Source of the DNA: Epithemia pelagica
Taxonomy: Eukaryota; Protista; Bacillariophyta
Assembly: GCA_946965045.2 (NCBI GenBank)
Contig: OX337228.1
Location: 4,898,001 to 4,962,000 of the forward strand
Direction of reading: 5' to 3'
DNA length: 64,000 nt
Part shown: one piece after another, positions 1 to 64,000 of the stretch
Numbering within the stretch: the stretch's first letter is position 1
Layout of the letters: each line of letters starts with the position of its first letter
Program-made: the position numbers and the translations under genes
Notes under the pieces: model-generated
Told to the model about the DNA's origin: nothing
The model's database searches: none
The model's input: only the letters and a program-made list of their open reading frames with translations

Positions 1-97
1 TCGCATTAGATCCACAATGGGTATGAGTTGATATCGAACTTCCTCTACTCGGAGAACAATCGAACAAGATCTTCGACAAAATCCAACCACGAGCACC

Positions 98-748
98 ATG
101 GTTCCATTTTCGTTAGCACTTTTGTCGGCTGCATTTGCTCCTTTGGTCTCTTCATTTGCTGTGAATAGTCGCATTCAAGTGAAAGATGAGCGATCGACTT
201 CCCGGCCTGCTTCCTTTGAGAACGAAATTGGAGTGACGGCACCCTTGGGATTTTTTGATCCTCTTGGCTTGCTGAATGACGCAGAGTTGGAACGATTCAA
301 TCGCTTGCGTTATGTGGAACTCAAGCATGGTCGTATATCAATGTTGGCTGTTCTTGGACACATTGTGACGACTGGTGGGGTGAGACTACCAGGAGACATC
401 GACTTATCTGGGACTTCGTTTGAATCCATCCCACCTGGTCTGGGTGCTTTGACCAAGATCCCTGCAGCGGGATTGGCACAAATCATTGCCTTCATCGGTT
501 TCTTGGAGCTTGCTGTGATGAAAGATATAACTGGAGGAGAGTTTGTTGGGGACTTTCGAAACGAGGCCATTGACTTTGGTTGGGATGTCTTTACGCCGGA
601 AGAGCAAGAACGAAAACGAACGATTGAGTTGAATCAGGGACGGGCCGCCATGATGGGAATTCTTGCATTGATGGTTCACGAGCAACTACCTTCGCATGAT
701 CCATACGTGATCAATGGTCTTCTTGGCTATCCTATTGGCTTTTCATGA
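98..748 (+). CDS. Fucoxanthin chlorophyll a/c-binding light-harvesting protein (Lhcf/FCP type)
   Basis: Signal peptide plus transit-like N-terminus; GVTAPLGFFDPLG, RLRYVELKHGRISMLAVLG and ELNQGRAAMMG are hallmark LHC helix motifs; no intron needed. Confidence 0.97.
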   Translation: MVPFSLALLSAAFAPLVSSFAVNSRIQVKDERSTSRPASFENEIGVTAPLGFFDPLGLLNDAELERFNRLRYVELKHGRISMLAVLGHIVTTGGVRLPGDIDLSGTSFESIPPGLGALTKIPAAGLAQIIAFIGFLELAVMKDITGGEFVGDFRNEAIDFGWDVFTPEEQERKRTIELNQGRAAMMGILALMVHEQLPSHDPYVINGLLGYPIGFS

Positions 749-1302
749 GAATGAGACTTTCATTCCATTCGCAGGTTATAACTCTGGCTACCTAGGTTTA
801 TAAGTGAATTTTTCTGTAACGAATATGCCACGGGGAATTGGAGTTGTTTGATCTGTATCATGAATCATAACAGAGATGTTGTAATAGGTAGCAGTAGTTG
901 GTAGTAGCTCTATGCCAAAGGCGAGTTCGAAAATGATGGGATATGGGAAACTCCATTGAGAGATCAGTTCAAAATGGGTAGATCCGAGAATCATTTCTAC
1001 AGGGTAGGAAGAGGGCGTCTACTTGTAACCTTACGAGCACTTTTGAGGCTCACCCACGACACTGACACTCATTGCCCCATGTTTTTGAGGCTACACGAAG
1101 TTTCGTGTGAAGCTAAAAATGCGGTGATCCATGGCATACAAGTACCATAGCTCAGTCTTGCGTGATACACCCAGAATCGTTCTTGGAGGAAGACTCAGAT
1201 AGAACACATCGACGGCCAGACCAAAATCCTGCGTGAATTTTACGAGTTACGAGATCAAGCACAAGAGACTTGAGACAATAAGCAAGTGGAGTCCGCATTA
1301 CC

Positions 1303-3606
1303 ATGGATACATCAGAAACAAATACGGAAAAAGAAAAAATAGAGCAGCCCGCTCCCGATAAAAAGGACGTTGATGGACTTGCGTCGGGAGATGCCTACGA
1401 AGAAAACAAGTCCACGTCCATTGCCAAAAAGACGTCACAAACAAGAGAGTCACACGATGAAGCCTTTTGGTACAAGCTCTGTGAGCGATACAAACAATAC
1501 CAGGAAGATAATCCACAGAAGAATTGTTCTCAGAGGTCTTTCCTGAAATCGAAAGAGGCGCTGGAAGTAACTGGAGCCCCTCGAGAATGTCGAAGTTTTT
1601 CTCGCTATTGGAAAAGATTTGAACAAGGAGAACTGAACCCTACAAGTAGACGAAGGCGAAGGAGAGCCGTTGGTTATGTTGAAATTGAGGAGCGTTTATC
1701 TACTTATCTCCTTCTTCGTTCGATGATTTTTATTCGAGGCGATGTAAATGGAGCTACTTGGGCCAAACTGAAACAAAAATGTGTTAAATGGGGAGCAAAG
1801 GAATTGAAAGAACTTCAGTCTCGAGAGGAAAGTAATGAAGTTTCCCAGACCGATGTTGATTCTGTCTCAGACAAAAAGGAGATTGAGAACACAGACGGAA
1901 AGCCAAGTGATGATAAAACGGAGAAAAAATATAGCGACTTTCGTGCCTCTCCGGGATGGCTTCACAAGGTTCTGAAGCGGAACAACATAGAAGTAAGTAG
2001 TTTTGTCTTATTGGTGAGACCCATTTCTCCCAATCGATTTATGGGAGCATGGTACTCATCTTTCTTTCCGCAGTCAAAATACTTGCAAAGCGAGATGGAC
2101 GCAAAGGAAGAACACACGGCCATGGACCAGTTCATTCCTGCTTTTCATCAAAAAATGGTGGATCTTAATATAAGTGGAGGGTGCCTATACAACGCTGCAC
2201 AAACAACATTGTTCTTTCGTCAGTTTCCATCCACAAAACAACAACGTAAGAATACGAAACAGCATGCATCACCCTGCGATCGAGTTTCGTTGATGGTTTG
2301 TACAGCTGCGGATGGTACCAAACTCCCTCTCGCTGCTGTTGGTACAGCGAAATCACCTTTTGGGCAGAGTAACGATGACGACGACGAAGAAGCTGAAATA
2401 GATTTCAAGCCAAAAGGAGAAAGTGACGGAGGATCTTCTGGTTCTGCATCGGTAGATTCTAAGCCATCTCCGAAGCCTCCGATTCCGTATACAAGCCAGC
2501 CGAATGCATGGTTCGACCAAAAAACAACATTATGGTGGATTCACAACGTTTTCTGGCCTTTTCATACGGAGCAGCATGGAGACGTTCCATGCGTGTTATT
2601 GTTGGACCAGTGTCCAGCCCATGTCGACTTAGATCAGGTGGATTACGACCTCCCGCTCCCTGAGAAGTTGGAGATTTTGTATTTCCCAGTGAAAATGAGC
2701 CGGAAACGGCACCCGTCAGAAGGAGGGACAATCGGTAGCGTCAAGCTGGGTTATAAGCTCAAAATGTTGTCCAGTGTCCTCGCTCTTTTTGATTTACTGG
2801 GTGGCTTTGAAGGAGCTCAGGAACGCCATTATGGCAACGGCCACGAAAGGAATCCTTGTTCTGGCGGCCTCTCGTGTGGTGACCCGGCGACTTTATTCGA
2901 TTGTCTTTACATTCTCAAACAAGTATGGAACTCATCCACTAGATTCGCAACCACAACACTGGTACTGGAAGGATGGAAAAAGAGTAATTTGTTGCCGTCA
3001 TGGTGGGAGGAGGAAATTGATGTTTGGGTTTCCGGAGCAACACAACGACCACGACGGAAAGAAGGATGGAGTGATAAGGAGTGTGTCCAGCTTTGTCATT
3101 CTTTGCAGTCATTAGCTGCAAAGGTGGAAGAGTCAGGGCTGGAGAGACAGCAACTAGAGTCCTCCGCTCTGAAGAATTCATATGTTCTCAGACGTGCAGA
3201 AGGCGAAAATTTCCGGTCTGAAAAGGATGAGGATGTATGGGCAATGGCAAGTGCTTGGATTGAAATTGAAGATGACCCACAAGTGCGCGAACACCTTCTG
3301 GAGGACGAGTGTGATCGGGTCCTTTCACAGAGGAAACGTGCTTTGGCACTGGAAAAGTTGCTGAAGGAAGATGAAGAGCAAAAGGAAGAAGACCAAGTTA
3401 CCACTCGGTATGAACGTGTCCAGCAGGGCTTGGATGAAGCACGGGAATATGCCCAATATCTGGGAATGGATGAGAAATTACTTAGCTTACTTGACCGGTT
3501 CGAAAACAAACTCAATCAAATGGTGACAAAAATTCAAAAGGTGAAGGTTGTGGATGGGAGGAAAAAGCGTGTAAGATTGAACGTCGAGAACGTTGAGGTT
3601 TCCTAA
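1303..3606 (+). CDS. Pogo/Tigger/CENP-B-like protein (Tc5-type HTH plus DDE_1-like domain), probably domesticated and catalytically inactive
   Basis: Motifs FRASPGWLHKVLKR, LYNAAQTTLFF, RVSLMVCTAADGTKLP, YTSQPNAWFDQK, VLLLDQCPAH and ILYFP follow the pogo DDE_1 layout; probable in-frame intron 1993-2073 (GTAAGT...CCGCAG); I found no flanking TIRs. Confidence 0.8.
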   Translation: MDTSETNTEKEKIEQPAPDKKDVDGLASGDAYEENKSTSIAKKTSQTRESHDEAFWYKLCERYKQYQEDNPQKNCSQRSFLKSKEALEVTGAPRECRSFSRYWKRFEQGELNPTSRRRRRRAVGYVEIEERLSTYLLLRSMIFIRGDVNGATWAKLKQKCVKWGAKELKELQSREESNEVSQTDVDSVSDKKEIENTDGKPSDDKTEKKYSDFRASPGWLHKVLKRNNIEVSSFVLLVRPISPNRFMGAWYSSFFPQSKYLQSEMDAKEEHTAMDQFIPAFHQKMVDLNISGGCLYNAAQTTLFFRQFPSTKQQRKNTKQHASPCDRVSLMVCTAADGTKLPLAAVGTAKSPFGQSNDDDDEEAEIDFKPKGESDGGSSGSASVDSKPSPKPPIPYTSQPNAWFDQKTTLWWIHNVFWPFHTEQHGDVPCVLLLDQCPAHVDLDQVDYDLPLPEKLEILYFPVKMSRKRHPSEGGTIGSVKLGYKLKMLSSVLALFDLLGGFEGAQERHYGNGHERNPCSGGLSCGDPATLFDCLYILKQVWNSSTRFATTTLVLEGWKKSNLLPSWWEEEIDVWVSGATQRPRRKEGWSDKECVQLCHSLQSLAAKVEESGLERQQLESSALKNSYVLRRAEGENFRSEKDEDVWAMASAWIEIEDDPQVREHLLEDECDRVLSQRKRALALEKLLKEDEEQKEEDQVTTRYERVQQGLDEAREYAQYLGMDEKLLSLLDRFENKLNQMVTKIQKVKVVDGRKKRVRLNVENVEVS

Positions 3607-4092
3607 GTTGTGAAGGAAATGGTATCCTACTACTAGAGCCTCAAGAATTGCATCTTCATCGTTTCCCCCTCTTTTCCTTAGCCGAACATCCCAACTGTCA
3701 AAGATTGGAACTCTCTTTCTGCTATGCCTGATGAACCCTTGATGCTTTCCAGTAGGTCCCCCTTGAGTCATGCCCACCTCTCTGATTTGGATCTAGACAG
3801 CTGGCGTATTTCATTTCCTCCACCAGATATCAACACGACAATCAAACTTTGTTGTTGCTGGTGAGCTCCTATAACCACACCATCTTGATAGGACCATATC
3901 ATATTACATTTCAATGCCATTCTGATGCATTGGTAGAGGGGCAGAGTGCAGGTACATACAGCACGATACGACACCACGATGGTGTCATTACAATAAGACA
4001 AGAGATGTTTTTGCAAGAAAATCTGTTTTTCTCTGTTATTTACTCTTACAAATCCTCATTGTTGCCAGCAATCTTGCAATAGGGATAGGGGG

Positions 4093-4199
4093 TAGGTGAG
4101 GGGGTACCCCCCAGCGGGGGTGGCTTTGAGGGTGTAATTTCGTGTTTCAACGAAATTACTCCCTCAAAAACACTCTCGCTGGGGGATAGGTGAGGGGGT
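4093..4199. repeat. Imperfect 36-bp hairpin (4108-4143 / 4150-4185, 6-nt loop) flanked by 13-bp direct repeats TAGGTGAGGGGGT (4093-4105, 4187-4199)
   Basis: Read directly: the left arm CCCCCAGCG..TTTGAGGGTGTAATTTCGT pairs with ACGAAATTACTCCCTCAAA..CGCTGGGGG. Confidence 0.8.
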
Positions 4200-4268
4200 G
4201 TCTCAACGTAACTACAACCCCTCCGAAACCCCAGAGGTACGGGGGGGGAATTTCGGGCGAATACCATA

Positions 4269-4801
4269 AGGGCTGGGTGCACCGATCCATCAACATCTAA
4301 GTAGGCTCAGTACATTAGCCTACGTAGTACTATTTTCATGTGTGTAACAAGTGGGGCGGATGGTCGCAAATCGAAAACTTGCCGCCACGAGAAACAATGC
4401 AATCCGGAAGCCATCACTCGACAATGGTAGAAGCCGTCACCCCCATGGCCATAACTTCCTCAATAATAGAGCTCGCCTAAACCGCTTTTAGAATAAGAGT
4501 CTTCACTACTAGAGTGACTCTGCTTTCAATTCGGTCGAGGTACCGTTCAGAAATGGATGAGTTAGGAAGGTCTTTCGACTACATCACCACAGAAAAATGA
4601 GCATACCTTTTGATCCAACAGGACAAATCTTCTGTAACTGCAGAACACAGTAATATGAGCAAACTCAAACAACCTACAATGGTCAGATGTTGATGTGATT
4701 CATATGCGGCATCACCGGATCTCGCTGTCACCGTGGAGTGTTTTTGCATTTTTTCGGACTTCCCATTTCCGATATGACATGTACTATAGGATTTTATGTA
4801 C
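4269..4801 (-). mobile_element. Decayed, truncated, inverted copy of the MITE at 29972-30586
   Basis: Starts TA-AGGGCTGGGT..CCGATCCAT; internal sequence (GTAGTACTATTTTCATG, AACAAGTGGGGCGGATGGTC, GAGAAACAATGCAATCCGGAAGCCA, GGAGTGTTTTTGCATTTTTTCGGACTTCCCA) matches the reverse complement of the 30 kb element; homology stops at ~4801 before the second TIR. Confidence 0.85.
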
Positions 4802-4995
4802 TCTGGCCGAATTTGACGTACGGGCGGTCAGACCTAAAAAGCACCAAATCGGTGCACTTACAAGGAATACGGAAGCACGATGGAGACGCCCCGTCATTCA
4901 CTTTGTTCGTTGCCTACGAATACGAGCGTTATCGTTTATGAGCTAATGATAAAGGTGACGGCATTTTCAAACAATATCATAGTAGATCATAGAAC

Positions 4996-6096
4996 ATGAG
5001 TCGCAGTACGACATTGGTTCTTCTGGTGTGCGGTCTCCCTGGTTGTGGAAAAAGCACGTTTGCGAGAGATCTTCTTCGTCAAGTTAATTTTGTTCAGGAA
5101 GGATCGCAAACCTCTCTATCGAAGAAACCTTCTGTTGAGTGCCACCATATTGAATACGATCATCTACAGAATCGCCTACTTGATGATTCCCTTTCTGACG
5201 ACAACAACGAAGTGAACAATGGTGTTGTGGATCTTTCCTTGGAAGCATGGCGGAAGAGCCGCACGGCTGCGCTTGAAGAGCTGAGGAGCCTTCTACAAGA
5301 ATCCTCCAGTACAACAAAATATCGCTTAATCCTTCTTGACGACAATTTTCATCTCCGTTCGATGCGGAAACAAGTATTTAAGGTTTGTCAGAAACAAATT
5401 CAATCCGCGACAAAGCCGTCACATGTAGGTGATGACGTAGAACATTTCGTATCAAGAACAGATTCTCCTGACCGGCGCAGTATTTTGTTTGCCACTATCT
5501 GGATACAATCTACCGTGGAGACATGTCTTCGTCGCAATGCATGTCGTTCCCCCACGCGTCGTGTTTCCGAGGACACCATTCACAGAATAAAGAGTTCTTG
5601 TGAGCCTCCGATTGTTGGTTCTGAGGCATGGGAAGTCCATATCTTGTCTCTCTCCGATGAAGACAACCAATTAGACATTGTGGAGAGTTCCCTTGTCAAT
5701 CAAGCACTTTCCTTTGTGCAGTCTCTGCTTTTTGAGGATCACCAAGCCGTGTCGGCTTGTGTCCATCCTGAGGTAGAACTGGCTCGGCAGGAACGAGAAC
5801 GTGACATTACACGAGCCAGCTATGGACATCAACTTGATCAGGCGTCTCGGAAATGGGTCGGCGCAGTTGCTCAGCTTCATCCCTGTGATGCCAAGCTTGC
5901 CAACAAAATTCGAAAGAGTATGTTGCGCGAAGAAATAACTCCACCACACTTGAATGACCACAGTCAGTTAGAGAAGGATTTACCCAAACTCTTGGCACGT
6001 CGTCTTGTAAGCGAGTCCTCCGTAGACTGGACTAAATCAGAGGTAGATCAGCTGCTCCAGGTATTGAGTGAAAGTCGTAAGAGTCAAAATGAATAA
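4996..6096 (+). CDS. PSTK: L-seryl-tRNA(Sec) kinase-like P-loop kinase
   Basis: Walker A in VCGLPGCGKSTFA, LLDDNFHLRSMR motif and CLRRNACR lid, all typical of PSTK. Confidence 0.8.
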   Translation: MSRSTTLVLLVCGLPGCGKSTFARDLLRQVNFVQEGSQTSLSKKPSVECHHIEYDHLQNRLLDDSLSDDNNEVNNGVVDLSLEAWRKSRTAALEELRSLLQESSSTTKYRLILLDDNFHLRSMRKQVFKVCQKQIQSATKPSHVGDDVEHFVSRTDSPDRRSILFATIWIQSTVETCLRRNACRSPTRRVSEDTIHRIKSSCEPPIVGSEAWEVHILSLSDEDNQLDIVESSLVNQALSFVQSLLFEDHQAVSACVHPEVELARQERERDITRASYGHQLDQASRKWVGAVAQLHPCDAKLANKIRKSMLREEITPPHLNDHSQLEKDLPKLLARRLVSESSVDWTKSEVDQLLQVLSESRKSQNE

Positions 6097-6125
6097 ATAA
6101 TATGCTTCCTAGCAATATTTCTTTC

Positions 6126-7682
6126 TTAGTCCTCTCCAAAGTCTTCTCGTGCGATGAACTTGTCCTTTGGTGCCCCGCACTGAGGGCATTTAAAGTCGGC
6201 TCCATAGAATTTTGATTCTCTACCCTGTGCCACGAACAGTGTGTACCCACATTCTGAGCATTCGTATACGTTGCTTACACTCTCCTCCTGTTGTTGTTCT
6301 TTTTCTGCTTCTTTGGCTTCCTCCGGATCTTCCAAAGTCCCATCCTTGTTGAGACGTCGTCCTTTCTTATCATATTTTTGAGTCTGCATACCGTACATTG
6401 CCTCACGGTCAGATACAAAGCCGTCGGCTGCTTCCTCGTCAAATATACGCTCTGCAACCTCTCGGCCAAGTCCCAATGTTTCCCATCCCACAGTCAAACT
6501 AGTTTGCTTCTTGCCCCCACCGAGGACAGCTGCACGATACGAAGCTTCCGCAATCGCCCTTAAAGAAAACAAAGAGACAGTGTCTTGTCAGAACGTAGAT
6601 GTTGAGTTAATAGGACATTCGAACAGACCAACGTACTGTTGTGATGTTTCGACTAGTGTATCGGCAACCGAGGCGTCACGATAGGTACCTTTTATCATAT
6701 CTTTGATTGGCTCCAAGGCTTGTTTTCCTTCGGCAGATTTGATAATGCGGCTACCAAAGAATAAAAGCTTCCCCGCCGATGAGATCTTGTCTGCGCCCAT
6801 TCGACGGCAAAGTGAAACAAGAAGTTCGGCGACGCGCTCGTCCGACAGTTTGGCCATGGTAAAAACATACGACAACGAAACAATCGCCTGTGGGCTCACA
6901 GTTTTCTTCTTTGCGTATTCTTCCAGGTAAGCCTTCAGCATCGTATCGGTTCTTGAGGGCCCCAAGAACAAAAGTTTTTTACTGTACTCCGAATAGCACA
7001 ATCTCATTTCATCAAAATCTCCGTCGTGATATATCATCTCACGAGAGAAACTGTCGATCAGTGCATCCGTATTCTCAGCAACGCGGCTCGACACTCGGTT
7101 GAACGCCCATCGACTAGCCGCAAACAATGCTACTGATGGAATGATGAGTGTTGAAATGATATCGGACAATCCCATAGTCTTGAGTCTATCACCGAACGAG
7201 CTGTTTTGACTTGCTTGCTCTACCCTCTCAGCGTATTGTTGCATCTTCTCCATTTGAGCATCAAAAGCGGAAGCATAGGGATCGGGCTCAATTTGTCCAG
7301 CATCACTCGTACTATCGACTGCTGACTCGGAACTTAGGGCTTCCGATGATGTCGTGGTCGCATAAGTGGAACTAGCCAATACAGTAGTTCTTCGACTGCC
7401 ATCCTTCGAGGGCATCGCAATTCTACGACGACTGTTCGTTGAACTTGAGGTTTGAAGGGCATTCAGTGTCTCTCCCTGAGGAGATGAAGCTGAGGAATAG
7501 CCTTCTGTCAGTATGAAATCCCACTCATTTCCAGGGCCGCCAGTTGGTTGATCGGGTGACGCCGACAGGTGCCAAACACGACGAGATCGCACAACAATCG
7601 GCAGCATGTGTAGGCTTGGGGACTGTGGACACCACGCCGATACAGCAGATAGCCCCGTCGATACCAAAACGAACAGTCTCAT
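6126..7682 (-). CDS. Plastid-targeted protein with helical repeat region and C-terminal rubredoxin-like domain; 2 exons (intron 6559-6636)
   Basis: Signal peptide ending SAW; splicing GTACGT...TTTAAG joins ORFs 6588-7682 and 6126-6572 in frame (QQAIAEA); C-terminal YECSECGY...FKCPQCGAPKDKF. Confidence 0.8.
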
Positions 7683-8233
7683 TGTTTGTTCAACCTTTTC
7701 TATCGGATCTCTGAGATGCCTGTAGACCGAAGCTTATTGTCTCCAACAGAGTCCTGTCATCGTCTGCATCCACTAACGTCAAGATGCCAACTTCCACGTG
7801 TATGCATTGTCTCCTTGTATTTCAGTCGTTCCAGGACTGGAGTCTGTCTGCTCATTTGACTCCCTCCAAGGCGTCCATCTGTCGCCCGGTTTCCGTGCAC
7901 CCAACACCCAATGGCCCATGTCCTTATGGTATTTTGCCCCTCATATGTGTGGAGGGATGCAAATACTCTTTCAAGACCTCTTCTAATTCTAGAGGGATTG
8001 GATCAGAGTACTTTGAATGGCGAAGAAGACGACTTTAAGTTGATCAATTGTTTTTATCGATTCCAGGAGGCCTTCTTCCTGTGGATGAGTTTGAAATTGG
8101 CAGCATTTCCTGGTTGGGTTAAGATCAAAGGGTCCTTGTCCTTGCCGCTGTGGGGGACTCCTGAGGATCCCAGAAGAAGAACAAGGTGACACACGGTTTG
8201 AGTTTTTTCTCTTACAAGGGTTGTCTCTGTCCA

Positions 8234-11205
8234 ATGAAGCGTGTGATGAAACGAGCGTTGGCAGATCGAGCTAAATTGGATTTGCCTCAGGGCTCTGGTG
8301 GCTCGGTCAACGGAGCCGCTTCGCCACCAAGCGAGACGACTGCAGCATGCACCCCAACGAATCCGAATCATGAAAATGGAAGGATTGGCTTCGTTTCCTC
8401 TCCTGTAGAAGGGCCCCCTCCTCTCAAGTTGCAAAGAATCGCTTCCGAAGAACCACCATCTGTTAGGGAGCAGACTCCTTCGATTTCAGTTCCTCTACCG
8501 AAGATAGAGAAGTCAGAAGCAACGGTTAGCAGCTCCAGCGTTCCACCTTCTCCGCGGATTGCAGTTTCGCGTCCGGATATTGCAAGAAGCCACCAAACAT
8601 CGTCCGTCCAGAGCTCTAATAAACGAATACGGAAAGAAACCTCCAGTAATCACTCTCTTCCACTATCGTCTGAGCAAGAGAATGACAGTAGTTCTGCCTT
8701 TTACTTGCAACATCAAAACCGGGCCTTGGCTGTTGAGCTCAAGTCTTTGCAGGCACAGGTTCGAGAACTCGCTCAAGAACGGGAGCATAGAAGAAAATCG
8801 TGCCTTCAGGCGCTTCAGGCCCTACATTCATTGCAGGCAACATGGACGAGCCTTGAAACGGCGCTTGGCCAAGAAACTTCGACAATGCCTTCTTCCACTT
8901 CAACGTCTTCGCCCAGCGACATGCCTACCAGCACAGCTGGTGATACGAATGAGACTTCGGTAGAATGGACTGCGGCGTTACATAATGCCTTGCAAGCTTT
9001 GGGGAACCAATCGAGACCAGCGACCAGCGGTGACAATTCAGAAGATCGGGACAGTCCGACTGCTGATGAGGATAGTCCGTCATCCTCGGGGCAAAGGGAA
9101 ATGAGAAGCTTAGGTGTAATGGCTGCTAATATAACAGGAAGAGCCAACTGTCTGCAGGAATGGCTTTGGAAAGTTCTATACTCGAAAGGGATGGACCTGC
9201 CTAAACCCAATGTCGGTGCTTTGCAGCAGAGAACGGATTTGGAAAGCGAAATCGAAAGGTTGAAAGCACAAACAGTGGAGCTGATGCAAAGTCTCGATGA
9301 CATGGGGACAAGGGAGCGAAGACTACGAAGAAACATATATCGTCTGGACGTCGGCATGATAACACAGAAACAACTTATTCAATCCGTTGTAGCAGGAACA
9401 CAAAACGTTGACGAGGATCCGGAGCGCTTGGCAGTGCAGAAAGAAGCAGTTCTAAAGGGATCTTTTGGCGGAGATATTGATTCAAGCAAGGCAGAGATGT
9501 CTGACGGACAAGGCCCCGGGCCTAATGGGTCCGTGTCGGCATCGGTTGTTGCTGGTCTGCAGAGAGAGCTCCAAGATTCGAGACAGGAAGTTGCAAATCG
9601 GGAGAAATCCATTGACGAGGTACGACTGGATCGAATATGTCAGCATATCTTTTTTCTGTGGCATCTCATGTTTGCGTTTCTCTGTAGTTGAATGCTAGGA
9701 TTCGTGAACTGGAACTTCGCGTGAATGAATTGTCAGCAAAACAGCGTTTGGAAGGGGAGAAAGAAAAACTGGAATCGTTAGAAGAAATGTCGCATAAACT
9801 CTTGGCTGCGGAAAAGGAGACTAAAGCCTTGACGGAAAGATTAGAAATTGTCCAGGGTAAATGGGCACAATCATCTGGGAACGAGGAAGCATTAACTAAG
9901 TCGCTGGAAGAAATGGAAAAACGACATGATAGAAAATGGAGCGAGCTAACCTCTTCAGAAATAGCAAAACAGGACTTTGAGGATGGTGTAAATTCTTCTG
10001 TGGAGCAAGCGAAAAAGATTGCTGAACTTGAACATAAGCTTCGTCAGGCGCTCGAAAATGTCCGACAAGCAGAAACTGTGAAGAACAATCTGCGAGATGC
10101 GCTCAAGGTTAATGAATCGCTTCAAGTTGCCATATCGCTACTCAAATCGAAAAGTTCCCATGAGAAAACTGAAAAGAGTGAGAAGAGTGACCGTTCAGAG
10201 AAAAGCGATAGGCAAAGTAGCTCTAAGTCTTCATCCTCAAATGACAATCATACCGCAGCAGCAGGTAACAAGAGCGAAGGACACAGCGAATCTAAAAGCC
10301 ATGGGCATCACCACAGAGAAAGTGGCGGATCGGACAGAATAAGTGCTGAAAAGGCGGAGAAAATTTACCGGGAGAACAAGAAGATGCGAAAAGAAATCGC
10401 TGCCCTTATGGCGAGCAAGGAGGGGCACAAGGCAAAGCTCGAACGCACGGAGAATGAGAAAAATGGTCTGGTCGAATCTTACTCTCGTTTGGTGAAACAG
10501 GCAGCGGAGAAAGACGAAATGAATGCGAAGTCATTGTCCTCCATTCTTCACCTGAAGAGCTTAACGGAGCAGTTGACACGAGAACGAGAAAATTTGGAAC
10601 AGCAGATGAAGAGCGCGGAACAACTTGCTTTGGCGGCTCGACTAGCAACGAATGCAAAAGAAAGGTTGGCTGAGGAGCTGACAAAAGAGAAAGCATCTCT
10701 ACAGGAAGAAATGAGGCTTCTCGAGAAAAGCCATATCGAGACGAAGAATGAACTGGGCGAGAAAACTGCAGATTGTGCCAACGCAAGTGCTAAGACAGTG
10801 ACGCTTACAGCGGAGCTGACTAATCTCCGAAAGAGATGTGATGAGTTTGTAGCAGAAACAGAAGGCCAAAGGAAGGAGATTCGAAAGCTTTTGGATGCGC
10901 TTGATAAGGCTGAGCGTGTAGCTAAAGAGGCAAAGGAGAAGTTGGCGGAGATGTCCAAGACTTCTGGCTCAGACAGCAAGTCGTTATTCACAACAGACCA
11001 GTTGACGACACAGATAAAGGTGTTGAAGAACCGGCTTGCCTGTCCTGTTTGTCATTATCGCGACAAGGAATGTATTATTATGCGATGCCGTCATATGCAC
11101 TGTAAGCAATGCGTGGAGGAACGACTCGCTAACCGCTCTCGAAGGTGTCCGACTTGCAATAATCCATTCGGAAGGAATGACGTTGAAGACATTTTCTTGG
11201 GCTAA
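8234..11205 (+). CDS. BRE1: E3 ubiquitin ligase BRE1-like (coiled coil plus C-terminal RING); intron 9620-9687
   Basis: YLQHQNRALAVEL N-terminal motif, long coiled coils, KDEMNAKSLS, RING CPVC..C..MRCRHMHCKQC..RRCPTC; GT-AG intron restores the frame. Confidence 0.9.
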
Positions 11206-11356
11206 ATAAGGTTAAGGAAGTTTTGATTGTCACGCTACTAGGGTAGGAGTACTTTGCTGGTACACTTGCTATATACACCTCGTTCATTTTCACACTTGTC
11301 ACCAGGTATCACAAATCACAGGAAAAAAGAGTTTTGCTTCATTCAAACGTATCTTG

Positions 11357-12322
11357 TCATACATCTTTGTTGAAGAGTTTGGGAGAAAAAACTCTGGGGT
11401 CTCGATAAGTTCCGCAGATTTGGTCAAACCACATGAAGAGATGACCATAGTTGAATTTGAACACTTTGTGGTGAACATGATGATCCGCCGGTGTGCCAAA
11501 CCCCAGAGAACGGAAAATCCCATCCCAGGGGAACGCGTACTCCGAGTGAATAAGAGTCAGCCAACAAGCGTAACTGGATCCAAAAGCCATGTAAGTCCAA
11601 ACATTACAAGTGCGCACAATGTTTGCGGTAAGGTAAAGAGGTATGATGATCATGCACAAGGTGTCCAGGAGAGAACCATTGAAGGCGTCGAAAAGGCGAG
11701 GGTTGGTGAAACGATGATGCGGCTTATGTGAGAGCTGGTAAAACTTGGGTGAAACCACGTGTTCCAGCAGGTGCATTGTAAACTGAAGTCCATCTTGTAC
11801 GACCAAACAAGCAAATGTTTCTCGCAATTGGATAGTTCCTTCGAAAGAATAGTATGATCGTGGCATAAGTCGAAACATCCATGTCACTGTCAAATAACCT
11901 ACGAGAAGGCCAAATCCTTCAGGCTGGGCAAGATGAGTCCGTAAGCCCTCCCAGAAGTCGTAAGGTCGAGCACCTTTTGTCTGCACAGATGTGGGTTCTC
12001 GCGACTGCCTGGAGAGGTGGCCGAACTTGAATAGATAGAAAGTTACCCAAACCCAAAATTGACCAACAGCAACTGCTAAAATTCCGAGAGAAAGCCCCAG
12101 TGGCTTTGGAACACCATGGTCAATTGACGGATCGAACTGATACCATTCATGTCGAAAGACATGGGAATAGTGAAGTGGACTAAATGAAGTTGAGAGCACC
12201 AATGGCACTGTGAGCATTAATGGCCATACCAATGAGCTCGCCCACGGCATAAGATGTTCTGTCCATGTCGCAATCATTGGACGAGTCTCTTCGTTCGTTA
12301 GCTTGGCCTCGGACGCTACCAT
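11357..12322 (-). CDS. Fatty acid hydroxylase/sterol desaturase superfamily membrane protein
   Basis: His boxes HLLEH, SHKPHHRF, LIHSE and DHHVHH; NYGHLFMWFDQICGTY; several hydrophobic helices. The start codon is uncertain. Confidence 0.85.
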   Translation of the reverse strand: MVASEAKLTNEETRPMIATWTEHLMPWASSLVWPLMLTVPLVLSTSFSPLHYSHVFRHEWYQFDPSIDHGVPKPLGLSLGILAVAVGQFWVWVTFYLFKFGHLSRQSREPTSVQTKGARPYDFWEGLRTHLAQPEGFGLLVGYLTVTWMFRLMPRSYYSFEGTIQLRETFACLVVQDGLQFTMHLLEHVVSPKFYQLSHKPHHRFTNPRLFDAFNGSLLDTLCMIIIPLYLTANIVRTCNVWTYMAFGSSYACWLTLIHSEYAFPWDGIFRSLGFGTPADHHVHHKVFKFNYGHLFMWFDQICGTYRDPRVFSPKLFNKDV

Positions 12323-13438
12323 GGCGACTCTTGTCCAGTTCGACGATGGCACATTGCCGTAGAAGATGCGGCATCCGCGACTTCGCCTTCGGCACAAACA
12401 CGCCCGGGATGCGAATTGGGGTAGTGGCGGTCTCTCCGTTGCTCGTCGTTCGCCTACATACAACACAACATAGCACAGGGGATGTAACAGGGGCTACCGC
12501 CAGAGTATAATTTTGCCCACTTTTCGATATCGGTCGTCATACGTAACTTTGCCTGAATTCCCCCATATTTCCTGATCACACAACTTTTTCGGGCGTTCGT
12601 AAATTCCCGTTCTTACGAAGAACTAAGAGATTCCCGCGGAATCAACGTCTCCAACGCGCCGGCAACAGTCAAAATCCGGCTAATCCCACATTTCAAAATC
12701 CAGGGAATTCTCGGCGAAATCCGACGCGTTTTAAAAATATTTTTGAAAAAAGTACACTTTTTGCACTGTCCTACAGAAGACCCCCCGTTTTCCCACTGAC
12801 ACCGATACAACAGAAAAAAAACGGCAAAATAATCCTTTTTTGGCCGATATTCCTCTAGAATTTGTCGCGGTTGGACCTGCCCCCCCTTCTTTTGTTCTTC
12901 GAAATTTTTAGTTCGAGAAATTCAATTCTATTTTCTTAAAAACCGTTACGCATGCAAGGTGGCGGCAGTTCAAGGGTAGTTGCTCCAAATCCCGCAAACT
13001 CTCTTTTTTCTATAGTACCCCGCCCCCCCCCTGCTCGATGGATTTGCGATTTTCCCACCTTCCACCACCACCTTTAACAACTACGAGAAATTCTTCCCCT
13101 CGAGGAATGGGAAGTGGAAAGGATGACTTGGCGCTTGGCGCATATGTCTTGCGCCGTCCTCGTCATTCTACACTTCGCGCCGGGCGACCCCTTCAAAGGA
13201 TTGGAAATTGGAGAACAGGAAAAAGTGAAGACCTTTCCCTGCATTTTGTCTATTATTCAGACTATTCATCTGCATAAACGATCCATTGGCTCAACATCGT
13301 GAGATTCTAGAGTCATGTTGAGAGACACTCCAACACACTTGTCACAAGAACCAGGAAATCCATGAACGAGCAAACCAAACATGAAATGAAATTGTCCATC
13401 TATGACGGCAGGTAACCGTAGGTAGTCAATCAGGAGAC

Positions 13439-15709
13439 TTAAGTGAAAGCTCTGTGGAGTAGCTCTTGCAGTGCGGCCTGTCCCCTTCCTGATACAGAAA
13501 CAGGGTCGTTCTTGCTCGAATTGTCACTCTCTTCGCCTTCAGATCCCCCATAACGATTACAATCATCGATTGCGATAGCACTTTCACCGCTTTTGTTATC
13601 GGCATTGACGGTTGATCTCTCACGACCACGTTTCCTTTTCTTCGGTATATCTCCAGGACCACTCTTTCCGGGAGCAACAAGCCTGCGTTTTCTTCGAACA
13701 CCTTGTGTAGTCTGGGGTATGTCTGTTGTAATCGTCATCATACCGACTTCGAGGAACAAATCGTCCAATGCGCGCCTTCCAACTGAGGACAAACCGGAAG
13801 TAGACATTCCCTCGTCGCCGTTCTCCGATCCAGAAGACACGTCGGATAGCTCATCCTGCAAGGAATGCTTTGATTTCTTCAATCTAGTTGATCTCCGATG
13901 ACGACTTTTACCACCACCATCCATTCTTGAATCTTGAAAGCTCTTTTCCCCCTCCTCTTCACCCACTAGAAAATCTGAGACGGACAATGAAGAATCTTTA
14001 CGTTTCTCGTTGCTCTGTTCAACGGCTTTTGCAATCAAGGCCTGAAGTGCGCCACGGCCCGCAGCGGAAGCGGTAGCAATGGAATTCACGTCGGCACCAG
14101 CTAATGAAAGAGAGGCGGCTGCGTCATGGCTCGTCAGTGACCCCTCTTTTTCATGAGTGGCACCGGCGACGGCCAAGGCGTCCTGATTAGTCTGGGAGGA
14201 GCGTTTCCTGCCGAGAAAGAAGCCAATTTCGTGCCGATTGACAAGGGTTTGGACCAACATACCCAGAGCACTTTTCATACCTGCCGCAACATCGGAGGGC
14301 AAAACGAGCGTGTGTGACGCTACGGAAGGATGATCTCGATCCAATCCGCCCATTTCGCCCGATAAACCATTGACTATAGACTCAGCTCTATGGTTTTCTT
14401 CATTATGCGCTTCCACGAGAGCCGGACTGGTAGTGGCAGGCATAACAAATGTTACTCCTCGGGAAACTTGTTGGAATGTAGAGGTGTGTATGCTAGAGTC
14501 GAGGCCGTCACCTTCACCAAGAAAACTCTTCAATTTGGTTTCCCACCGGCTGTCAAAAGTCATGGATGCCATGGCTTGACGAATTCGTTTGAGTTTCATA
14601 ACTTTGGTGTTCGAGGTAGGTATACGAAGACATCGACGACGATCAAGATATTTTTGCATCTGATTCTTTAGGGATGAGTTTGACATCCCACCATTTGTGG
14701 AATTGGAGCCATCGTCGCAGCCTTTTCTCTCCTGATCCTCACAGGAGACTGAAACTCTAATGTTGTTCCAATCCAGTGTCTTCATCCGCTCCTCTGTTGT
14801 CGCAACCTTCCGAAGCTGTTGGCGCTGGGAAAATCCATGCAACCCCATTGGTCCAATGTAGGCCACGAAATCGAAATGCGGCCATAGACGATCCAAAACA
14901 TGGGCCATGTCAGCTGCTAGTCTATCTGATAATGATCTTGCTCTCAAACTATCGCGCTCGGTGCCTGATATACAGTGACGAAGTTGTAAGAGACGAATAA
15001 AAATTCCTGGTTCAACTCGGATGTATGGTCGATAGTTTCTTCGATACAAAAGTCTTGGATTTTGACGATTGGTCAACCCCATGGGGAGAGTCGCCAAAAT
15101 TTCCGAATGCTCCTGACTGGTTGCTTCCACCTGATGTGCCGAGGGCAGGGGATTTGTTTCATGAAGCAGGAAAAGGGAAAAAATGGCGAAGGCCTGGTAA
15201 GACATGGTTCTCGTCGTTCTAGCTATGGATTCTTCTTCCGAAATGAGTTCTTGTGAGGTGTCTTCCTTGTCGTTATCGTCCGAAACGAGAAAGAGATCGA
15301 GGCATGTCGCATACAACAATTGGCTGAACGACGCTACGTCACATCGTGTTGGAACAAATCGATGAAAAGCAGCCAATTTAAAGGTACGTGCCACGTGGCG
15401 AAAGCATCCAAAAGGTGAAAGGGTCGGCTGAGAGTCCTCGTTGGTGCTGGTACGCTCGCCTGTCGACAGATTATCCTTCAGACACAAAGGAAGCATTTCC
15501 AAGAATTTGGTTCGGAGATGAATCATATCCTTCAAAATGGCATGTTGCAACGGCTGGATTGTAGAAAAAGCAGAAATCGATGCATCTCCATTGCTCTCTT
15601 CAAAGCTGTTGTTGATGCCATTCTCTGATCTCACTTCATTTCGCTTCCTTTGTTTCCTTCGCACGAGATTTTCTCTCTGCCTCTCTTCAAGCAAAGAAAA
15701 AGAAAGCAT
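13439..15709 (-). CDS. Putative snRNA-activating complex subunit 1 (SNAP43-like) with long disordered C-terminus
   Basis: N-terminal pattern (F..F...FKL..F; SFSQLLYA; AIFSLFLLHETNP; YIRV; DMAHVLDRL) resembles the SNAPc_SNAP43 domain from memory; not confirmed by a search. Confidence 0.5.
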   Translation of the reverse strand: MLSFSLLEERQRENLVRRKQRKRNEVRSENGINNSFEESNGDASISAFSTIQPLQHAILKDMIHLRTKFLEMLPLCLKDNLSTGERTSTNEDSQPTLSPFGCFRHVARTFKLAAFHRFVPTRCDVASFSQLLYATCLDLFLVSDDNDKEDTSQELISEEESIARTTRTMSYQAFAIFSLFLLHETNPLPSAHQVEATSQEHSEILATLPMGLTNRQNPRLLYRRNYRPYIRVEPGIFIRLLQLRHCISGTERDSLRARSLSDRLAADMAHVLDRLWPHFDFVAYIGPMGLHGFSQRQQLRKVATTEERMKTLDWNNIRVSVSCEDQERKGCDDGSNSTNGGMSNSSLKNQMQKYLDRRRCLRIPTSNTKVMKLKRIRQAMASMTFDSRWETKLKSFLGEGDGLDSSIHTSTFQQVSRGVTFVMPATTSPALVEAHNEENHRAESIVNGLSGEMGGLDRDHPSVASHTLVLPSDVAAGMKSALGMLVQTLVNRHEIGFFLGRKRSSQTNQDALAVAGATHEKEGSLTSHDAAASLSLAGADVNSIATASAAGRGALQALIAKAVEQSNEKRKDSSLSVSDFLVGEEEGEKSFQDSRMDGGGKSRHRRSTRLKKSKHSLQDELSDVSSGSENGDEGMSTSGLSSVGRRALDDLFLEVGMMTITTDIPQTTQGVRRKRRLVAPGKSGPGDIPKKRKRGRERSTVNADNKSGESAIAIDDCNRYGGSEGEESDNSSKNDPVSVSGRGQAALQELLHRAFT

Positions 15710-15900
15710 TCATTCCTCCTCACAGACACCATCAAATCCATTGCGGTGGGAGTCTTGAGTCTTGAGATTTTCCTCCATGCTCCATGCGGATAAAAGCCAC
15801 CCCAGCTGGTGCATGGCTTTTTTGCGCGACTGAAGTTTTCAGACCTGTCTCAATCTCAACTCTCAACCATTCGATTTTGGAATTTGAGAGTTGATCGGCA

Positions 15901-18900
15901 ATGGCAAGTAATCAGATCGCTCACTGTTCCACGTCGGCTTACTACCGTCAAACTCGCAAACGTGGGAAAGTTATTAAGCAGGTGGGGCAGAAATATGTGC
16001 GAAACGATTTAGGATTCGGGATTACTTACACTGCAGCAAATGGCCATGAGGACGATGACGACGACCATCACTCTGAAGCTCATATTGGTAGCAACTACGA
16101 CGGCCAACATGGAAAGAAACGACGGAAACGCAGCCATGCGAAAAGCAATCTAAATAGTCAAGTAGATCATGTGGTTGGTCGTCCTTATGTTATTCCTACT
16201 GCAGAGGAGCTTGTCTCGAAATGGTTGATCGAATCACCATCCAACAGTATTCACACGTATTTGGTCGTTGTGGACACAAACGTCCTGTTGCACAATCTGG
16301 ACGTCTTGGAAAAGGCTGTGATTGGCCAAAACGATGGAACGATTGCTGGTACCGGTTTAATGCCCAACATTGTCATTCCTCAAACCGCACTCATGGAATG
16401 CCGTTCCAATCGACTCACTACCTATGATCGATGCGTCGACATCTTGCGATCCATCAAAATGACAAAAGACTCAGGAAATCAATCAAAAACTAAGACGACA
16501 TCATCGACTTCGTCGGCTGGTGGCCATTCAGGGCGACCCTATTGTGCCATTTTCTTTCCTGATCACAATCATGTTGCCACCGCCTCTGAGAATTCGCCCT
16601 CTTCTCCTGCAACAATCGATGGACCAGCCTTGTCGGCCAATGACGCTAATGATCTTCGAATTCGGCGTGTTGCGCATTATCTCGCAGAACATACACGCGA
16701 GACCAATGTCAAAGTGGTTCTATTGACTGACGATAAGGCGTGTCGTGAAAAGGCTCAGCGAGAGAGCGCATCTCTCTATCAAGCTCATTCGGTGGCAAGT
16801 TGGACCAAAATCTTGGAGCAGGCCAATCCTGGTATCAGTTACTCTTTGTCTGACCTGGTGGCTAACTTTCACATGCCCACGAATGATGGCCGAACCGGTG
16901 AAGGGCCCCATGCTTCATCATCATTTGTTCTGGCGGGGCACGATAAGTACACGTCGCATGTCGATGATACCGACTTGTCTCGAGGTATACAGCAGGGTAA
17001 ATTCCATCGGGGTATTTTCCGCGTCGTTTTGCAGGCGCCTAATGGATATCAACGCGTCGGATCAGTCACCATTAGACAAGGTGACGAACGCGTGGCGGTT
17101 ACGATTGTGGACCAAAATTGCAATCGTGCCATTGATGGGGATGTAGTGGCAATTGCTGTTCATCCGGTTGAGAAATGGATCGACGGGCAACAATCATCGG
17201 CAGTTACGACATGCAAATCTTCCAATGCGGAACCTGTCTCCGATGAGAAATCGTTATCAGTTCCAGCGGGAATCATGAACGAGACGTCAGATCCTACGCC
17301 GGCTGATCTTGAAAACGTGTCCGACCAGATCAGATTGGAAACCGATAAAAAAACCGACGCATGCTCAATGCGACCCACGGGAAAAGTAGTTGGTATTATC
17401 AGGCGAAACTTCTCTTCGTACAGTGGATCGCTTCACGAGACATCGTTTGCTGCATCCACCGAACCTGGAAAAGATCAAAGTGAACCAATAGTTACTTCAG
17501 ACATGACTGAAAGGGAAGCCATAGCTTCGCAGTTTGAACGAGAACACGAAGATGGCACCCTTACCTGTACTTTCTTTCCAGTCGATCGCAGGGTTCCTCC
17601 CATTCTAATACGCACTACTCAGCGCGATCGTATGTTGGGGCAACGTATCATCGTGGCAATCGATTCATGGCCTCAGTACTCTTCCTTTCCTCTCGGTCAC
17701 TATGTTCGCACTATTGGCCCGGCTGGTTCGAAGGATGTGGAAACGCAGGTTTTGCTTCAGGAACACAATATACCGTATGAGCCATTTCCAGCAGCCGTGT
17801 TGGCTTGTCTACCTCCGGAAGATTACAAGATTGGCGCAGATGACAAGCCTTCGCGACTAGATCTTCGCCATTTGCCAGTACTCTCGGTAGACCCACCAAA
17901 TTGCAAAGATATTGACGATGCACTTCATTGTATGAAGCTTCCCAATGGGAACTATCAAATTGGAGTTCATATCTCTGATGTCACTCACTATGTGAAACCT
18001 GGCACAGCCATTGATCTGGAGGCAGCTGATCGCAGCACTTCGACATATCTGGTTAACAAAAGATTAGACATGTTGCCTGGGCTGTTGACCACTGATTTAT
18101 GCAGTTTGAAGGGGAATGTGGACCGATATGCCTTTTCAGTTCTTTGGGAGGTCACTGAAGATGCGGACATCGTAGAAGTAGAGTTTCACAAAACCCTGAT
18201 TCATTCTATTGGGGCGTTGACATATCAACAAGCGCAAACTCTAATTGACCAGCCGGATGATCCGAACGACATTCATGCATGTTCCGTCAAAGGATTGGCC
18301 AAATTGGCCAGAAAATTCCGAAAACGAAGGATTGATGCGGGCGCACTGACTCTGGCGTCTCCTGAAGTCAAGTTTGTTTTGGATAGCGAGTCTCTCAATC
18401 CTACCGATGTTCAGGCTTATGCCCTACTCGAAGCGAATGCGGTTGTAGAGGAGTTCATGTTGTTGGCAAATGTGACAGTTTCTAAAAAAATTCTTCGTCA
18501 CTACCCGACCATGTCCGTGCTTCGCCGTCATCCAGCTCCCAATCGCAGCATGTTTGACAGTCTCATTAGCAAGGCTAGATGCAAGGGGTTGAAGATTGAA
18601 ATTGATGATAGCAAAAGTTTGGCAGATTCTCTTGATGCAGCTCAGATTGAGTCTGATCCCTACATCAACAAGCTGCTGAGAATCTTATCGACACGATGCA
18701 TGTCGCCTGCTCAATATTTCTGTTCAGGAGAATTTCCTCCGACCGAGTGGCATCACTATGGACTTGCCGCCCCTGTCTATACCCACTTCACCTCACCCAT
18801 CCGACGGTAAGACTATGATGTCGGATTTCGATAGCCTTTCTTCAATGTGCGAAACTCAACACAGCCCTCTCCATTCCAGGTACGCGGATGTTTGTGTGCA

Positions 18901-19390
18901 CCGATTGCTTTCAGCAGCCATCAATGTCGCTCCGTTGTCACCACACCTTTCTTCAAAGTCGTACATACACGATCTTTGCGCCAATATGAATCGCCGACAT
19001 AGAGCGGCTCAAATTGCAGGCCGGGATTCAGTACAACTTCACACTCTTATTTTCTTTGCAGGGGATGGGGCCAAGGACGATTACGCGTATGTCTTAGATG
19101 TGGATACACGGGAAGTAAATAGTCCTTCGCTGAATGTCATAGTGCCCCGTTATGGTATCGAAGGCCGTGTTCGACTGTCGCTGAAGGCCAGTGATCCACA
19201 TTTATCACGGCTACCGAACGAACATAAATTGGTGTATCAACTCCCTCATAGTTCTCCTGTTTCAGTTCAGGTTTTCGACAAGATCAAGGTTCGCATTTGG
19301 GTGAAGCAGACCCCAGACCATCAGAGAGAATTAATATTGGACCTCCTTGAACCGATTTTGCCTGGAGTTACGACAAATAAGAATGACTAA
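15901..19390 (+). CDS. DIS3: Exosome complex exonuclease RRP44/DIS3 (PIN plus RNB); intron 18807-18879
   Basis: PIN motif VVDTNVLLH, RNB motif SVDPPNCKDIDDALH, and HYGLAAPVYTHFTSPIRR|YADVCVHR across a GT-AG intron. Confidence 0.97.
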
Positions 19391-19486
19391 ACTGACAACT
19401 AAGAAACTTACACTACCAGAGGACAGAACGTAGTTCAACATAGAATCAGATGTCCTTACAAGATATTTTGATCCGCAACAAGGATT

Positions 19487-20765
19487 TCACAACTCGTCTA
19501 TTGCTTTATCAAGAAGGCTTCTCAGCGTTTCAAAGTAGCTCTCATCATCAAGGATGACCTTACATGACTTCACGCATGCGTTGCGAAGTTCCATATCAGC
19601 GTCGCACTGGCCTTTCGCAGCAGCCGATTCACAGTCATAGTCAGCGTTGTCCTCAAATTTATAGGCAGCCCGTCCTTTGTCATTGTCAAGACTGTGGCCT
19701 CTGCCCCAATGCCGTCCAGCCTGCGCGAGATAATATCCTTCGTGACCATTCGGTGGGAAGTACGCGGTCGTATCGGAAGCGAATTCGTCAACGTTTTCCT
19801 CATTTATGTCTTCAAAATACAACGCAATCGCAAGTCGGAACTCTCCTGTCTCTCTATAGTCACAGTTACCAGTGCCATGCTTTGAATCACCACCGACCAG
19901 GACTCCCACATCATGGACAAAGTTAACCGGGACCTCCATGGTGGCTTCTCTGTCCCCAACCAAAAGTTGTGAGGGTCCAGACTCTGGGATCACAAGAGGA
20001 AAGATTATGTTGAAAACTTTCGTTCCCAGTCCATCTAGATCGCTGTGCATGTTGTATCCTTCGAAGTTAGAGACTAGAATAAAGCTTGTTCCATCGATCC
20101 AGATTCCGTCCAAACCGAACTTCTCACCCATAGTGTTGAGCACAACGTCAAAACCAGCTCTTCTCCATATATCTAGGACAAACTCGTAGGTTCTGAACAG
20201 CAAAAAGAGGAAAAGTCAGTCACAACACCTCAATCCAAAGCACAGCATGTCCTTGCTTAACGTACAGTTCGTCTGCAGGGTCAACCCACGTCATATCTCC
20301 TGCGAAAACAAACTGTGAGAATTTGAGTTCATCTGGTGACATAATTAAATGGTTACTCATCGTACCTTCGTGGGCCCAGTTTGCAGGACGTGAAGCTGCC
20401 CAACTTGATCCATCGTCGAGTTTGAAGACCCTATTTTCGCCAGGTTGAACTTGTTTCTCGTACAGCAAGCTGCGGAATATGTCCATCATTCCATGTTCAT
20501 TGATGTATCTAAGGAAGAGCTCTGTAAGCTTGGGAGGTAAGCCAACAAACATAGTCTCTGGATCTACGCGGTGGCCACTATCTCGTGCAACAACAGTTGC
20601 AAGATCGCCTGGTCTCAAGTGTTTTGGTAAAAGGGCGCCAGGCTGTTCCTCAGCAGAACATATTTCCACGCTGCCATTCAAGAGATCTTTCCGACTTATG
20701 TGCTGATAACTGGACACTTCTGGAACCATTAGAACGGCGGCAATAAGCCCAGAAACCTTCATCAT
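19487..20765 (-). CDS. Secreted hypothetical protein with C-terminal ShK-like Cys motif; introns 20300-20365 and ~20196-20263
   Basis: Signal peptide MMKVSGLIAAVLMV; GT-AG introns join ORFs 20220-20792 and 19487-20203; C-terminal DCESAAAKGQC...NACVKSCKV. Confidence 0.6.
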
Positions 20766-21250
20766 GGTATTTTCGCAACGATGACTTATCATTTGAGCTT
20801 AGTGATCTAACATGTCTTCGTGGCGTCCAAAAGGATACCAATTACCAATACGATTTCTCATAAGTACGAGTACACCAAAAAATGTACAATACTACCTAGG
20901 TAGTTCCATAGATTATAGATTCGGCAAGACCAAATATAACTGCCCCAACGCCTGAGAAGTCTTACAATAATCCTTTCTGTTGTGCTTAAGTCGAAAAATG
21001 ATTGAATAGATCCGTTGGACAAATAATAATTCTGTGAGCGTCCGTCGCGACTCTGTCCGCGCATACCGACCATGACATCATCTTCATCTCAAGTCCGAGT
21101 CCGAGAGTGAGAGGATCATGGCATGCGGGTACAAACTTTTAGGTGTATTGTAGTCTATGTCGCAGATGTGGATGCGACCATTGTTTGTGTGGATGACCAA
21201 TGACCACTGACATTGACGACCACCACAATAAAAAAGTTGTGATCTATGAG

Positions 21251-21294
21251 GGGAGTATCCCTCCGACTAGATGTCCGCTTCTTAGCTCGTCTGT
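21251..21294 (+). repeat. Left terminal inverted repeat of the MULE
   Basis: Core CCCTCCGACTAGATGTCCGCTTCTTAGCTCGTCTGT (21259-21294) preceded by GGG-N5. Confidence 0.85.
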
Positions 21295-21434
21295 TCGGGC
21301 AAGACAAACCCAATCTCACAGACAAAAAAATCGATTGGAAATTTCTAAAAAAATGTTTTTTTTTAAATTTGACCTTTTGAACCATCACTGGAATCACGCC
21401 AGCCATCCCTTTCACATACCCTGCTCCAACTGTC

Positions 21435-24400
21435 ATGTCATTTTTCTTCATCGTCCCACCATACCAGCATCTCATCATGGCAAGCAATGAAAGTTTCCAG
21501 ACTGCAATCGACGATGCCATTCACCAACAATTCCATTGGCATGCAGAACTATATTTCAATGACGTAGAGGGCCACGAAAATCCCTTGGAACTTTTCCAAT
21601 TTACCAACAAAGAGTGCTTTACGGCGCAACGATCTACAGTCAAGCATGAGCGGAAACATCTTGTCATATTTGATCGCAAAAAGTACCCTCCTGATAAAGA
21701 TGGCATAAAGAAACTATCCATGGCTTTGAAGACAGAGGGTATTAGAAAAGGAACAAATCTCATTTCACGTAACAGCCCCCTTGTACTCTCGTGCTATCGA
21801 TGCAAGAAACACACTCCATCTCAATCAGCAGAGGAGGCCTTACACACACAGTCAAACACTCAACAGGAGCAACATTCCGCCGAATCAGAAGAGGATCCAC
21901 AATTTGATGAAGATGGCATTATGCTTGGAATACGTTCATATCGAATTCATCGCGACAAAGCCCAGGCTCGTGCCAATGGCAAAACAACAAAACGGGGCAC
22001 TTTTACCATGAGACCTATTCAGTCGGACCAAACTTGTAAGGTTTCTCTGCGGCTTGGGGTTCAAGAAGGACCCAATGGATATATTTTCCTAAAGCAAGGA
22101 TGTGGCCATGCAACACACAGTTTCCATCCGAAACCATGTCCTGGGGATGTACCGTTTCAAACTCGGCATTTAAAGGACAGTACCCGCCAGCTCATTCTTT
22201 CCGCGCGCACTGCATCTACGGGAAGCACAGCAATTCGATATCTCGTACTACAAAATCAACACGAGCTTGTTGGAAGAGGAACAATCCAGCACATTCAGAT
22301 GGTTCCTGAATTCCTCCGACATCCATCAGAGAACCATTCCACTGCATTTGCAATGGTTAGTTGGTTAAGAGAAAAATCCCAAGATTCATCAGTTAATCTT
22401 CGCTATTGTTTCTTGTCTTGCAATCCTCTTCATGATCCTGGTTATCATTGTCACCCAAAAGGACGCCCACCTCAGCAAGGCCGTATTTCCATAAAAGAGG
22501 TTCGAAAGAACATGGAGTACGATGATGTACTTCAAAGCACCTTCCGAGTTGGTGGACCAAATACCGAAGAGAAACAGGAATCTCATACAATTTCCCACAA
22601 TGACGATTCCTTACATCAAAGTGTCAAACTGACCCGCACACTCCATAAACAGTTCCATCTTGGAGATGAGATGTCGAAAAGAATTTTCCTTGGTTCTGGA
22701 TGGGTTGACGCAGAATCATTTGCTCAATTTCAACGTTTTCCTGAAGTTCTATTCATTGATTCCACGCATAAAACCAACAATGAAGCCCGTCCACTGTTAA
22801 TGGTATGTGGCCGTGATCAATGTGGCAAAGCATTCGTTATTGCCCGTATCTTCATGCCGAACGAGACAAGTGCCTTCTATCGATGGATTTTTCTTAAGTG
22901 TTTGCCAAATATTCTTGGTACTGAAAATCTGGCTCGTGTGCGAATGGCAATTACCGACGGAGACGCTCAAGAATTTGAGGCAGTGGAAGAATCGTGTCTT
23001 GAACTTTTGACTAATGCCAAAAGAGGCAGATGCATGTACCATATTGTGCAAAAGACATATGAGCGATATATATCCAACCACATTTGCCGTAATCAATCAG
23101 GGCATATGGTTTTGAAGGGGATAAAGGCGTGGATCTACACATGGGGTGATGGTTCGTCATGTGTGTCTGAGGACCAATATCTCTTGTCAAAGTCCTTGCT
23201 CTTGAAAAAGATACAATCCAAAGATTTTGAAAGTATGATTACAACTGATGGAATGTCGTTGATTGAAAAATGGCTCCAGGAAAAAATTATTCCCAATGAG
23301 AGGTTTTTCGTATTTTGGTCCAAACGATTCCTTCGCTGTTTTGATGAGTACATGAATAACTCAGGCGAGGCCATGAATCGTTCTTGCAAGCGTTCCGATA
23401 TTGCTGCCCGACCAAACATGACCATGGCAACATCTGCAAATGCAATGTTGAATCAGTCTATCTTAGCTTCACGCCAAAGAAAGAGTGATCAGTTGCGCCA
23501 ACTTGTTGAGATACCACTATACATAAAGTCAAACTCCCAACATAATCTGGATGCACTCAAGAAAATCAGTAACTTGGCTCGTCACATGGTAATACAGCAG
23601 TATCAACAACGCAAGGAGTATACAATTGTTCGCCATGATAAAGTTACTTGGTATGTTCTTCGGAATGGTGTTACAGCAGGATCAGAGTTTAACCACATTG
23701 GAAACTTTGGCCAAATGGGGCTTGCTCCACCTTGTTTCAAGAATGCGTGGAAAGTCAACTTAGATTCATGTGGTATCCTCATATGCAACTGTGGATATAA
23801 ACATCGACATGGTATACCCTGTCGTCACTTATTCGCAATTGAAGAAGAATATAATTTGTCAGACATTGCAATACGTTGGCAATTGGCATATGCATACTAC
23901 GCCTTTGATCAAAATTGTCATTCGATTACTGCATCATATGTCAATGCAATGGAGGTCGATCACCAAGGACTCAAACTTAAAACTCAAATTGAAACTGAAA
24001 CCAGTATGGTATTTCCATATATCTGGTCAGGGACCCAGTATACCATAGAGGAGATCTATGAAGTCGTGAATAGCTGTATCCCTGTCTGTTGGAACTATTC
24101 CATTGATGAATATCCAAAAGAATACCAAGCCACTGAAAAAATCTCTAGTCAACAAGCGGTGGGTGACTCCGGCTCTCTGACAATCGAGGATGATATTGCT
24201 TTGGCACAGTCACATGAAGAAACAGATTTCGAACATTTCCAGTATACACAAGAATCCGTGGAGTGCCCCAATCATCAGCTTTCTTTCCCGATAAATCGAG
24301 AAACCACCCAAGCTGAAATTATAACTGTCCTCAAAGATATGTTGCCGCTCTTTGATAACAATCTATCCCGTTACAAACTGTTGCAAGTTCTCCTTAACGC

Positions 24401-24620
24401 TCGGCAAGAACAGAGTAAACAAATACTCCAACGGCAGTCAACTGCGTCACGTCGACAATGGACAGGGACGTCTGAAAGATCCCGATCTATTCTTGCAGAG
24501 AACAGTGCTGTCCCTGAGGACCATACCACCTTTGTTTCATCGAATGTTCCTTTCGACCAAAGCAAAACAAGTAGCCAGTGTACGTACAGACAAAACAGAA
24601 ACAAAAGAATGCGGAAGTAG
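21435..24620 (+). CDS. MULE transposase with FAR1/WRKY-like N-terminal Zn motif, DDE core and SWIM finger (ATG at 21435 or 21477)
   Basis: FPEVLFIDSTHKTN (D1), AITDGDAQE (D2), RCMYHIV (CxxH), NNSGEAMN (E) and SWIM CNCGYKHRHGIPCRHLFAI in an uninterrupted 1061-codon ORF. Confidence 0.95.
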   Translation: MSFFFIVPPYQHLIMASNESFQTAIDDAIHQQFHWHAELYFNDVEGHENPLELFQFTNKECFTAQRSTVKHERKHLVIFDRKKYPPDKDGIKKLSMALKTEGIRKGTNLISRNSPLVLSCYRCKKHTPSQSAEEALHTQSNTQQEQHSAESEEDPQFDEDGIMLGIRSYRIHRDKAQARANGKTTKRGTFTMRPIQSDQTCKVSLRLGVQEGPNGYIFLKQGCGHATHSFHPKPCPGDVPFQTRHLKDSTRQLILSARTASTGSTAIRYLVLQNQHELVGRGTIQHIQMVPEFLRHPSENHSTAFAMVSWLREKSQDSSVNLRYCFLSCNPLHDPGYHCHPKGRPPQQGRISIKEVRKNMEYDDVLQSTFRVGGPNTEEKQESHTISHNDDSLHQSVKLTRTLHKQFHLGDEMSKRIFLGSGWVDAESFAQFQRFPEVLFIDSTHKTNNEARPLLMVCGRDQCGKAFVIARIFMPNETSAFYRWIFLKCLPNILGTENLARVRMAITDGDAQEFEAVEESCLELLTNAKRGRCMYHIVQKTYERYISNHICRNQSGHMVLKGIKAWIYTWGDGSSCVSEDQYLLSKSLLLKKIQSKDFESMITTDGMSLIEKWLQEKIIPNERFFVFWSKRFLRCFDEYMNNSGEAMNRSCKRSDIAARPNMTMATSANAMLNQSILASRQRKSDQLRQLVEIPLYIKSNSQHNLDALKKISNLARHMVIQQYQQRKEYTIVRHDKVTWYVLRNGVTAGSEFNHIGNFGQMGLAPPCFKNAWKVNLDSCGILICNCGYKHRHGIPCRHLFAIEEEYNLSDIAIRWQLAYAYYAFDQNCHSITASYVNAMEVDHQGLKLKTQIETETSMVFPYIWSGTQYTIEEIYEVVNSCIPVCWNYSIDEYPKEYQATEKISSQQAVGDSGSLTIEDDIALAQSHEETDFEHFQYTQESVECPNHQLSFPINRETTQAEIITVLKDMLPLFDNNLSRYKLLQVLLNARQEQSKQILQRQSTASRRQWTGTSERSRSILAENSAVPEDHTTFVSSNVPFDQSKTSSQCTYRQNRNKRMRK

Positions 24621-24907
24621 ATTCCTATTCCACGACACGAGTGGTACGTGCTCCATAGGACACGTTATGACGGGATTACTGTAATGCAACAACGAAACAC
24701 TTCTGAAGACAAATTATGCCAAAGGGTTGGCTTTGATTAGCAATAGTAGTTTTCTCACTTCATGGATTTGTAGGAGAGTCAATAGTTACCAAACGCACCC
24801 TCACAGAAATGGGTCTTCTGAAACGCAGACAACAACACATGCTCTATAGGTCATAAGGCACAACAAAGAAGCATTTCCAACAATAAATCATATCAAAAGT
24901 ACTACTT

Positions 24908-26587
24908 TTAGGAAGTAGATGCCAAAAAGTTGACAATACACTCTTCCAAATCAGTCAATGGCAGGTTATTGTCATTTTTCCCAACGACAGCAGTCTTCAA
25001 GTACACAGAGAGACAAAGGACATCTGTTTCCACCACCCTCTTCGAAACACAATGGTGAACCTGAGGATTGAAAATCAAAATGTCTTGGTTTCGTAAAGCA
25101 ACTTTTTGGCCAAGTCCTGGAAAAACAAAATAGCATAACACTTCGTCACGATTTGGATTTGCCTCATCGGTCATTGCAACAACTGCCGAATATCCAAAGT
25201 CTTGGTCCTTATGTGCAGCTAAGAATACATTTCTTCCAAAAGCAATGGCCGAAAAAAATGTTGTCGGTTGTTTGATATCTTCTGATGAGAGAGTAGGAAT
25301 CTTTTGGATTTCTCTCATGTTTGCGCCAGCAAAAACCACTGACCAATCCATCCATTGACAAAAACTTTCCTCAATCTGTTTGACATATCGCACCAAGGTT
25401 GTCTTTTCTGTTTTCTTCAGTTTGCTAAGTTTCGATTCAATAAGACCACGCCCTCCACGATTGGCATGTACTCCCACGGTGATATAGCTGGATGCATGTG
25501 ATTCGTGACCGACAAAACGAGACTTGCCTCGTTGCTGTTTTGGAAATATACCTTCAAGCTTTGTTAAAGCAGAAACCAAACGCTTTTGCACACATTTGCT
25601 CGTCAGCTCTGGATTGTATGGAGCTTTTACAAAAATTGGTTGAGTGTTTGGATTCGGACGGAAAATTGCTCCCTCATCACCCACATCTGTTGTTGCAAAC
25701 ATTGACAGAGATTGAAATCTTGGGACAGTTGCACCTTTTGTTTTGTTTAGAGCGTAGTATTTGTCATTGGACTCCTCTTCCTTAAAAACAAAACAATGTC
25801 GGTCAAGCAAACTTTCATCCATCCGGCATTCGGTAGGAGCTTCTTTCACTTGGTGGTTGATCTCAATCCTGCTTGTTTTCTGGCTACGTCGTTTCCTTTG
25901 TTTTGGGCTACGTGGTTTGGAGCAAGCTTGGAGAACAGCCTCTGCAACTCTGGTTCTCTTCGAAGAGTTTCTGTTTGATTGGAACGTGTACACCATGGAA
26001 GTAACGTCTATTCTCTTTGCATCCATTCCCATGTTGAGATTCTGCATGATCTGAGTAGAAGATAATCCTTTAGCTCTTCCCGCCCTTGGTTTCATCTCAT
26101 CCTTTGAGGATGAATCCACCTTGGGCAAAGCGGTGAGCCCCTTTTTGCCTGGAAGGCGCGGGGCCAATCTGCCACTCTTAAGGAAGGCTTCAGGATCACC
26201 CACAGCACCAGTGGACAACTTCTTCACAGACGACTTGAGACCATCTCCCAATGCCATTCCCGCCCTTGGTTTCATCTCATCCTTTGAGGATGAATCCACC
26301 TCGGGCAAAGCGGTGAGCCCCTTTTTGCCTGGAAGGCACGGGGCCAATCTGCCACTCTTAAGGAAGGCTTCAGGATCACCCACAGCACCAGTGGACAACT
26401 TCTTCACAGAAGACTTGAGACCATCTCCCAATACCATTCCCGCCCTTGGTTTCATCTCATCCTTTGAGGATGAATCCACCTCGGGCAAAGCGGTGAGCCC
26501 CTTTTTGCCTGGAAGGCACGGGGCCAATCTGCCACTCTTAAGGAAGGCTTTGCAAGGGAAAAGATTACAATTATTGGATGATGCCAT
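24908..26587 (-). CDS. 2OG-Fe(II) dioxygenase, TET/JBP-like, with N-terminal 60-aa tandem repeats; the 5' end may extend by splicing
   Basis: HxD in FLAAHKDQDFGYS, the strand run YFVFPGLGQKVALRNQDILIFNP and distal His in VHHCVS fit the double-stranded beta-helix order of TET/JBP enzymes. First ATG is at 26587; the track start at 26617 is TTG. Confidence 0.7.
   Translation of the reverse strand: MASSNNCNLFPCKAFLKSGRLAPCLPGKKGLTALPEVDSSSKDEMKPRAGMVLGDGLKSSVKKLSTGAVGDPEAFLKSGRLAPCLPGKKGLTALPEVDSSSKDEMKPRAGMALGDGLKSSVKKLSTGAVGDPEAFLKSGRLAPRLPGKKGLTALPKVDSSSKDEMKPRAGRAKGLSSTQIMQNLNMGMDAKRIDVTSMVYTFQSNRNSSKRTRVAEAVLQACSKPRSPKQRKRRSQKTSRIEINHQVKEAPTECRMDESLLDRHCFVFKEEESNDKYYALNKTKGATVPRFQSLSMFATTDVGDEGAIFRPNPNTQPIFVKAPYNPELTSKCVQKRLVSALTKLEGIFPKQQRGKSRFVGHESHASSYITVGVHANRGGRGLIESKLSKLKKTEKTTLVRYVKQIEESFCQWMDWSVVFAGANMREIQKIPTLSSEDIKQPTTFFSAIAFGRNVFLAAHKDQDFGYSAVVAMTDEANPNRDEVLCYFVFPGLGQKVALRNQDILIFNPQVHHCVSKRVVETDVLCLSVYLKTAVVGKNDNNLPLTDLEECIVNFLASTS
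26077..26550. repeat. Coding tandem repeat, 180-bp period, ~2.6 copies
   Basis: Unit starts TTCCCGCCCTTGG at 26077, 26257 and 26437; encodes AFLKSGRLAPCLPGKKGLTALPEVDSSSKDEMKPRAG... on the minus strand. Confidence 0.97.
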
Positions 26588-26611
26588 AACACAATCACTA
26601 GAGTCTTGTTG

Positions 26612-27757
26612 GAACAAAAGCAGGGTACTGTTAGAATGGTCGTTGCCTGTAGTTTATTGAGCTGTATTGCATTGTCTTGTAGCACTTACCGTTGGAAAGT
26701 TATGGATTGACAGAGGACTAGAAAACAAAACAAGGGCAGCTCCAAAGGAAAATTGCAATCAATGATAGCTCAGGCCACCAATCTCGCCTGAACAAAAGCA
26801 GGGTACTGTTAGTATGGTCGTTGCCTGTAGTTTATTGAGCTGTATTGCATTGTCTTGTAGCACTTACCGTTGGAAAGTTATGGATTGACAGAGGACTAGA
26901 AAACAAAACAAGGGCAGCTCCAAAGGAAAATTGCAATCAATGATAGCTCAGGCCACCAATCTTGCCTGAACAAAAGCAGGGTACTGTTAGAATGGTCGTT
27001 GCCTGTAGTTTATTGAGCTGTATTGCATTGTCTTGTAGCACTTACCGTTGGAAAGTTATGGATTGACAGAGGACTAGAAAACAAAACAAGGGCAGCTCCA
27101 AAGGAAAATTGCAATCAATGATAGCTCAGGCCACCAATCTCGCCTGAACAAAAGCAGGGTAGTGTTAGAATGGTCGTTGCCTGTAGTTTATTGAGCTGTA
27201 TTGCATTGTCTTGTAGCACTTACCGTTGGAAAGTTATGGATTGACAGAGGACTAGAAAACAAAACAAGGGCAGCTCCAAAGGAAAATTGCAATCAATGAT
27301 AGCTCAGGCCACCAATCTCGCCTGAACAAAAGCAGGGTACTGTTAGAATGGTCGTTGCCTGTAGTTTATTGAGCTGTATTGCATTGTCTTGTAGCACTTA
27401 CCGTTGGAAAGATATGGATTGACAGAGGACTAGAAAACAAAACAAGGGCAGCTCCAAAGGAAAATTGCAATCAATGATAGCTCAGGCCACCAATCTCGCC
27501 TGAACAAAAGCAGGGTACTGTTAGAATGGTCGTTGCCTGTAGTTTATTGAGCTGTATTGCATTGTCTTGTAGCACGTACCGTTGGAAAGATATGGATTGA
27601 CAGAGGACTAGAAAACAAAACAAGGGCAGCTCCAAAGGAAAATTGCAATCAATGATAGCTCAGGCCGCCAATCTCGCCTGAACAAAAGCAGGGTACTGTT
27701 AGAATGGTCGTTGCCTGTATTTTATTGAGCTGTATTGCATTGTCTTGTAGCACTTAC
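26612..27757. repeat. Non-coding tandem array, 178-bp period, 6 full copies plus one partial copy
   Basis: Unit start AACAAAAGCAGGGT at 26613, 26791, 26969, 27147, 27325, 27503 and 27681; copies differ by only a few substitutions. Confidence 0.98.
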
Positions 27758-28040
27758 AGTTGTGGAGTTGCAAGTTGGGCTGCAATTGCTTCTTTTGCTG
27801 CTGTTTGCTGTGGTCGGAGGGTCTTTTTGGTGAGTTTTTGTTGGTTGTGGGGCGGGGAGAGACTGGGTCTGCTGTCTGACCTGAGTTTTCCACTGGTCAA
27901 TGGGATGTTGATCAGAAAGTTGTTTGGCAGTTGATGAGAGCGCGCCAGCCTGTCCCTCGGAGGGCCTGCGCGTTGGGAGGGAAATTTTTGATGTGAGTTT
28001 CTATATTGTACAGAAGGTCAGACGGAATGTTGGAGGCAGG

Positions 28041-28084
28041 ACAGACGAGCTAAGAAGCGGACAACTAGTCGGAGGGTAATACCC
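28041..28084 (-). repeat. Right terminal inverted repeat of the MULE
   Basis: ACAGACGAGCTAAGAAGCGGACAACTAGTCGGAGGG (28041-28076) is the reverse complement of 21259-21294 with one mismatch, followed by N5-CCC. Confidence 0.85.
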
Positions 28085-28410
28085 GTACTGCCGCCAGGTA
28101 GAATTCGATAGCGGTTAGCGTGTCTCGTGTCTCACTTTAGCAGCGGCCTCTGGTGGTAGCCTCCTATGTGAAAGAAGCAAGTTATGGGAGTAGCTGTACA
28201 AGTACTGGAGCTAACGAAGAGACGGAGGATAACTCTACCAATTTCTCTGCAACTTCCGGTAATGGACTCAAAACGTAGGTAATCCTTCTACCACTCAGAG
28301 TATCGTCACGATATAACATTTTTCATTATCACACATCACACAGTAATACCTCTTATATGATCATACTAGGTACAGATTATTTCAATATGAGGAAAACATC
28401 CAGAGTCACG

Positions 28411-28500
28411 GATGTCGGAGGATTTGGTAGATGTCGGATGATGTCGGATGATGTCGGAGGATGTCGGAGGATGTCGGATGATGTCGGATGATGTCGGATG
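28411..28500. repeat. 10-bp minisatellite ATGTCGGA(T/G)G, 7 contiguous copies at 28431-28500 plus one at ~28411
   Basis: Read directly from the sequence. Confidence 0.95.
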
Positions 28501-29017
28501 TTTTTATCGCCAAAAGAATATGTACTCTCCAGCAGTTGGAATTCTTCATGAGAAATCTCAAGGTTACAAGTCACTGATTGACGGTAGGCCCATCAACTGA
28601 AGGAGCACCGCTGGATTTTGAGGCAAACCATGTTTGCGCGCGAGCCCGAAACGACATCAAACAAGATCAAACGACATACAAACGACATACCTTTCGACAT
28701 TCCCGTTTGTTCCATACTAGAGAATGGTAAATCATATTCTATGGTATCATAATACGTACTTTGTATTAATATCGATCCTTTGTTTCGGTTTCGTCCGTTG
28801 GGTATTGGGAGAGAATATGCGACTCACGTGTAGTTACCGGAAGTTGCTGCCGCTGCACCGTAACCGTGGGCCGGACCACTCGACCGACACACAACAGACG
28901 GTGGGGCGATCGGTCGCGGTTAAAGATTTTCGTAAGGGTCAAGGCTCGAATTGTTGCCTCTTGTCTTCTTGAAAGTGTTGGTTGATCAGGGGTCCATAAG
29001 AGGATTGACACCTGAAA

Positions 29018-29570
29018 ATGTTCCGACGTCATAGACAGGTTGCGGCCTTAATCATTGTGTTGTTGCTTGGTTTGGTGAAGGTGTGCAATGGACAAGATCA
29101 AGAACCTCCCCACGTTGCATTCTTGTCCTCCATGAAAGAAAAGTTCGATGATATGGGTCCTCGGAGCAAATTTGCGGTTGGAGCAGCAGGAGGATTCGTC
29201 GTAACTCGCATTGCCCTGGGGACGGCCATGACTGCGATAAAAATTGGCGCTCTCGCCTACGTCACGTAAGATATTTGTCGAAAATTGAAGACACACGGCC
29301 ATCAAATTCTCACGCTCTAATTTTATTCAACATGTTAGATCCGAAGTGCTGGATTATACAGGCATGTTAGACGTTGACAAGTCAATTGCCGATTTGACCG
29401 AAAGTAATTTATTCAACAAGATTCAATCCACGGCGTCGACCTACGCTTCAAGCTTCAAATCAAAAGTACGACGTACACTTCATCCCTCGGTGATGCAAGA
29501 AATATTTGAGAAAGAACGAATGGCAGCGTTGGGGGGTACAAGTGGGATCGTAGTCGGACTTCTCTTATAG
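29018..29570 (+). CDS. Small membrane protein, possibly FUN14-like; intron 29266-29338
   Basis: Signal peptide; Gly-rich hydrophobic AVGAAGGFVVTRIALG...KIGALAYVT|SEVLDYTG; a GT-AG intron joins the two ORFs in frame. The family call is from resemblance only. Confidence 0.55.
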
Positions 29571-29971
29571 GAGTAGCTTATTGTAGAATCAGAAGATTGG
29601 ATAACCATCCTCCAATGGCACTATCATCATCGGAAGATTCAGTTCTCACGAACTGCCTTGATTTCCTCATCGATTCAGCAATCATAAATTTCCAAAACAA
29701 CACAATGCGGTTTATTCTGTTCCCACGGACTGCATTTCAACACAAGGGATCTTCAATCCCCGAGTTTATTTGTGTCCTGATAATTCTTAGGTACCCTCCA
29801 AAGAGGAGTACTCCTAGAAAGGAGTAGGAGTAGATGTGTCAACTCCAGCACTCAGGAGTACTCCTCTACCCCTACTAGTAGAAGTAATAGTTGAGTCATG
29901 GAAAGATGAATCGCGTATGATGGCGAAGAGATGACATGGTGACTGGTGACATTGGTGATCTGTGATCTGTA

Positions 29972-30586
29972 AGGGCTGGGTAAGCCGATCCATGTTCGGC
30001 TAGGTAGGTTCAGTACAAAAGCTACGTATTGTACATAAAATCCCATAGTACACGTCATACCTGAAATGGTGGGAAGTCCGAAAAAATGCAAAAACACTCC
30101 ACGATGACGGCGAGATCCGGTGATGCCGTATGCATTCACTCATGCATCGCATCAACATCCGACTACTGTAAGTTGTTTGAGTTTGCTAGTATTACTGCGT
30201 TCTGCAGCTACAGAAGATTTGTCGTGTTGGATCAAAAGGTATAATCATTTTTCTTTGGTGATGTATTCCAAAAACCTTCCTAACTTCATCATTTCTCAAC
30301 GGTGACTGAATCAAATTGAAAGCATAGTTGATCTAGTAGTAAAGAGTCTTATTCTAGAAGTGATTCAGTCAAGCCCAATTATCCAGGAAGTTATTGCCAT
30401 GGGGGTGATGGCTTCGACCATTGTCTAATGGTGGCTTCCGGATTGCATTGTTTCTCGTGGCGCCATGTTTTCGATTTGCGACTCGGTGTGACCATCCGCC
30501 CCACTTGTTACAGTCATGAAAATAGTACTACGTAGCTTAATGTACTGAACCTACCTAGCCGAACATGGATCGGCTTACCCAGCCCT
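29972..30586. mobile_element. Non-autonomous MITE, 615 bp, 46-bp perfect TIRs, TA target duplication
   Basis: TIR AGGGCTGGGTAAGCCGATCCATGTTCGGCTAGGTAGGTTCAGTACA at 29972-30017 with its exact reverse complement ending at 30586; TA at 29970-29971 and 30587-30588; no long ORF. Confidence 0.95.
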
Positions 30587-30644
30587 TACCTTATATGTCA
30601 TGAGGAGATCACCCATTCATCGTGATCACTATCGATGAAATAAG

Positions 30645-31223
30645 ATGATGGCTCGTGTTGCTCTTTCGATCCTTTTTATTTGCTCTTTGCAGCTTTCGGT
30701 TGCTTTTCAAGCCGTACTTCCCTCATTCAGGGCCTGCAAACCTTCCCATTATGTGGTTGTTTGTTCAATGGGTCTCTTCGATGGCATCAAAGACATGTTC
30801 AACGAAGATGCACAAAGAGAGCGTGAAGAAGCCAGGCAACGTCAACTCGACGAGCAAGAAGCTATCCAACGCGAGATGCTTGAACGAAGACGCAACCCTG
30901 ATAAGATGCAAGAATACATGAATGACCGTAAAGAACGCCTACAGAAATTTGCAGATGACCGAAAAGTATACAATTTTCAAAACAAGGTCGAGCCAGGGTA
31001 CGATCCGTTGACGGACTGGAAACGCCTTAGAGAAGAGGGAAAAATTGAAATCGGTGAAGATTTGAAAAGAGATGAAAATTCTGCTCGGCTTGGCTCGGAA
31101 GGTCTCCAGGAAGTCCGAGTTGACGAAAGAATGCCTTACATTGACCAGGGATACGTTGAAGAGAAGGAAAATGACGAAGGTCCCCTTGGACAACTCTTTG
31201 GTAACCTCTTGGGAAAGAAGTAG
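30645..31223 (+). CDS. Hypothetical plastid-targeted protein
   Basis: Signal peptide ending VA-F (ASAFAP-like cleavage), then a coiled-coil region and a DERMPYIDQGYV C-terminal block. Confidence 0.75.
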   Translation: MMARVALSILFICSLQLSVAFQAVLPSFRACKPSHYVVVCSMGLFDGIKDMFNEDAQREREEARQRQLDEQEAIQREMLERRRNPDKMQEYMNDRKERLQKFADDRKVYNFQNKVEPGYDPLTDWKRLREEGKIEIGEDLKRDENSARLGSEGLQEVRVDERMPYIDQGYVEEKENDEGPLGQLFGNLLGKK

Positions 31224-31333
31224 GGATTAGACTAGCAGTTTAATGTTTGACACAGATTCATATTACTGGTCTACTGCCGCATTCGTCGTAATTGATCCTT
31301 CGGACACCTGTGTCATAACATCTAGTGAGAACC

Positions 31334-32554
31334 CTAGCGAGAAAAATCTCTCCGCTCCCTTTCCTGTGAAGAAGGCGGACACTTCTGAGCAGCGGACACT
31401 GATTCCTTCAGTCTCATCATTGTTGTCGAGACAAACTGAGAGATAGACTCGACTTCGTCCGTAGTACGATGAAACTGTTGGTGTTCTAAATTCTTTTGTG
31501 TATCAGAGAGAAATTTCATGTATTGAGAGGAACAAAATGAACAGCAGATTAGGCCTCCTGGTCCCCCTTCTGGACAAAAGTTGTGGTACAAAACATTTTG
31601 GTCATCATAGGTTGCGACATCCCAAGCGATATCCCTCTTGAAAACAGTTGACAAAGACTCAGTTTGCATTTGAGAAGTGTCTTCTTCCGCTCTCTCTAAA
31701 CTTGGAGTTTCTTGTCCTCTGGTTTCATCGTCGGGACCCACCAAACCTACATCAACGGAGCTTGGTTCTTCTTCGACCTGCTTCGTATTGTCCACAGCAG
31801 CCAACCTCTTGTCAGCTGGATTTCGTTCCTCCAGTGCTTTACTTTGTGGACTGCAGTTGTCGTCCTGCGAATCAGTTCTCATCTCCAAGGTCTGGCCCAT
31901 ATTACAGCAGCTCGTTGAAGCAGTGGTAGACTCAAGCATAGATAGACTCGTCATTGTTGCTGATTTCTCTTCGACAACTGCTTGATTGGTGGTGTGATGA
32001 TCTTTGCAAGCCTCAGATAATAGGTTTTCCTGATGTCCCAATTCTTTTCCATCTGCCTTGCAACCCTCTATATCGTCAACCTAAAGAGGAAGACCAAGAT
32101 ATGTTGATGATAATAAGCCTTTCGTATATGCGTCAACCAGATGGAGGAAGTGGTTGTATCCGCTTACCGATTGCGCTTCCTTTGAGTGACCATACTTTAG
32201 ATATTGTTGAATTTTTTCGCGGGCCGCTTTTTGGCTTTTGATTCGCTCTATATTGCCCAGACGACATTTCCTTACTCGTTCTCGAACATACTTTAGTTGT
32301 GCTTTAACCTTGTCGTATTCTTCTTGGCTCATGCCAATCTTTTTCAGATTGGCATCGAGAATGGCTTGATTCCGTGCGCCCACAGCCAGTCGAATTTTCG
32401 CTTTCGACTCTTCGCTCCGATTCTTTCCTTTGTTCCATGGTACGTTCCCTTTATTTGCTTCACCAATCTTTCGTCGACTGGATGTTGTATGGGCATATCC
32501 GCCCTTATCTGTTCGTCGTGCATACGAAGGGAGAACGACCTCAGCATCATCCAT
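31334..32554 (-). CDS. NUMOD3-type DNA-binding motif protein with C-terminal Cys cluster; intron 32081-32167
   Basis: AHTTSSRRKIGEANKGNVPWNKGKNRSEESKAKI is a NUMOD3-like repeat; GTAAGC...TTTAG splicing joins ORFs 32081-32554 and 31334-32041 in frame; C-terminal FCPEGGPGGLICCSFC. Confidence 0.75.
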
Positions 32555-32778
32555 CTCTCTCTTGTTGTACAGGGTCTTAATTGAAACGATGGACGACCAC
32601 TTTGAGTGTTGAGTGATACACTAAGATGGGGTGTGGGGAATCACTCCCCAGCGAAGATTGTTCGAAGGAAGGAGTATCAATTTCCCTGAACATTTACACG
32701 CTCTACTATTTATACAGACCCGCTCGGGATCGACTCTACTACAAAAGTTGTCTCGATTTCTTCGATCCCCACAAAATG
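31561..32778. repeat. Segmental duplication, copy 1 (direct repeat of 33950-35106)
   Basis: Near-identical sequence from GTCCCCCTT(C/A)TGGACAAAAG through GATCCCCACAAAATG in both copies. Confidence 0.95.
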
Positions 32779-32930
32779 ATCATGGCCATTGTCTAAATAT
32801 TAGAGCATTAGAGCCCAAAACTGACGATAATGGACGGGTAACCCTGCCGTATTCTGGTCTGGCCTCCCCCCGGCTGGAACCAACAAATAATAACAAGAAC
32901 AACAACAACAACGACACTGTGAACCAAACA

Positions 32931-33908
32931 ATGGACTATCTGCTGTCTCGGCTTGAAAGTGGGACACGGTGGTTATGGCTGCTCGAGCAGCTTGACGAAG
33001 CTGCATCGTTGAGGCGGGTATTTGGACTTGTGCCCGCAAGGACTCAAGTTGTGGCAAGTCAATCCTGCAATATCGCCCTTATCAATCATTATTTGACTGC
33101 GCTGCCAGGAAAGACTTACATTTGCTGCGGCAAGTCTGGAGTCGGAAAAACCATGGCGGCTATGTATCTGTTTCATGGAGATTATAAATTACGTCCTCAC
33201 CGTGGCATCATGATTCGAGCAGGCGACAGCAAAGATATTGCAAGGACTTTTGCTGAATCGGTATACGCTCCAGAGTCTTCACCGGAAATTCACGCCTTAC
33301 TTGTCGCTGCGCTGATGACGAAAGAGCAACGCAGCATGTTCTCTAGCAAAAACAGCCACAAAAAGAGTTGGCACTTACTTGCCAATATTCAATCAGCATT
33401 GCGAGGGATGAAATGTTTCTCTCAACCGTTCGAAGTGGAATTGCTGAAAATGGGAGGCAAGCGGCCCCTACACTGCCCGCGTATTCGTCAACGTTGTCAA
33501 GAGCTGCCTCTTCTGATCATTGATGGTTTGTCAAGCTCACAAGCAAACTCCGATTTTGTTGGTAGACTTTACGAAGAAGTGAAAGACAGGAACGTGTCGG
33601 CGTTAATTCTGGTGAAGGAAGAGGACTGGGCTAATGCACTGATTAGGTTGAATGGTGGAATTCAGATACTACCTGTGGACCAAGTTATCAGTAATCCACG
33701 AGGTGAAAACCTCGAAGAGCCGTTCGTAGAAGTCCCGAAATGGAACCATATGGTGTGGCGACTGGGCGATATAGAGGAGTTTGCGGCCCTGGAGAACATC
33801 ACAGACGTACATCTCCATGAAGGAATGACACCGCAAGATGTCTTGGACTTGCACGCTCGAATAATGAGCAACACAACTGATGACTACGGCTGGGGTAGAG
33901 ATGGATGA
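32931..33908 (+). CDS. Orphan intronless P-loop NTPase-like protein
   Basis: Walker A GKSGVGKT and Walker B LLIIDG. First in-frame ATG is at 32931, although the frame is open from 32631. Confidence 0.7.
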   Translation: MDYLLSRLESGTRWLWLLEQLDEAASLRRVFGLVPARTQVVASQSCNIALINHYLTALPGKTYICCGKSGVGKTMAAMYLFHGDYKLRPHRGIMIRAGDSKDIARTFAESVYAPESSPEIHALLVAALMTKEQRSMFSSKNSHKKSWHLLANIQSALRGMKCFSQPFEVELLKMGGKRPLHCPRIRQRCQELPLLIIDGLSSSQANSDFVGRLYEEVKDRNVSALILVKEEDWANALIRLNGGIQILPVDQVISNPRGENLEEPFVEVPKWNHMVWRLGDIEEFAALENITDVHLHEGMTPQDVLDLHARIMSNTTDDYGWGRDG

Positions 33909-33956
33909 AGGAACAAGAATATAGGGAGCAATAGACCGTCGTGCCGTGTGTCCCCC

Positions 33957-34895
33957 TTATGGACAAAAGTTGTGGTACAAAACATTTTGGTTATCAAAGG
34001 TTGCGACATCCCAAGCGATTTCCCTCTTGAAAACAGTTGACAAAGACTCATGTTGCATTTGAAAAGTGTCTTCTTCCGCTATCTCTAAGCTTGGAGTTTC
34101 ATGTCCTCTGGTTTCATCGTCGGGACCCACCAAACCTACATCAACGGAGCTTGGTTCTTCTTCGACCTGCTTCGTATTGTCCACAGCAGCCAACCTCTTT
34201 TCAGCTGGATTTCGTTCTTCCAGTGCTTTACTTTGTGGACTGCAGTTGTCGTCCTGCGAATCAGTTCTCATCTCCAAGGTCTCGCCCATATTACAGGAGC
34301 TCGTTGAAGCAGTGGCAGACTCAAGCATAGATAGACTCATCGTTGCTGCCGATTTCTCTTCGAGCACTGCTTGATTGGTGATGTGATCTTTGCAATCCTC
34401 AGACGATAAGTTTTCCTTATGACCCAAATCTTTTCCATCTGCCTTGCAACCCTCTATATCGTCAACCTAAAGAGGAAGACCAAGATATGTTGATGATAAT
34501 AAGCCTTTCGTATATGCGTCAACCAGATGGAGGAAGTGGTTGTATCCTCTCACCGATTGCGCTTCCTTTGAGTGACCATACTTTAGATATTGTTGAATTT
34601 TTTCGCGGGCCGCTTTTTGGCTTTTGATTCTCTCTATATTGCCCAGACGACATTTCCTTACTCGTTCTCGAACATACTTTAGCGCTGTGCTTTAACCTTG
34701 TCGTATTCTTCTTGGCTCATGCCAATCTTTTTCAGATTGGCATCGAGAATGGCTTGATTCCGTGCGCCCATAGCCAGTCGAATTTTCGCTTTCGACTCTT
34801 CGCTCCGATTCTTTCCCTTGTTCCATGGTACGTTCCCTTTATTTGCTTCACCAATCTTTCGTCGACTGGATGTAGAACGACCTCAGCATCATCCA
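33957..34895 (-). pseudogene. Truncated, frameshifted duplicate of the NUMOD3 gene, within duplication copy 2 (33950-35106)
   Basis: 46-bp deletion relative to 32486-32531, a +2 indel near 34682, a GAA>TAA change at the breakpoint, and loss of the 3' end. Confidence 0.85.
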
Positions 34896-35152
34896 TCTCT
34901 CTCTTGTTGTGCAGGGTCTTAATTGAAACGTTGAATACACTATTGTAAGATGGGGTGTGGGGAATCACTCCCCAGCGAAGATTGTTCGAAGGAAGGAGTA
35001 GTAATTTCCTTTAACATTTCCTCCATCTAAGTCTTGTGGACGTACCCGCTCAGGATTGACTCGACTACAAACGTTGTCTCGATATATCTACGATCCCCAC
35101 AAAATGTCACGACGTCTCTACTTTCCGAAAACTCTTTCATGCGCACGGGGCC

Positions 35153-37947
35153 ATGGCGGTCGGAACCTGTTGGTTCGAAGCCACCGAAGATAACACTTTG
35201 TTGGAATGTGTCAAATCGGTCTTAGATGGACGACGATCAAGTCGGGATGAAAGATGCGGCGCTAAGCTCCCCTGTGCAGGCCAGGCAATATTGGCACACG
35301 TTCCTGTTGAACAAGAGCAAGGTATCTATATCGCATCGCCATTGGAAAATCGGATGACAAAACGATTGTCCTACCTATGTCGACAACCTTTTGAATGTCG
35401 AAACATACTTGACCAGATTGACGTCAAGGTCTTATTCTGGTTCGATACTTCAGTTCAGGTGGTTCCAGAGGGACAAGATGATTCAGTTCTCTTCCATCGC
35501 TCCAACGTGTTTGGGTGGCTAGATTTGATCAATCGTAACAATCCACCATTACCCTCCGTATCATGCACAGGGCTTAGGACCTGTCATTTCACTCGGAGGC
35601 TGCTTACAAACTACGATGATGAATGTGAAACGGTGCCATCTGCTGCAGAATTTGAAGAGGATGGTTGTGTGCAGAATATGGGCCATCCAACACCTTTACA
35701 GTCTGTTCGCCTTTGGCAATACACAAGAAAAAGTAAGGCCATCCCTGGTTCACGATATTCATTGGAGGGTTACCAACACATACTATTACAATCTTGCTTG
35801 AAGCGAAGTCTGGTCGGGCGTGTCATCTATTGGGAGGAGGATAGATGGAACTCCAAGATTCGAGCTAGATTTCGGAATGAAGAGCACTGGTTCACCATTG
35901 AATCGCTTACCCCACGGAACAACGAAGGAATTAAGAAAGGCTCTGGCTTGTTCTTCATTGCACCCTCAACATTGATAACATTCTCGTTGCCCCCAAAGCA
36001 AGAGGGAAATCTCTTTCGAAGTGCCATAGGAAACAAGACCCTGGAAACCTCCATATTCGACGGAGAAACCGGAGCGGAGTCCAGAAACCCGTTCTTGTTC
36101 TCCCCCGTTGCCGAAAGCTTGAAAGAGATTCTCGACCTTGTTTTGCTGAGAAAGCAACATACACTAAAAAATTCCTCAGGCTTTCAACCACCAAGAACGT
36201 TTCTTTTGACTGGACCTCCAGGTAAGTTCTCTTTCACCAAGTGTTGTTTCAGACATCGGGTTTACGAGTGGATAGTATGATACGTTGAGCCAGCGATTGC
36301 ATATCATATGTCTTCTTTTGTTCATCGTTTGCTTGAATCACAGGAGTGGGCAAAACATACGCGGTGCGCTCGGCCGTGGAATGTATCAACCAGAATGAGG
36401 GTCAATTTTGCCATTTAGTCTCTTTCGAGGGATCGCATATAGCATCGAAGAACGGAGGCCTCGGTGAAAGTGCCAGAGAGCTTGAAAATCATTTCGATGT
36501 TGCTGCTTCAGTGCTGCGAAGAAGTGATAAAACGGAAATGAATGTCGTCTTGGTGTTTTTAGACGAAGCTGAAGCCCTCGTCTCGTCAACTATTCTGGGA
36601 ACACAACTTGCGTTGATTTTAGACAGGGTCAACAATGACGTCGATTGGGCTGGGATTGTTGTTGTGGCAGCGACCAATCACATCGATAGTATTCCAGATT
36701 ATTTGCGTCGGCCAGGGCGATTTGATCAAGAAATTGCTATTGCACCTCCCTCTGTCGAAGAACGAAAAGAAATCCTGCTTTCCCTTTTGCATCCTCTTCA
36801 ACTCTCCAACTTTTCTAAAGATGAGAACGACATGATTTGGGAGCTTGCCGAGCTGTGTGTCGGATACGTTCCTGCTGATCTGAATGGTCTGCTACGTCGC
36901 GCCATGGTATTACTCTCAAGCTCTCTTGCTACAAAGTCAGAAGATGATCGTAAGGGTGAATCATCAACACTGCCAACGCTGATACGTTTCATGCATCTCG
37001 CAAGAACTGATGTGGGTGCTTCCGCTCTTCGAGATGCGGCATTGAAAGCTCCGCCGACAACCAAATGGGATGAGATTGCCGGGGATCCTGGAGGAGCAAA
37101 GACGGCCCTTCGTCAGGCAATCGAATGGCCACGCACGCACCGAGTGAAATTCGAAGCCCTTGGCCTTCTCCCTCCTAGAGGAATTTTGCTTGCGGGTCCC
37201 CCTGGTTGTGCTAAAACAACATTAGCGAGAGCTGCAGCTGGAGCATCTGGGGTTGCGTTTCTATCATTGGCACCGGCCGATGTTTATGCATCAGCATATG
37301 TGGGCGAGGCTGAGACCATTGTCCGCCGAGCCTTCTCCCTTGCTCGATCGGCGGCCCCATGTGTGCTCTTCTTCGATGAGATTGATGCCATTGTTGGCAG
37401 TAATAATGCAAATGAAAGTTTTCGAATGGGTCGAGGAAATTCAGCTGAGGCTAGAGTACTCAGCACCTTCTTGAATGAAATGGATGGGATTGATGTTGAA
37501 TCATCTTCGGTGGATGGCGTGTTGGTGTTGGCTGCCACCAATCGACTTTGGACGATAGACGCCGCGCTCCTACGTCCAGGGCGGTTTGACAAAGTCATTC
37601 ATGTCCCACCACCAGACGCAGCAGGCCGACGTTCCATCTTGGAGTTACACACGCGGTCGTGGCCTGTGGATGGAAAAGGGATAGACTTTGATCTGCTTGC
37701 AAGTGATGAATGGACAATGAATATGACAGGAGCGGAAATAGTAGGGGCTTGTCGTGACGCTGCGCTCTCCGCGTTGCGTGAGACCATTTCACTCGACGGG
37801 GCTGTTGATGTGAGGGTCCAGCAACGACATCTGGAGGACGCTTTGGCCCATGTGCGCCCTCTTCTTGCCGATCTCAATGATTCAGGGGAACAAACTGACC
37901 GAGAGCGATACAAGAACGCGCCTGTTGATTCATCGCGCAAAGGTTGA
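35153..37947 (+). CDS. Double-domain AAA+ ATPase, CDC48/AFG2 (SPATA5-like) family; intron 36222-36343
   Basis: D1 LLTGPPG|VGKT, FLDE and LRRPGRFD; D2 GPPGCAKT, LFFDEIDA and ALLRPGRFD. The true start may lie slightly upstream. Confidence 0.9.
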
Positions 37948-38001
37948 TTGACCACCATAGGCTCTATTTTAACGACATCTAACACAGATGGTGTTTGATA
38001 T

Positions 38002-38886
38002 CTACTTTTTCTTAGTTTTCTTTTGCACGACTACTTTGCCGTGAGTTTTGGCTTCATTGTAGTCCAGCTTAGATGTGGGCGACGCGTCTTCTAGTAAACC
38101 CAAAAGCTTTTGCATAAAGGTGGGAAGGGTTTCTTCGTCGTTTTCTGCCATATAGCGAGGGCACCGTGCTCGGATCAAACAGGGGTGACCCTTCTCCAGA
38201 AAATCATTTATTCGTCCGATTTGTCGCATCAAGTCGTTCTCGGCTATCGCAACTTTGAACGAGAATTCTTTGCGCTCCAATGTGTTCTTAGAAGATGATT
38301 GTTTCTTCTTTTCATGATAGACAACACCCGCAAAGGAGGCCGCTTTGATGACGGGGATATCTGTTTGTAGCGCAACAGCAATAAGATCAAGCTCTCTGTC
38401 AACTGCAACCTGAATGGCAGTGGACAAGGAAACCAAATCGGAAGATGAAACCATCTTCCCCTCCTCATTTTTCTCTGTCACTAATCTTACTTCAACACCA
38501 TCCGGAGTCTTCGAAGGATGATTCTTCATTATTGCCGAGACAAGCTGCTCATTCGTTAAGTGCCCGCTTTTTTCTTTTGATTTTCCCGATTTTCTGCCGA
38601 AGGCACGTCTTTGTACCCACGGAAAATGATTCGTCTCCCAGCCGCTATGTGGTTGACTTGCTGATGTATATGACAAGTGACAACGACCTTGGCAACCGGC
38701 GAATGGACGCGTCGATACTGTTCCAACCAGCCAATTTGCCAATCCTCGTGAACAATCCTGCTGCCATCTCGAAAACGAACGCAACGGCTTGCACCAGTTC
38801 GCTAGAGCTGCTACTTTCGGTTGTCTCGAAATCAGAATATCCGCATTCAGTTTACATAAGAAACTCATGCTCAACCAGTGTTTCAT
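38002..38886 (-). CDS. Organellar translation initiation factor IF-3
   Basis: NEQL...EVRLV, AIQVAVDRELDLIAVA..IPVIK and KEFSFKVAIAENDL...FLEKGH match the IF3 N- and C-domains; targeting-peptide-like N-terminus. Confidence 0.8.
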   Translation of the reverse strand: MKHWLSMSFLCKLNADILISRQPKVAALANWCKPLRSFSRWQQDCSRGLANWLVGTVSTRPFAGCQGRCHLSYTSASQPHSGWETNHFPWVQRRAFGRKSGKSKEKSGHLTNEQLVSAIMKNHPSKTPDGVEVRLVTEKNEEGKMVSSSDLVSLSTAIQVAVDRELDLIAVALQTDIPVIKAASFAGVVYHEKKKQSSSKNTLERKEFSFKVAIAENDLMRQIGRINDFLEKGHPCLIRARCPRYMAENDEETLPTFMQKLLGLLEDASPTSKLDYNEAKTHGKVVVQKKTKKK

Positions 38887-39215
38887 GGACCAGAGTCTCG
38901 GCACTTATTCACTTCGTCCACCATTGTCTCTTCTTGGACAAAACAAAAATGCGATACACAATGCTGATACTCTCGAGATTTATCATGTGAACATTGTATA
39001 ATATAGTTCTGTAAAATACTCAAAATGTATTCTGAGGAGTGTTTTTGCGACTTAGAAAAGATCGCATCCGTACCGTGGTCAGACGAACACTGAGAGCCAA
39101 GAAAAATCTCATCCCTTCCCTCATCTTTTCTGTCGTCGGCGTCCCATCGAAAGAATCGATACAATAGGAGAACGGCGAAATTCCGTTGTCGTACCTAGCG
39201 TCGCAAAAGGCCACC

Positions 39216-42128
39216 ATGGCAATGCGAGAGAAATCCAGAGAGCCAGGAAAACGGCGGAGAGGCATCAAGTCTTCGTCGTTGTCTAGGTCCACAAATACGA
39301 GTGATACATCTTCAGCCCGCAATACGTTGTTGATCAAACTTTCTGAAGACGCTCCTTCTTGGTACAAGGTGGCAGAGACAGTTCCCGGCCGAAATGAAGC
39401 CACATCCTCCGATCTCCCTTCGAGAGACATTGTGGAAAAGTACAGACATGATGCTAGCGACTTGCTCCGTAAAGAAGTCCAGCTTTTTGGAACAAAGGGA
39501 GATACCAAAGATATGTCATGGATCCAGTCGACCATATCAAAAGGAACTTTAAAAGACAGAATTGCGGCTATGAGTGTGGTCGTGAGTACACATCCAGTCC
39601 ACAAGTTTCATGCGCTTGATGGCCTATTACAAATGGCGGGTTGTCTGTCTGAAGGCCAAGCCAATAGTCGAGTTGCTCAGCTTGCGGCAGAAGCGTTGGG
39701 AGACCTATTTGTGAACACTTTCCTCCCAGCTGATCGCAAACTCCTGACGCTTGCGCAGAGACCACTGAACCTCTATGAACAACCGTCAAAACATGATAGC
39801 ACGAACGGCAAACACTCCAAACGAACGCTTTCACCTCGGGTTCTGCTTCTGTGGCGTTTTGAAGAGATGGTCAAGGAAAAATACAACCTTTTCGTGCGTC
39901 AATACCTTGGCTACACGCTGCGAGAAGCACCCGAGCAGCAAAAGATATCAGCACTTCGCTTGGCATCAATGCTTCTGAGTTCAGTTCCTGAGGGTGAAGC
40001 AGTCGTTCTTCATATGATGTGCAACAAACTAGGAGATCCTGAAAAGAAGGTGGCAGCAGCCGCGGCGCATGAGATGCGTAATGTTCTCAATACTCATCCA
40101 GCCATGCGGGACGTCGTTGCTCGAGAGGTCCAACAATTGGCCCATAGACCTCATTTATCGTCACGGGCCCTCTACAACTGTATCACGTTTCTCAATCAGC
40201 TTACCTTCACTCGTCACGATATTTCAAAAGACAACGGCACAACGCCCTGGGACAGTAATGCAAAATCACCCTCCCCACGGACAAAATCCCTCCCTGCTTC
40301 TTTGATAAGTACCTATTTCCGGCTTTTTGAAGTGACAATGGAGGCTTCAGAGACGAGTGTCATGAAAGGTCGTTTATTGTCGGCACTCTTGTCTGGAGTG
40401 AACCGTGCGCATCCATTCTTACCGGCAAAGGACCAAGAATTGGATTCACACTTGGATGCCTTATACCGTGTCGTTCTCACGGCTCCCCCTGCCGCATGTA
40501 CACAGGCTCTTCTCTTACTCTTTCATGTGGCGGTAGGATCAAAGTTAGACGACGATGATAAAAGCAACAGTTCTATCCTCCGAACTCTTTCCGACGAAGA
40601 GAAAGCTCGACAGGAGCGGTTCTATCAAACCCTGTATTCTCGTCTCAGCCGCGCGGAATTGCTTCATGGTGGCAAACACATGACAATGCTTTTTAACCTT
40701 ATCTACAAAGCGATGAAATATGACCGAAAGTCTAAAAGAGTTGTTGCATTTACCAAACAACTTCTTTCAACCACCATGCATTGCCCACCACAGGTCGCTG
40801 CTGGGTCCATCTTTCTGCTCAACGAAGTGGCAAAATATCACCCCCAAATCATCGCGTGCTTTGCATCTCTTCTTCCAGGACCATGTTCAACCAGTTTCCT
40901 CGATTTCCGGAGTCAGGTTCCCCTGGAAGCACTCATGGTACACAGAAAACCAGTGAATGTTGACGACAGTCGCAATGAATCTGATCTCTCACCACTTTGG
41001 GAAATGTCTCTCCTGTACCACCACCACCATCCATCTGTTGCGAACTTCGCGGCAAAGCTCGGTGGCCTTGACTATCGGGGCGATCCATTGAAAGATTTTG
41101 CGCTGCCTCCATTTCTGGATAAGTTCGCATATCGCAACCCAAAGTCAACAGTACGCATTGAAAACAAACTTGATCAAGCGAGGAAGTCAATCGCTGCGAG
41201 ACATAGCGATGCTATGGCTATGGCGGAAAGGGAAAGGGCCCTGCCGGTGAACGATCCAAGCTTCCTGGAGAAAAAAGATGTACCAGTTCAAGATAAGTTT
41301 TTCCACCATTTCTTTTCGGAACGCGCAAAAAGGAATCAAGGAGTGACTGATCGTTCGGCACCCAAAAAAGATGCCGTGGATATGGAAGACGTCGAAGTTG
41401 ACATAATGGATTCGAAAGACTTCACGTCTTACGAACAGAACTGGGAATCGGACGAGGAAGAAGACGCGTATGTGGATCACCTTGCGCAGAAAGTCATGGA
41501 GGACTCTATGGACCCCAATGAGCTAGGTCCAGGAGATCTCGATGACGAGGATCCGGATACTTCCAATTGGGACGACCTAGATCATGACGAAGACGAAAAC
41601 GGAACCGATGACAGTGATGAAAACAATGTCAACGAGGAAGTCGTCATGGGGCGTTCAATGGACGAAAGAGCATCGAGCGAGGATAGTGATGATGATGACC
41701 TGCCCATGTTAGACGACGACGACGACGCATTTATGGATGATATGGACAGGACAAGTCAGAGTAGTGACTCACAAGTATTGAGCGATGAGGAGCCAGTGCA
41801 GGGATACAGTGAAAAAAGTGAAGGCATGGTCATGGAAAAGGGCCATTTCCCCATTCACGAAGATGAGAGCGAAAATGATTTGGCGTTAATCCAAGACGAT
41901 TCTGATTCAAAGGCTTCTGACGATGCAGCGGAGAAGCCAAGATCGAAAAGGAAAAAGAACACAAATGACGAAGCCGTTTTCGCTTCAGCCAAAGATTATG
42001 AGGAAAAGATAAACGAGGTATGGAACAACTTAACAACCACTGCCGGGGCTTCAACTAATGATGGCCAAGTCGTCACGAGCAATGCGCGTAAGAAAAAGAA
42101 ATACCAACGAACGGATAAGAGAAGCTAA
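39216..42128 (+). CDS. NOC1: CCAAT/enhancer-binding protein zeta / NOC1 / MAK21 ribosome biogenesis factor
   Basis: KGTLKDRIAAM, NKLGDPEKKVAA, LLSALLSGVNRAHP, SLLYHHHHPSVANFA and FLDKFAYRNPK; acidic C-terminus. Confidence 0.92.
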   Translation: MAMREKSREPGKRRRGIKSSSLSRSTNTSDTSSARNTLLIKLSEDAPSWYKVAETVPGRNEATSSDLPSRDIVEKYRHDASDLLRKEVQLFGTKGDTKDMSWIQSTISKGTLKDRIAAMSVVVSTHPVHKFHALDGLLQMAGCLSEGQANSRVAQLAAEALGDLFVNTFLPADRKLLTLAQRPLNLYEQPSKHDSTNGKHSKRTLSPRVLLLWRFEEMVKEKYNLFVRQYLGYTLREAPEQQKISALRLASMLLSSVPEGEAVVLHMMCNKLGDPEKKVAAAAAHEMRNVLNTHPAMRDVVAREVQQLAHRPHLSSRALYNCITFLNQLTFTRHDISKDNGTTPWDSNAKSPSPRTKSLPASLISTYFRLFEVTMEASETSVMKGRLLSALLSGVNRAHPFLPAKDQELDSHLDALYRVVLTAPPAACTQALLLLFHVAVGSKLDDDDKSNSSILRTLSDEEKARQERFYQTLYSRLSRAELLHGGKHMTMLFNLIYKAMKYDRKSKRVVAFTKQLLSTTMHCPPQVAAGSIFLLNEVAKYHPQIIACFASLLPGPCSTSFLDFRSQVPLEALMVHRKPVNVDDSRNESDLSPLWEMSLLYHHHHPSVANFAAKLGGLDYRGDPLKDFALPPFLDKFAYRNPKSTVRIENKLDQARKSIAARHSDAMAMAERERALPVNDPSFLEKKDVPVQDKFFHHFFSERAKRNQGVTDRSAPKKDAVDMEDVEVDIMDSKDFTSYEQNWESDEEEDAYVDHLAQKVMEDSMDPNELGPGDLDDEDPDTSNWDDLDHDEDENGTDDSDENNVNEEVVMGRSMDERASSEDSDDDDLPMLDDDDDAFMDDMDRTSQSSDSQVLSDEEPVQGYSEKSEGMVMEKGHFPIHEDESENDLALIQDDSDSKASDDAAEKPRSKRKKNTNDEAVFASAKDYEEKINEVWNNLTTTAGASTNDGQVVTSNARKKKKYQRTDKRS

Positions 42129-42180
42129 ATTATTTTATGGCGCCTGTTTTCGTAAGAAACGAGACACAAAGCTAACCACG

Positions 42181-44703
42181 TTACGAGAACGAGTTGAAAT
42201 CTCGGACCTCATTGACAATATCCATCGCCTTACTGAGAAGTTCCTTCATCTCAACGCATGTCTGGCGTCGTGCCGCAATATCTTCCGCTTCCTGCATCAA
42301 ATTGGTGAGTTCACCTTCCTTGTAAAGCTCTGAAACCAGTTCATTTTGCAGCGAATCTTTGACATGGTTGACAAGGAAGTACATGATTGTCTTTGGCACA
42401 AAGTCGATAAAGTTCTTCCTCACAATGTTAAAGTATGATTCCACCAGACTTTTGATAATCTGAAAATGCCGTTAGTTGCTGCAACATCTTTCATCGACTC
42501 AGACACATAAAAGACTTACTTCCATTTCAATAACTTCTTTCTCCGATGCCGGTTTGTCCGTTTGCTTCATACGGTCGGGTACCTGGGGAAGGGTTACAAT
42601 ACTTGGAGGCTCCATAGATCGCCTGTCGTTCTTCTTCTTTGCTGCTGATTCACTGCTGTTGTTAAAAAGCATTCCCATAATGCCATTTCCCGCGTTTGGG
42701 TTATGTGGAACAGCCTTGCCATTTTCTGAGGCACCTTCCGCACCATAGTTGTTCAGTGAAGTCGACGCCAAGGGCGTGGTACCGGGATCTTCTTGAGTTT
42801 TAGCGGCTTTCGCGGCAGCAGTCTTGTCGTTTTCTTTACCGACCTTCTGCATCAATCCTGAAACGGCCCGAGAGCCTCCGATGAAATCGGGATGACTGGT
42901 GTTAACATACGACAGCTCAATTTTGACCAAATTTGTAACCATCATTTGTGTAGGACCTACGCATCGCCGCAATAGGTTCATCATTACTTCAACAATACGT
43001 TCCCGAAGCACAGGGTATCGAGTGAGTTCGCTCGGTTCCGCTTGTGTTGCAATACGCTGGAGCTCCTCGTAGACCAAATCTACGCAAACTGTTCCAGGAT
43101 CTTCCAAACGAGCCACCTGGCGCAATGTGCCCAAGCGTTATGTTGAAGACAAGTCGTTAGCAGCGTGGGTATCAGCACAACCTCGCAAGTACAAAGAGTT
43201 AAAGAAGCAAGACGTATCCATGAAACCTGAATGGGTCGAACGTACCTGGCGGCGTACAAGAATGTCAAAACTGACCTCAGGCACGAATAGTGCTGGGCGA
43301 GTTCCATTGGCATTGGCAATTGTTGTACGGATTTCTTCGTCAGTTAACCCATCAAATGCACCAACACTATTGAGTGAGGCTGCAAAAACCTCGGTGAAAA
43401 TATATGAGATCCTGGCTCCTCCCATTAGCTCGTTCACAGGATGGACCAGAGATTTTTTCCCGTCAGGACGTCCTTCTCCATCGAGGATGGAAGAGAAATT
43501 ATTCGCGAACTTGCTCAACAAAGCAAGCAGCGAAGCACCTCTGGCAGAGCGGCTGGAGTTGTTAGCTGGAGTACCCAGAGCATCCAATTCAGCTTGTACA
43601 TCTGTCATCATCCTACCAATGCGGTGCTTGAGATCGGGCAAACAATCTCGAATATGATGCATAAGCATGTTGTTAAGAGATTTCGCCAGTTTCGGAGTTC
43701 CACACCTTGTCAATAAGGCTCTATCTCTGGAGTACACAGGGTGGTGACGAAAGAAATGATCCTCTTTCTTTAGTCCATCGCGAATGCTCATGTCACATTG
43801 GACGTCTTTTTGACCACGATTGACAACTGCAATATAACCGCGACGCAGGGGGATAACCTGGTTAAGAAGGATATCAGAAACATCAGTTCCTGGATCCATG
43901 AGATCAACTTTCGTAAGGACTCCAACTGTCCGGGTCCCGGACGGATCAGCCGCTTGGGCAAGCTTAATCGCTGTGGTGATTAACAAAGTTTGACATGTTA
44001 GCACGTAGTGAGAGTGTGTTAGGTAGTCAGTAAAGTGAAAACTTACAGTCACTGTTCGCCAAGTCTTGATTTGCCGCAGTGACAGCTAAGATGATCGCAT
44101 TAGGATTGGAAATAAATTCTGCACACATGGCTGCAGTGCGTAAGGGAAATTGAAGCGTTAGATCAATCAGGGCGTGAAGATTATACCAAACAAGAAAGCG
44201 TGCGTACCTGTAATCTGCTTCTCTATGTCAAACGGTTGATCACCGACTGGGACCTTGGCAACGCCAGGAAGATCCACAACGGTAAGAGCAAGGACTCTTG
44301 GCGAATAAATTTTCAGATGGATTGGAGTTGCATCAATTCCTTTGTTCTTGCCTGTGAGACGGTCGGTTTCCGCAACGATCTCATTTCGAATTGCACGGAA
44401 ATCCGTAAATTTGCGATCAGGTAGATGCAAGAACTCTCCCCATTCTTCGGCCTCAACCGGCGAATTGGCGTCATCAGGGACACCTTGAGATGTATTATAG
44501 AGCTGCAGAATGAGTGGGCGACGAGTCACAATTCCTGTTCCTCTTGGGAGGAATGATTTTCCAACGAGAGATTCGAGCACGCTTGACTTTCCTGACGACT
44601 GGCCCCCAATGACGATTATCTGAGGAAGATCTATCGTTGTCGTCTGCCCCAAGGCTCCGAGTACATCCTGTAACTTCGACGCAATAGGAATGAGCTGATC
44701 CAT
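42181..44703 (-). CDS. Dynamin-related GTPase (DRP1/Vps1 type), multi-exon
   Basis: [47 protein letters not shown], a middle domain and the GED ([24 protein letters not shown]) spread over five ORF segments. Confidence 0.95.
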
Positions 44704-45002
44704 GAGTCCTCTTTTCTCTTTTCTGATTTTCAGGAGAGTAAAGGCGTAAAGGCACCTCTTGGGTCGAGTTTTCGAAAAGAGAGAGAGACCGACCGATCAC
44801 TATCAGATCATGTTTCACTCGCGCGCGCCCACGCCTGAAGCACGCCCGCGCTCTCATGTGACACGGAGTCATGTGATGCACTAACCCGGAGCGACGCATG
44901 ACGCATGACTGACGGTCAGAGTCTCCTTCAATAACTGCGACCGAAGCAAGGATTTGAAAGATCCTCAACTCATCGGAGACCACACAAAATTAACACAACA
45001 GA

Positions 45003-45661
45003 ATGAGTTTCCGAGGTCGAGGTAGAAGCCCTGGTGGTCGAGGAGGTGGGCGTGGTGGTGGTCGAGGAGGTGGAGGACGATTTCAACGCGAAGAAGGACC
45101 CCCGGCGGAAATTGTAGAAGCTGGTAGTGTTTCTCATGATTGTGAGGGTGAATTGCTATGTAGATGGGGCCTGCCGGATAAGGTTCCATACTTCAATGCA
45201 GGAATGTACTTGCAAAACAAGCAAAAGATAGGAAAAGTTGACGAGATACTGGGTAGAATCAATGAGATTTACTTCACGGTTAAACTTGAACCCGGAGTTC
45301 TCAGCAAGAGTTTTCAACCTAAAGATCTCGTTTTCATTGGGACTGACAAATTACTTCCTCTGACGCGCTTCACTAACCCTGGTGCTGCTGGGGGAGGACG
45401 AAGCGCCGGACGGGGAGGTCGTGGTGGTGGTCGAGGAGGTGGGGGACGTGGTCCAGGCGGCAGATTCGGAGGACGAGGCGGCGGAAGGTACGCGTTGTTG
45501 CGATGGATGTGGTGCAATCGTTGTTTCCTCTGTTTTGTTAAACGAACTATTTTTCTACTCGTTGCAGAGGATCACCAGGACGAGGAATGGGAGGTCGTGG
45601 TCGGTCTCCTGGAGGACGGGGAGGAGGACGTGGTTTTGGTAGAGGACGGGGACGTCAATAG
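45003..45661 (+). CDS. GAR1: H/ACA snoRNP subunit GAR1; intron 45488-45567
   Basis: RGG-rich ends flank the core KVPYFNAGMYLQNKQKIGKVDEILG...KLLPLTRF; splicing gives a second RGG tail ending at TAG 45659-45661. Confidence 0.95.
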
Positions 45662-45942
45662 GATGTTTCGAGATTATGTATCCGATCATCCAGCGACAAA
45701 GGTTTAGCTTTTGAAGAATCCAAGTCCGCACCTACCAAAGACTCATAACACGGTTGATGACGTAGAGTGGGGAAGGAATTGATACCATTTGTTTCAATTG
45801 ACGATAAGGTCGTGCTTGGTCGTGGATGGGCAGTATCAACCTCAGTCACAGTCAAGCTGACTTAGATCAATAGTTCTAGTGGGGGACCTTCAATATGCGG
45901 ATGCGAAACAAGGTTCCGTTGTCATTAGATAGACAAATACCT

Positions 45943-46692
45943 TCAGAGTTTAGCTTGTATGAACACAGTTGATCTCCCCCAACTCATTTCTAGATGAAGC
46001 ACAAGAAGTGTTTCAATGGAGGAATGATGCAGTGGCCTACTAACCATGATGAACAGGGTTCCAGAAGGGCATAAACTACAGAGATCAGTAAGGCGAGCCA
46101 CCAATGCATCCTCAAACACAGTCGCATGGCATATCACAACATCCGATGACGAAATCCAGCTTGTATCCACCGTAAAGTCACCAAGCCTCCAATCAACGTT
46201 AACTTCGCGTATTTGTTGGTTTGCCTGTTGCCAAGAAACGAAGTTACGAAGTGCTTCAAAATGAAGTTGTGGATTCAACTCGATACCAGTCATCTGCCCA
46301 AACTGATAGGCCGTCAGTAAAACGAGAAGAACAACACCCCGGCCACTACCAAGATCGGTTATTCTTAGTTCATTCCATACGATTGTGTCCCTTCTAATCT
46401 TTTGGACAAGATCAAAGACCTGCAGCACGGACTCTGGTGTTATCTCTCCATATCCAAGGCTTCCGGCCCACCGAGTACCATTCAAGGCCAAAGATGTCTC
46501 ATTCGTTGCACCGGGCTTGTTCAATGAACCACTTTTACTACAATGATAGTTCCAGAAATCACGCCAAGCTAGAATCTTTTCCCATATTCGGTCGTCATGG
46601 TCGCCTTCCGAGTTCGACTGCAAAAGTACGGCTGATAACGTGGGGAAAGCTCTGCTCCACAAGCAACGCCACCTAAGTTCCTCGGACGACAT
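45943..46692 (-). CDS. Class I SAM-dependent methyltransferase, DOT1-like catalytic fold
   Basis: LGYGEIT, motif I ITDLGSGRG, GIELNP and GDF. Confidence 0.7.
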   Translation of the reverse strand: MSSEELRWRCLWSRAFPTLSAVLLQSNSEGDHDDRIWEKILAWRDFWNYHCSKSGSLNKPGATNETSLALNGTRWAGSLGYGEITPESVLQVFDLVQKIRRDTIVWNELRITDLGSGRGVVLLVLLTAYQFGQMTGIELNPQLHFEALRNFVSWQQANQQIREVNVDWRLGDFTVDTSWISSSDVVICHATVFEDALVARLTDLCSLCPSGTLFIMVSRPLHHSSIETLLVLHLEMSWGRSTVFIQAKL

Positions 46693-47684
46693 GTCGAAAG
46701 CAAAAGAATACTTTCAGCACATCGAATAACAACTTCTTATTGCTCCGGTTTCAACAACCAACAACCGCACCGTCCGTTCATATGAAAGATGAAAGGACGA
46801 GTGACGAGTAGCTCGACCGTCGACGCTGTGGATGGGGGGACAATCGTCTTCCCCCAAATATTACCCCCATAATAAGTCCACGTTGATGGACCCGATAGAC
46901 GTTCAACGGACACAAAAATGACACCCCTACAATACACGCGCCGCCACATAGAGGCAACCTGACTAATTTGGCAGCCTGACTAAATTTGGTGGGGCGATGC
47001 CACCGTAGAAAACTTTGACAATTTATAACTTAACTTCTACTTAACCAATTTTGGAATTTGAGGTGTCATTCAAAAGCCCAGAACGAGATCTGTCGATTGG
47101 GCACTTCAAAATGTGTTTTTGTCGCCAAATGGATGAAGGAAAGTTTAAATGGGTAGTCTAACTCAGCTACCTGCCCACACACAGTCTCGGTGCAGTCTAG
47201 TAAGAAACGACAATGACAAAGTCAGCATCCATCTAGGTAACATGAATGCATAGTGTATACCCAACAACTTCATTGTTATCAACATGCAATGTCTACCTTC
47301 TGCTCCAACAGTATCATTATCAGCACACATCGTGTACATCATGCTAAACCCTATTCTCGCTGTGTCTTGTCCAGAAGGACTGGCATCTATCTCGACTCCA
47401 AGGGAACCAGCAGTATGAACAAGAAGAACTTGATCCTGTCTATTGAGAAAGCCATGAAGGACATGAAAGACAATGAATAGGGAAGAAATCCGATTAAATA
47501 GTGTCATAGTGAGAAGTTACGTGTCAATTCACGTGATAGCCCGTGTAAAAACATTTTGGTCCAAATTAGTACGGGCTATCGCGGTGCCAAATTGTCAGGT
47601 AGACCAGATATTTGCCTGAATCCAGAAATCCAGAAAATCCTGAATAACTCGACCGGGTGTTGATCTTTTTCAAAACAAATATTA

Positions 47685-48260
47685 TCAGCAGATAGAGCTC
47701 ATCGAGCTCTTCGTAGGACACTCTGCAATTTTCCCAACGAGATTTATAGGACGGTTTGTAGGGTTGGGACGAAAGCGACAACAAAATTCCTCGTGGAAGT
47801 TTGGATGAATCCAAAAATCGTCAGGTGAGACGAGATACCGTTTCGAGTAGCTAAATCGGGAACGTGGCTTAGTGGATTGACCTCGTCCGGGCAAATGGGC
47901 CGGAAGACTTTCCCCTTCGGATAATAGTTCTTGTGTCTCGGTATTTGTTTCTTGTCCTTGTGCAATATTTCCGACTGGGTGTGGAGGTGGAGGTGGAACA
48001 GGTCGCTCAGCATCGACGGGAGGCTCGCCATCCGCATTCGCTATTGGATGTGGTGATGCAGAAATAGCGACAGCATCATCTTGATCATTGTCAACATGAG
48101 GTTGGTGATGATCTCTACCAATAGGTTGGTCAGAATCTGGATAGGTATGGGCTTGAGGTGCGACGGGTTGATCAGTATCTTCATCGAGGAGTGACTGTGA
48201 CGAATTCGGCTGTGAGGACTCGTGGTCGTCGTTCTCCGTAGGTACAACTGCAGACGACAT
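47685..48260 (-). CDS. Hypothetical disordered protein, possibly a remnant of an accessory element
   Basis: ATG-initiated 191-codon ORF rich in D/P/Q/H; no recognisable domain. Confidence 0.3.
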   Translation of the reverse strand: MSSAVVPTENDDHESSQPNSSQSLLDEDTDQPVAPQAHTYPDSDQPIGRDHHQPHVDNDQDDAVAISASPHPIANADGEPPVDAERPVPPPPPHPVGNIAQGQETNTETQELLSEGESLPAHLPGRGQSTKPRSRFSYSKRYLVSPDDFWIHPNFHEEFCCRFRPNPTNRPINLVGKIAECPTKSSMSSIC

Positions 48261-48556
48261 TGCCTTTCGTGGACGTCTTCTTCACTATATGGACCGTCGG
48301 AATGGAGAATCCTGCAACGATCGGCCCAAATGGTAGATATGTATAAGAGTACAAAGTTGGGCCATGGGCGAAGGATGATCGAAATGAACAAAAATGAGGA
48401 AAATCGTCAATTTTTCAAAGCGAAATATCACGCTAATAACTGTGTATTTACTGTAGACTATGATATATGAAGTTATTCAGAATTTCAAGATCTTTCCAAC
48501 GAAGAAGTCAGATTTGACAGACTTTGGTTTTTGATGAAATTAATGAAAGTCGAAGT

Positions 48557-48616
48557 TAAGCGAGTAGCGTATAGCTGTCTCGCTTATATGGGAGACAGCT
48601 ATACGCTACTCGCTTA
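48557..48616. repeat. Perfect 25-bp inverted repeat with 10-nt loop
   Basis: TAAGCGAGTAGCGTATAGCTGTCTC-gcttatatgg-GAGACAGCTATACGCTACTCGCTTA. Confidence 0.97.
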
Positions 48617-50266
48617 CGAATGGCGTTAAAATTGAAAAAGGGCAACATGGTCGTGACTCAGGAATTATGACGTGACTCATGCGCCAAACCGTCAGGTTGC
48701 CTCTACATTGTGCAGAGCCACAACCCACAACAATCTCCATTACCTCGGTTTTGTTGGCCAAGTCGCGGTAAAATCGCACCTTCTGATGGCCATTTGACCG
48801 ACAATTTTGCGATGACTAGAAATAGTCGACCTGGGTAGCTCCGTAGTAATCGGCAATGATCAGCGTTCCTTAAAGTTATGTTGGCTGAATGGCCATCACA
48901 ATTTCTGGTAGGTTGGCTACGTACAGACCAGATTCGGCAATGGAACCATGCTAATCTAGAGTGTCTACGAGTATCTACTGGCTAGAGCAAAGCAATAGAA
49001 GTAGATACGAAAGGCTACTGGCAATAGAGTAACTTGCCGTAGATGATACGGACTGTGTCTCTTGTGGTTATTACTACAGTTTGTAGAACAGAAAAGGGAC
49101 AGGATGAAAAGCAGAGCCCATATTATATACTCCTAGGAGTATGGAGTTCGACTTGAGGATGCCCCAGGGAAAGAGGCACACCATCCGGCTGGATCCCTTG
49201 CCAGCACCACCCATGCCACCAGTGGATCAACAACCAACCATGGAGATGTATGGGGTATGAGGTGGGTGTCGAATGATACAACAGTGCAGTCCAATTTGGA
49301 ACTGTTCTACGGTTAGCCGGACTCTTTGCTTCCCTGTAGGGTTTAAACTATCCATGTTGATTGATGAGGATCCATCTACTGGCAACCAATGGAAATAGCA
49401 ATACATGAACAAGGCAGACACTATAGCTATACATTACACTGGGAGTAGGCAGAGAAGGTTGATACCTCTCGTACATTAGCTACCAGAAACACTCTTGTTT
49501 CTCGTCGGGTGCAAGGATCTCCCGGAACTCAAAGTATGTGGATTGCCACCACAGAATGGTAAAATGGGAGGTAAAAATGATGGATTTGGTCCCAGTGGTT
49601 CGGAGTCAAAGATAATTGATCATGCAAAAGAAAACAAACACATGAGTCATCCCACGATTCCACCATTGTGTCGGAAGGTAAACAGTAGCTATTGTAGACA
49701 ATCTGGCTCGAAAGTACGGAAACCAGAGGCTGCGATCAACAGTAGACCTTTCACTGTATCCACAACCTTTGCCATGTTGGCTTTATAGCCATCATCGGAA
49801 TACTGGTCCTCGAACCAAGCCGAAGCCAATGGAGTAGTTTGTTTCACTCCAAAACTTGAAATCTCCTTTGTGACGCGGGTAGTTTTCGCAACTAAGCCAT
49901 AGTCTGAAGTCCTCAGAAGTTAGATTCCAAATTCCATGCCCTACATACGTAACTGGTACATTTCCCTACATACGTAAATATACGTAGACTAGTACTGGAT
50001 GGTCGCTGTGGCCATTCTACAAGACACATCATACTCTATACACTCTAGCAAAAGCACAAGAAGCGCGATTCATTCCCTCCTGAAGGGAATGAAGCGTTTA
50101 CGATATCGTAGGCTTTCGACAAAAAAGCGGGAAGGAGAACCGAAGTTAAGGAACATCAAGGCATTCGAGCCGTTGGCCGTGAGAGGAAGCTTGACTGATT
50201 CACCTCTGACGAGGTTTGCCTTGTAGATCTGAATTTTGTGTTGATCCATCGCATACGCAAATTACG

Positions 50267-52607
50267 ATGGATATCTCTGTCTTGGCGTCAGTCGGCTCCT
50301 TTGTTGTTTCGGAACGAGTTTTGAAGCCTAAAGCTTCGGTGGTTGCCGTTCTGGGATGCTTTTTGGCTTATGACTTGACAACAAAGACGCATGATCCATC
50401 TTCCCTTCGGATCTACCGAGGTATGCAAGCACGCGAGTGGCCGGCTCATGGCTGCATCATCATTGGATCTCGCAATGTCAGAGATAACGTTGTTTTGCTT
50501 CGTTTCGTTTTGCTTTGTAACAGGTCCCGCTTTGATGGCGTTCACTTTGATAATGGCAGCGTTCTCCTTGAGAACTTGGAGAAGGAACGGAGTTGCTTGC
50601 GATGAACTGATATTTCTTCCAGGAACGCCACATGGGCAGCTACACCTACACGGTATTGATAGTGCATCAGACGGTCAAACCACCAATTCAAGTAATGCTC
50701 GTGATCGTCGGACTTCAGGCGCCAGTTCTTCCACTGTGATGGAGGAGTCGAACGGAAGAAATAGCGGCGAGGCTGATGTAGCTGCAGGAATTGCCACTTC
50801 TCTAGCACCATCCAGGGGGAGTATGCTGCAGCAGGCATCAAACAGAAAAAATACCAACAACAGTTCTCTTGGTGCACCGTCCGCACCAGAGTGTGAACTT
50901 TCAAACGTCCGTTCTCGATCGGTGCAAGGACAAGACTTATCCTTGGTACCAAGCTCGCATGAATTCGCGTATAGCTGGGACGAGGAGGAGGAAGGCGAGC
51001 AATCCAGCAATCATGGGTGTCTGGATGCATCTGGCCACGGCGATGAAGAAGTTGCGCTGACTTCGTCGCCACATGGCCACGACCGAAATACGTTGGATCG
51101 TCGCAATACAACAGACGACAACCCTGACGAGGATGACAACAGTGATCCTCATCGTTTCCGTGAGGTGCGACCTCGTATTACTCGAATTGGTTCATTCTTC
51201 TTTTTCCGCTCTTCTGTTACCAGTACGCAAAATGCTGATTACGCCCCTTCTGGTCCTTCGGTAGTTGGTGCTGCTATTGATCTATCAATTCCCACTCTGT
51301 TCAATTTTCATTTGTTTATTGAGGCGTACAATCATATTGCCTCGGGTGAATCAGAAACACCGGCAAAAATCCTTCCATTAATCTTTTTGTCCGTCTTGAT
51401 TGTCCGGACGGTAGTACCACCCGGACGTCGAGGAAGATTCTGGTCAGTCATGAAGTTCACTTTCATGGCCCCGTTTCACCAGGTCCGATTCAGGGATGCA
51501 TTTGTTGGTGACATTGTAACGTCTCTTGTCAGGCCCCTACAAGATATATTATTCGCCCTCTCTTATTATGTCACTGTGATCTGGGGAACAGTAACAGGGA
51601 GTTTGAGCCTTTCTGAAAGTGGCGACGCACTTGAACGGAGTTGGCTTCTGCACAATGTCGTGCTGCCATCTTGTGCCCTCCTTCCTTTATGGTGGAAGTT
51701 CCTTCAGACCTTACGTCAGAGTTACGACACTGGCCAAAGATGGCCGCACCTAGGAAACGCATTCAAGTATCTTTCTGCAACGCTCATCATTTTGTATGGA
51801 ATGACTCACCCAGAAAACAGGCGCTCATCCCTCTGGATCGTGTCATTTGTCGCCTGTATAATCTACCAAATTTTCTGGGACGTGTTCATGGACTGGGACC
51901 TTCTGGTAATTGTGCCTCGGGGAGACGAAACGCTGGACCTTGAGAACTCGTGGTGCACTTCCAGAGCATCTTTTCAAGCAAATTCCTACATATTGTATCT
52001 GAATATGGTATTTGTCCAACCGTTGAAGGATGCCACACGTTGGATCGTGATAAAGGTGCCACGGCTCCGTCAAATTCAGCTTCGTCCGCGGAGATTGTAC
52101 AAAGACCAAACCTTTTATTGGCGCATCCTTGCGTACAATGTCATTTTCCGATTCGCATGGATGCTTTGTTTTATACCAGCATACCGTCTTTCTCCCTCTG
52201 GCCGTGAGCACGTAACAACGTTTTCATCCGATACTAACAGTTACGTCGGAGTCCTTCTTCCGGTGGCTGAGATTCTTAGACGAACTTTTTGGGGATTTTT
52301 ATTGCTGGAAAAGGAAACGATAAAGATGCAGGATGGAGACCCTTCCTATACTAGACTAAACATGGACAGAGATGAAGTGGGAGATGATGCATCAGCTTCA
52401 TCCGAGCACGACGAGAAATCGAGGTATTTGCCTGCGTGGTTGGGAACTCAACAACAATTGCAACAAAATGCAGCGTCGAACAGTCGACTGGCACTTTTCA
52501 ATGATCTTTTCGTCTTCTCGGATGACACAATCCACAAGATGTTTATTGCTGAGCTTTCTGCATGGGCAGTAGCTTTCGTTGGATTTGGCCTATGGGCAAC
52601 TGCATAG
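50267..52607 (+). CDS. EXS-domain membrane protein (XPR1/SYG1/ERD1 family); intron 50421-50523
   Basis: Spliced RIYR|GPALM, FRDAFVGDIVTSLVRPLQD, PLWWKFLQTLRQ..D..QRWPHLGNAFKY, WDVFMDWDL and EILRRTFWGFLLLEKE. Confidence 0.92.
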
Positions 52608-52967
52608 AGATACGTAACTCAGTCGTTCTGTATTTCCTCGGTTTCAAATGTACTCTAGGCCAGTGTGAAATCCCTTCTATTCTTGTCTGAGCATGAGGGC
52701 CAAGTGGCCTTCATAGACATAGCGAGAAAAACGAAAATATGACCAAGGGGTATCATATGTTATGATACCATCGCGACAAACAACCAATGAAAGCAAAGCC
52801 TAACATCGAGCATTTCAACGGAAATACAAGGGTAGTCACATGAAGTCTGGTGCTTGAGTCCAATTATCTCGTTTTATATGGATTCTGCAGTAAAAGGTTT
52901 CTTATTCGTCATTCGTCAACGCACGAACACCGACGAAAGGTTCCGCGCTGCCATCTTGAAGTTTGTT

Positions 52968-53873
52968 TTATTCCGGGGTGACACAAGGACCATCGAAGCC
53001 TTGGGCAGTCAGTCCTCCTGGAAAGCAGAAGAAATCGAGAAAATGAATGAGAAAATTGATACAGGTCAAGGTATATTGAGCTGCACGTGAGTGCGAAAAA
53101 CGAGCACCGTTGAACGTACCATCTACACCCAATATTTGGCCCGTGATGTAGCTGCTACAAGGCATACACAAGAACACAATGGGTGCCGCAATTTCAGCTG
53201 GATCTGCCAATCGGTGAAGTGGTGTCCACGCCTTAACTTTGTCCAACTGCGAAGGATTTTTCTTGACAGCTTCTTGAAGCATCGGAGTCATGGTCTGCCA
53301 CGGAGCTACGGCATTGACACGAATATTACGGCTGGCAAGTTCACATGCCATGGCTCTTGTCATCTGGTTTAGAGCAGCCTTGCTCATTCCATACACGGCA
53401 CCTGTTCCAGACGACTGTACCCCTGCAGCGGACGAAACATTCACAATGGTCGATCCATTCTTATCCATGAGCTCCAAAACCAACCTTGTTAAGAAATAAG
53501 CCGAATCGACATTGGTTCGCATTATTTTGTAGTATTCGTCCACCGTTTGTTCTGTTATTGTCTTCCGAACATTTACACCAACATTGTTCACCAAACCGTG
53601 TAAAATATCCACCGAGTTCTTGGTAGCTTCGTACAGCGCTTGTCGTCCTTCCTCTGTAGAAATATCACACACCACGTGAATAATCTTTGCTTGGTCGAAG
53701 CTGCTTCTCAGTGACGCCAGAAGATCCTCAGACGGGTTCAGGGAACAAAAGACGACTGTATGAGCACCATGAGAAAGCATTGCTCGAACGACAGCCAATC
53801 CTATGCCATTGGCTCCCCCCGTTACGAGGTAGTTGCGATTTTGGAGTGACCAATCAGATAATAGCGATGTCAT
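52968..53873 (-). CDS. Short-chain dehydrogenase, tropinone reductase-like; intron 53018-53119
   Basis: LVTGGANGIG, LVNNVGVN, YGMSKAA, IRVNAVAPW and YITGQILGVDG|GLT. Confidence 0.92.
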   Translation of the reverse strand: MTSLLSDWSLQNRNYLVTGGANGIGLAVVRAMLSHGAHTVVFCSLNPSEDLLASLRSSFDQAKIIHVVCDISTEEGRQALYEATKNSVDILHGLVNNVGVNVRKTITEQTVDEYYKIMRTNVDSAYFLTRLVLELMDKNGSTIVNVSSAAGVQSSGTGAVYGMSKAALNQMTRAMACELASRNIRVNAVAPWQTMTPMLQEAVKKNPSQLDKVKAWTPLHRLADPAEIAAPIVFLCMPCSSYITGQILGVDGTFNGARFSHSRAAQYTLTCINFLIHFLDFFCFPGGLTAQGFDGPCVTPE

Positions 53874-54115
53874 TGTGGATGTTTGATACTGATGATTGTC
53901 AATCTGAAATCTGAATTCTGAGGTCGGGAGTAGGGAGTGGAGTGGATAAAAATGGGTCTGAAAGATGACCAATCGGCGACTCATATTTTTATCGCAAGCA
54001 GAGCATTCGCGCCAAGATTTCCACCGCGCGCACGGCATGCTCCCGAGATTAAGAGCCCATCAGAAATCGTTCCAACTTCATTCCAACTCTTTTCTGCCGA
54101 AAAAAGGACCGACCG

Positions 54116-56686
54116 ATGAGATACGAGATGCCCGACAAGGAGGAGGAAATGCCATCGACAATGGCTCGTGTTCCTCCTACAACTGAGGGATTTGTTCGTC
54201 CAACTGTGAGTCTTGACGATGGAATGAACAATGACGATGAATCTTCCGACGTTTCCCCAGAACCGTCTGCCTTGGTGCCCCCTCATCCTCAGCTGATGGG
54301 GCGGAAAGCTGGAGCCTCACCATCATTGGTCAAAGAACACGTTGTCACTGCGGCAACCAGACCTGGATCCTCAACTCCTTCATCCATGAACGCACCGCCG
54401 AAGCCTCGTTTACTCAAACATGCGAAGAGCACTCATCATGGGGATGAGATGTCTCATGTTTGTCTCCCCAAGGTACCGGCTCCACTCAGTCCTCCCCCAC
54501 CATCTCTTTTCAGTGATGTTGATGACACTGTGGAACTACGTCATAGCAATGCATCTTCTCGTCGACCTATGAGCGAAGTTCATCTGCTGCACACGGGAGA
54601 TGTAGAGTCGAGAAAAGCCGATCTTCGTCTCCTCGGCAACACCACAACTACGGACGACGACGACGTTGACTTTTCCTCGACGATTGCCGATGGCCACACT
54701 TTGTCTTCGGATTTGTCCGCAGCCCTCACTAGACCATCGAATCTTATGCCAGGTCTCATGAAGCTGAAACAGGACTTTACCCTTTCGAAACAAAAGTTCT
54801 TTCTGTTGGAGCAGGAAAATAAAGCGCTCAACAGACAATTTGAGATCGAACGAACGCAGTGGCTCAATGAACGAAAGGACTTGGAGTTTCTTATCGAGAG
54901 TCAAAGGAAAGAGATGGAGCATCATTTCAAGTCTCAGCATTCAGAAGCAGTCCGCGCGATGGAGACCCAGATGGAGGAATCGAAACAGGCAAAACAAAAT
55001 AGTGATGATCGTCTTTCCCTGATTCAAAAGGAGATTGATAAGACGCTCTCCATTGTAAAGAAACAACAGACTGATCTTCAATCTGCTCAGGCGGAGCTTG
55101 AACAAGCAAAATTGTGTCTAGAACAGAAGAATGAAGAATGTCGATCACTAGAAGAGAAATTAGAAGATATGCGGCGACTCAAAGAGCATGAAATTACCGT
55201 GGTACGAAACTCACTCATGGCGGATGTTGAATACTGGAAAAAAGAAGTCTCCACGTCACATGAGGAGTTCCGCGTCAAGTTATCTGAAATGGCACAGCCC
55301 ACAACCACACATGAAGAAAGACTCGAAGCACAAGCTGTTGCATTGGACAAAGCGAATGCAACGATTTCAGAACTGCGTGCTGAGAAACTTGCTTTGCGTC
55401 AAGAGGCGGTCCGCCGAAACCGAAGCAAGGTCGATGCCACGTGCCAGACTGATACGACCAGCCATGACAAGCATGATGGACATGATGGGGAACAAGGAGA
55501 AGAAGTAGCGACCTTTCCCGAATCATGTCAGAGCAGCCCCGTATCGCATGTCAGTACTATCACGGAAGAAGACGATGCCGATGGATTAGAAGAGCCCTTG
55601 GTGGACGGGCGAATGCCTTCTCTAGGCGAATCACCTCCTCTTCATACAGAGAACCACCACGTATCGGATGACGGTCACGATGACGCATTGGGTCGACGTT
55701 CCGACTCTTCGGCGCATTTTCAGGAAGCATTGGAGGAATTGAAAGCCAAGCACGAGCAAGAGATGCGTTGTCTCGTTCGGTCTCACCAGGAGCTCGTGGA
55801 AGGAGGCATTCCATCACAAGCCGAGTCCCCGGAAACGGAGCAAGAACAGGAGATAGCCAATGTCCAATACTACGAAGCACGGTTACAACAGCTTGTACGA
55901 GGACATCAAGATCAATTGGTTTTGGTAAGTTATGTCAGTAACCAGCCCTGTGGTGGAACCTTGACTCAATTCGCTGCTTGTGTACAGATGAAGGAACGAC
56001 TGGTTCGGGAAGCGACACAAGAAGCTGTTCGAGCTGTACTTTTCACTTTAGGCGTCAGTCGATCATCCAAGTTCTCCACCATGAAACGGCCCACTGGGCT
56101 TGTGCGACACATTACCAATGATGATGAGATTTCAGTCGATGACAGGAGCATCAAAGATCTAACAGAAGCAGTCGCCGAAGAGACGTTGCGAGCAGTCACT
56201 GAGCCAATGAATGATGACGTACAAGGGAAAGATATACATCGTCATGGTACCCCAGGTGGCAACGTTGCCGTTGGAGAAACGCAGGAAAATGGAGATACAG
56301 CGAATCGAAGCCGTGGTCTCAATCTGGGGAGACTCCGGAAAGAATGGCACGAAGAAACTGACAGCATTTTGAAATCAATCCAAAAAGAATGTAACGAAAT
56401 TTTTGACCGAACGCGAACAAGCCGACTACGGGCGAGTCCACGCACAGTGGCGATACCAGATCTATCCGTTTACAGTGACGTCTATGGAGATCATGGCGAA
56501 CCGAAGCACAACGAACCACGCACCACTGAAAGCAGGCTTGTTTCTCCGAACCACGACAGGAGGCGAAGAGAAGAAAAAGGATGTAGTTCCCCCGTTCCTC
56601 CCTTGTCACTCTCATCGGGCGTGGACCTAGATCGAACGTTGGATCAGACAGAAGCACTGCTTCTGAGCCTTACACAAAATAACTGA
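54116..56686 (+). CDS. Hypothetical coiled-coil protein; probable in-frame intron 55925-55987
   Basis: 856-codon ORF with heptad-rich centre and disordered ends; GTAAGT...TACAG. Confidence 0.75.
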   Translation: MRYEMPDKEEEMPSTMARVPPTTEGFVRPTVSLDDGMNNDDESSDVSPEPSALVPPHPQLMGRKAGASPSLVKEHVVTAATRPGSSTPSSMNAPPKPRLLKHAKSTHHGDEMSHVCLPKVPAPLSPPPPSLFSDVDDTVELRHSNASSRRPMSEVHLLHTGDVESRKADLRLLGNTTTTDDDDVDFSSTIADGHTLSSDLSAALTRPSNLMPGLMKLKQDFTLSKQKFFLLEQENKALNRQFEIERTQWLNERKDLEFLIESQRKEMEHHFKSQHSEAVRAMETQMEESKQAKQNSDDRLSLIQKEIDKTLSIVKKQQTDLQSAQAELEQAKLCLEQKNEECRSLEEKLEDMRRLKEHEITVVRNSLMADVEYWKKEVSTSHEEFRVKLSEMAQPTTTHEERLEAQAVALDKANATISELRAEKLALRQEAVRRNRSKVDATCQTDTTSHDKHDGHDGEQGEEVATFPESCQSSPVSHVSTITEEDDADGLEEPLVDGRMPSLGESPPLHTENHHVSDDGHDDALGRRSDSSAHFQEALEELKAKHEQEMRCLVRSHQELVEGGIPSQAESPETEQEQEIANVQYYEARLQQLVRGHQDQLVLVSYVSNQPCGGTLTQFAACVQMKERLVREATQEAVRAVLFTLGVSRSSKFSTMKRPTGLVRHITNDDEISVDDRSIKDLTEAVAEETLRAVTEPMNDDVQGKDIHRHGTPGGNVAVGETQENGDTANRSRGLNLGRLRKEWHEETDSILKSIQKECNEIFDRTRTSRLRASPRTVAIPDLSVYSDVYGDHGEPKHNEPRTTESRLVSPNHDRRRREEKGCSSPVPPLSLSSGVDLDRTLDQTEALLLSLTQNN

Positions 56687-56726
56687 GAACTACTCTCTTG
56701 TGAATGTATAATAATGGAATGTGCTT

Positions 56727-57153
56727 CTACTGAATTCGGTAGATAAGGTGATAGCCAGAGTCGCTGGACACAATTCCACTCATCTGTCCGGGAAGAAGGG
56801 AGAACGCAGCCTCCTCGAAGGGTCTGTTGTGTAATAAGAGAAGGAGATGAGATTTAGGGGGAAAGACTCTTCTTTTGAAGGTCACCTAACATTTCTCACC
56901 TTTGCATTTGTCCTGGTCCAAAAAATCCCAAATCACCATTGCTTTTATAACTGCTGCAGTCTGAACGCTCTTTTGCATACTTTGGAAATGCCTCATCAAC
57001 TCCTTCATCCCTTATTTTCCTCTCGTATTCTGCTAGTTCTGCACGAGCATCATCTGGAGAGAGTGAGATGGTTGCTCCTGTTCGTCTGGAGACCGGATTT
57101 CTGCTCCCCGTGTGTTTGATAAGCAGATGAGCTGCGCGGACTTGTTCGGTCAT
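56727..57153 (-). CDS. Parvulin-type peptidyl-prolyl isomerase (Pin1-like, no WW domain), 2 exons
   Basis: VRAAHLLIKHTGSRNP, SDCSSYKSNGDLGFFGPGQMQ|RPFEEAAFSL...SGYHLIYR; the second exon was read manually and ends at TAG 56727-56729. Confidence 0.92.
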
Positions 57154-57405
57154 GGTCAATTATTTCTGCGGCTTGGTGATACAGGGAAAGGATTGAACAT
57201 AGAACCGTGGATCTTGGATTTTGGATACGCGTGGAAAAAAGTTTGACTTCAAAAAGATGTCCCGAGACATGCGACTAAGATCTAAAAAGACTCCTGGAGT
57301 GATGGTCCCGAGTTGGGAGTGGAGTTGGGAGTATTGTATTTGTAGGCCCCAGATTTCCGGCCACCCATTTGGCGGTCCGACCCACCACCTCAATCAATCA
57401 CCATT

Positions 57406-58846
57406 ATGTCCGCGACTTTTCGACGTTCCGCTGACAAAGCTCGAATAAATTTGTCAGGAACAAAACATTGGACAGGAGGGGTAACTCTAACTTCCACTGG
57501 ACTACGTGACTTGGATCAGATATTGGGATCAGGCCAGCCTCTCGGAACTTGTATTTGGTTGGATGAGGATCGCCTCTCTAATAATCTAGCCGAGGCTCTG
57601 GTCAAGTACTGGTGCGCTGAGGTATCGCTTGTTTGTTTTGCAGTTGGTCAATGAAAGAAATTTCGCCCTGCTTACATGTTGTTCCTTTTGTTAGGCAGTC
57701 TCCCAAGACCAGTGTCTTTTGATCCCTGCTACAACAACGGCAGATCTAGAGACAATCTCAATCCACACCCCATGGGAGACCAAAGACGACAATGATATCG
57801 AATCATACGAAACTGAGAATTCGAGTATCATAGCTATACAGAGACTTCTGGATTCGCTTCCGAGAAACCTTCATTTGGACAAACTACATCTGAGTGAGAC
57901 CCGTAGTAGCTTTGTTTCTAGCCCTGTCCTTGGCACACTTGGGGAGGAAGCAGATGAGGAATTGGAGGAGAATAAAGATAGCGAGGCAGATGATGAAGGT
58001 TTGAAGATTGCATGGCAGTATCGTAAATCGGTCCAACGAGAGCGTCTGGGACAAGGTTCACAATCTGGGCCAAATGTTTCTCCGTCTCTGAAAACTCGGA
58101 CGACAACGATAAAGTCACACGAATTTTGTCATTCCTATGATTTACAAGGATTCTTGGTTGATCAACTAAACGTCTCTGAAAGAGTCTTCATATTGGACTA
58201 TGCCAACGATTCCAACGACTTGTTCTCATTTGGATTGTACCTTGAGATGAAAGCAAAGTTGGATGATCTCTTCGAGGAAGGACGGAATAAAGTTGTCCGC
58301 ATTCTTTTCTATCATACTCCTTTGTCCGCTTTGGATAAAGTGCTGCCGTTGTTGCTCTCATATGTTCGCGAACATGAGGTCCCAGTTGTGATGATGGTGC
58401 TTTGTCGTCGTTCGTCATTGCCTCCAGACGTTTCCACCGTTGTTTTGAATGGTTTAAAACGTTGCTCTGACGTTGTTATGGAGGTTGAAGGATTTACTTC
58501 TCGTCGGCATTACCCACCGCCATCCGAATTCCGCATGTTTCATGGACTTTTAAAAGTACGCCAATGTTCAACCTTGACTGCAACCACTGCCAACGGTCGA
58601 GGTGGTCACTTTGCCGACATGACATCAGGCCATCCACTACATGCTGATCTTTTTGGACTCAAGCGCGATCGTCGTAAGCTACACATTCAGATGCTACACA
58701 TTCCTCCCGAAGACCAGGTAGAATCTGGTGGGAGCGTTGGGACTGGAGGTGTACGAGCTGGTGCTGGTATGCCTGGTAAAGATGTTAGTGGAGCTAAAGC
58801 CTCCCATAGGTTGGCCTGTTCAACCAGCGGTGGTTTGGATTTCTAA
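57406..58846 (+). CDS. ELP4: Elongator complex protein 4; intron 57622-57694
   Basis: TSTGLRDLDQILGSGQPLG, LVKYWCAE|AV, LKIAWQY, FCHSYDL, SDVVMEVEGF and FGLKRDRRKLHIQMLHIPP. Confidence 0.9.
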
Positions 58847-59222
58847 GGTAAGGGTTGTTCTTGCTTTCGTCTCGTGATGGTTGTGACTTTGGCACCGAAG
58901 ATTATAGGCGTTACCCAGGGTTGTTAAGGCACTGTGAACGGCCACCGTCAATACCAAAATGGTGAAGGGGTGGATCTGGATCTTTGCCGTCCGTGAACTT
59001 AGTGCAATTATGGAAGAAAACTTCCGTGTTGTGTGTTGGGTGACAAGACCTTCGAAGAGCATTCCACCGACTTTTTACCCAGTGTATCGTTCCGTCACCA
59101 TGAACTCACCCTGGACCTGTCTGTCGGCACATATTCTCAAAAGAAGTTACCGTTCTTCTTATGTTCTGCCAACCGAAATCTCCTGCGCAAACACACGTTG
59201 GAGTTCGGGTTATTTATTGTTC

Positions 59223-60431
59223 TTATTCACGTTTTATGTACTTTTCTAGATGGGGTACCAAAGCAGATCCGATCATCAGCTGGAGAGGATGAACAAGCAT
59301 CAACGGGGCGCAGTACGCGGCGACGTTTGGGTTTCCTTCGAAGACTGTGTTGATCAAAGGTAACCCAAAAGCAAGAGTTTTCTGCGATGAGCAGAACATC
59401 GCTGCAACAGTGTCGGCCCTTGAAAACTTGAAAGCCGGCAAAGAGAAGAATTTGAAACAAAACCCAAGTGCAATGGAATGAAGGCTAACAAGCACTAGGG
59501 CGAGTTGGATCCCATGTCGAATCTCGGTTCCGAGCGAGCTCGATATCGCCGTACAAAAAGCATTCCAAAGTATGCTCAAAAGTATGACCTCGGAAGTGCG
59601 TTTGAAGACTTTTGAGTGTTTGTTGTAGAAGTTTCTTGCTGGCGTCGCCCGCAAAGCCTGACCGATCGCAACTGGAAGGAGAACCTTGCTGCATAGTCTT
59701 ATCAGCATTTCAAAGAAGGGAAGCTGAATCGAAGCTCCAAAAAATCGAAAGAGTAGTGCCGGGGTAAGGAATATACCTCCAAGATTACTAAAAATGGCGT
59801 TTGATAATGCTGCTGCGGTATTTCCACACGATGCCGTTGTCAGGATCATGCACATATTAACAGTTGTCGGAAGACAGGTCAATATAAGTAGCCCATCTAC
59901 CAAAGCTTCTGGAAACGCTCCAGCCAATAAAGATGTCGAAAATAAAGCTTTGACAGGTCGACCAAGCAGAAATGGCCATGCTGCAAAGGTCATGAGCTGT
60001 GTAAGGCAATTGAGCTTGAAATTGGTTGCAGCTTCAGTGAGTTGGGATACCTCCAGAGAAAGTCCAGAAAGGAGAAAAACCACAGCAACTCCGAACTTTC
60101 CGATGAAGAGCTCTGGACGCAAGACACCTCCACTTTTTCCCAATGACGGACAGAGATTGGCCAGAGAAACGGCTACAAACATCCCGACCAAAAAGAAGTT
60201 TTTGCCGGAAAATTGACGAAAAGCCTTGAGTTTGACGTTCCAGTCGGGAGAGTTGGTCGATTGAGACGCATAGAGCGGCTGCTTCGCTCGATGCGGAAAA
60301 GAAGTCTCCTCTAGACCATACACTGAAATCAGTTTGACGCTTGCTTTGCATTGGGGAGTTACGGTGGAGAATGCCTCAATGAGTTGCCATGATAGCAAGG
60401 CAAGCAAAACATGAAGTCTCAGATGTCTCAT
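59223..60431 (-). CDS. Bile acid:sodium symporter family transporter (SLC10A7/BASS4-like), probably plastid-targeted
   Basis: FLLSGLSL, CLPTTVNMCMILT, NAIFSNLGGIFLTP, CSSQKTLAFGLP and PLMLVHPLQL; signal peptide ending EAF. Confidence 0.9.
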   Translation of the reverse strand: MRHLRLHVLLALLSWQLIEAFSTVTPQCKASVKLISVYGLEETSFPHRAKQPLYASQSTNSPDWNVKLKAFRQFSGKNFFLVGMFVAVSLANLCPSLGKSGGVLRPELFIGKFGVAVVFLLSGLSLEVSQLTEAATNFKLNCLTQLMTFAAWPFLLGRPVKALFSTSLLAGAFPEALVDGLLILTCLPTTVNMCMILTTASCGNTAAALSNAIFSNLGGIFLTPALLFRFFGASIQLPFFEMLIRLCSKVLLPVAIGQALRATPARNFYNKHSKVFKRTSEVILLSILWNAFCTAISSSLGTEIRHGIQLALVLVSLHSIALGFCFKFFSLPAFKFSRADTVAAMFCSSQKTLAFGLPLINTVFEGNPNVAAYCAPLMLVHPLQLMIGSALVPHLEKYIKRE

Positions 60432-60839
60432 CAGTCTCAAACGCTGCATGGAGCAAGCGATGGATCTTCTTCATACATTTTATGTATCTCCTTGAAACTG
60501 GCCTCTTGGTTTTGTGGGGCGTGGGGCGGTCATTTCCATCTGTTCTGTCGACGGACGCCATTCTCGCACCATGAGCTCACGCCAGCCAGCCTCATGGCAC
60601 GTGCGTCAGCTTCACAAAAGTCAACAGTCAAAAGTCAAAACATCTTTTCTTTCTGTTCTCTGTTCTCTGTTCTCTGTTCTGTTGTTGCTTTTGTCCTGCT
60701 GTCCTGTTCATGATGCTGATGCTGATGCTGAGGCATCACGCATAATGCACTTGCAATCGCAAAGAGACTGTTTTCTTATGAGGAGTACTTCTCTCTGAAA
60801 AGACCAGAACCCAGAATACCTAGTCGAACGAAGGACAAG

Positions 60840-62336
60840 ATGAAGGTCGAAACAAACGTTCATATTCGGAACCTCCATGAAAGACTAAGTGCTTCCTCCG
60901 AAAGGTCGCTTCTGCTTTTGTTTCTTTTGTGTGGATGTTCGTCCAGCTTCACCTTGCCGGTGACGACTTTCCATGAACGATCATTGCGCAATGCGGTATA
61001 CCTCAAACCTCGGTCCACTGTAATTTTGCGAGCTGCTCCCAAATATGTTCGATGGCAGTCCACCCCCAAAGGTTGGGAGATGCAAACAGCAGTGACGACG
61101 TTCGAAGCTGTAAACACCACCTCTGGGCATTCGATCGACACCATTCTGAGACCTTGTGATGATCGTCTCGAACTACACTCGCAGCTTCATTTCGGTGAGT
61201 ATGAGTACTTCAATTTTTACAATTCAGATGATTTCAATGATGGACGAATGGTACTGCACGAACTTTTGTTGGACGAGAGCTTATTGTCGACCAAGAGTCC
61301 AGGAGAGTCGAGTAGTCTACGAACTGTAACGGGGCCTCTTTCTGCGTCATCTGCAGACAAGACAACTGCAATTCAGTATGGATGGTCGTGTCAAGTTGAT
61401 GTGATCTCTTATAATCAACAAAATTGGCTTCATGCCGACTTGACAAGACAAGAGTTCCTAGCATTGGCGCATCATGCACCCGATGGAGCATCCGGGGCTG
61501 TTCCCCTTTGGGAAGCAGCCGCTGATACGGGTGGAGTGCCATCTCCTGCTGTGGAAGCCGCCAGAGCCCTTCTTGTTGGGCCTCCCATTCTAGATGCGGA
61601 GTTTGTTCACCGTAGACTCTTTTCCAATCTGTTTGTCCCAGGTGACTCGTTTGCCCAGTTCCTTCGGGCTTTGCTATGGTTCACGGTTCCATGCCCAGAA
61701 TTGTCCGTACTTCTCCTAGATTGGTCGAGCCTAATGGGAAACAGAATCAATGGATTGAGTCAAATTGTCATACCACTTCTGCACGCGGCAGCGTCAGGAC
61801 GATTTGACCAACTCAGACAGCTTGTTTTCGGACAGGTTGTGATTGCGACGAATCAAGTTTCACAGAGCGGGAAAAAATACAACTTACTGATCAAGAAGAG
61901 AAACGAAAAAGCTTTGTCTGTATTGGATACCGTACGAAACCAATCAAACAGGGGGGACTCGACGTCGTGCTCCAATCTTGCAATTTTGTACGGATGTAGC
62001 CATTGTCCAGACTTGCACCTCAAGCTTGTTCAAGAGTATGGGTTCCGGCCCATTAAAACAGAGTGGCGCACGGCGTTGACCATTTGGCCTCAGTCTCTAC
62101 GCCAGTCAGGCAGTGATACTGAGAACATAGCCACTACAGTTGGTCTGCTGGTTTCACTCTCTCTGTATCTTGGCATTGGGGGTGTAGACTGGGTTGCTAC
62201 AGTTGGAGCCATTGTTCAATCTGACAGCGCACTTGATGTTTGTGTTACTTCCATCCTTTATCTCGTTCGCCATGTATTACTGTTTGTGGGAATCAGCAAG
62301 TTTCTTCTCGACTGGGAACCACAAGACCGGAAGTGA
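60840..62336 (+). CDS. Hypothetical protein, likely plastid-targeted
   Basis: 498-codon ORF with signal-like SSSF segment, MQTAVTTF, LELHSQLHFGE, LAILYGCSHCPDL and C-terminal hydrophobic helices. Confidence 0.75.
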   Translation: MKVETNVHIRNLHERLSASSERSLLLLFLLCGCSSSFTLPVTTFHERSLRNAVYLKPRSTVILRAAPKYVRWQSTPKGWEMQTAVTTFEAVNTTSGHSIDTILRPCDDRLELHSQLHFGEYEYFNFYNSDDFNDGRMVLHELLLDESLLSTKSPGESSSLRTVTGPLSASSADKTTAIQYGWSCQVDVISYNQQNWLHADLTRQEFLALAHHAPDGASGAVPLWEAAADTGGVPSPAVEAARALLVGPPILDAEFVHRRLFSNLFVPGDSFAQFLRALLWFTVPCPELSVLLLDWSSLMGNRINGLSQIVIPLLHAAASGRFDQLRQLVFGQVVIATNQVSQSGKKYNLLIKKRNEKALSVLDTVRNQSNRGDSTSCSNLAILYGCSHCPDLHLKLVQEYGFRPIKTEWRTALTIWPQSLRQSGSDTENIATTVGLLVSLSLYLGIGGVDWVATVGAIVQSDSALDVCVTSILYLVRHVLLFVGISKFLLDWEPQDRK

Positions 62337-62748
62337 AGTATGTAGTGTTTGCTGTATAGGGTTCCAATCGTCGTAGGACATCAGCCAAATTAATATGAGT
62401 AGATTCATTTATAGAGAGGAGCACATTGATCTGAATAACCAATCCATCGCACCAGAGGCACAAAGAGGGTTCTAGAATAAATGATTCAAGGAAACGCCAG
62501 AGTGAATCTATCTACGCACAGCACGTCTTAACCAGGTCGTTCAGGATGCCATGACGATGTGCAATGGACAATGGCTCTTGACATGGAATGTCGATTTCGA
62601 ACCACAGAATCATCCAACACAAGCATCCAGAAAACAGAATTTCCATTCTGAGCTTGACAGCAGAACTATGCCGTCTCTCATAATCTCCGGTAAAGAGTAG
62701 GACTTGCCCTTGATACGAAAGTCAGCGAACGACAGGAGCGTCGAACTA

Positions 62749-63752
62749 CTATCGCAGCAAGCCATCCAAGAGCGCCCAGATCACAAGTCCAATACTAAAA
62801 TAGCAAAGGATATTGACACTGATAACAAACGTCTTGAACGCAAACATGTTATTCCTTCCAATCGCTGTTCCAGTCCACGGACATGTATGATCGAAGTCTT
62901 GGATAAGGACACCACACTCTCGACAGTACAAAGCCCCGGGTGGTCGAAAACTTCCAACTTGTTCATTCCAGAACCACCCTCCTTCCCCTGCTTCTTCGTC
63001 TACCACACGTTCCATCAGCCCAGGATCTCTGCAGGAAACGCAGCAAAGACTCATCATTACAAAACCGATTGTGCCTCCATAAACGAAAAGCATCCAGTCA
63101 GGCTAAAAGAATTAAACCAACTAGAAAGTGAGTCTTTCCCGAATACGCCGTCAGAAAAGTGGCGAAACACTTACCAAATCAAACTTGTCCGAATCATAAA
63201 TAAGAAACCATGCAATAAGAAATGATACTCCCAGTATTAGAGGAACTATTGGACCGATTTAGAAAACGAAATGTACTGACAATGATCACAACAAAACGAG
63301 AATTCTTATAAAAATTTCAGTTTGGACGTACCTGTTACCAGCGCGCAAAATGGCCAGCATGGGCCTGCAATTAGAATAGGAGTACCGTCTGGGTACGAGC
63401 ATATTGCAAACATGTGTCCTATCCTCCTCGCGAAACAACACAGAAATGTGTTGATGTCTGTGGGAACTTTGCCTTCGGCAACTTCCCTTTCCCAAGCAGT
63501 CGAGACTGCATATCTATAGTCAAAAAGAAACCGGCTGAGAGAAATGTATGTAGTCAGCAAAACATAAAAGGAGGAGGATACATACTGCTTCTTCTTTCGA
63601 CGTCTTGAAACGGAGCTGGTTGTCGAGGACTGTCTATGGGAGGGAATAGTGCGGCTTGACGGCAGCGAATGAGCCGCTTGAACTTCTATTTCTTCTGCAG
63701 CTGCTCTATCTCCGGCTACTTCTAAGATGCTTGGGTTCGTTGGACGTTCCAT
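62749..63752 (-). CDS. DHHC-family palmitoyltransferase-like protein with DHTC variant; introns 63514-63585, 63246-63331 and 63103-63174
   Basis: ALYCRECGVLIQDFDHTCPWTGTAIGRNN plus transmembrane helices; three GT-AG introns give a continuous frame. Confidence 0.85.
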
Positions 63753-64000
63753 TGTCGCTTGTCCTTACACCAATGCATTGGACATGTGCTGCTTCCATTC
63801 ATCAATATTTTAGAAATGTTAGTCTCTTGGTATGCCATATGCCATCGCGTGGCGGGTCCTCAGCCGCGCGCGCCGTGACCCGCTATCTGTGCTATCTCTC
63901 CAACACCCAATAGCAATTGACCTATAGGAGTAGGAGTTGTAGGTTGAAAGTTGAAATGTACTTCTCTCTAGAGAGAGAGCTTAGTCGGACATACGATTGG

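Follow-up and report, generated by a model that had tools for sequence, protein, structure and literature searches.

The DNA between positions 21259 and 28076 of the window (the whole 64-kb stretch of diatom DNA that was analysed) is best explained as a DNA transposon of the Mutator superfamily (MULE) that is autonomous, was mobile recently and carries a divergent TET/JBP gene. We consider it rather probable that the product of this gene is an Fe(II) dioxygenase which, carried by the autonomous MULE, counters the silencing of its own family. The following features were assigned:

21259..28076, no strand: whole MULE, 6818 bp, bounds set by the terminal inverted repeats (TIRs) and an element-free contig
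21259..21294, plus strand: left TIR, 36 nt, 97% complementary to 28041-28076
21435..24620, plus strand: MULE transposase ORF, 1061 aa, uninterrupted, with PF10551 and PF21056
24908..26587, minus strand: predicted TET/JBP-fold dioxygenase gene P0001, 559 aa from ATG, convergent with the transposase
24908..25915, minus strand: predicted dioxygenase domain with H-K-D, distal His and conserved Asp/Tyr/Lys
26077..26616, minus strand: 180-nt coding repeat, 2.6-3 copies, 60-aa basic repeats in the N-terminus of the dioxygenase
26612..27762, minus strand: 178-nt array, non-coding, 6.5 copies that are 98% identical, immediately 5′ of the dioxygenase gene
28041..28076, minus strand: right TIR, 36 nt, read depth far above that of the element body

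The sequence-only reading had described inverted repeats around an intact plus-strand MULE transposase and a convergent minus-strand gene with HxD...H motifs, together with two tandem arrays, and all of these were recovered. The TIR arms gave the only two matches in the window, where none was expected (100 shuffles). An allele without the element is represented by one contig from one DNA run (X1), in which the left flank up to 21258 is followed by 6 other bases and the right flank from 28077. Because this contig joins 21258 to 28077, positions 21251-21258 and 28077-28084 are flank; the earlier span of 21251-28084 was right in that it encloses a TIR-bounded element, and its ends were 8 nt too wide on each side. 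Read-set depth was 3300-5500 at the right TIR versus about 85-135 across the element body, so the TIR is common to many other copies.

The transposase matched PF10551 (MULE) with an E value of 1.3e-14, above the curated cut-off, and PF21056 with 1.5e-9, and gave a weak SWIM match; in the public annotation it starts at Met15 and has 1047 aa. All of its homologues, one of them from Cylindrotheca closterium, carry both PF10551 and PF21056. The Dis3 gene next to the element gave no usable signal on the taxonomy of the host. By transposase and TIRs, the element is a member of the Mutator superfamily. A target-site duplication (TSD) of 8-11 bp is a hallmark of MULEs; no direct repeat of at least 4 nt was found at consistent offsets in five copies by brute force over offsets, nor was a TSD found by eye or by gapped end alignment of copies, which is atypical for a MULE.

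Both genes were found together between the same TIRs in the window element and at three further loci, L001, L002 and L003 (same assembly, ERZ21939226), each with the order TIR (31-75 nt), ∼179-nt array, TET-like gene, convergent MULE gene and TIR. In this genome, the TET-like gene and the transposase have thus been mobilised together in four or more diverged MULE families. The transposases of the four TET-carrying families are 23-66% identical, the TET-like ORF is intact in all of them, and the TET-like genes form one clade (support 100/100). Mobility is documented by the P0002 family (seven members on seven contigs, five of them full length), three copies of which are 98% identical only between their TIRs, with sharp borders and different host genes around them, as well as by the X1 contig that is free of the window copy. 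In young copies, the TET-like gene gave a pN/pS of 0.31-0.50 and the transposase one of 0.16. A transfer of the TET gene between two MULE clades was considered and rejected; the tree joins the window gene with L013 (92/90), and vertical descent was not rejected by the AU test (p 0.14).

Capture of host genes by MULEs is well established, and the second gene could accordingly be a passenger without a role, taken up from a host or virus as in a Pack-MULE, or an enzyme that acts on a substrate other than DNA (RNA, protein or a metabolite). Related MULEs do hold unrelated genes in the same slot, as in L096 (56%) and L097 (39%), the closest transposase relatives in the genome, which share the transposase motifs FIDSTHKTN, ITDGD and NNSGEAMN with the window element. 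Gene 2 of L096 reached an hhalign probability of 0.1% and had no Pfam match, its AF2 pLDDT was 29 with an Atlas score of 0.77, and it has only two homologues. Furthermore, no MULE and no TIR lie within 10 kb of the relative P0005 (L004), which comes from another assembly. We nevertheless regard a passenger as quite improbable: the ORF has stayed intact in four families, the four TET-like genes form one clade, five of the seven P0002 members are full length with pN/pS below 1, and the predicted fold is closest to the TET/JBP members that flip DNA bases. Relatives in aquatic metagenomes also lie beside Plavaka, Helitron and MULE genes, and distant relatives of P0001 are convergent with neighbouring Plavaka transposases. 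A one-off Pack-MULE capture, one of the outcomes that the sequence-only reading had named as fatal to its proposal, does not agree with the data, because the gene sits inside TIRs in several diverged, multi-copy families. The element further departs from a Pack-MULE in its intact transposase and in a cargo that is full length and conserved across the four families, and it has the arrangement used by Kojima 2025 as a criterion, with the dioxygenase between the termini of a transposase-encoding transposon in repeated copies.

The dioxygenase gene lies within a full ORF at 24908-26617 (minus strand), and the array call of 180 nt × 2.6 in its N-terminal part spans 26077-26550. In the non-coding array, each 178-nt unit has one sense-strand GTAAGT. 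The units were tried as in-frame exons with a 43-nt GTAAGT...CAG intron, and this was discarded on account of stops in all frames after removal; kinship of the 180-nt coding repeat with the 178-nt array was likewise dropped, as no similarity was found. Five further MULE families of the genome have arrays of 175-180 nt in the corresponding position, and metagenomic relatives again show tandem repeats, either N-terminal or 5′. Since L096 and L097 keep the array beside an unrelated gene 2, it is not specific to the dioxygenase. No RNA run with the dioxygenase gene was found; X1-X3 are genomic DNA.

Assignment of the second gene to the TET/JBP fold was obtained from structure comparison. Pfam searches with the dioxygenase domain gave no family at E values up to 10 (PF12851 Tet_JBP and PF20515 included), the whole 559-aa protein gave nothing useful, and a family profile run against PDB sequences retrieved only a chance ribosomal match. 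Foldseek against the PDB returned TET/JBP members in all of the best 25 rows (CcTet with 8e-9, CMD1, TET2 and NgTET1), with matches of about 220-290 residues at 10-14% sequence identity. Matches in the AlphaFold DB clusters, like those in the viral library, were named as JBP1/TET oxygenases, and PF12851 Tet_JBP was found in 69 of 100 Atlas feature matches. The model has the double-stranded beta-helix fold with a TET/JBP-type N-terminal extension and is closest to the solved TET/JBP members. Modelling thus supports a TET/JBP-fold dioxygenase and speaks against an enzyme of the AlkB type or of metabolism, in line with the TET/JBP-like identity first suggested from motifs. The branch that contains P0001 comprises 1457 cluster representatives, and Pfam identified none of the members that were checked; a large, unannotated part of the TET/JBP family would be involved.

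Binding of TIRs is sensitive to methylation in some plant transposases. Instead of keeping promoters active, the dioxygenase might aid transposition or damage repair, either by clearing the TIRs of methyl or alkyl lesions for transposase binding or by marking donor and target sites; CcTet also acts on 6mA (PMC12730594). Such a role has little to recommend it in our estimate: TET/JBP members outscore AlkB-type enzymes by a wide margin, with the N-terminal extension covered too, and nothing in the sequence ties the enzyme to the TIRs.

The residues of the predicted active site were located as follows:

25205-25213, minus strand: H-K-D motif, part of the iron triad
25199-25201, minus strand: extra conserved Asp of the dioxygenase domain
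25052-25054, minus strand: distal His, part of the iron triad
25001-25003, minus strand: conserved Tyr of the dioxygenase domain
24995-24997, minus strand: conserved Lys of the dioxygenase domain

The HxD...H iron triad is complete in the window gene, and conservation among 112 family members is high (H235 in 110, D237 in 110, H288 in 109, D239 in 108, Y305 in 107 and K307 in 108). The hallmark HxE of the PE type of Kojima was not seen, with Asp in 110 of the 112 members at this position. Judged by spacing, D239, Y305 and K307 appear to match the residues that touch the flipped 5-methylcytosine (5mC) in CMD1, TET2 and NgTET1 (residue roles from PMC7854593). The Arg that binds the C5-carboxylate of 2-oxoglutarate (TET2 R1896, NgTET1 R289) opens the last core strand; the expected position, six residues before the conserved Tyr, is Val, Ile or Leu in 112 of 112 members. 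With a hydrophobic residue there across the family, the enzyme could use another co-substrate and thus have another chemistry. Two other basic residues are conserved, R275 (95 Arg and 8 Lys) and R293 at His+5 (85 Arg and 12 Lys), and these might substitute for the canonical Arg in 2-oxoglutarate binding from another strand or loop.

The enzyme could consequently be a writer and not an eraser of base modifications, converting 5mC into glyceryl-methylcytosine with ascorbate as in CMD1, or hydroxylating thymine as in JBP, to give a hypermodified or oxidised base. Such a base would serve as a label on the element, keep maintenance methylation from acting or attract factors, and the co-substrate would possibly not be 2-oxoglutarate. 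CMD1, which also has no working Arg at the position in question (PMC7854593), lends some weight to this alternative, and it was left open for divergent fungal types by Kojima 2025 (PMC12730594). It is nonetheless unlikely in our view, given that R275 and R293 could bind 2-oxoglutarate, that the structural score of TET2 is above that of CMD1, and that the element contains no glycosyltransferase or other partner gene.

The CpG observed/expected ratio was 0.60-0.69 in five elements versus 0.87-0.93 in their flanks; for the window element it was 0.62 versus 0.91-0.92, and GpC was not depleted in this, the only element measured for it. Depletion of CpG is a mark of CG methylation; read as such a footprint, it shows that methylation had reached the elements in spite of the enzyme. 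Transposons of diatoms carry CG methylation, and we know of no described diatom demethylase; for these reasons, the TET-like genes are the natural candidates if 5mC is actively turned over in diatoms.

By analogy with known elements, an anti-silencing role is plausible. The dioxygenase, whose domain is preceded by a conserved stretch rich in Lys and Arg, would enter the nucleus, flip out 5mC on copies of its own family and oxidise it. The methyl mark would then be lost or converted, and the promoters of the transposase and the dioxygenase would stay active. The promoter of the dioxygenase gene and its 5′ exon units would lie in the array, which may also be a recruitment site for the enzyme. 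A more far-reaching proposal, which we put forward tentatively and hold to be doubtful, is that of a diatom MULE clade with a modular counter-defence cassette, in which a tandem array with units constrained to 175-180 nt would feed an accessory gene. This gene would, in at least four families, encode a divergent TET/JBP enzyme that lacks the canonical Arg and that erases 5mC, or turns it into another base, specifically on its own array and promoters. Were this to hold, self-targeted, enzyme-based epigenetic escape would exist outside fungi and plants, possibly with a new base chemistry. Experiments have concrete starting points in the ∼178-nt array, which is conserved, and in the unusual co-substrate pocket.

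With CcTet, NgTET1, human TET2 and Chlamydomonas CMD1, the predicted enzyme shares the HxD...H triad, the fold and, by spacing, the Asp, Tyr and Lys positions; it differs from them in its low sequence identity, in the lack of a Pfam or PDB sequence match and in an Arg that is not at the expected place.

Maize MuDR (mudrA/mudrB) has the same layout, namely a Mutator transposase and a second gene, convergent from both ends and bounded by TIRs, as was noted when the sequence was first read. However, MuDR has TIRs of ∼200 bp and TSDs of 9 bp, whereas the window element has 36-nt TIRs and no TSD was found for it, and mudrB is not a dioxygenase. In Arabidopsis, VANDAL21 encodes VANC, by which a MULE counters the silencing of its own family via repeated motifs (cited in PMC12730594). 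The array beside the accessory gene would invite the same logic; in contrast, VANC is not of the TET/JBP fold, and the arrays described here also accompany unrelated genes (L096, L097).

The closest precedent is fungal. TET/JBP genes were reportedly found in KDZ elements by Iyer et al. in 2014, and to our knowledge the function of the fungal TET/JBP-carrying transposons has never been tested. TET-carrying DNA transposons of fungi (Kojima 2025, PMC12730594) likewise have a TET/JBP-fold gene beside the transposase, form multi-copy, diverged families in several transposon superfamilies, and have been proposed to escape methylation-based silencing. Here, the host is a diatom and the carrier a MULE; the PE type of Kojima has HxE (PMC12730594) and the window protein HxD; and the window element has a conserved ∼178-nt array, of which no counterpart is reported for the fungal elements (PMC12730594, where 'tandem' occurs only in the reference list). 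A MULE-TET/JBP pairing, which the sequence-only reading did not know of in diatoms either, or a TET-carrying transposon outside fungi did not turn up in the searchable literature; within its bounds, descriptions of such transposons are confined to fungi and do not include Mutator elements, and the diatom MULE is a new case. If the anti-silencing role is real, counter-silencing enzymes of mobile DNA arose or spread well beyond fungi.

In the window (contig ctg1354l of ENA assembly ERZ21939226) the transposon was found at the place proposed by the sequence-only reading, with inverted repeats (TIRs), a MULE ORF on the plus strand, a convergent ORF on the minus strand and two tandem arrays. Its ends, which had been put at 21251 and 28084, were not retained: in DNA run X1, which comes from the same organism, a single contig lacks the element and joins the left flank (to 21258) to the right flank (from 28077) through six other bases, which puts the ends at 21259 and 28076 instead. 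This one contig shows that an allele lacking the element exists, and it argues for a recent insertion or excision of the window's copy. The features are as follows:

21259-21294, plus strand: left TIR, 36 nt, 97% complementary to the right arm
21435-24620, plus strand: gene 1, transposase ORF, 1061 aa, uninterrupted
24908-26617, minus strand: gene 2 ORF from TTG (559 aa from the ATG at 26587), convergent with gene 1
26077-26550: 180-nt repeat, 2.6 copies
26612-27762: 178-nt array, 6.5 copies, 98% identity
28041-28076, minus strand: right TIR, 36 nt

The 36-nt inverted repeat is the longest of the region, and no further copy was found in the window or in 100 shuffles. The rest of the window holds ordinary eukaryotic genes (e.g. 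Dis3/Rrp44, AAA ATPase, CBF/Mak21); Rfam gave no match in or beside the element. No direct repeat was found at the borders of five TIR-defined copies, and a brute-force TSD scan (offsets ±12 nt, lengths 4-12) gave nothing consistent. The TSD, a defining Mutator feature, was thus missing from all five copies tested, and the element is Mutator-like by transposase and TIRs only. Two 10-nt tandem arrays, inverted to each other and ∼150 nt apart, begin 335 nt beyond the right TIR (28411-28500, GATGTCGGAK, nine copies; 28649-28688, AAACGACATC, 3.9 copies). Their unit includes GTCGGAGG, and the same string stands at 28068-28075, where it stops one base before the outer end of the TIR.

Gene 1, read earlier as an intact MULE transposase, matched PF10551 MULE (E 1.3e-14), PF21056 and, weakly, a SWIM finger in Pfam. 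Its homologues all carry PF10551 and PF21056, and the diatom Cylindrotheca closterium is the named source of one. The strings FIDSTHKTN, ITDGD and NNSGEAMN are identical between gene 1 and its two closest relatives (loci L096 and L097) and, by analogy with other MULEs, would hold the DDE residues.

Even at E up to 10, Pfam gave no match for the C-terminal 330 residues of gene 2, and the family profile found no relevant match among PDB sequences. Eleven relatives were obtained by word-based search and 1457 cluster representatives by full profile search at E up to 0.001 (415 at E up to 1e-30). The alignment-based AlphaFold model (mean pLDDT 81, pTM 0.83) was compared by Foldseek; the 25 best PDB matches were CcTet, CMD1, TET2 and NgTET1 (E 8e-9 to 3e-6), and AlkB-type enzymes ranked beneath. 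In the structural comparison, generic 2OG oxygenases, AlkB homologues and FTO came after a drop in score to ≤12.7, with matches that span residues 71-310 only. Matching AlphaFold DB clusters and viral models were labelled 'JBP1/TET oxygenase' and 'Tet-like 2OG-Fe(II) oxygenase', PF12851 Tet_JBP was present in 69 of 100 language-model neighbours, and the nearest language-model cluster was recorded from Bacillariophyta. This record and the Cylindrotheca homologue of gene 1 are the two grounds on which the host is taken to be a diatom. As the structural matches point towards TET/JBP, a grouping with metabolic or AlkB-type enzymes fails, and the TET/JBP-like assignment made from the sequence was upheld.

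CpG observed/expected was 0.62 in the element, 0.36-0.39 in its repeats and 0.91-0.92 in the flanks, with normal GpC; four other elements gave 0.60-0.69 versus 0.87-0.93 outside. Such depletion is the trace to be expected of CG methylation on these elements and fits the diatom methylomes summarised in PMC12344493, where 5mC is largely confined to transposons, so that the presumed substrate is present. Read in this way, the depletion also shows that the elements are not fully protected from methylation. The best-supported reading, which we regard as fairly probable, is that the element's own TET/JBP enzyme would oxidise 5mC on copies of its family, and that this oxidation would counteract silencing.

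Catalytic residues were counted over 112 aligned members of the dioxygenase family and located in the window:

25211-25213: H235, 110 of 112 members
25205-25207: D237, 110 of 112 members
25199-25201: D239, 108 of 112 members
25052-25054: H288, 109 of 112 members
25001-25003: Y305, 107 of 112 members
24995-24997: K307, 108 of 112 members

All six are near-invariant, among them H235, D237 and H288, the HxD...H motifs noticed in gene 2. An Asp stands just after HxD; the distal His is followed at ∼17 residues by an aromatic one and, two positions on, by a basic one. By this spacing, not by superposition, the trio would correspond to CMD1 D350/F416/R418, TET2 N1387/Y1902/H1904 and NgTET1 D234/F295/H297. 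We take TET2 N1387 and H1904 and NgTET1 D234 and H297 to be the equivalents that hold flipped 5mC. That role is documented for CMD1 D350/F416/R418, TET2 Y1902 and NgTET1 F295 (PMC7854593). The mapping by spacing favours a cytosine substrate for the family. The C5-carboxylate of 2-oxoglutarate is bound by an Arg (R1896 in TET2, R289 in NgTET1); at the expected position, six residues before the conserved aromatic, the family has Val, Ile or Leu, and the conserved R275 and R293 may serve as stand-ins. This unusual co-substrate pocket speaks for a CMD1- or JBP-like enzyme that would create a modified base, which we consider unlikely beside oxidation of 5mC against silencing.

On other contigs of ERZ21939226 lie the three genes most similar to gene 2 (45-49% identity; loci L001, L002 and L003), each convergent with a MULE/ZSWIM gene and each pair inside its own TIRs (53, 45 and 31-34 nt). 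The linkage of dioxygenase and MULE between the same TIRs, suggested from the window, thus recurs in three further pairs of this assembly. The clearest case is the family of L001 (P0002): its seven members, all at ≥90% identity, are spread over seven contigs, and five are full length. Across the whole element, TIRs included, copies L001, L013 and L014 share 98% identity; their similarity stops sharply at a common terminus, and their host gene neighbours differ. Among these three copies pN/pS, from small counts, was 0.31-0.50 in the dioxygenase gene and 0.16 in that of the transposase. At L002:12325-20865 a second copy of the transposase, right TIR and flank lies ∼6.9 kb further downstream, and a helicase gene (PF02399/PF13604) separates the two; either a segmental duplication or the nested insertion of a Helitron-like element may account for this.

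Read-set depth was 3300-5500 at the window's right TIR versus ∼85-135 over the element body (30-50 times). Within the high-depth region (28041-28149), several contigs with the same TIR diverge inside (28041/28042) or outside (28077); many other elements in the genome therefore carry this TIR, and these are probably non-autonomous. A role of the enzyme in transposition or repair at the TIRs appears improbable. In a biofilm metagenome (run X4), a low-depth contig that agrees with the element at 95-99% leaves out 3293 nt (22642-25936), which take in the greater part of the transposase as well as the C-terminus of the dioxygenase; the contig looks like a deletion derivative from the same or a close species.

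Each of the four TET-carrying families has a tandem array just upstream of its dioxygenase gene; the periods are 178, 179, 179 and 179 nt, and the copy number, two to eight, varies even among 98%-identical elements. Units are scarcely alignable across families, L002-L003 alone being clearly above shuffles. Short motifs do return with their orientation kept, e.g. ATAACTTTC with GTAAGT no more than a few bases after it; GTAAGT occurs once per unit on the sense strand and never on the antisense strand. The 5′ end of the annotated gene in L003 and the start of the window's ORF both look like the unit; the arrays could thus be repeated promoter and 5′-exon units. Removal of a 43-nt putative intron from the units opened no reading frame. 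The closest transposase relatives, L096 (56% identity) and L097 (39%), carry unrelated convergent genes, yet arrays at the same place (180 nt, 23.5 copies; 175 nt, 3.8 copies):

7995-17040 of locus L096 (from contig ctg1301l, same assembly): gene 2 of 750 aa, multi-copy
7956-13348 of locus L097 (from contig ctg1248l, same assembly): ORFs of 335 and 195 aa in the gene 2 slot

In this group of MULEs the 175-180-nt array is therefore tied to the accessory-gene slot, not to the dioxygenase as such. The L096 gene 2 product had no Pfam match (AF2 pLDDT 29).

The transposases fall into two groups, window/L096/L097 and L013/L003/L002, with 39-66% identity within and ∼24% between groups. Pairwise identity among the four dioxygenases is 37-46%, and they form a single clade (100/100). 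Their conservation across families weighs against a functionless passenger or an enzyme with a non-DNA substrate, to which we give little credence. Within the clade the window's gene is placed beside L013 (92/90), and this placement would mean that exchange took place between MULE groups; an AU test did not reject the vertical alternative for the dioxygenase tree (p 0.14). Cassette exchange between MULE groups and cargo replacement in L096/L097 are both possible.

Eighty aquatic metagenome loci encoding dioxygenase relatives (L016-L095) were searched for transposases by tblastn, and neighbouring ORFs by Pfam. At 13 of the 80 there is a Plavaka-type transposase, nearly always immediately downstream and on the other strand, and at three there is a MULE; Pfam added Helitron_like_N/PIF1 in six to seven neighbouring ORFs and DDE_Tnp_4 in one. 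P0008, a 30% identical relative, is convergent with a Plavaka gene on at least eight contigs. Harbinger-type genes also occur among the neighbours, and UCH (ubiquitin C-terminal hydrolase domain) ORFs adjoin in eight cases. Tandem repeats in the 5′ or N-terminal gene part are common among these relatives; in several genes they are in frame (90-192 nt). P0005 (35-37% identity; L004:10001-11299, ENA ERZ25039508), the closest relative beyond this genome, lies in GC-rich DNA with no MULE, other transposase, TIR or long array within 10 kb, and may be a stand-alone or domesticated copy.

Iyer et al. (2014) reportedly described TET/JBP genes carried by fungal DNA transposons. Ten lineages of such transposons are now on record (Iyer et al. 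2014; Kojima 2025, PMC12730594). In Kojima 2025 (PMC12730594) MuDR appears only as a carrier of VANC and SET genes, and no non-fungal host is mentioned; the divergent PE type described there has HxE, whereas the present family has HxD. Full-text literature searches for TET/JBP with diatom, stramenopile, Mutator or MULE returned nothing relevant, in agreement with the earlier supposition that the pairing is undescribed in diatoms. Given these fungal-only precedents and empty searches, the host lineage and carrier superfamily are classed as new, together with the unannotated enzyme subfamily and the conserved array; the presence of TET/JBP genes on fungal transposons is already known.

Follow-up and report, generated by a model that had tools for sequence, protein, structure and literature searches.

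Introns can multiply by internal tandem duplication, a known process in which head-to-tail copies of a segment that includes an entire intron each add a new intron between small exons. In plants and green algae, introns in the 5' untranslated region can raise expression (intron-mediated enhancement), and more copies have more effect in engineered genes; the natural cases known to us comprise a single leader intron or a few that are unrelated to each other, and no homogenised tandem array. Clusters of the SNORD116/115 type are built of head-to-tail units of a non-coding exon and an intron, with a conserved structured RNA in each intron. Among mobile elements, fungal Kyakuja-Dileera-Zisupton DNA transposons carry TET/JBP genes, and to our knowledge no repeated intron-exon leader has been described for them. 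HUSH is a vertebrate complex, and we know of nothing comparable in diatoms. In human cells, HUSH silences long intronless units of mobile elements, an effect that introns counteract (PMC8770142). Introner elements, e.g., those of Micromonas, are repeats with splice signals that act as introns and are dispersed in many genes (PMC4540971).

Here we analyse a 178-bp tandem array of the diatom Epithemia pelagica, located in a window of 64,000 nucleotides (GCA_946965045.2, contig OX337228.1, positions 4,898,001 to 4,962,000; all coordinates below are those of the window). We consider it rather probable that this array is the 5' leader of a dioxygenase gene and consists of tandem modules that each comprise a non-coding exon and a U2-type GT-AG intron, with transcription, splicing, and role being inferred.

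The host element and its dioxygenase gene

The array is located inside a Mutator-like transposon with terminal inverted repeats at 21259-21294 and 28041-28076 that are 97% complementary, and the core of this repeat is found at no fewer than 40 places in the genome. No target-site duplication was evident at the element ends. Neither of the two long ORFs of the element has an intron, and the predicted introns are concentrated in the leader. The main features of the element are as follows:

21250 to 21294, no strand: left terminal inverted repeat (inverted-repeat match, ends read)
21435 to 24620, plus strand: MULE transposase with a SWIM-type region, convergent with the dioxygenase (Pfam PF10551, 1.3e-14)
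24908 to 26587, minus strand: TET/JBP-like 2OG-Fe(II) dioxygenase ORF, 559 aa, intronless (ORF, HxD...H, Atlas neighbours, fold match)
26077 to 26550, minus strand: separate in-frame 180-bp array (60 aa x 2.6) repeating the conserved N-terminal module of the dioxygenase (repeat calls, ORF)
28041 to 28084, no strand: right terminal inverted repeat of the Mutator-like element, 36-nt core at 28041-28076 with an imperfect extension to 28084 (inverted repeat with 21259-21294)

The iron triad of the dioxygenase (H197, D199, and H250; HxD...H) is invariant in eight paralogs, and the nearest Atlas clusters carry PF12851. The best solved folds for its structural model, which is weak (pLDDT 58, TM about 0.4), are CcTet (5.7e-7) followed by NgTET1, FTO, CMD1, and TET2. 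No Pfam family, including PF12851 and PF20515, matched the protein above threshold; PF20515 searched against the eight paralogs reached E=0.028 in only 2 of them, and a PDB sequence search found nothing significant with either the single sequence or the paralog profile. The start codon can be regarded as fixed because a conserved N-terminal motif (LKGGR...GLTAL) follows the ATG directly in 4 of 5 subfamilies of the element (described below; the exception is subfamily C). The 178-bp unit shows no homology to the adjacent 180-bp coding repeat, with scores within those of shuffles.

Anatomy of the tandem array

Tandem Repeats Finder reports a 178-bp period over 26612-27762 with 6.5 copies, 98% matches, and no indels, and a repeat search places six copies in register, head-to-tail, and 178 nt apart. 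Each of the six full units on the minus strand reads GTAAGT...TTCTAAC...CTGCTTTTGTTCAG over 80 nt and continues with 98 nt of exon-like sequence. The intron-like part ends in TTGTTCAG, with TTCTAAC or TACTAAC located 21 nt ahead of it, and only 7 positions vary among the full units. The donors lie at 27757, 27579, 27401, 27223, 27045, 26867, and 26689. Reading along the minus strand from the presumed promoter to the start codon, the features are:

27758 to 28040, minus strand: presumed promoter plus first non-coding exon; unique A/C-rich 5' segment without ATG whose end at the first donor reads CCACAACT
26612 to 27762, minus strand: tandem array, 6.5 copies, (80-nt intron-like plus 98-nt exon-like) x6 plus a seventh intron-like copy (repeat calls and unit reading)
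27678 to 27757, minus strand: predicted intron 1, 80 nt, GTAAGT...TTCTAAC...CAG (unit reading)
27580 to 27677, minus strand: predicted non-coding exon, 98 nt, no ATG, stops in all frames (unit reading, ATG count)
27500 to 27579, minus strand: predicted intron 2, 80 nt, donor GTACGT (a form seen in 2 of 5 host introns of the window)
27402 to 27499, minus strand: predicted non-coding exon, 98 nt (unit reading)
27322 to 27401, minus strand: predicted intron 3, 80 nt (unit reading)
27224 to 27321, minus strand: predicted non-coding exon, 98 nt (unit reading)
27144 to 27223, minus strand: predicted intron 4, 80 nt (unit reading; fold no better than shuffles)
27046 to 27143, minus strand: predicted non-coding exon, 98 nt (unit reading; fold test)
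26966 to 27045, minus strand: predicted intron 5, 80 nt (unit reading)
26868 to 26965, minus strand: predicted non-coding exon, 98 nt (unit reading)
26788 to 26867, minus strand: predicted intron 6, 80 nt, branch motif TACTAAC (unit reading)
26690 to 26787, minus strand: predicted non-coding exon, 98 nt (unit reading)
26598 to 26689, minus strand: predicted last intron, 92 nt (CTCTAG acceptor) or 85 nt (CAACAAG); repeat homology ends at position 78, no CAG
26585 to 26597, minus strand: last 10 nt of the leader (TGATTGTGTT) and start codon ATG at 26585-26587 (conserved N-terminal motif directly after)

Repeat calls and unit reading thus agree with the original prediction of a minus-strand 178-bp array of 80-nt intron-like and 98-nt parts. 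Its further claim that one copy has a GTACGT donor is borne out by the unit at 27579 (the other six donors are GTAAGT), and codon reading found the stops in all three frames of the 98-nt segment that had been described, together with the proposed second acceptor (TTGTTTTGTTTTCTAG). The statement that the array ends exactly at donor 27757 needs some refinement: the outermost donor is indeed the start of the array, but weak homology continues about 12 nt farther upstream. Similarly, a canonical-looking intron in every unit holds for the six full units but not for the seventh, partial copy, in which homology ends at position 78 and no CAG is present. The closest acceptors beyond this partial copy read CAACAAG and CTCTAG; CTCTAG lies 10 nt ahead of the ATG at 26587, and the distance from the array end to this first dioxygenase ATG is 25 nt. 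In a DNA search of the genome, the 178-bp unit matched only at this locus, always in tandem. By chance, 0.0018 occurrences of a strict splice composite (GTA[AC]GT, CTRAC, a pyrimidine tract, and YAG within 53-133 nt) are expected in every 178 nt of a single strand.

Conservation across paralogous subfamilies

The same genome contains four further subfamilies of the element in which comparable arrays are observed: A (L029-L033), B (L034-L037), C (L040 and L044), and D (L041-L043), making five with the copy described here. Their dioxygenases are 47-55% identical to the one of this copy, and all four subfamilies have sense-strand arrays with a period of 178/179 bp that end 18-143 nt ahead of the first ATG. 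Several of these arrays are visible only to the locus edge, and unit counts were recovered by motif search. Between subfamilies, the units are 33-51% identical. An alignment-free comparison found GTAAGT as the sole 6-mer common to all five units, with 0.0035 shared 6-mers expected, and the common 5-mers (GTAAG, TAAGT, TCTAA, CTTTG, CTTTT, and TTTTG) are donor, branch-like, and pyrimidine-tract words. Conversely, the intron interiors are the least conserved stretch of the unit. The intron-like part varies from 62 to 97 nt while the period remains constant at 178-179 bp, with intron plus exon splits of 62+117, 80+98, 96+83, 97+82, and 96+82. The ends of the arrays follow splice logic, with a donor at the array start in the present copy and GTAAGT at the array stop in subfamily A, where a different, unique predicted intron of 98 nt then precedes the ATG. 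The paralogs also have CA-rich segments analogous to the unique 5' segment at 27758-28040.

Donors alternate between GTAAGT and GCAAGT in L043, and the acceptor is shifted by 3 nt in L036; like GTACGT and TACTAAC in the present copy, these variants mostly keep function as far as splicing can be predicted. One unit of L042 has a dead donor (GAAAGT). The copy-number comparison that the original prediction had called for found 6 to 8 units in intact copies and about 1 to 8 units among copies with intact ORFs, and a fixed number is therefore not required. Splice signals show no depletion of variable sites within subfamilies (7/65 versus 79/828, p=0.67), a comparison of low power, and in an array, where sites are redundant, each individual site would be under relaxed constraint. 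A search of the genome for the conserved motif gave matches only in arrays of this element family. In metagenome contigs, the motif of exon end plus donor had 31 single matches, which we take as chance because none comes with a long-period array.

Splice signals and the ATG pattern

Five host introns that we read in the window are about 70-130 nt long, with the donors GTAAGT, GTAAGA, GTACGT (two), and GTACGA, branch-like CTGAC or CTCAAC motifs in 3 of 5, and CAG, TAG, or AAG as acceptors. Tested as U2-type GT-AG introns, the array units have donors that fit this host consensus, a branch motif, a pyrimidine tract, and a YAG (except for the missing CAG of the seventh copy), and their 80 nt are within the host range; across the diverged subfamilies, these signals are kept while the interior drifts. 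Evidence for splicing from junctions was sought with an exon-exon junction word in metagenome contigs and, for processed copies, with two junction words in the genome. Neither search had any match, which speaks neither for nor against splicing.

A leader of this kind should be free of upstream start codons, and the exon-like parts of all five subfamilies contain no ATG, compared to 7.6 expected from mononucleotide and 6.6 from dinucleotide shuffles (P=2e-4 each). This absence is not compositional because the same parts hold 9 CAT, and the intron-like parts of the five subfamilies hold 5 ATG. From 28318 to the ORF start of the present copy, the only ATGs are one inside each intron copy, and the unique segment at 27758-28040 has none in 283 nt (2.2 expected). 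The ATG-free run that begins at 28319 is, with 579 nt, the longest in the window. Joined in silico solely to count ATGs and stops, the predicted spliced leader of 881 nt has no ATG and contains stop codons in every frame; once the predicted introns are taken out, no ATG lies between the terminal repeat and that of the ORF itself. Exonic ATGs are absent from 8 of 12 element copies. Two expectations for a 5' leader are fulfilled by an array that lies between the element end with its presumed promoter and the conserved start codon, and by a predicted mature leader without upstream AUG; a transcription start upstream of the array is inferred.

Interpretation and alternative explanations

Distant relatives of the element retain the same design, and for this reason the repeats probably form a genuine leader with several introns as opposed to junk repeat DNA, a judgement made from DNA sequence without RNA data. 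Transcription through the array is inferred and would start within the stretch of roughly 280 nt that separates the first donor from the right terminal repeat. Either seven introns would then be removed or any donor would be joined to any later acceptor. The resulting leader would be free of AUG, weakly structured, and at most about 0.9 kb long, and ribosomes scanning it would reach the ATG at 26587 first. On this reading, the module arose when an exon-intron unit was duplicated internally in tandem; it is old and predates the split of the subfamilies, with each array homogenised independently since. As a hypothesis, several splicing events at the 5' end would raise or license the expression of an otherwise intronless transposon gene, possibly via intron-mediated enhancement, loading of export factors, or escape from surveillance of intronless transcripts. 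This proposed role in expression has no support from Epithemia pelagica itself. The original prediction had seen an amplified exon-intron cassette instead of a plain satellite, a view strengthened by the four diverged subfamilies that look alike, by the restriction of conservation to splice words, and by the exclusion of ATG from the exon-like parts only; its suggestion of a multi-exon non-coding leader likewise fits the anatomy of the array, with splicing still a prediction.

Part of this pattern would also arise if genuine, spliceable introns had been multiplied by tandem duplication as a neutral by-product, their multiplicity being functionless and tolerated since the introns are removed and the exons are AUG-free, with unequal exchange resizing the arrays. 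This explanation is unlikely in our view but has to be taken seriously: duplication is an established route of intron multiplication, and both the wide range of copy numbers with intact ORFs and the lack of depleted variation at splice signals agree with it. However, a neutral minisatellite should have been lost or have changed its period in some subfamilies, and array state, position, and period have instead been kept in all five despite the divergence of units and proteins. Moreover, shorter periods of 130 and 133 bp lie ahead of the truncated dioxygenases of L045 and L047, and the unique leader segments vary over 18-143 nt while the unit stays at 178-179. The constancy of this period despite a changing intron/exon split is not explained by splicing, and a unit length that is conserved and close to nucleosome size suggests a further constraint at the level of DNA or chromatin. 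The array might be a satellite of nucleosome length whose main role is to phase chromatin, to mark a boundary, or to offer a landing pad to transposase or dioxygenase, with the splice-like motifs being secondary, and the 179-bp array of L056, a more distant relative without a visible dioxygenase, lacks a canonical donor. We give this explanation little credence since it leaves unexplained why GTAAGT, branch-like, and pyrimidine-tract words are conserved on one strand, why ATG is excluded from the exon-like parts only, and why the array ends fall on splice sites; furthermore, the array is present at one element end only, unlike subterminal repeats bound by transposases. A function at the DNA level is compatible with splicing and need not replace it.

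With the transcription start undetermined, the units could also be promoter or enhancer repeats, modules of which exist in other systems, with transcription starting downstream of the array or within each unit and without any splicing. We regard this as very improbable, given that nothing would keep ATG out of one strand and one sub-segment of untranscribed DNA, or donor, branch, and acceptor words in order there, and that the gap between array and ATG is only 25 nt here and 18 nt in subfamily B. Tandem exon-intron units with an intronic RNA are known elsewhere, e.g., in SNORD116-type clusters, and the array could by analogy host mirtrons, intronic snoRNAs, or a source of siRNAs, in line with the small-RNA platform suggested in the original prediction. 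An Rfam scan of 20000-30000 gave no match at E<=1 in the array, and folds of introns and exons from three subfamilies were no better than those of shuffles (z -0.2 to +1.7), so the mirtron, snoRNA, and structured-leader readings were dropped; as the intron interiors are also the least conserved part of the unit, we can hardly credit an RNA host of any such kind.

Other identities were considered for the array and rejected. A plain satellite or minisatellite would be tandem and homogeneous as well, but the strand-specific splice words, the ATG pattern, and the fixed position ahead of the start codon do not fit. An introner element was excluded by the presence of the unit at a single locus and of the conserved motif only in arrays of this element family. 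Subterminal transposase-binding repeats of Mutator-like elements were excluded by the location at one end only, with nothing comparable in 21295-21435, and by the unit of 178 bp. An array hosting intronic snoRNAs or mirtrons is not supported, given the lack of an Rfam match and of a stable fold.

Beyond the multi-intron leader as such, we can only tentatively propose, as a rather doubtful extension, that the array is a device by which the transposon looks like a host gene. Efficient leader introns, amplified in tandem at nucleosome length, would load splicing-dependent marks and factors on the transcript and on the chromatin of an otherwise intronless element and keep a DNA-demethylating enzyme expressed under host silencing, with the number of introns tunable by unequal exchange.

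Comparison with known systems

A literature search found no diatom example of a repeated intron-bearing leader and nothing matching TET/JBP genes with Mutator-like elements. Gene callers will take such arrays for satellites, start the gene model at the ATG, and miss the predicted seven-intron leader. Like 5'-UTR introns of plants and green algae, the predicted introns are near the presumed transcription start and ahead of the start codon, but no enhancement by introns has been shown for this Mutator-like element. The unit layout is the same as in SNORD116/115-type clusters; unlike there, the introns have no Rfam match, stable fold, or conserved interiors. Introners and the present unit are both repeats with splice signals, but the latter is found at one locus and always in tandem. 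The TET/JBP-like cargo resembles that of the fungal Kyakuja-Dileera-Zisupton transposons, whereas the host here is a Mutator-like element in a diatom. The long intronless ORFs recall the targets of HUSH, and the predicted introns in the leader recall the introns that counteract it, an analogy by which we claim no membership in that system. If introns are spliced as predicted, whether they are a mark of "self" against silencing outside animals becomes a testable question in transformable algae. The fixed period of 178-179 bp despite shifting exon/intron borders is a separate puzzle that links splicing units to nucleosome-sized DNA. Compared to intron multiplication by internal tandem duplication, which it resembles in its head-to-tail copies, this array is non-coding, has 6 to 8 copies and a fixed period, is found in five deeply diverged subfamilies, and forms the proposed leader of a transposon gene; if spliced as predicted, it would be a natural example of numerous identical introns gathered by a mobile element into the leader of an otherwise intronless gene and kept there through deep divergence.

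The element and its tandem arrays

The 178-bp array is part of a 6.8-kb Mutator-like element and lies upstream of a dioxygenase gene on the opposite strand to the transposase. The main features of the element are as follows:

21259-21294 and 28041-28076: 36-nt inverted repeats bounding the element (repeat search)
21435-24620, plus strand: MULE transposase (Pfam PF10551, 1.3e-14)
24908-26587, minus strand: intronless 559-aa ORF of the TET/JBP-like dioxygenase, convergent with the transposase
26077-26550, minus strand: second array with a 180-bp period (60 aa x 2.6, in frame), directly abutting the 178-bp array
26612-27762, read on the minus strand: 178-bp tandem array (Tandem Repeats Finder: period 178, 6.5 copies, 98% matches, no indels)
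Intron-like part of each full unit, 80 nt, minus strand: GTAAGTGCTAC...CCATTCTAACAGTACCCTGCTTTTGTTCAG
Exon-like part of each full unit, 98 nt, minus strand: GCGAGATTGG...CCATAACTTTCCAACG

The core of the terminal repeat is present at at least 40 places in the genome, and a 9-bp target-site duplication is not evident at the element ends (21241-21250 and 28085-28093), though the terminal repeats are nearly perfect. Immediately past the right terminal repeat, a 10-bp array (GATGTCGGAK x9, 28411-28500) and, 150 nt further on, an inverted counterpart (AAACGACATM x4, 28649-28688) resemble the termini of a small foldback or MITE-like element. The 10-mer is also found once at 18817, in an intron of a Dis3-like host gene (6 matches in the window versus 0.17 expected).

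The dioxygenase ORF has no sequence match in Pfam or PDB, but the Atlas clusters closest to it carry PF12851 (Tet_JBP), and its HxD...H triad is invariant among paralogs. A low-confidence AlphaFold model (pLDDT 58) matches CcTet best, followed by NgTET1, FTO, CMD1, and TET2. The 180-bp array repeats the conserved N-terminal LKxGR...GLTAL module (60 aa) of this protein and has no homology to the 178-bp unit; subfamily A of the paralogs also repeats the module, with two copies about 48 aa apart.

Array units resemble host introns

A repeat search of the window recovers six in-register copies at a spacing of 178 nt, and the predicted division of each unit into an intron-like and an exon-like part stands. 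The six full units differ from one another at just seven positions; one unit carries GTACGT instead of GTAAGT, and another TACTAAC instead of TTCTAAC. The exon-like part has, as anticipated, stops in all three frames and a second acceptor-like sequence (TTGTTTTGTTTTCTAG). A seventh, partial copy matches the consensus to position 78 only and then reads CCAACAAGACTCTAG TGATTGTGTT ATG, so that it lacks the CAG; the next good acceptor is CTCTAG, 10 nt upstream of the ATG at 26587. On this detail the original prediction needs amending. In a DNA search of the 60.5-Mb genome, the 178-bp unit was found only at this locus.

The host diatom has at least 11 full-length silicon-transporter genes and TTAGGG telomeres. 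As a reference for its introns we read five in the window, using among others the following gene:

15901-19390, plus strand: Dis3/Rrp44-like exonuclease gene (PIN, CSD, and RNB domains), with an intron of roughly 70 nt near 18806

The five introns are about 70-130 nt long and use the donors GTAAGT, GTAAGA, GTACGT (two), and GTACGA; their 3' ends are rich in pyrimidines and close with CAG, TAG, or AAG, and a branch-like word, CTGAC or CTCAAC, occurs in three of the five. Judged by its sequence, the putative 80-nt intron is a typical member of this set, and GTACGT, which the original prediction had accepted as a valid donor in one copy, is an ordinary donor in this genome. Chance alone would produce a strict combination of donor, branch motif, pyrimidine tract, and YAG 0.0018 times per 178 nt; outside the array it occurs at two sites in the window, one of which (20265) is a host intron among those read.

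Arrays and splice signals in paralogous subfamilies

A search in all six frames for the dioxygenase domain identified about 20 paralogous copies (40-59% identity), many of them adjoined by a related transposase. In four further subfamilies, Tandem Repeats Finder detected arrays of 178 or 179 bp ahead of the dioxygenase, and in all five the two parts of the unit add up to 178 or 179.

Lengths of the intron-like and exon-like parts of array units
Subfamily A (L029-L033): 62 nt and 117 nt
Window copy: 80 nt and 98 nt
Subfamily B (L034-L037): 96 nt and 83 nt
Subfamily C (L040, L044): 97 nt and 82 nt
Subfamily D (L041-L043): 96 nt and 82 nt

On the sense strand, GTAAGT is present in every subfamily, followed by CTAAC or CTGAC in the window copy, A, B, and D (only TTCTCAT in C), and all units finish in a pyrimidine-rich stretch and CAG. 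This is set against unit consensus identities of only 33-51% between subfamilies. An alignment-free count of shared words on circularised units, which avoids anchoring bias, returned GTAAGT as the only 6-mer common to all five (against 0.0035 such words expected in shuffled sequences); the common 5-mers GTAAG, TAAGT, TCTAA, CTTTG, CTTTT, and TTTTG represent the donor, pyrimidine tracts, and a branch-like word. Four of the five also share a recognisable exon end, CATAACTTTCyAA, differing by one or two changes.

Array ends respect splice sites, since the subfamily A array halts directly past a GTAAGT and the window array starts at a donor. In subfamily A, a different, non-repeated 98-nt intron (...ttctttccag) and the last 50 nt of the leader follow. 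The motif (V/L)K(G/S)GR...GLTAL right behind the first ATG fixes the start codon in all subfamilies but C.

Variants of the signals are mostly of a kind that preserves splicing. Two paralog arrays show a higher-order structure: donors at L043:2782-3858 mix GTAAGT and GCAAGT (GT, GC, GC, GT, GC, GT), and at L036:2769-3861 every other unit has its acceptor displaced by 3 nt, so that CAG alternates with CAC-AAG and the effective period is 358 bp. A single L042 unit carries a dead donor (GAAAGT). Inside subfamilies, the signals show no shortage of variable sites (7/65 versus 79/828, p=0.67), a comparison of low power, and array redundancy would relax selection on single sites. Intact copies have six to eight units. 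Among copies with intact ORFs the number runs from about one up to eight, and a high number of units is therefore not a strict requirement. Truncated dioxygenase copies are preceded by periods of 130 and 133 bp.

In a more distant relative, L056, the transposase is 43% identical and the locus shows no dioxygenase. Its 179-bp array (5030-5898, x4.9 or more) lacks a canonical donor and, on the strand antisense to the transposase, has no ATG in the whole unit; the period thus recurs here without the intron, which does not fit the spliced leader well. In another subfamily (transposase 56-57% identical), a 97-bp array without splice-like signals replaces the dioxygenase directly after the transposase stop (L050:4580-5940, x14; L051:612-1487, x9). 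One subfamily A copy (L052:1-541, with L030) sits beside a telomere, with 541 nt of CCCTAA repeats and the terminal repeat about 60 nt further in.

Exon-like parts are free of ATG

AUG should be avoided in a scanned leader but can be tolerated in an intron that is removed. No ATG is present in the exon-like parts of any of the five subfamilies, exon-exon joins included, where 7.6 (mononucleotide shuffles) or 6.6 (dinucleotide shuffles) are expected (P=2e-4 for both); they hold nine CAT, so this absence is not an effect of composition. The intron-like parts contain five ATG. In the window copy, the sole ATGs on the sense strand from 28318 to the ORF start are one within each intron copy; the window has 2508 ATG-free gaps with a mean of 51 nt, and none is longer than the one from 28319 (579 nt). 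Computational removal of the seven predicted introns yields a predicted leader of 881 nt, measured from the inner end of the terminal repeat, with stops in all frames and no ATG. With a simple splicing rule, 8 of 12 copies have zero exonic ATG, and the exceptions go back to one 4-codon upstream ORF, to a first donor placed wrongly, or to donors (mutated or GC) that the rule overlooked. Such a pattern is difficult to account for without transcription of the array and removal of its intron-like parts, both inferred from sequence alone.

Alternative readings and proposed role

Several other readings of the array were considered. A mirtron, snoRNA host, or structured leader is unsupported because the folding of introns and exons from three subfamilies shows no gain over shuffled sequences (z -0.2 to +1.7); the 178-bp unit also has no match in Rfam. 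An introner would be dispersed, which this unit is not, and a subterminal repeat bound by the transposase is ruled out by the presence of the array at one element end only. A coding array was rejected, as the 178-bp array is not coding.

For the spliced leader, anatomy, conservation, and ATG pattern are observed, and from there we infer that transcription would start in the A/C-rich 280 nt between terminal repeat and first donor (similar segments precede the paralog arrays), that the introns would be spliced out, perhaps with a varying set of exons skipped given that the sites are all alike, and that an AUG-free, weakly structured leader would bring ribosomes to the ATG at 26587. Searches with junction words found no processed copies in the genome, and the exon-exon junction word is absent from metagenome contigs. 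The constant period of 178-179 is not explained by splicing: the distance from array end to first ATG ranges from 18 to 143 nt in the paralog subfamilies, so changes in length are otherwise tolerated in the neighbouring leader segments. The nucleosome-sized, length-constrained unit suggests that there may be an additional role at the chromatin level.

In the literature searched, we found neither TET/JBP cargo in Mutator-like elements nor repeated intron-bearing leaders of this kind, and a published diatom MULE combines its transposase with an E3-ligase-like cargo, with no arrays described. The ingredients are each known singly: leader introns, intron multiplication by tandem duplication, and repeats inside transposons. 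We hypothesize that, through the array, a transposon gene with no other introns undergoes several splicing events, which would raise or protect its expression. By analogy only and without evidence for diatoms, the nearest documented principle for such a role is found in human cells, where introns counteract the HUSH silencing of intronless mobile elements (PMC8770142).
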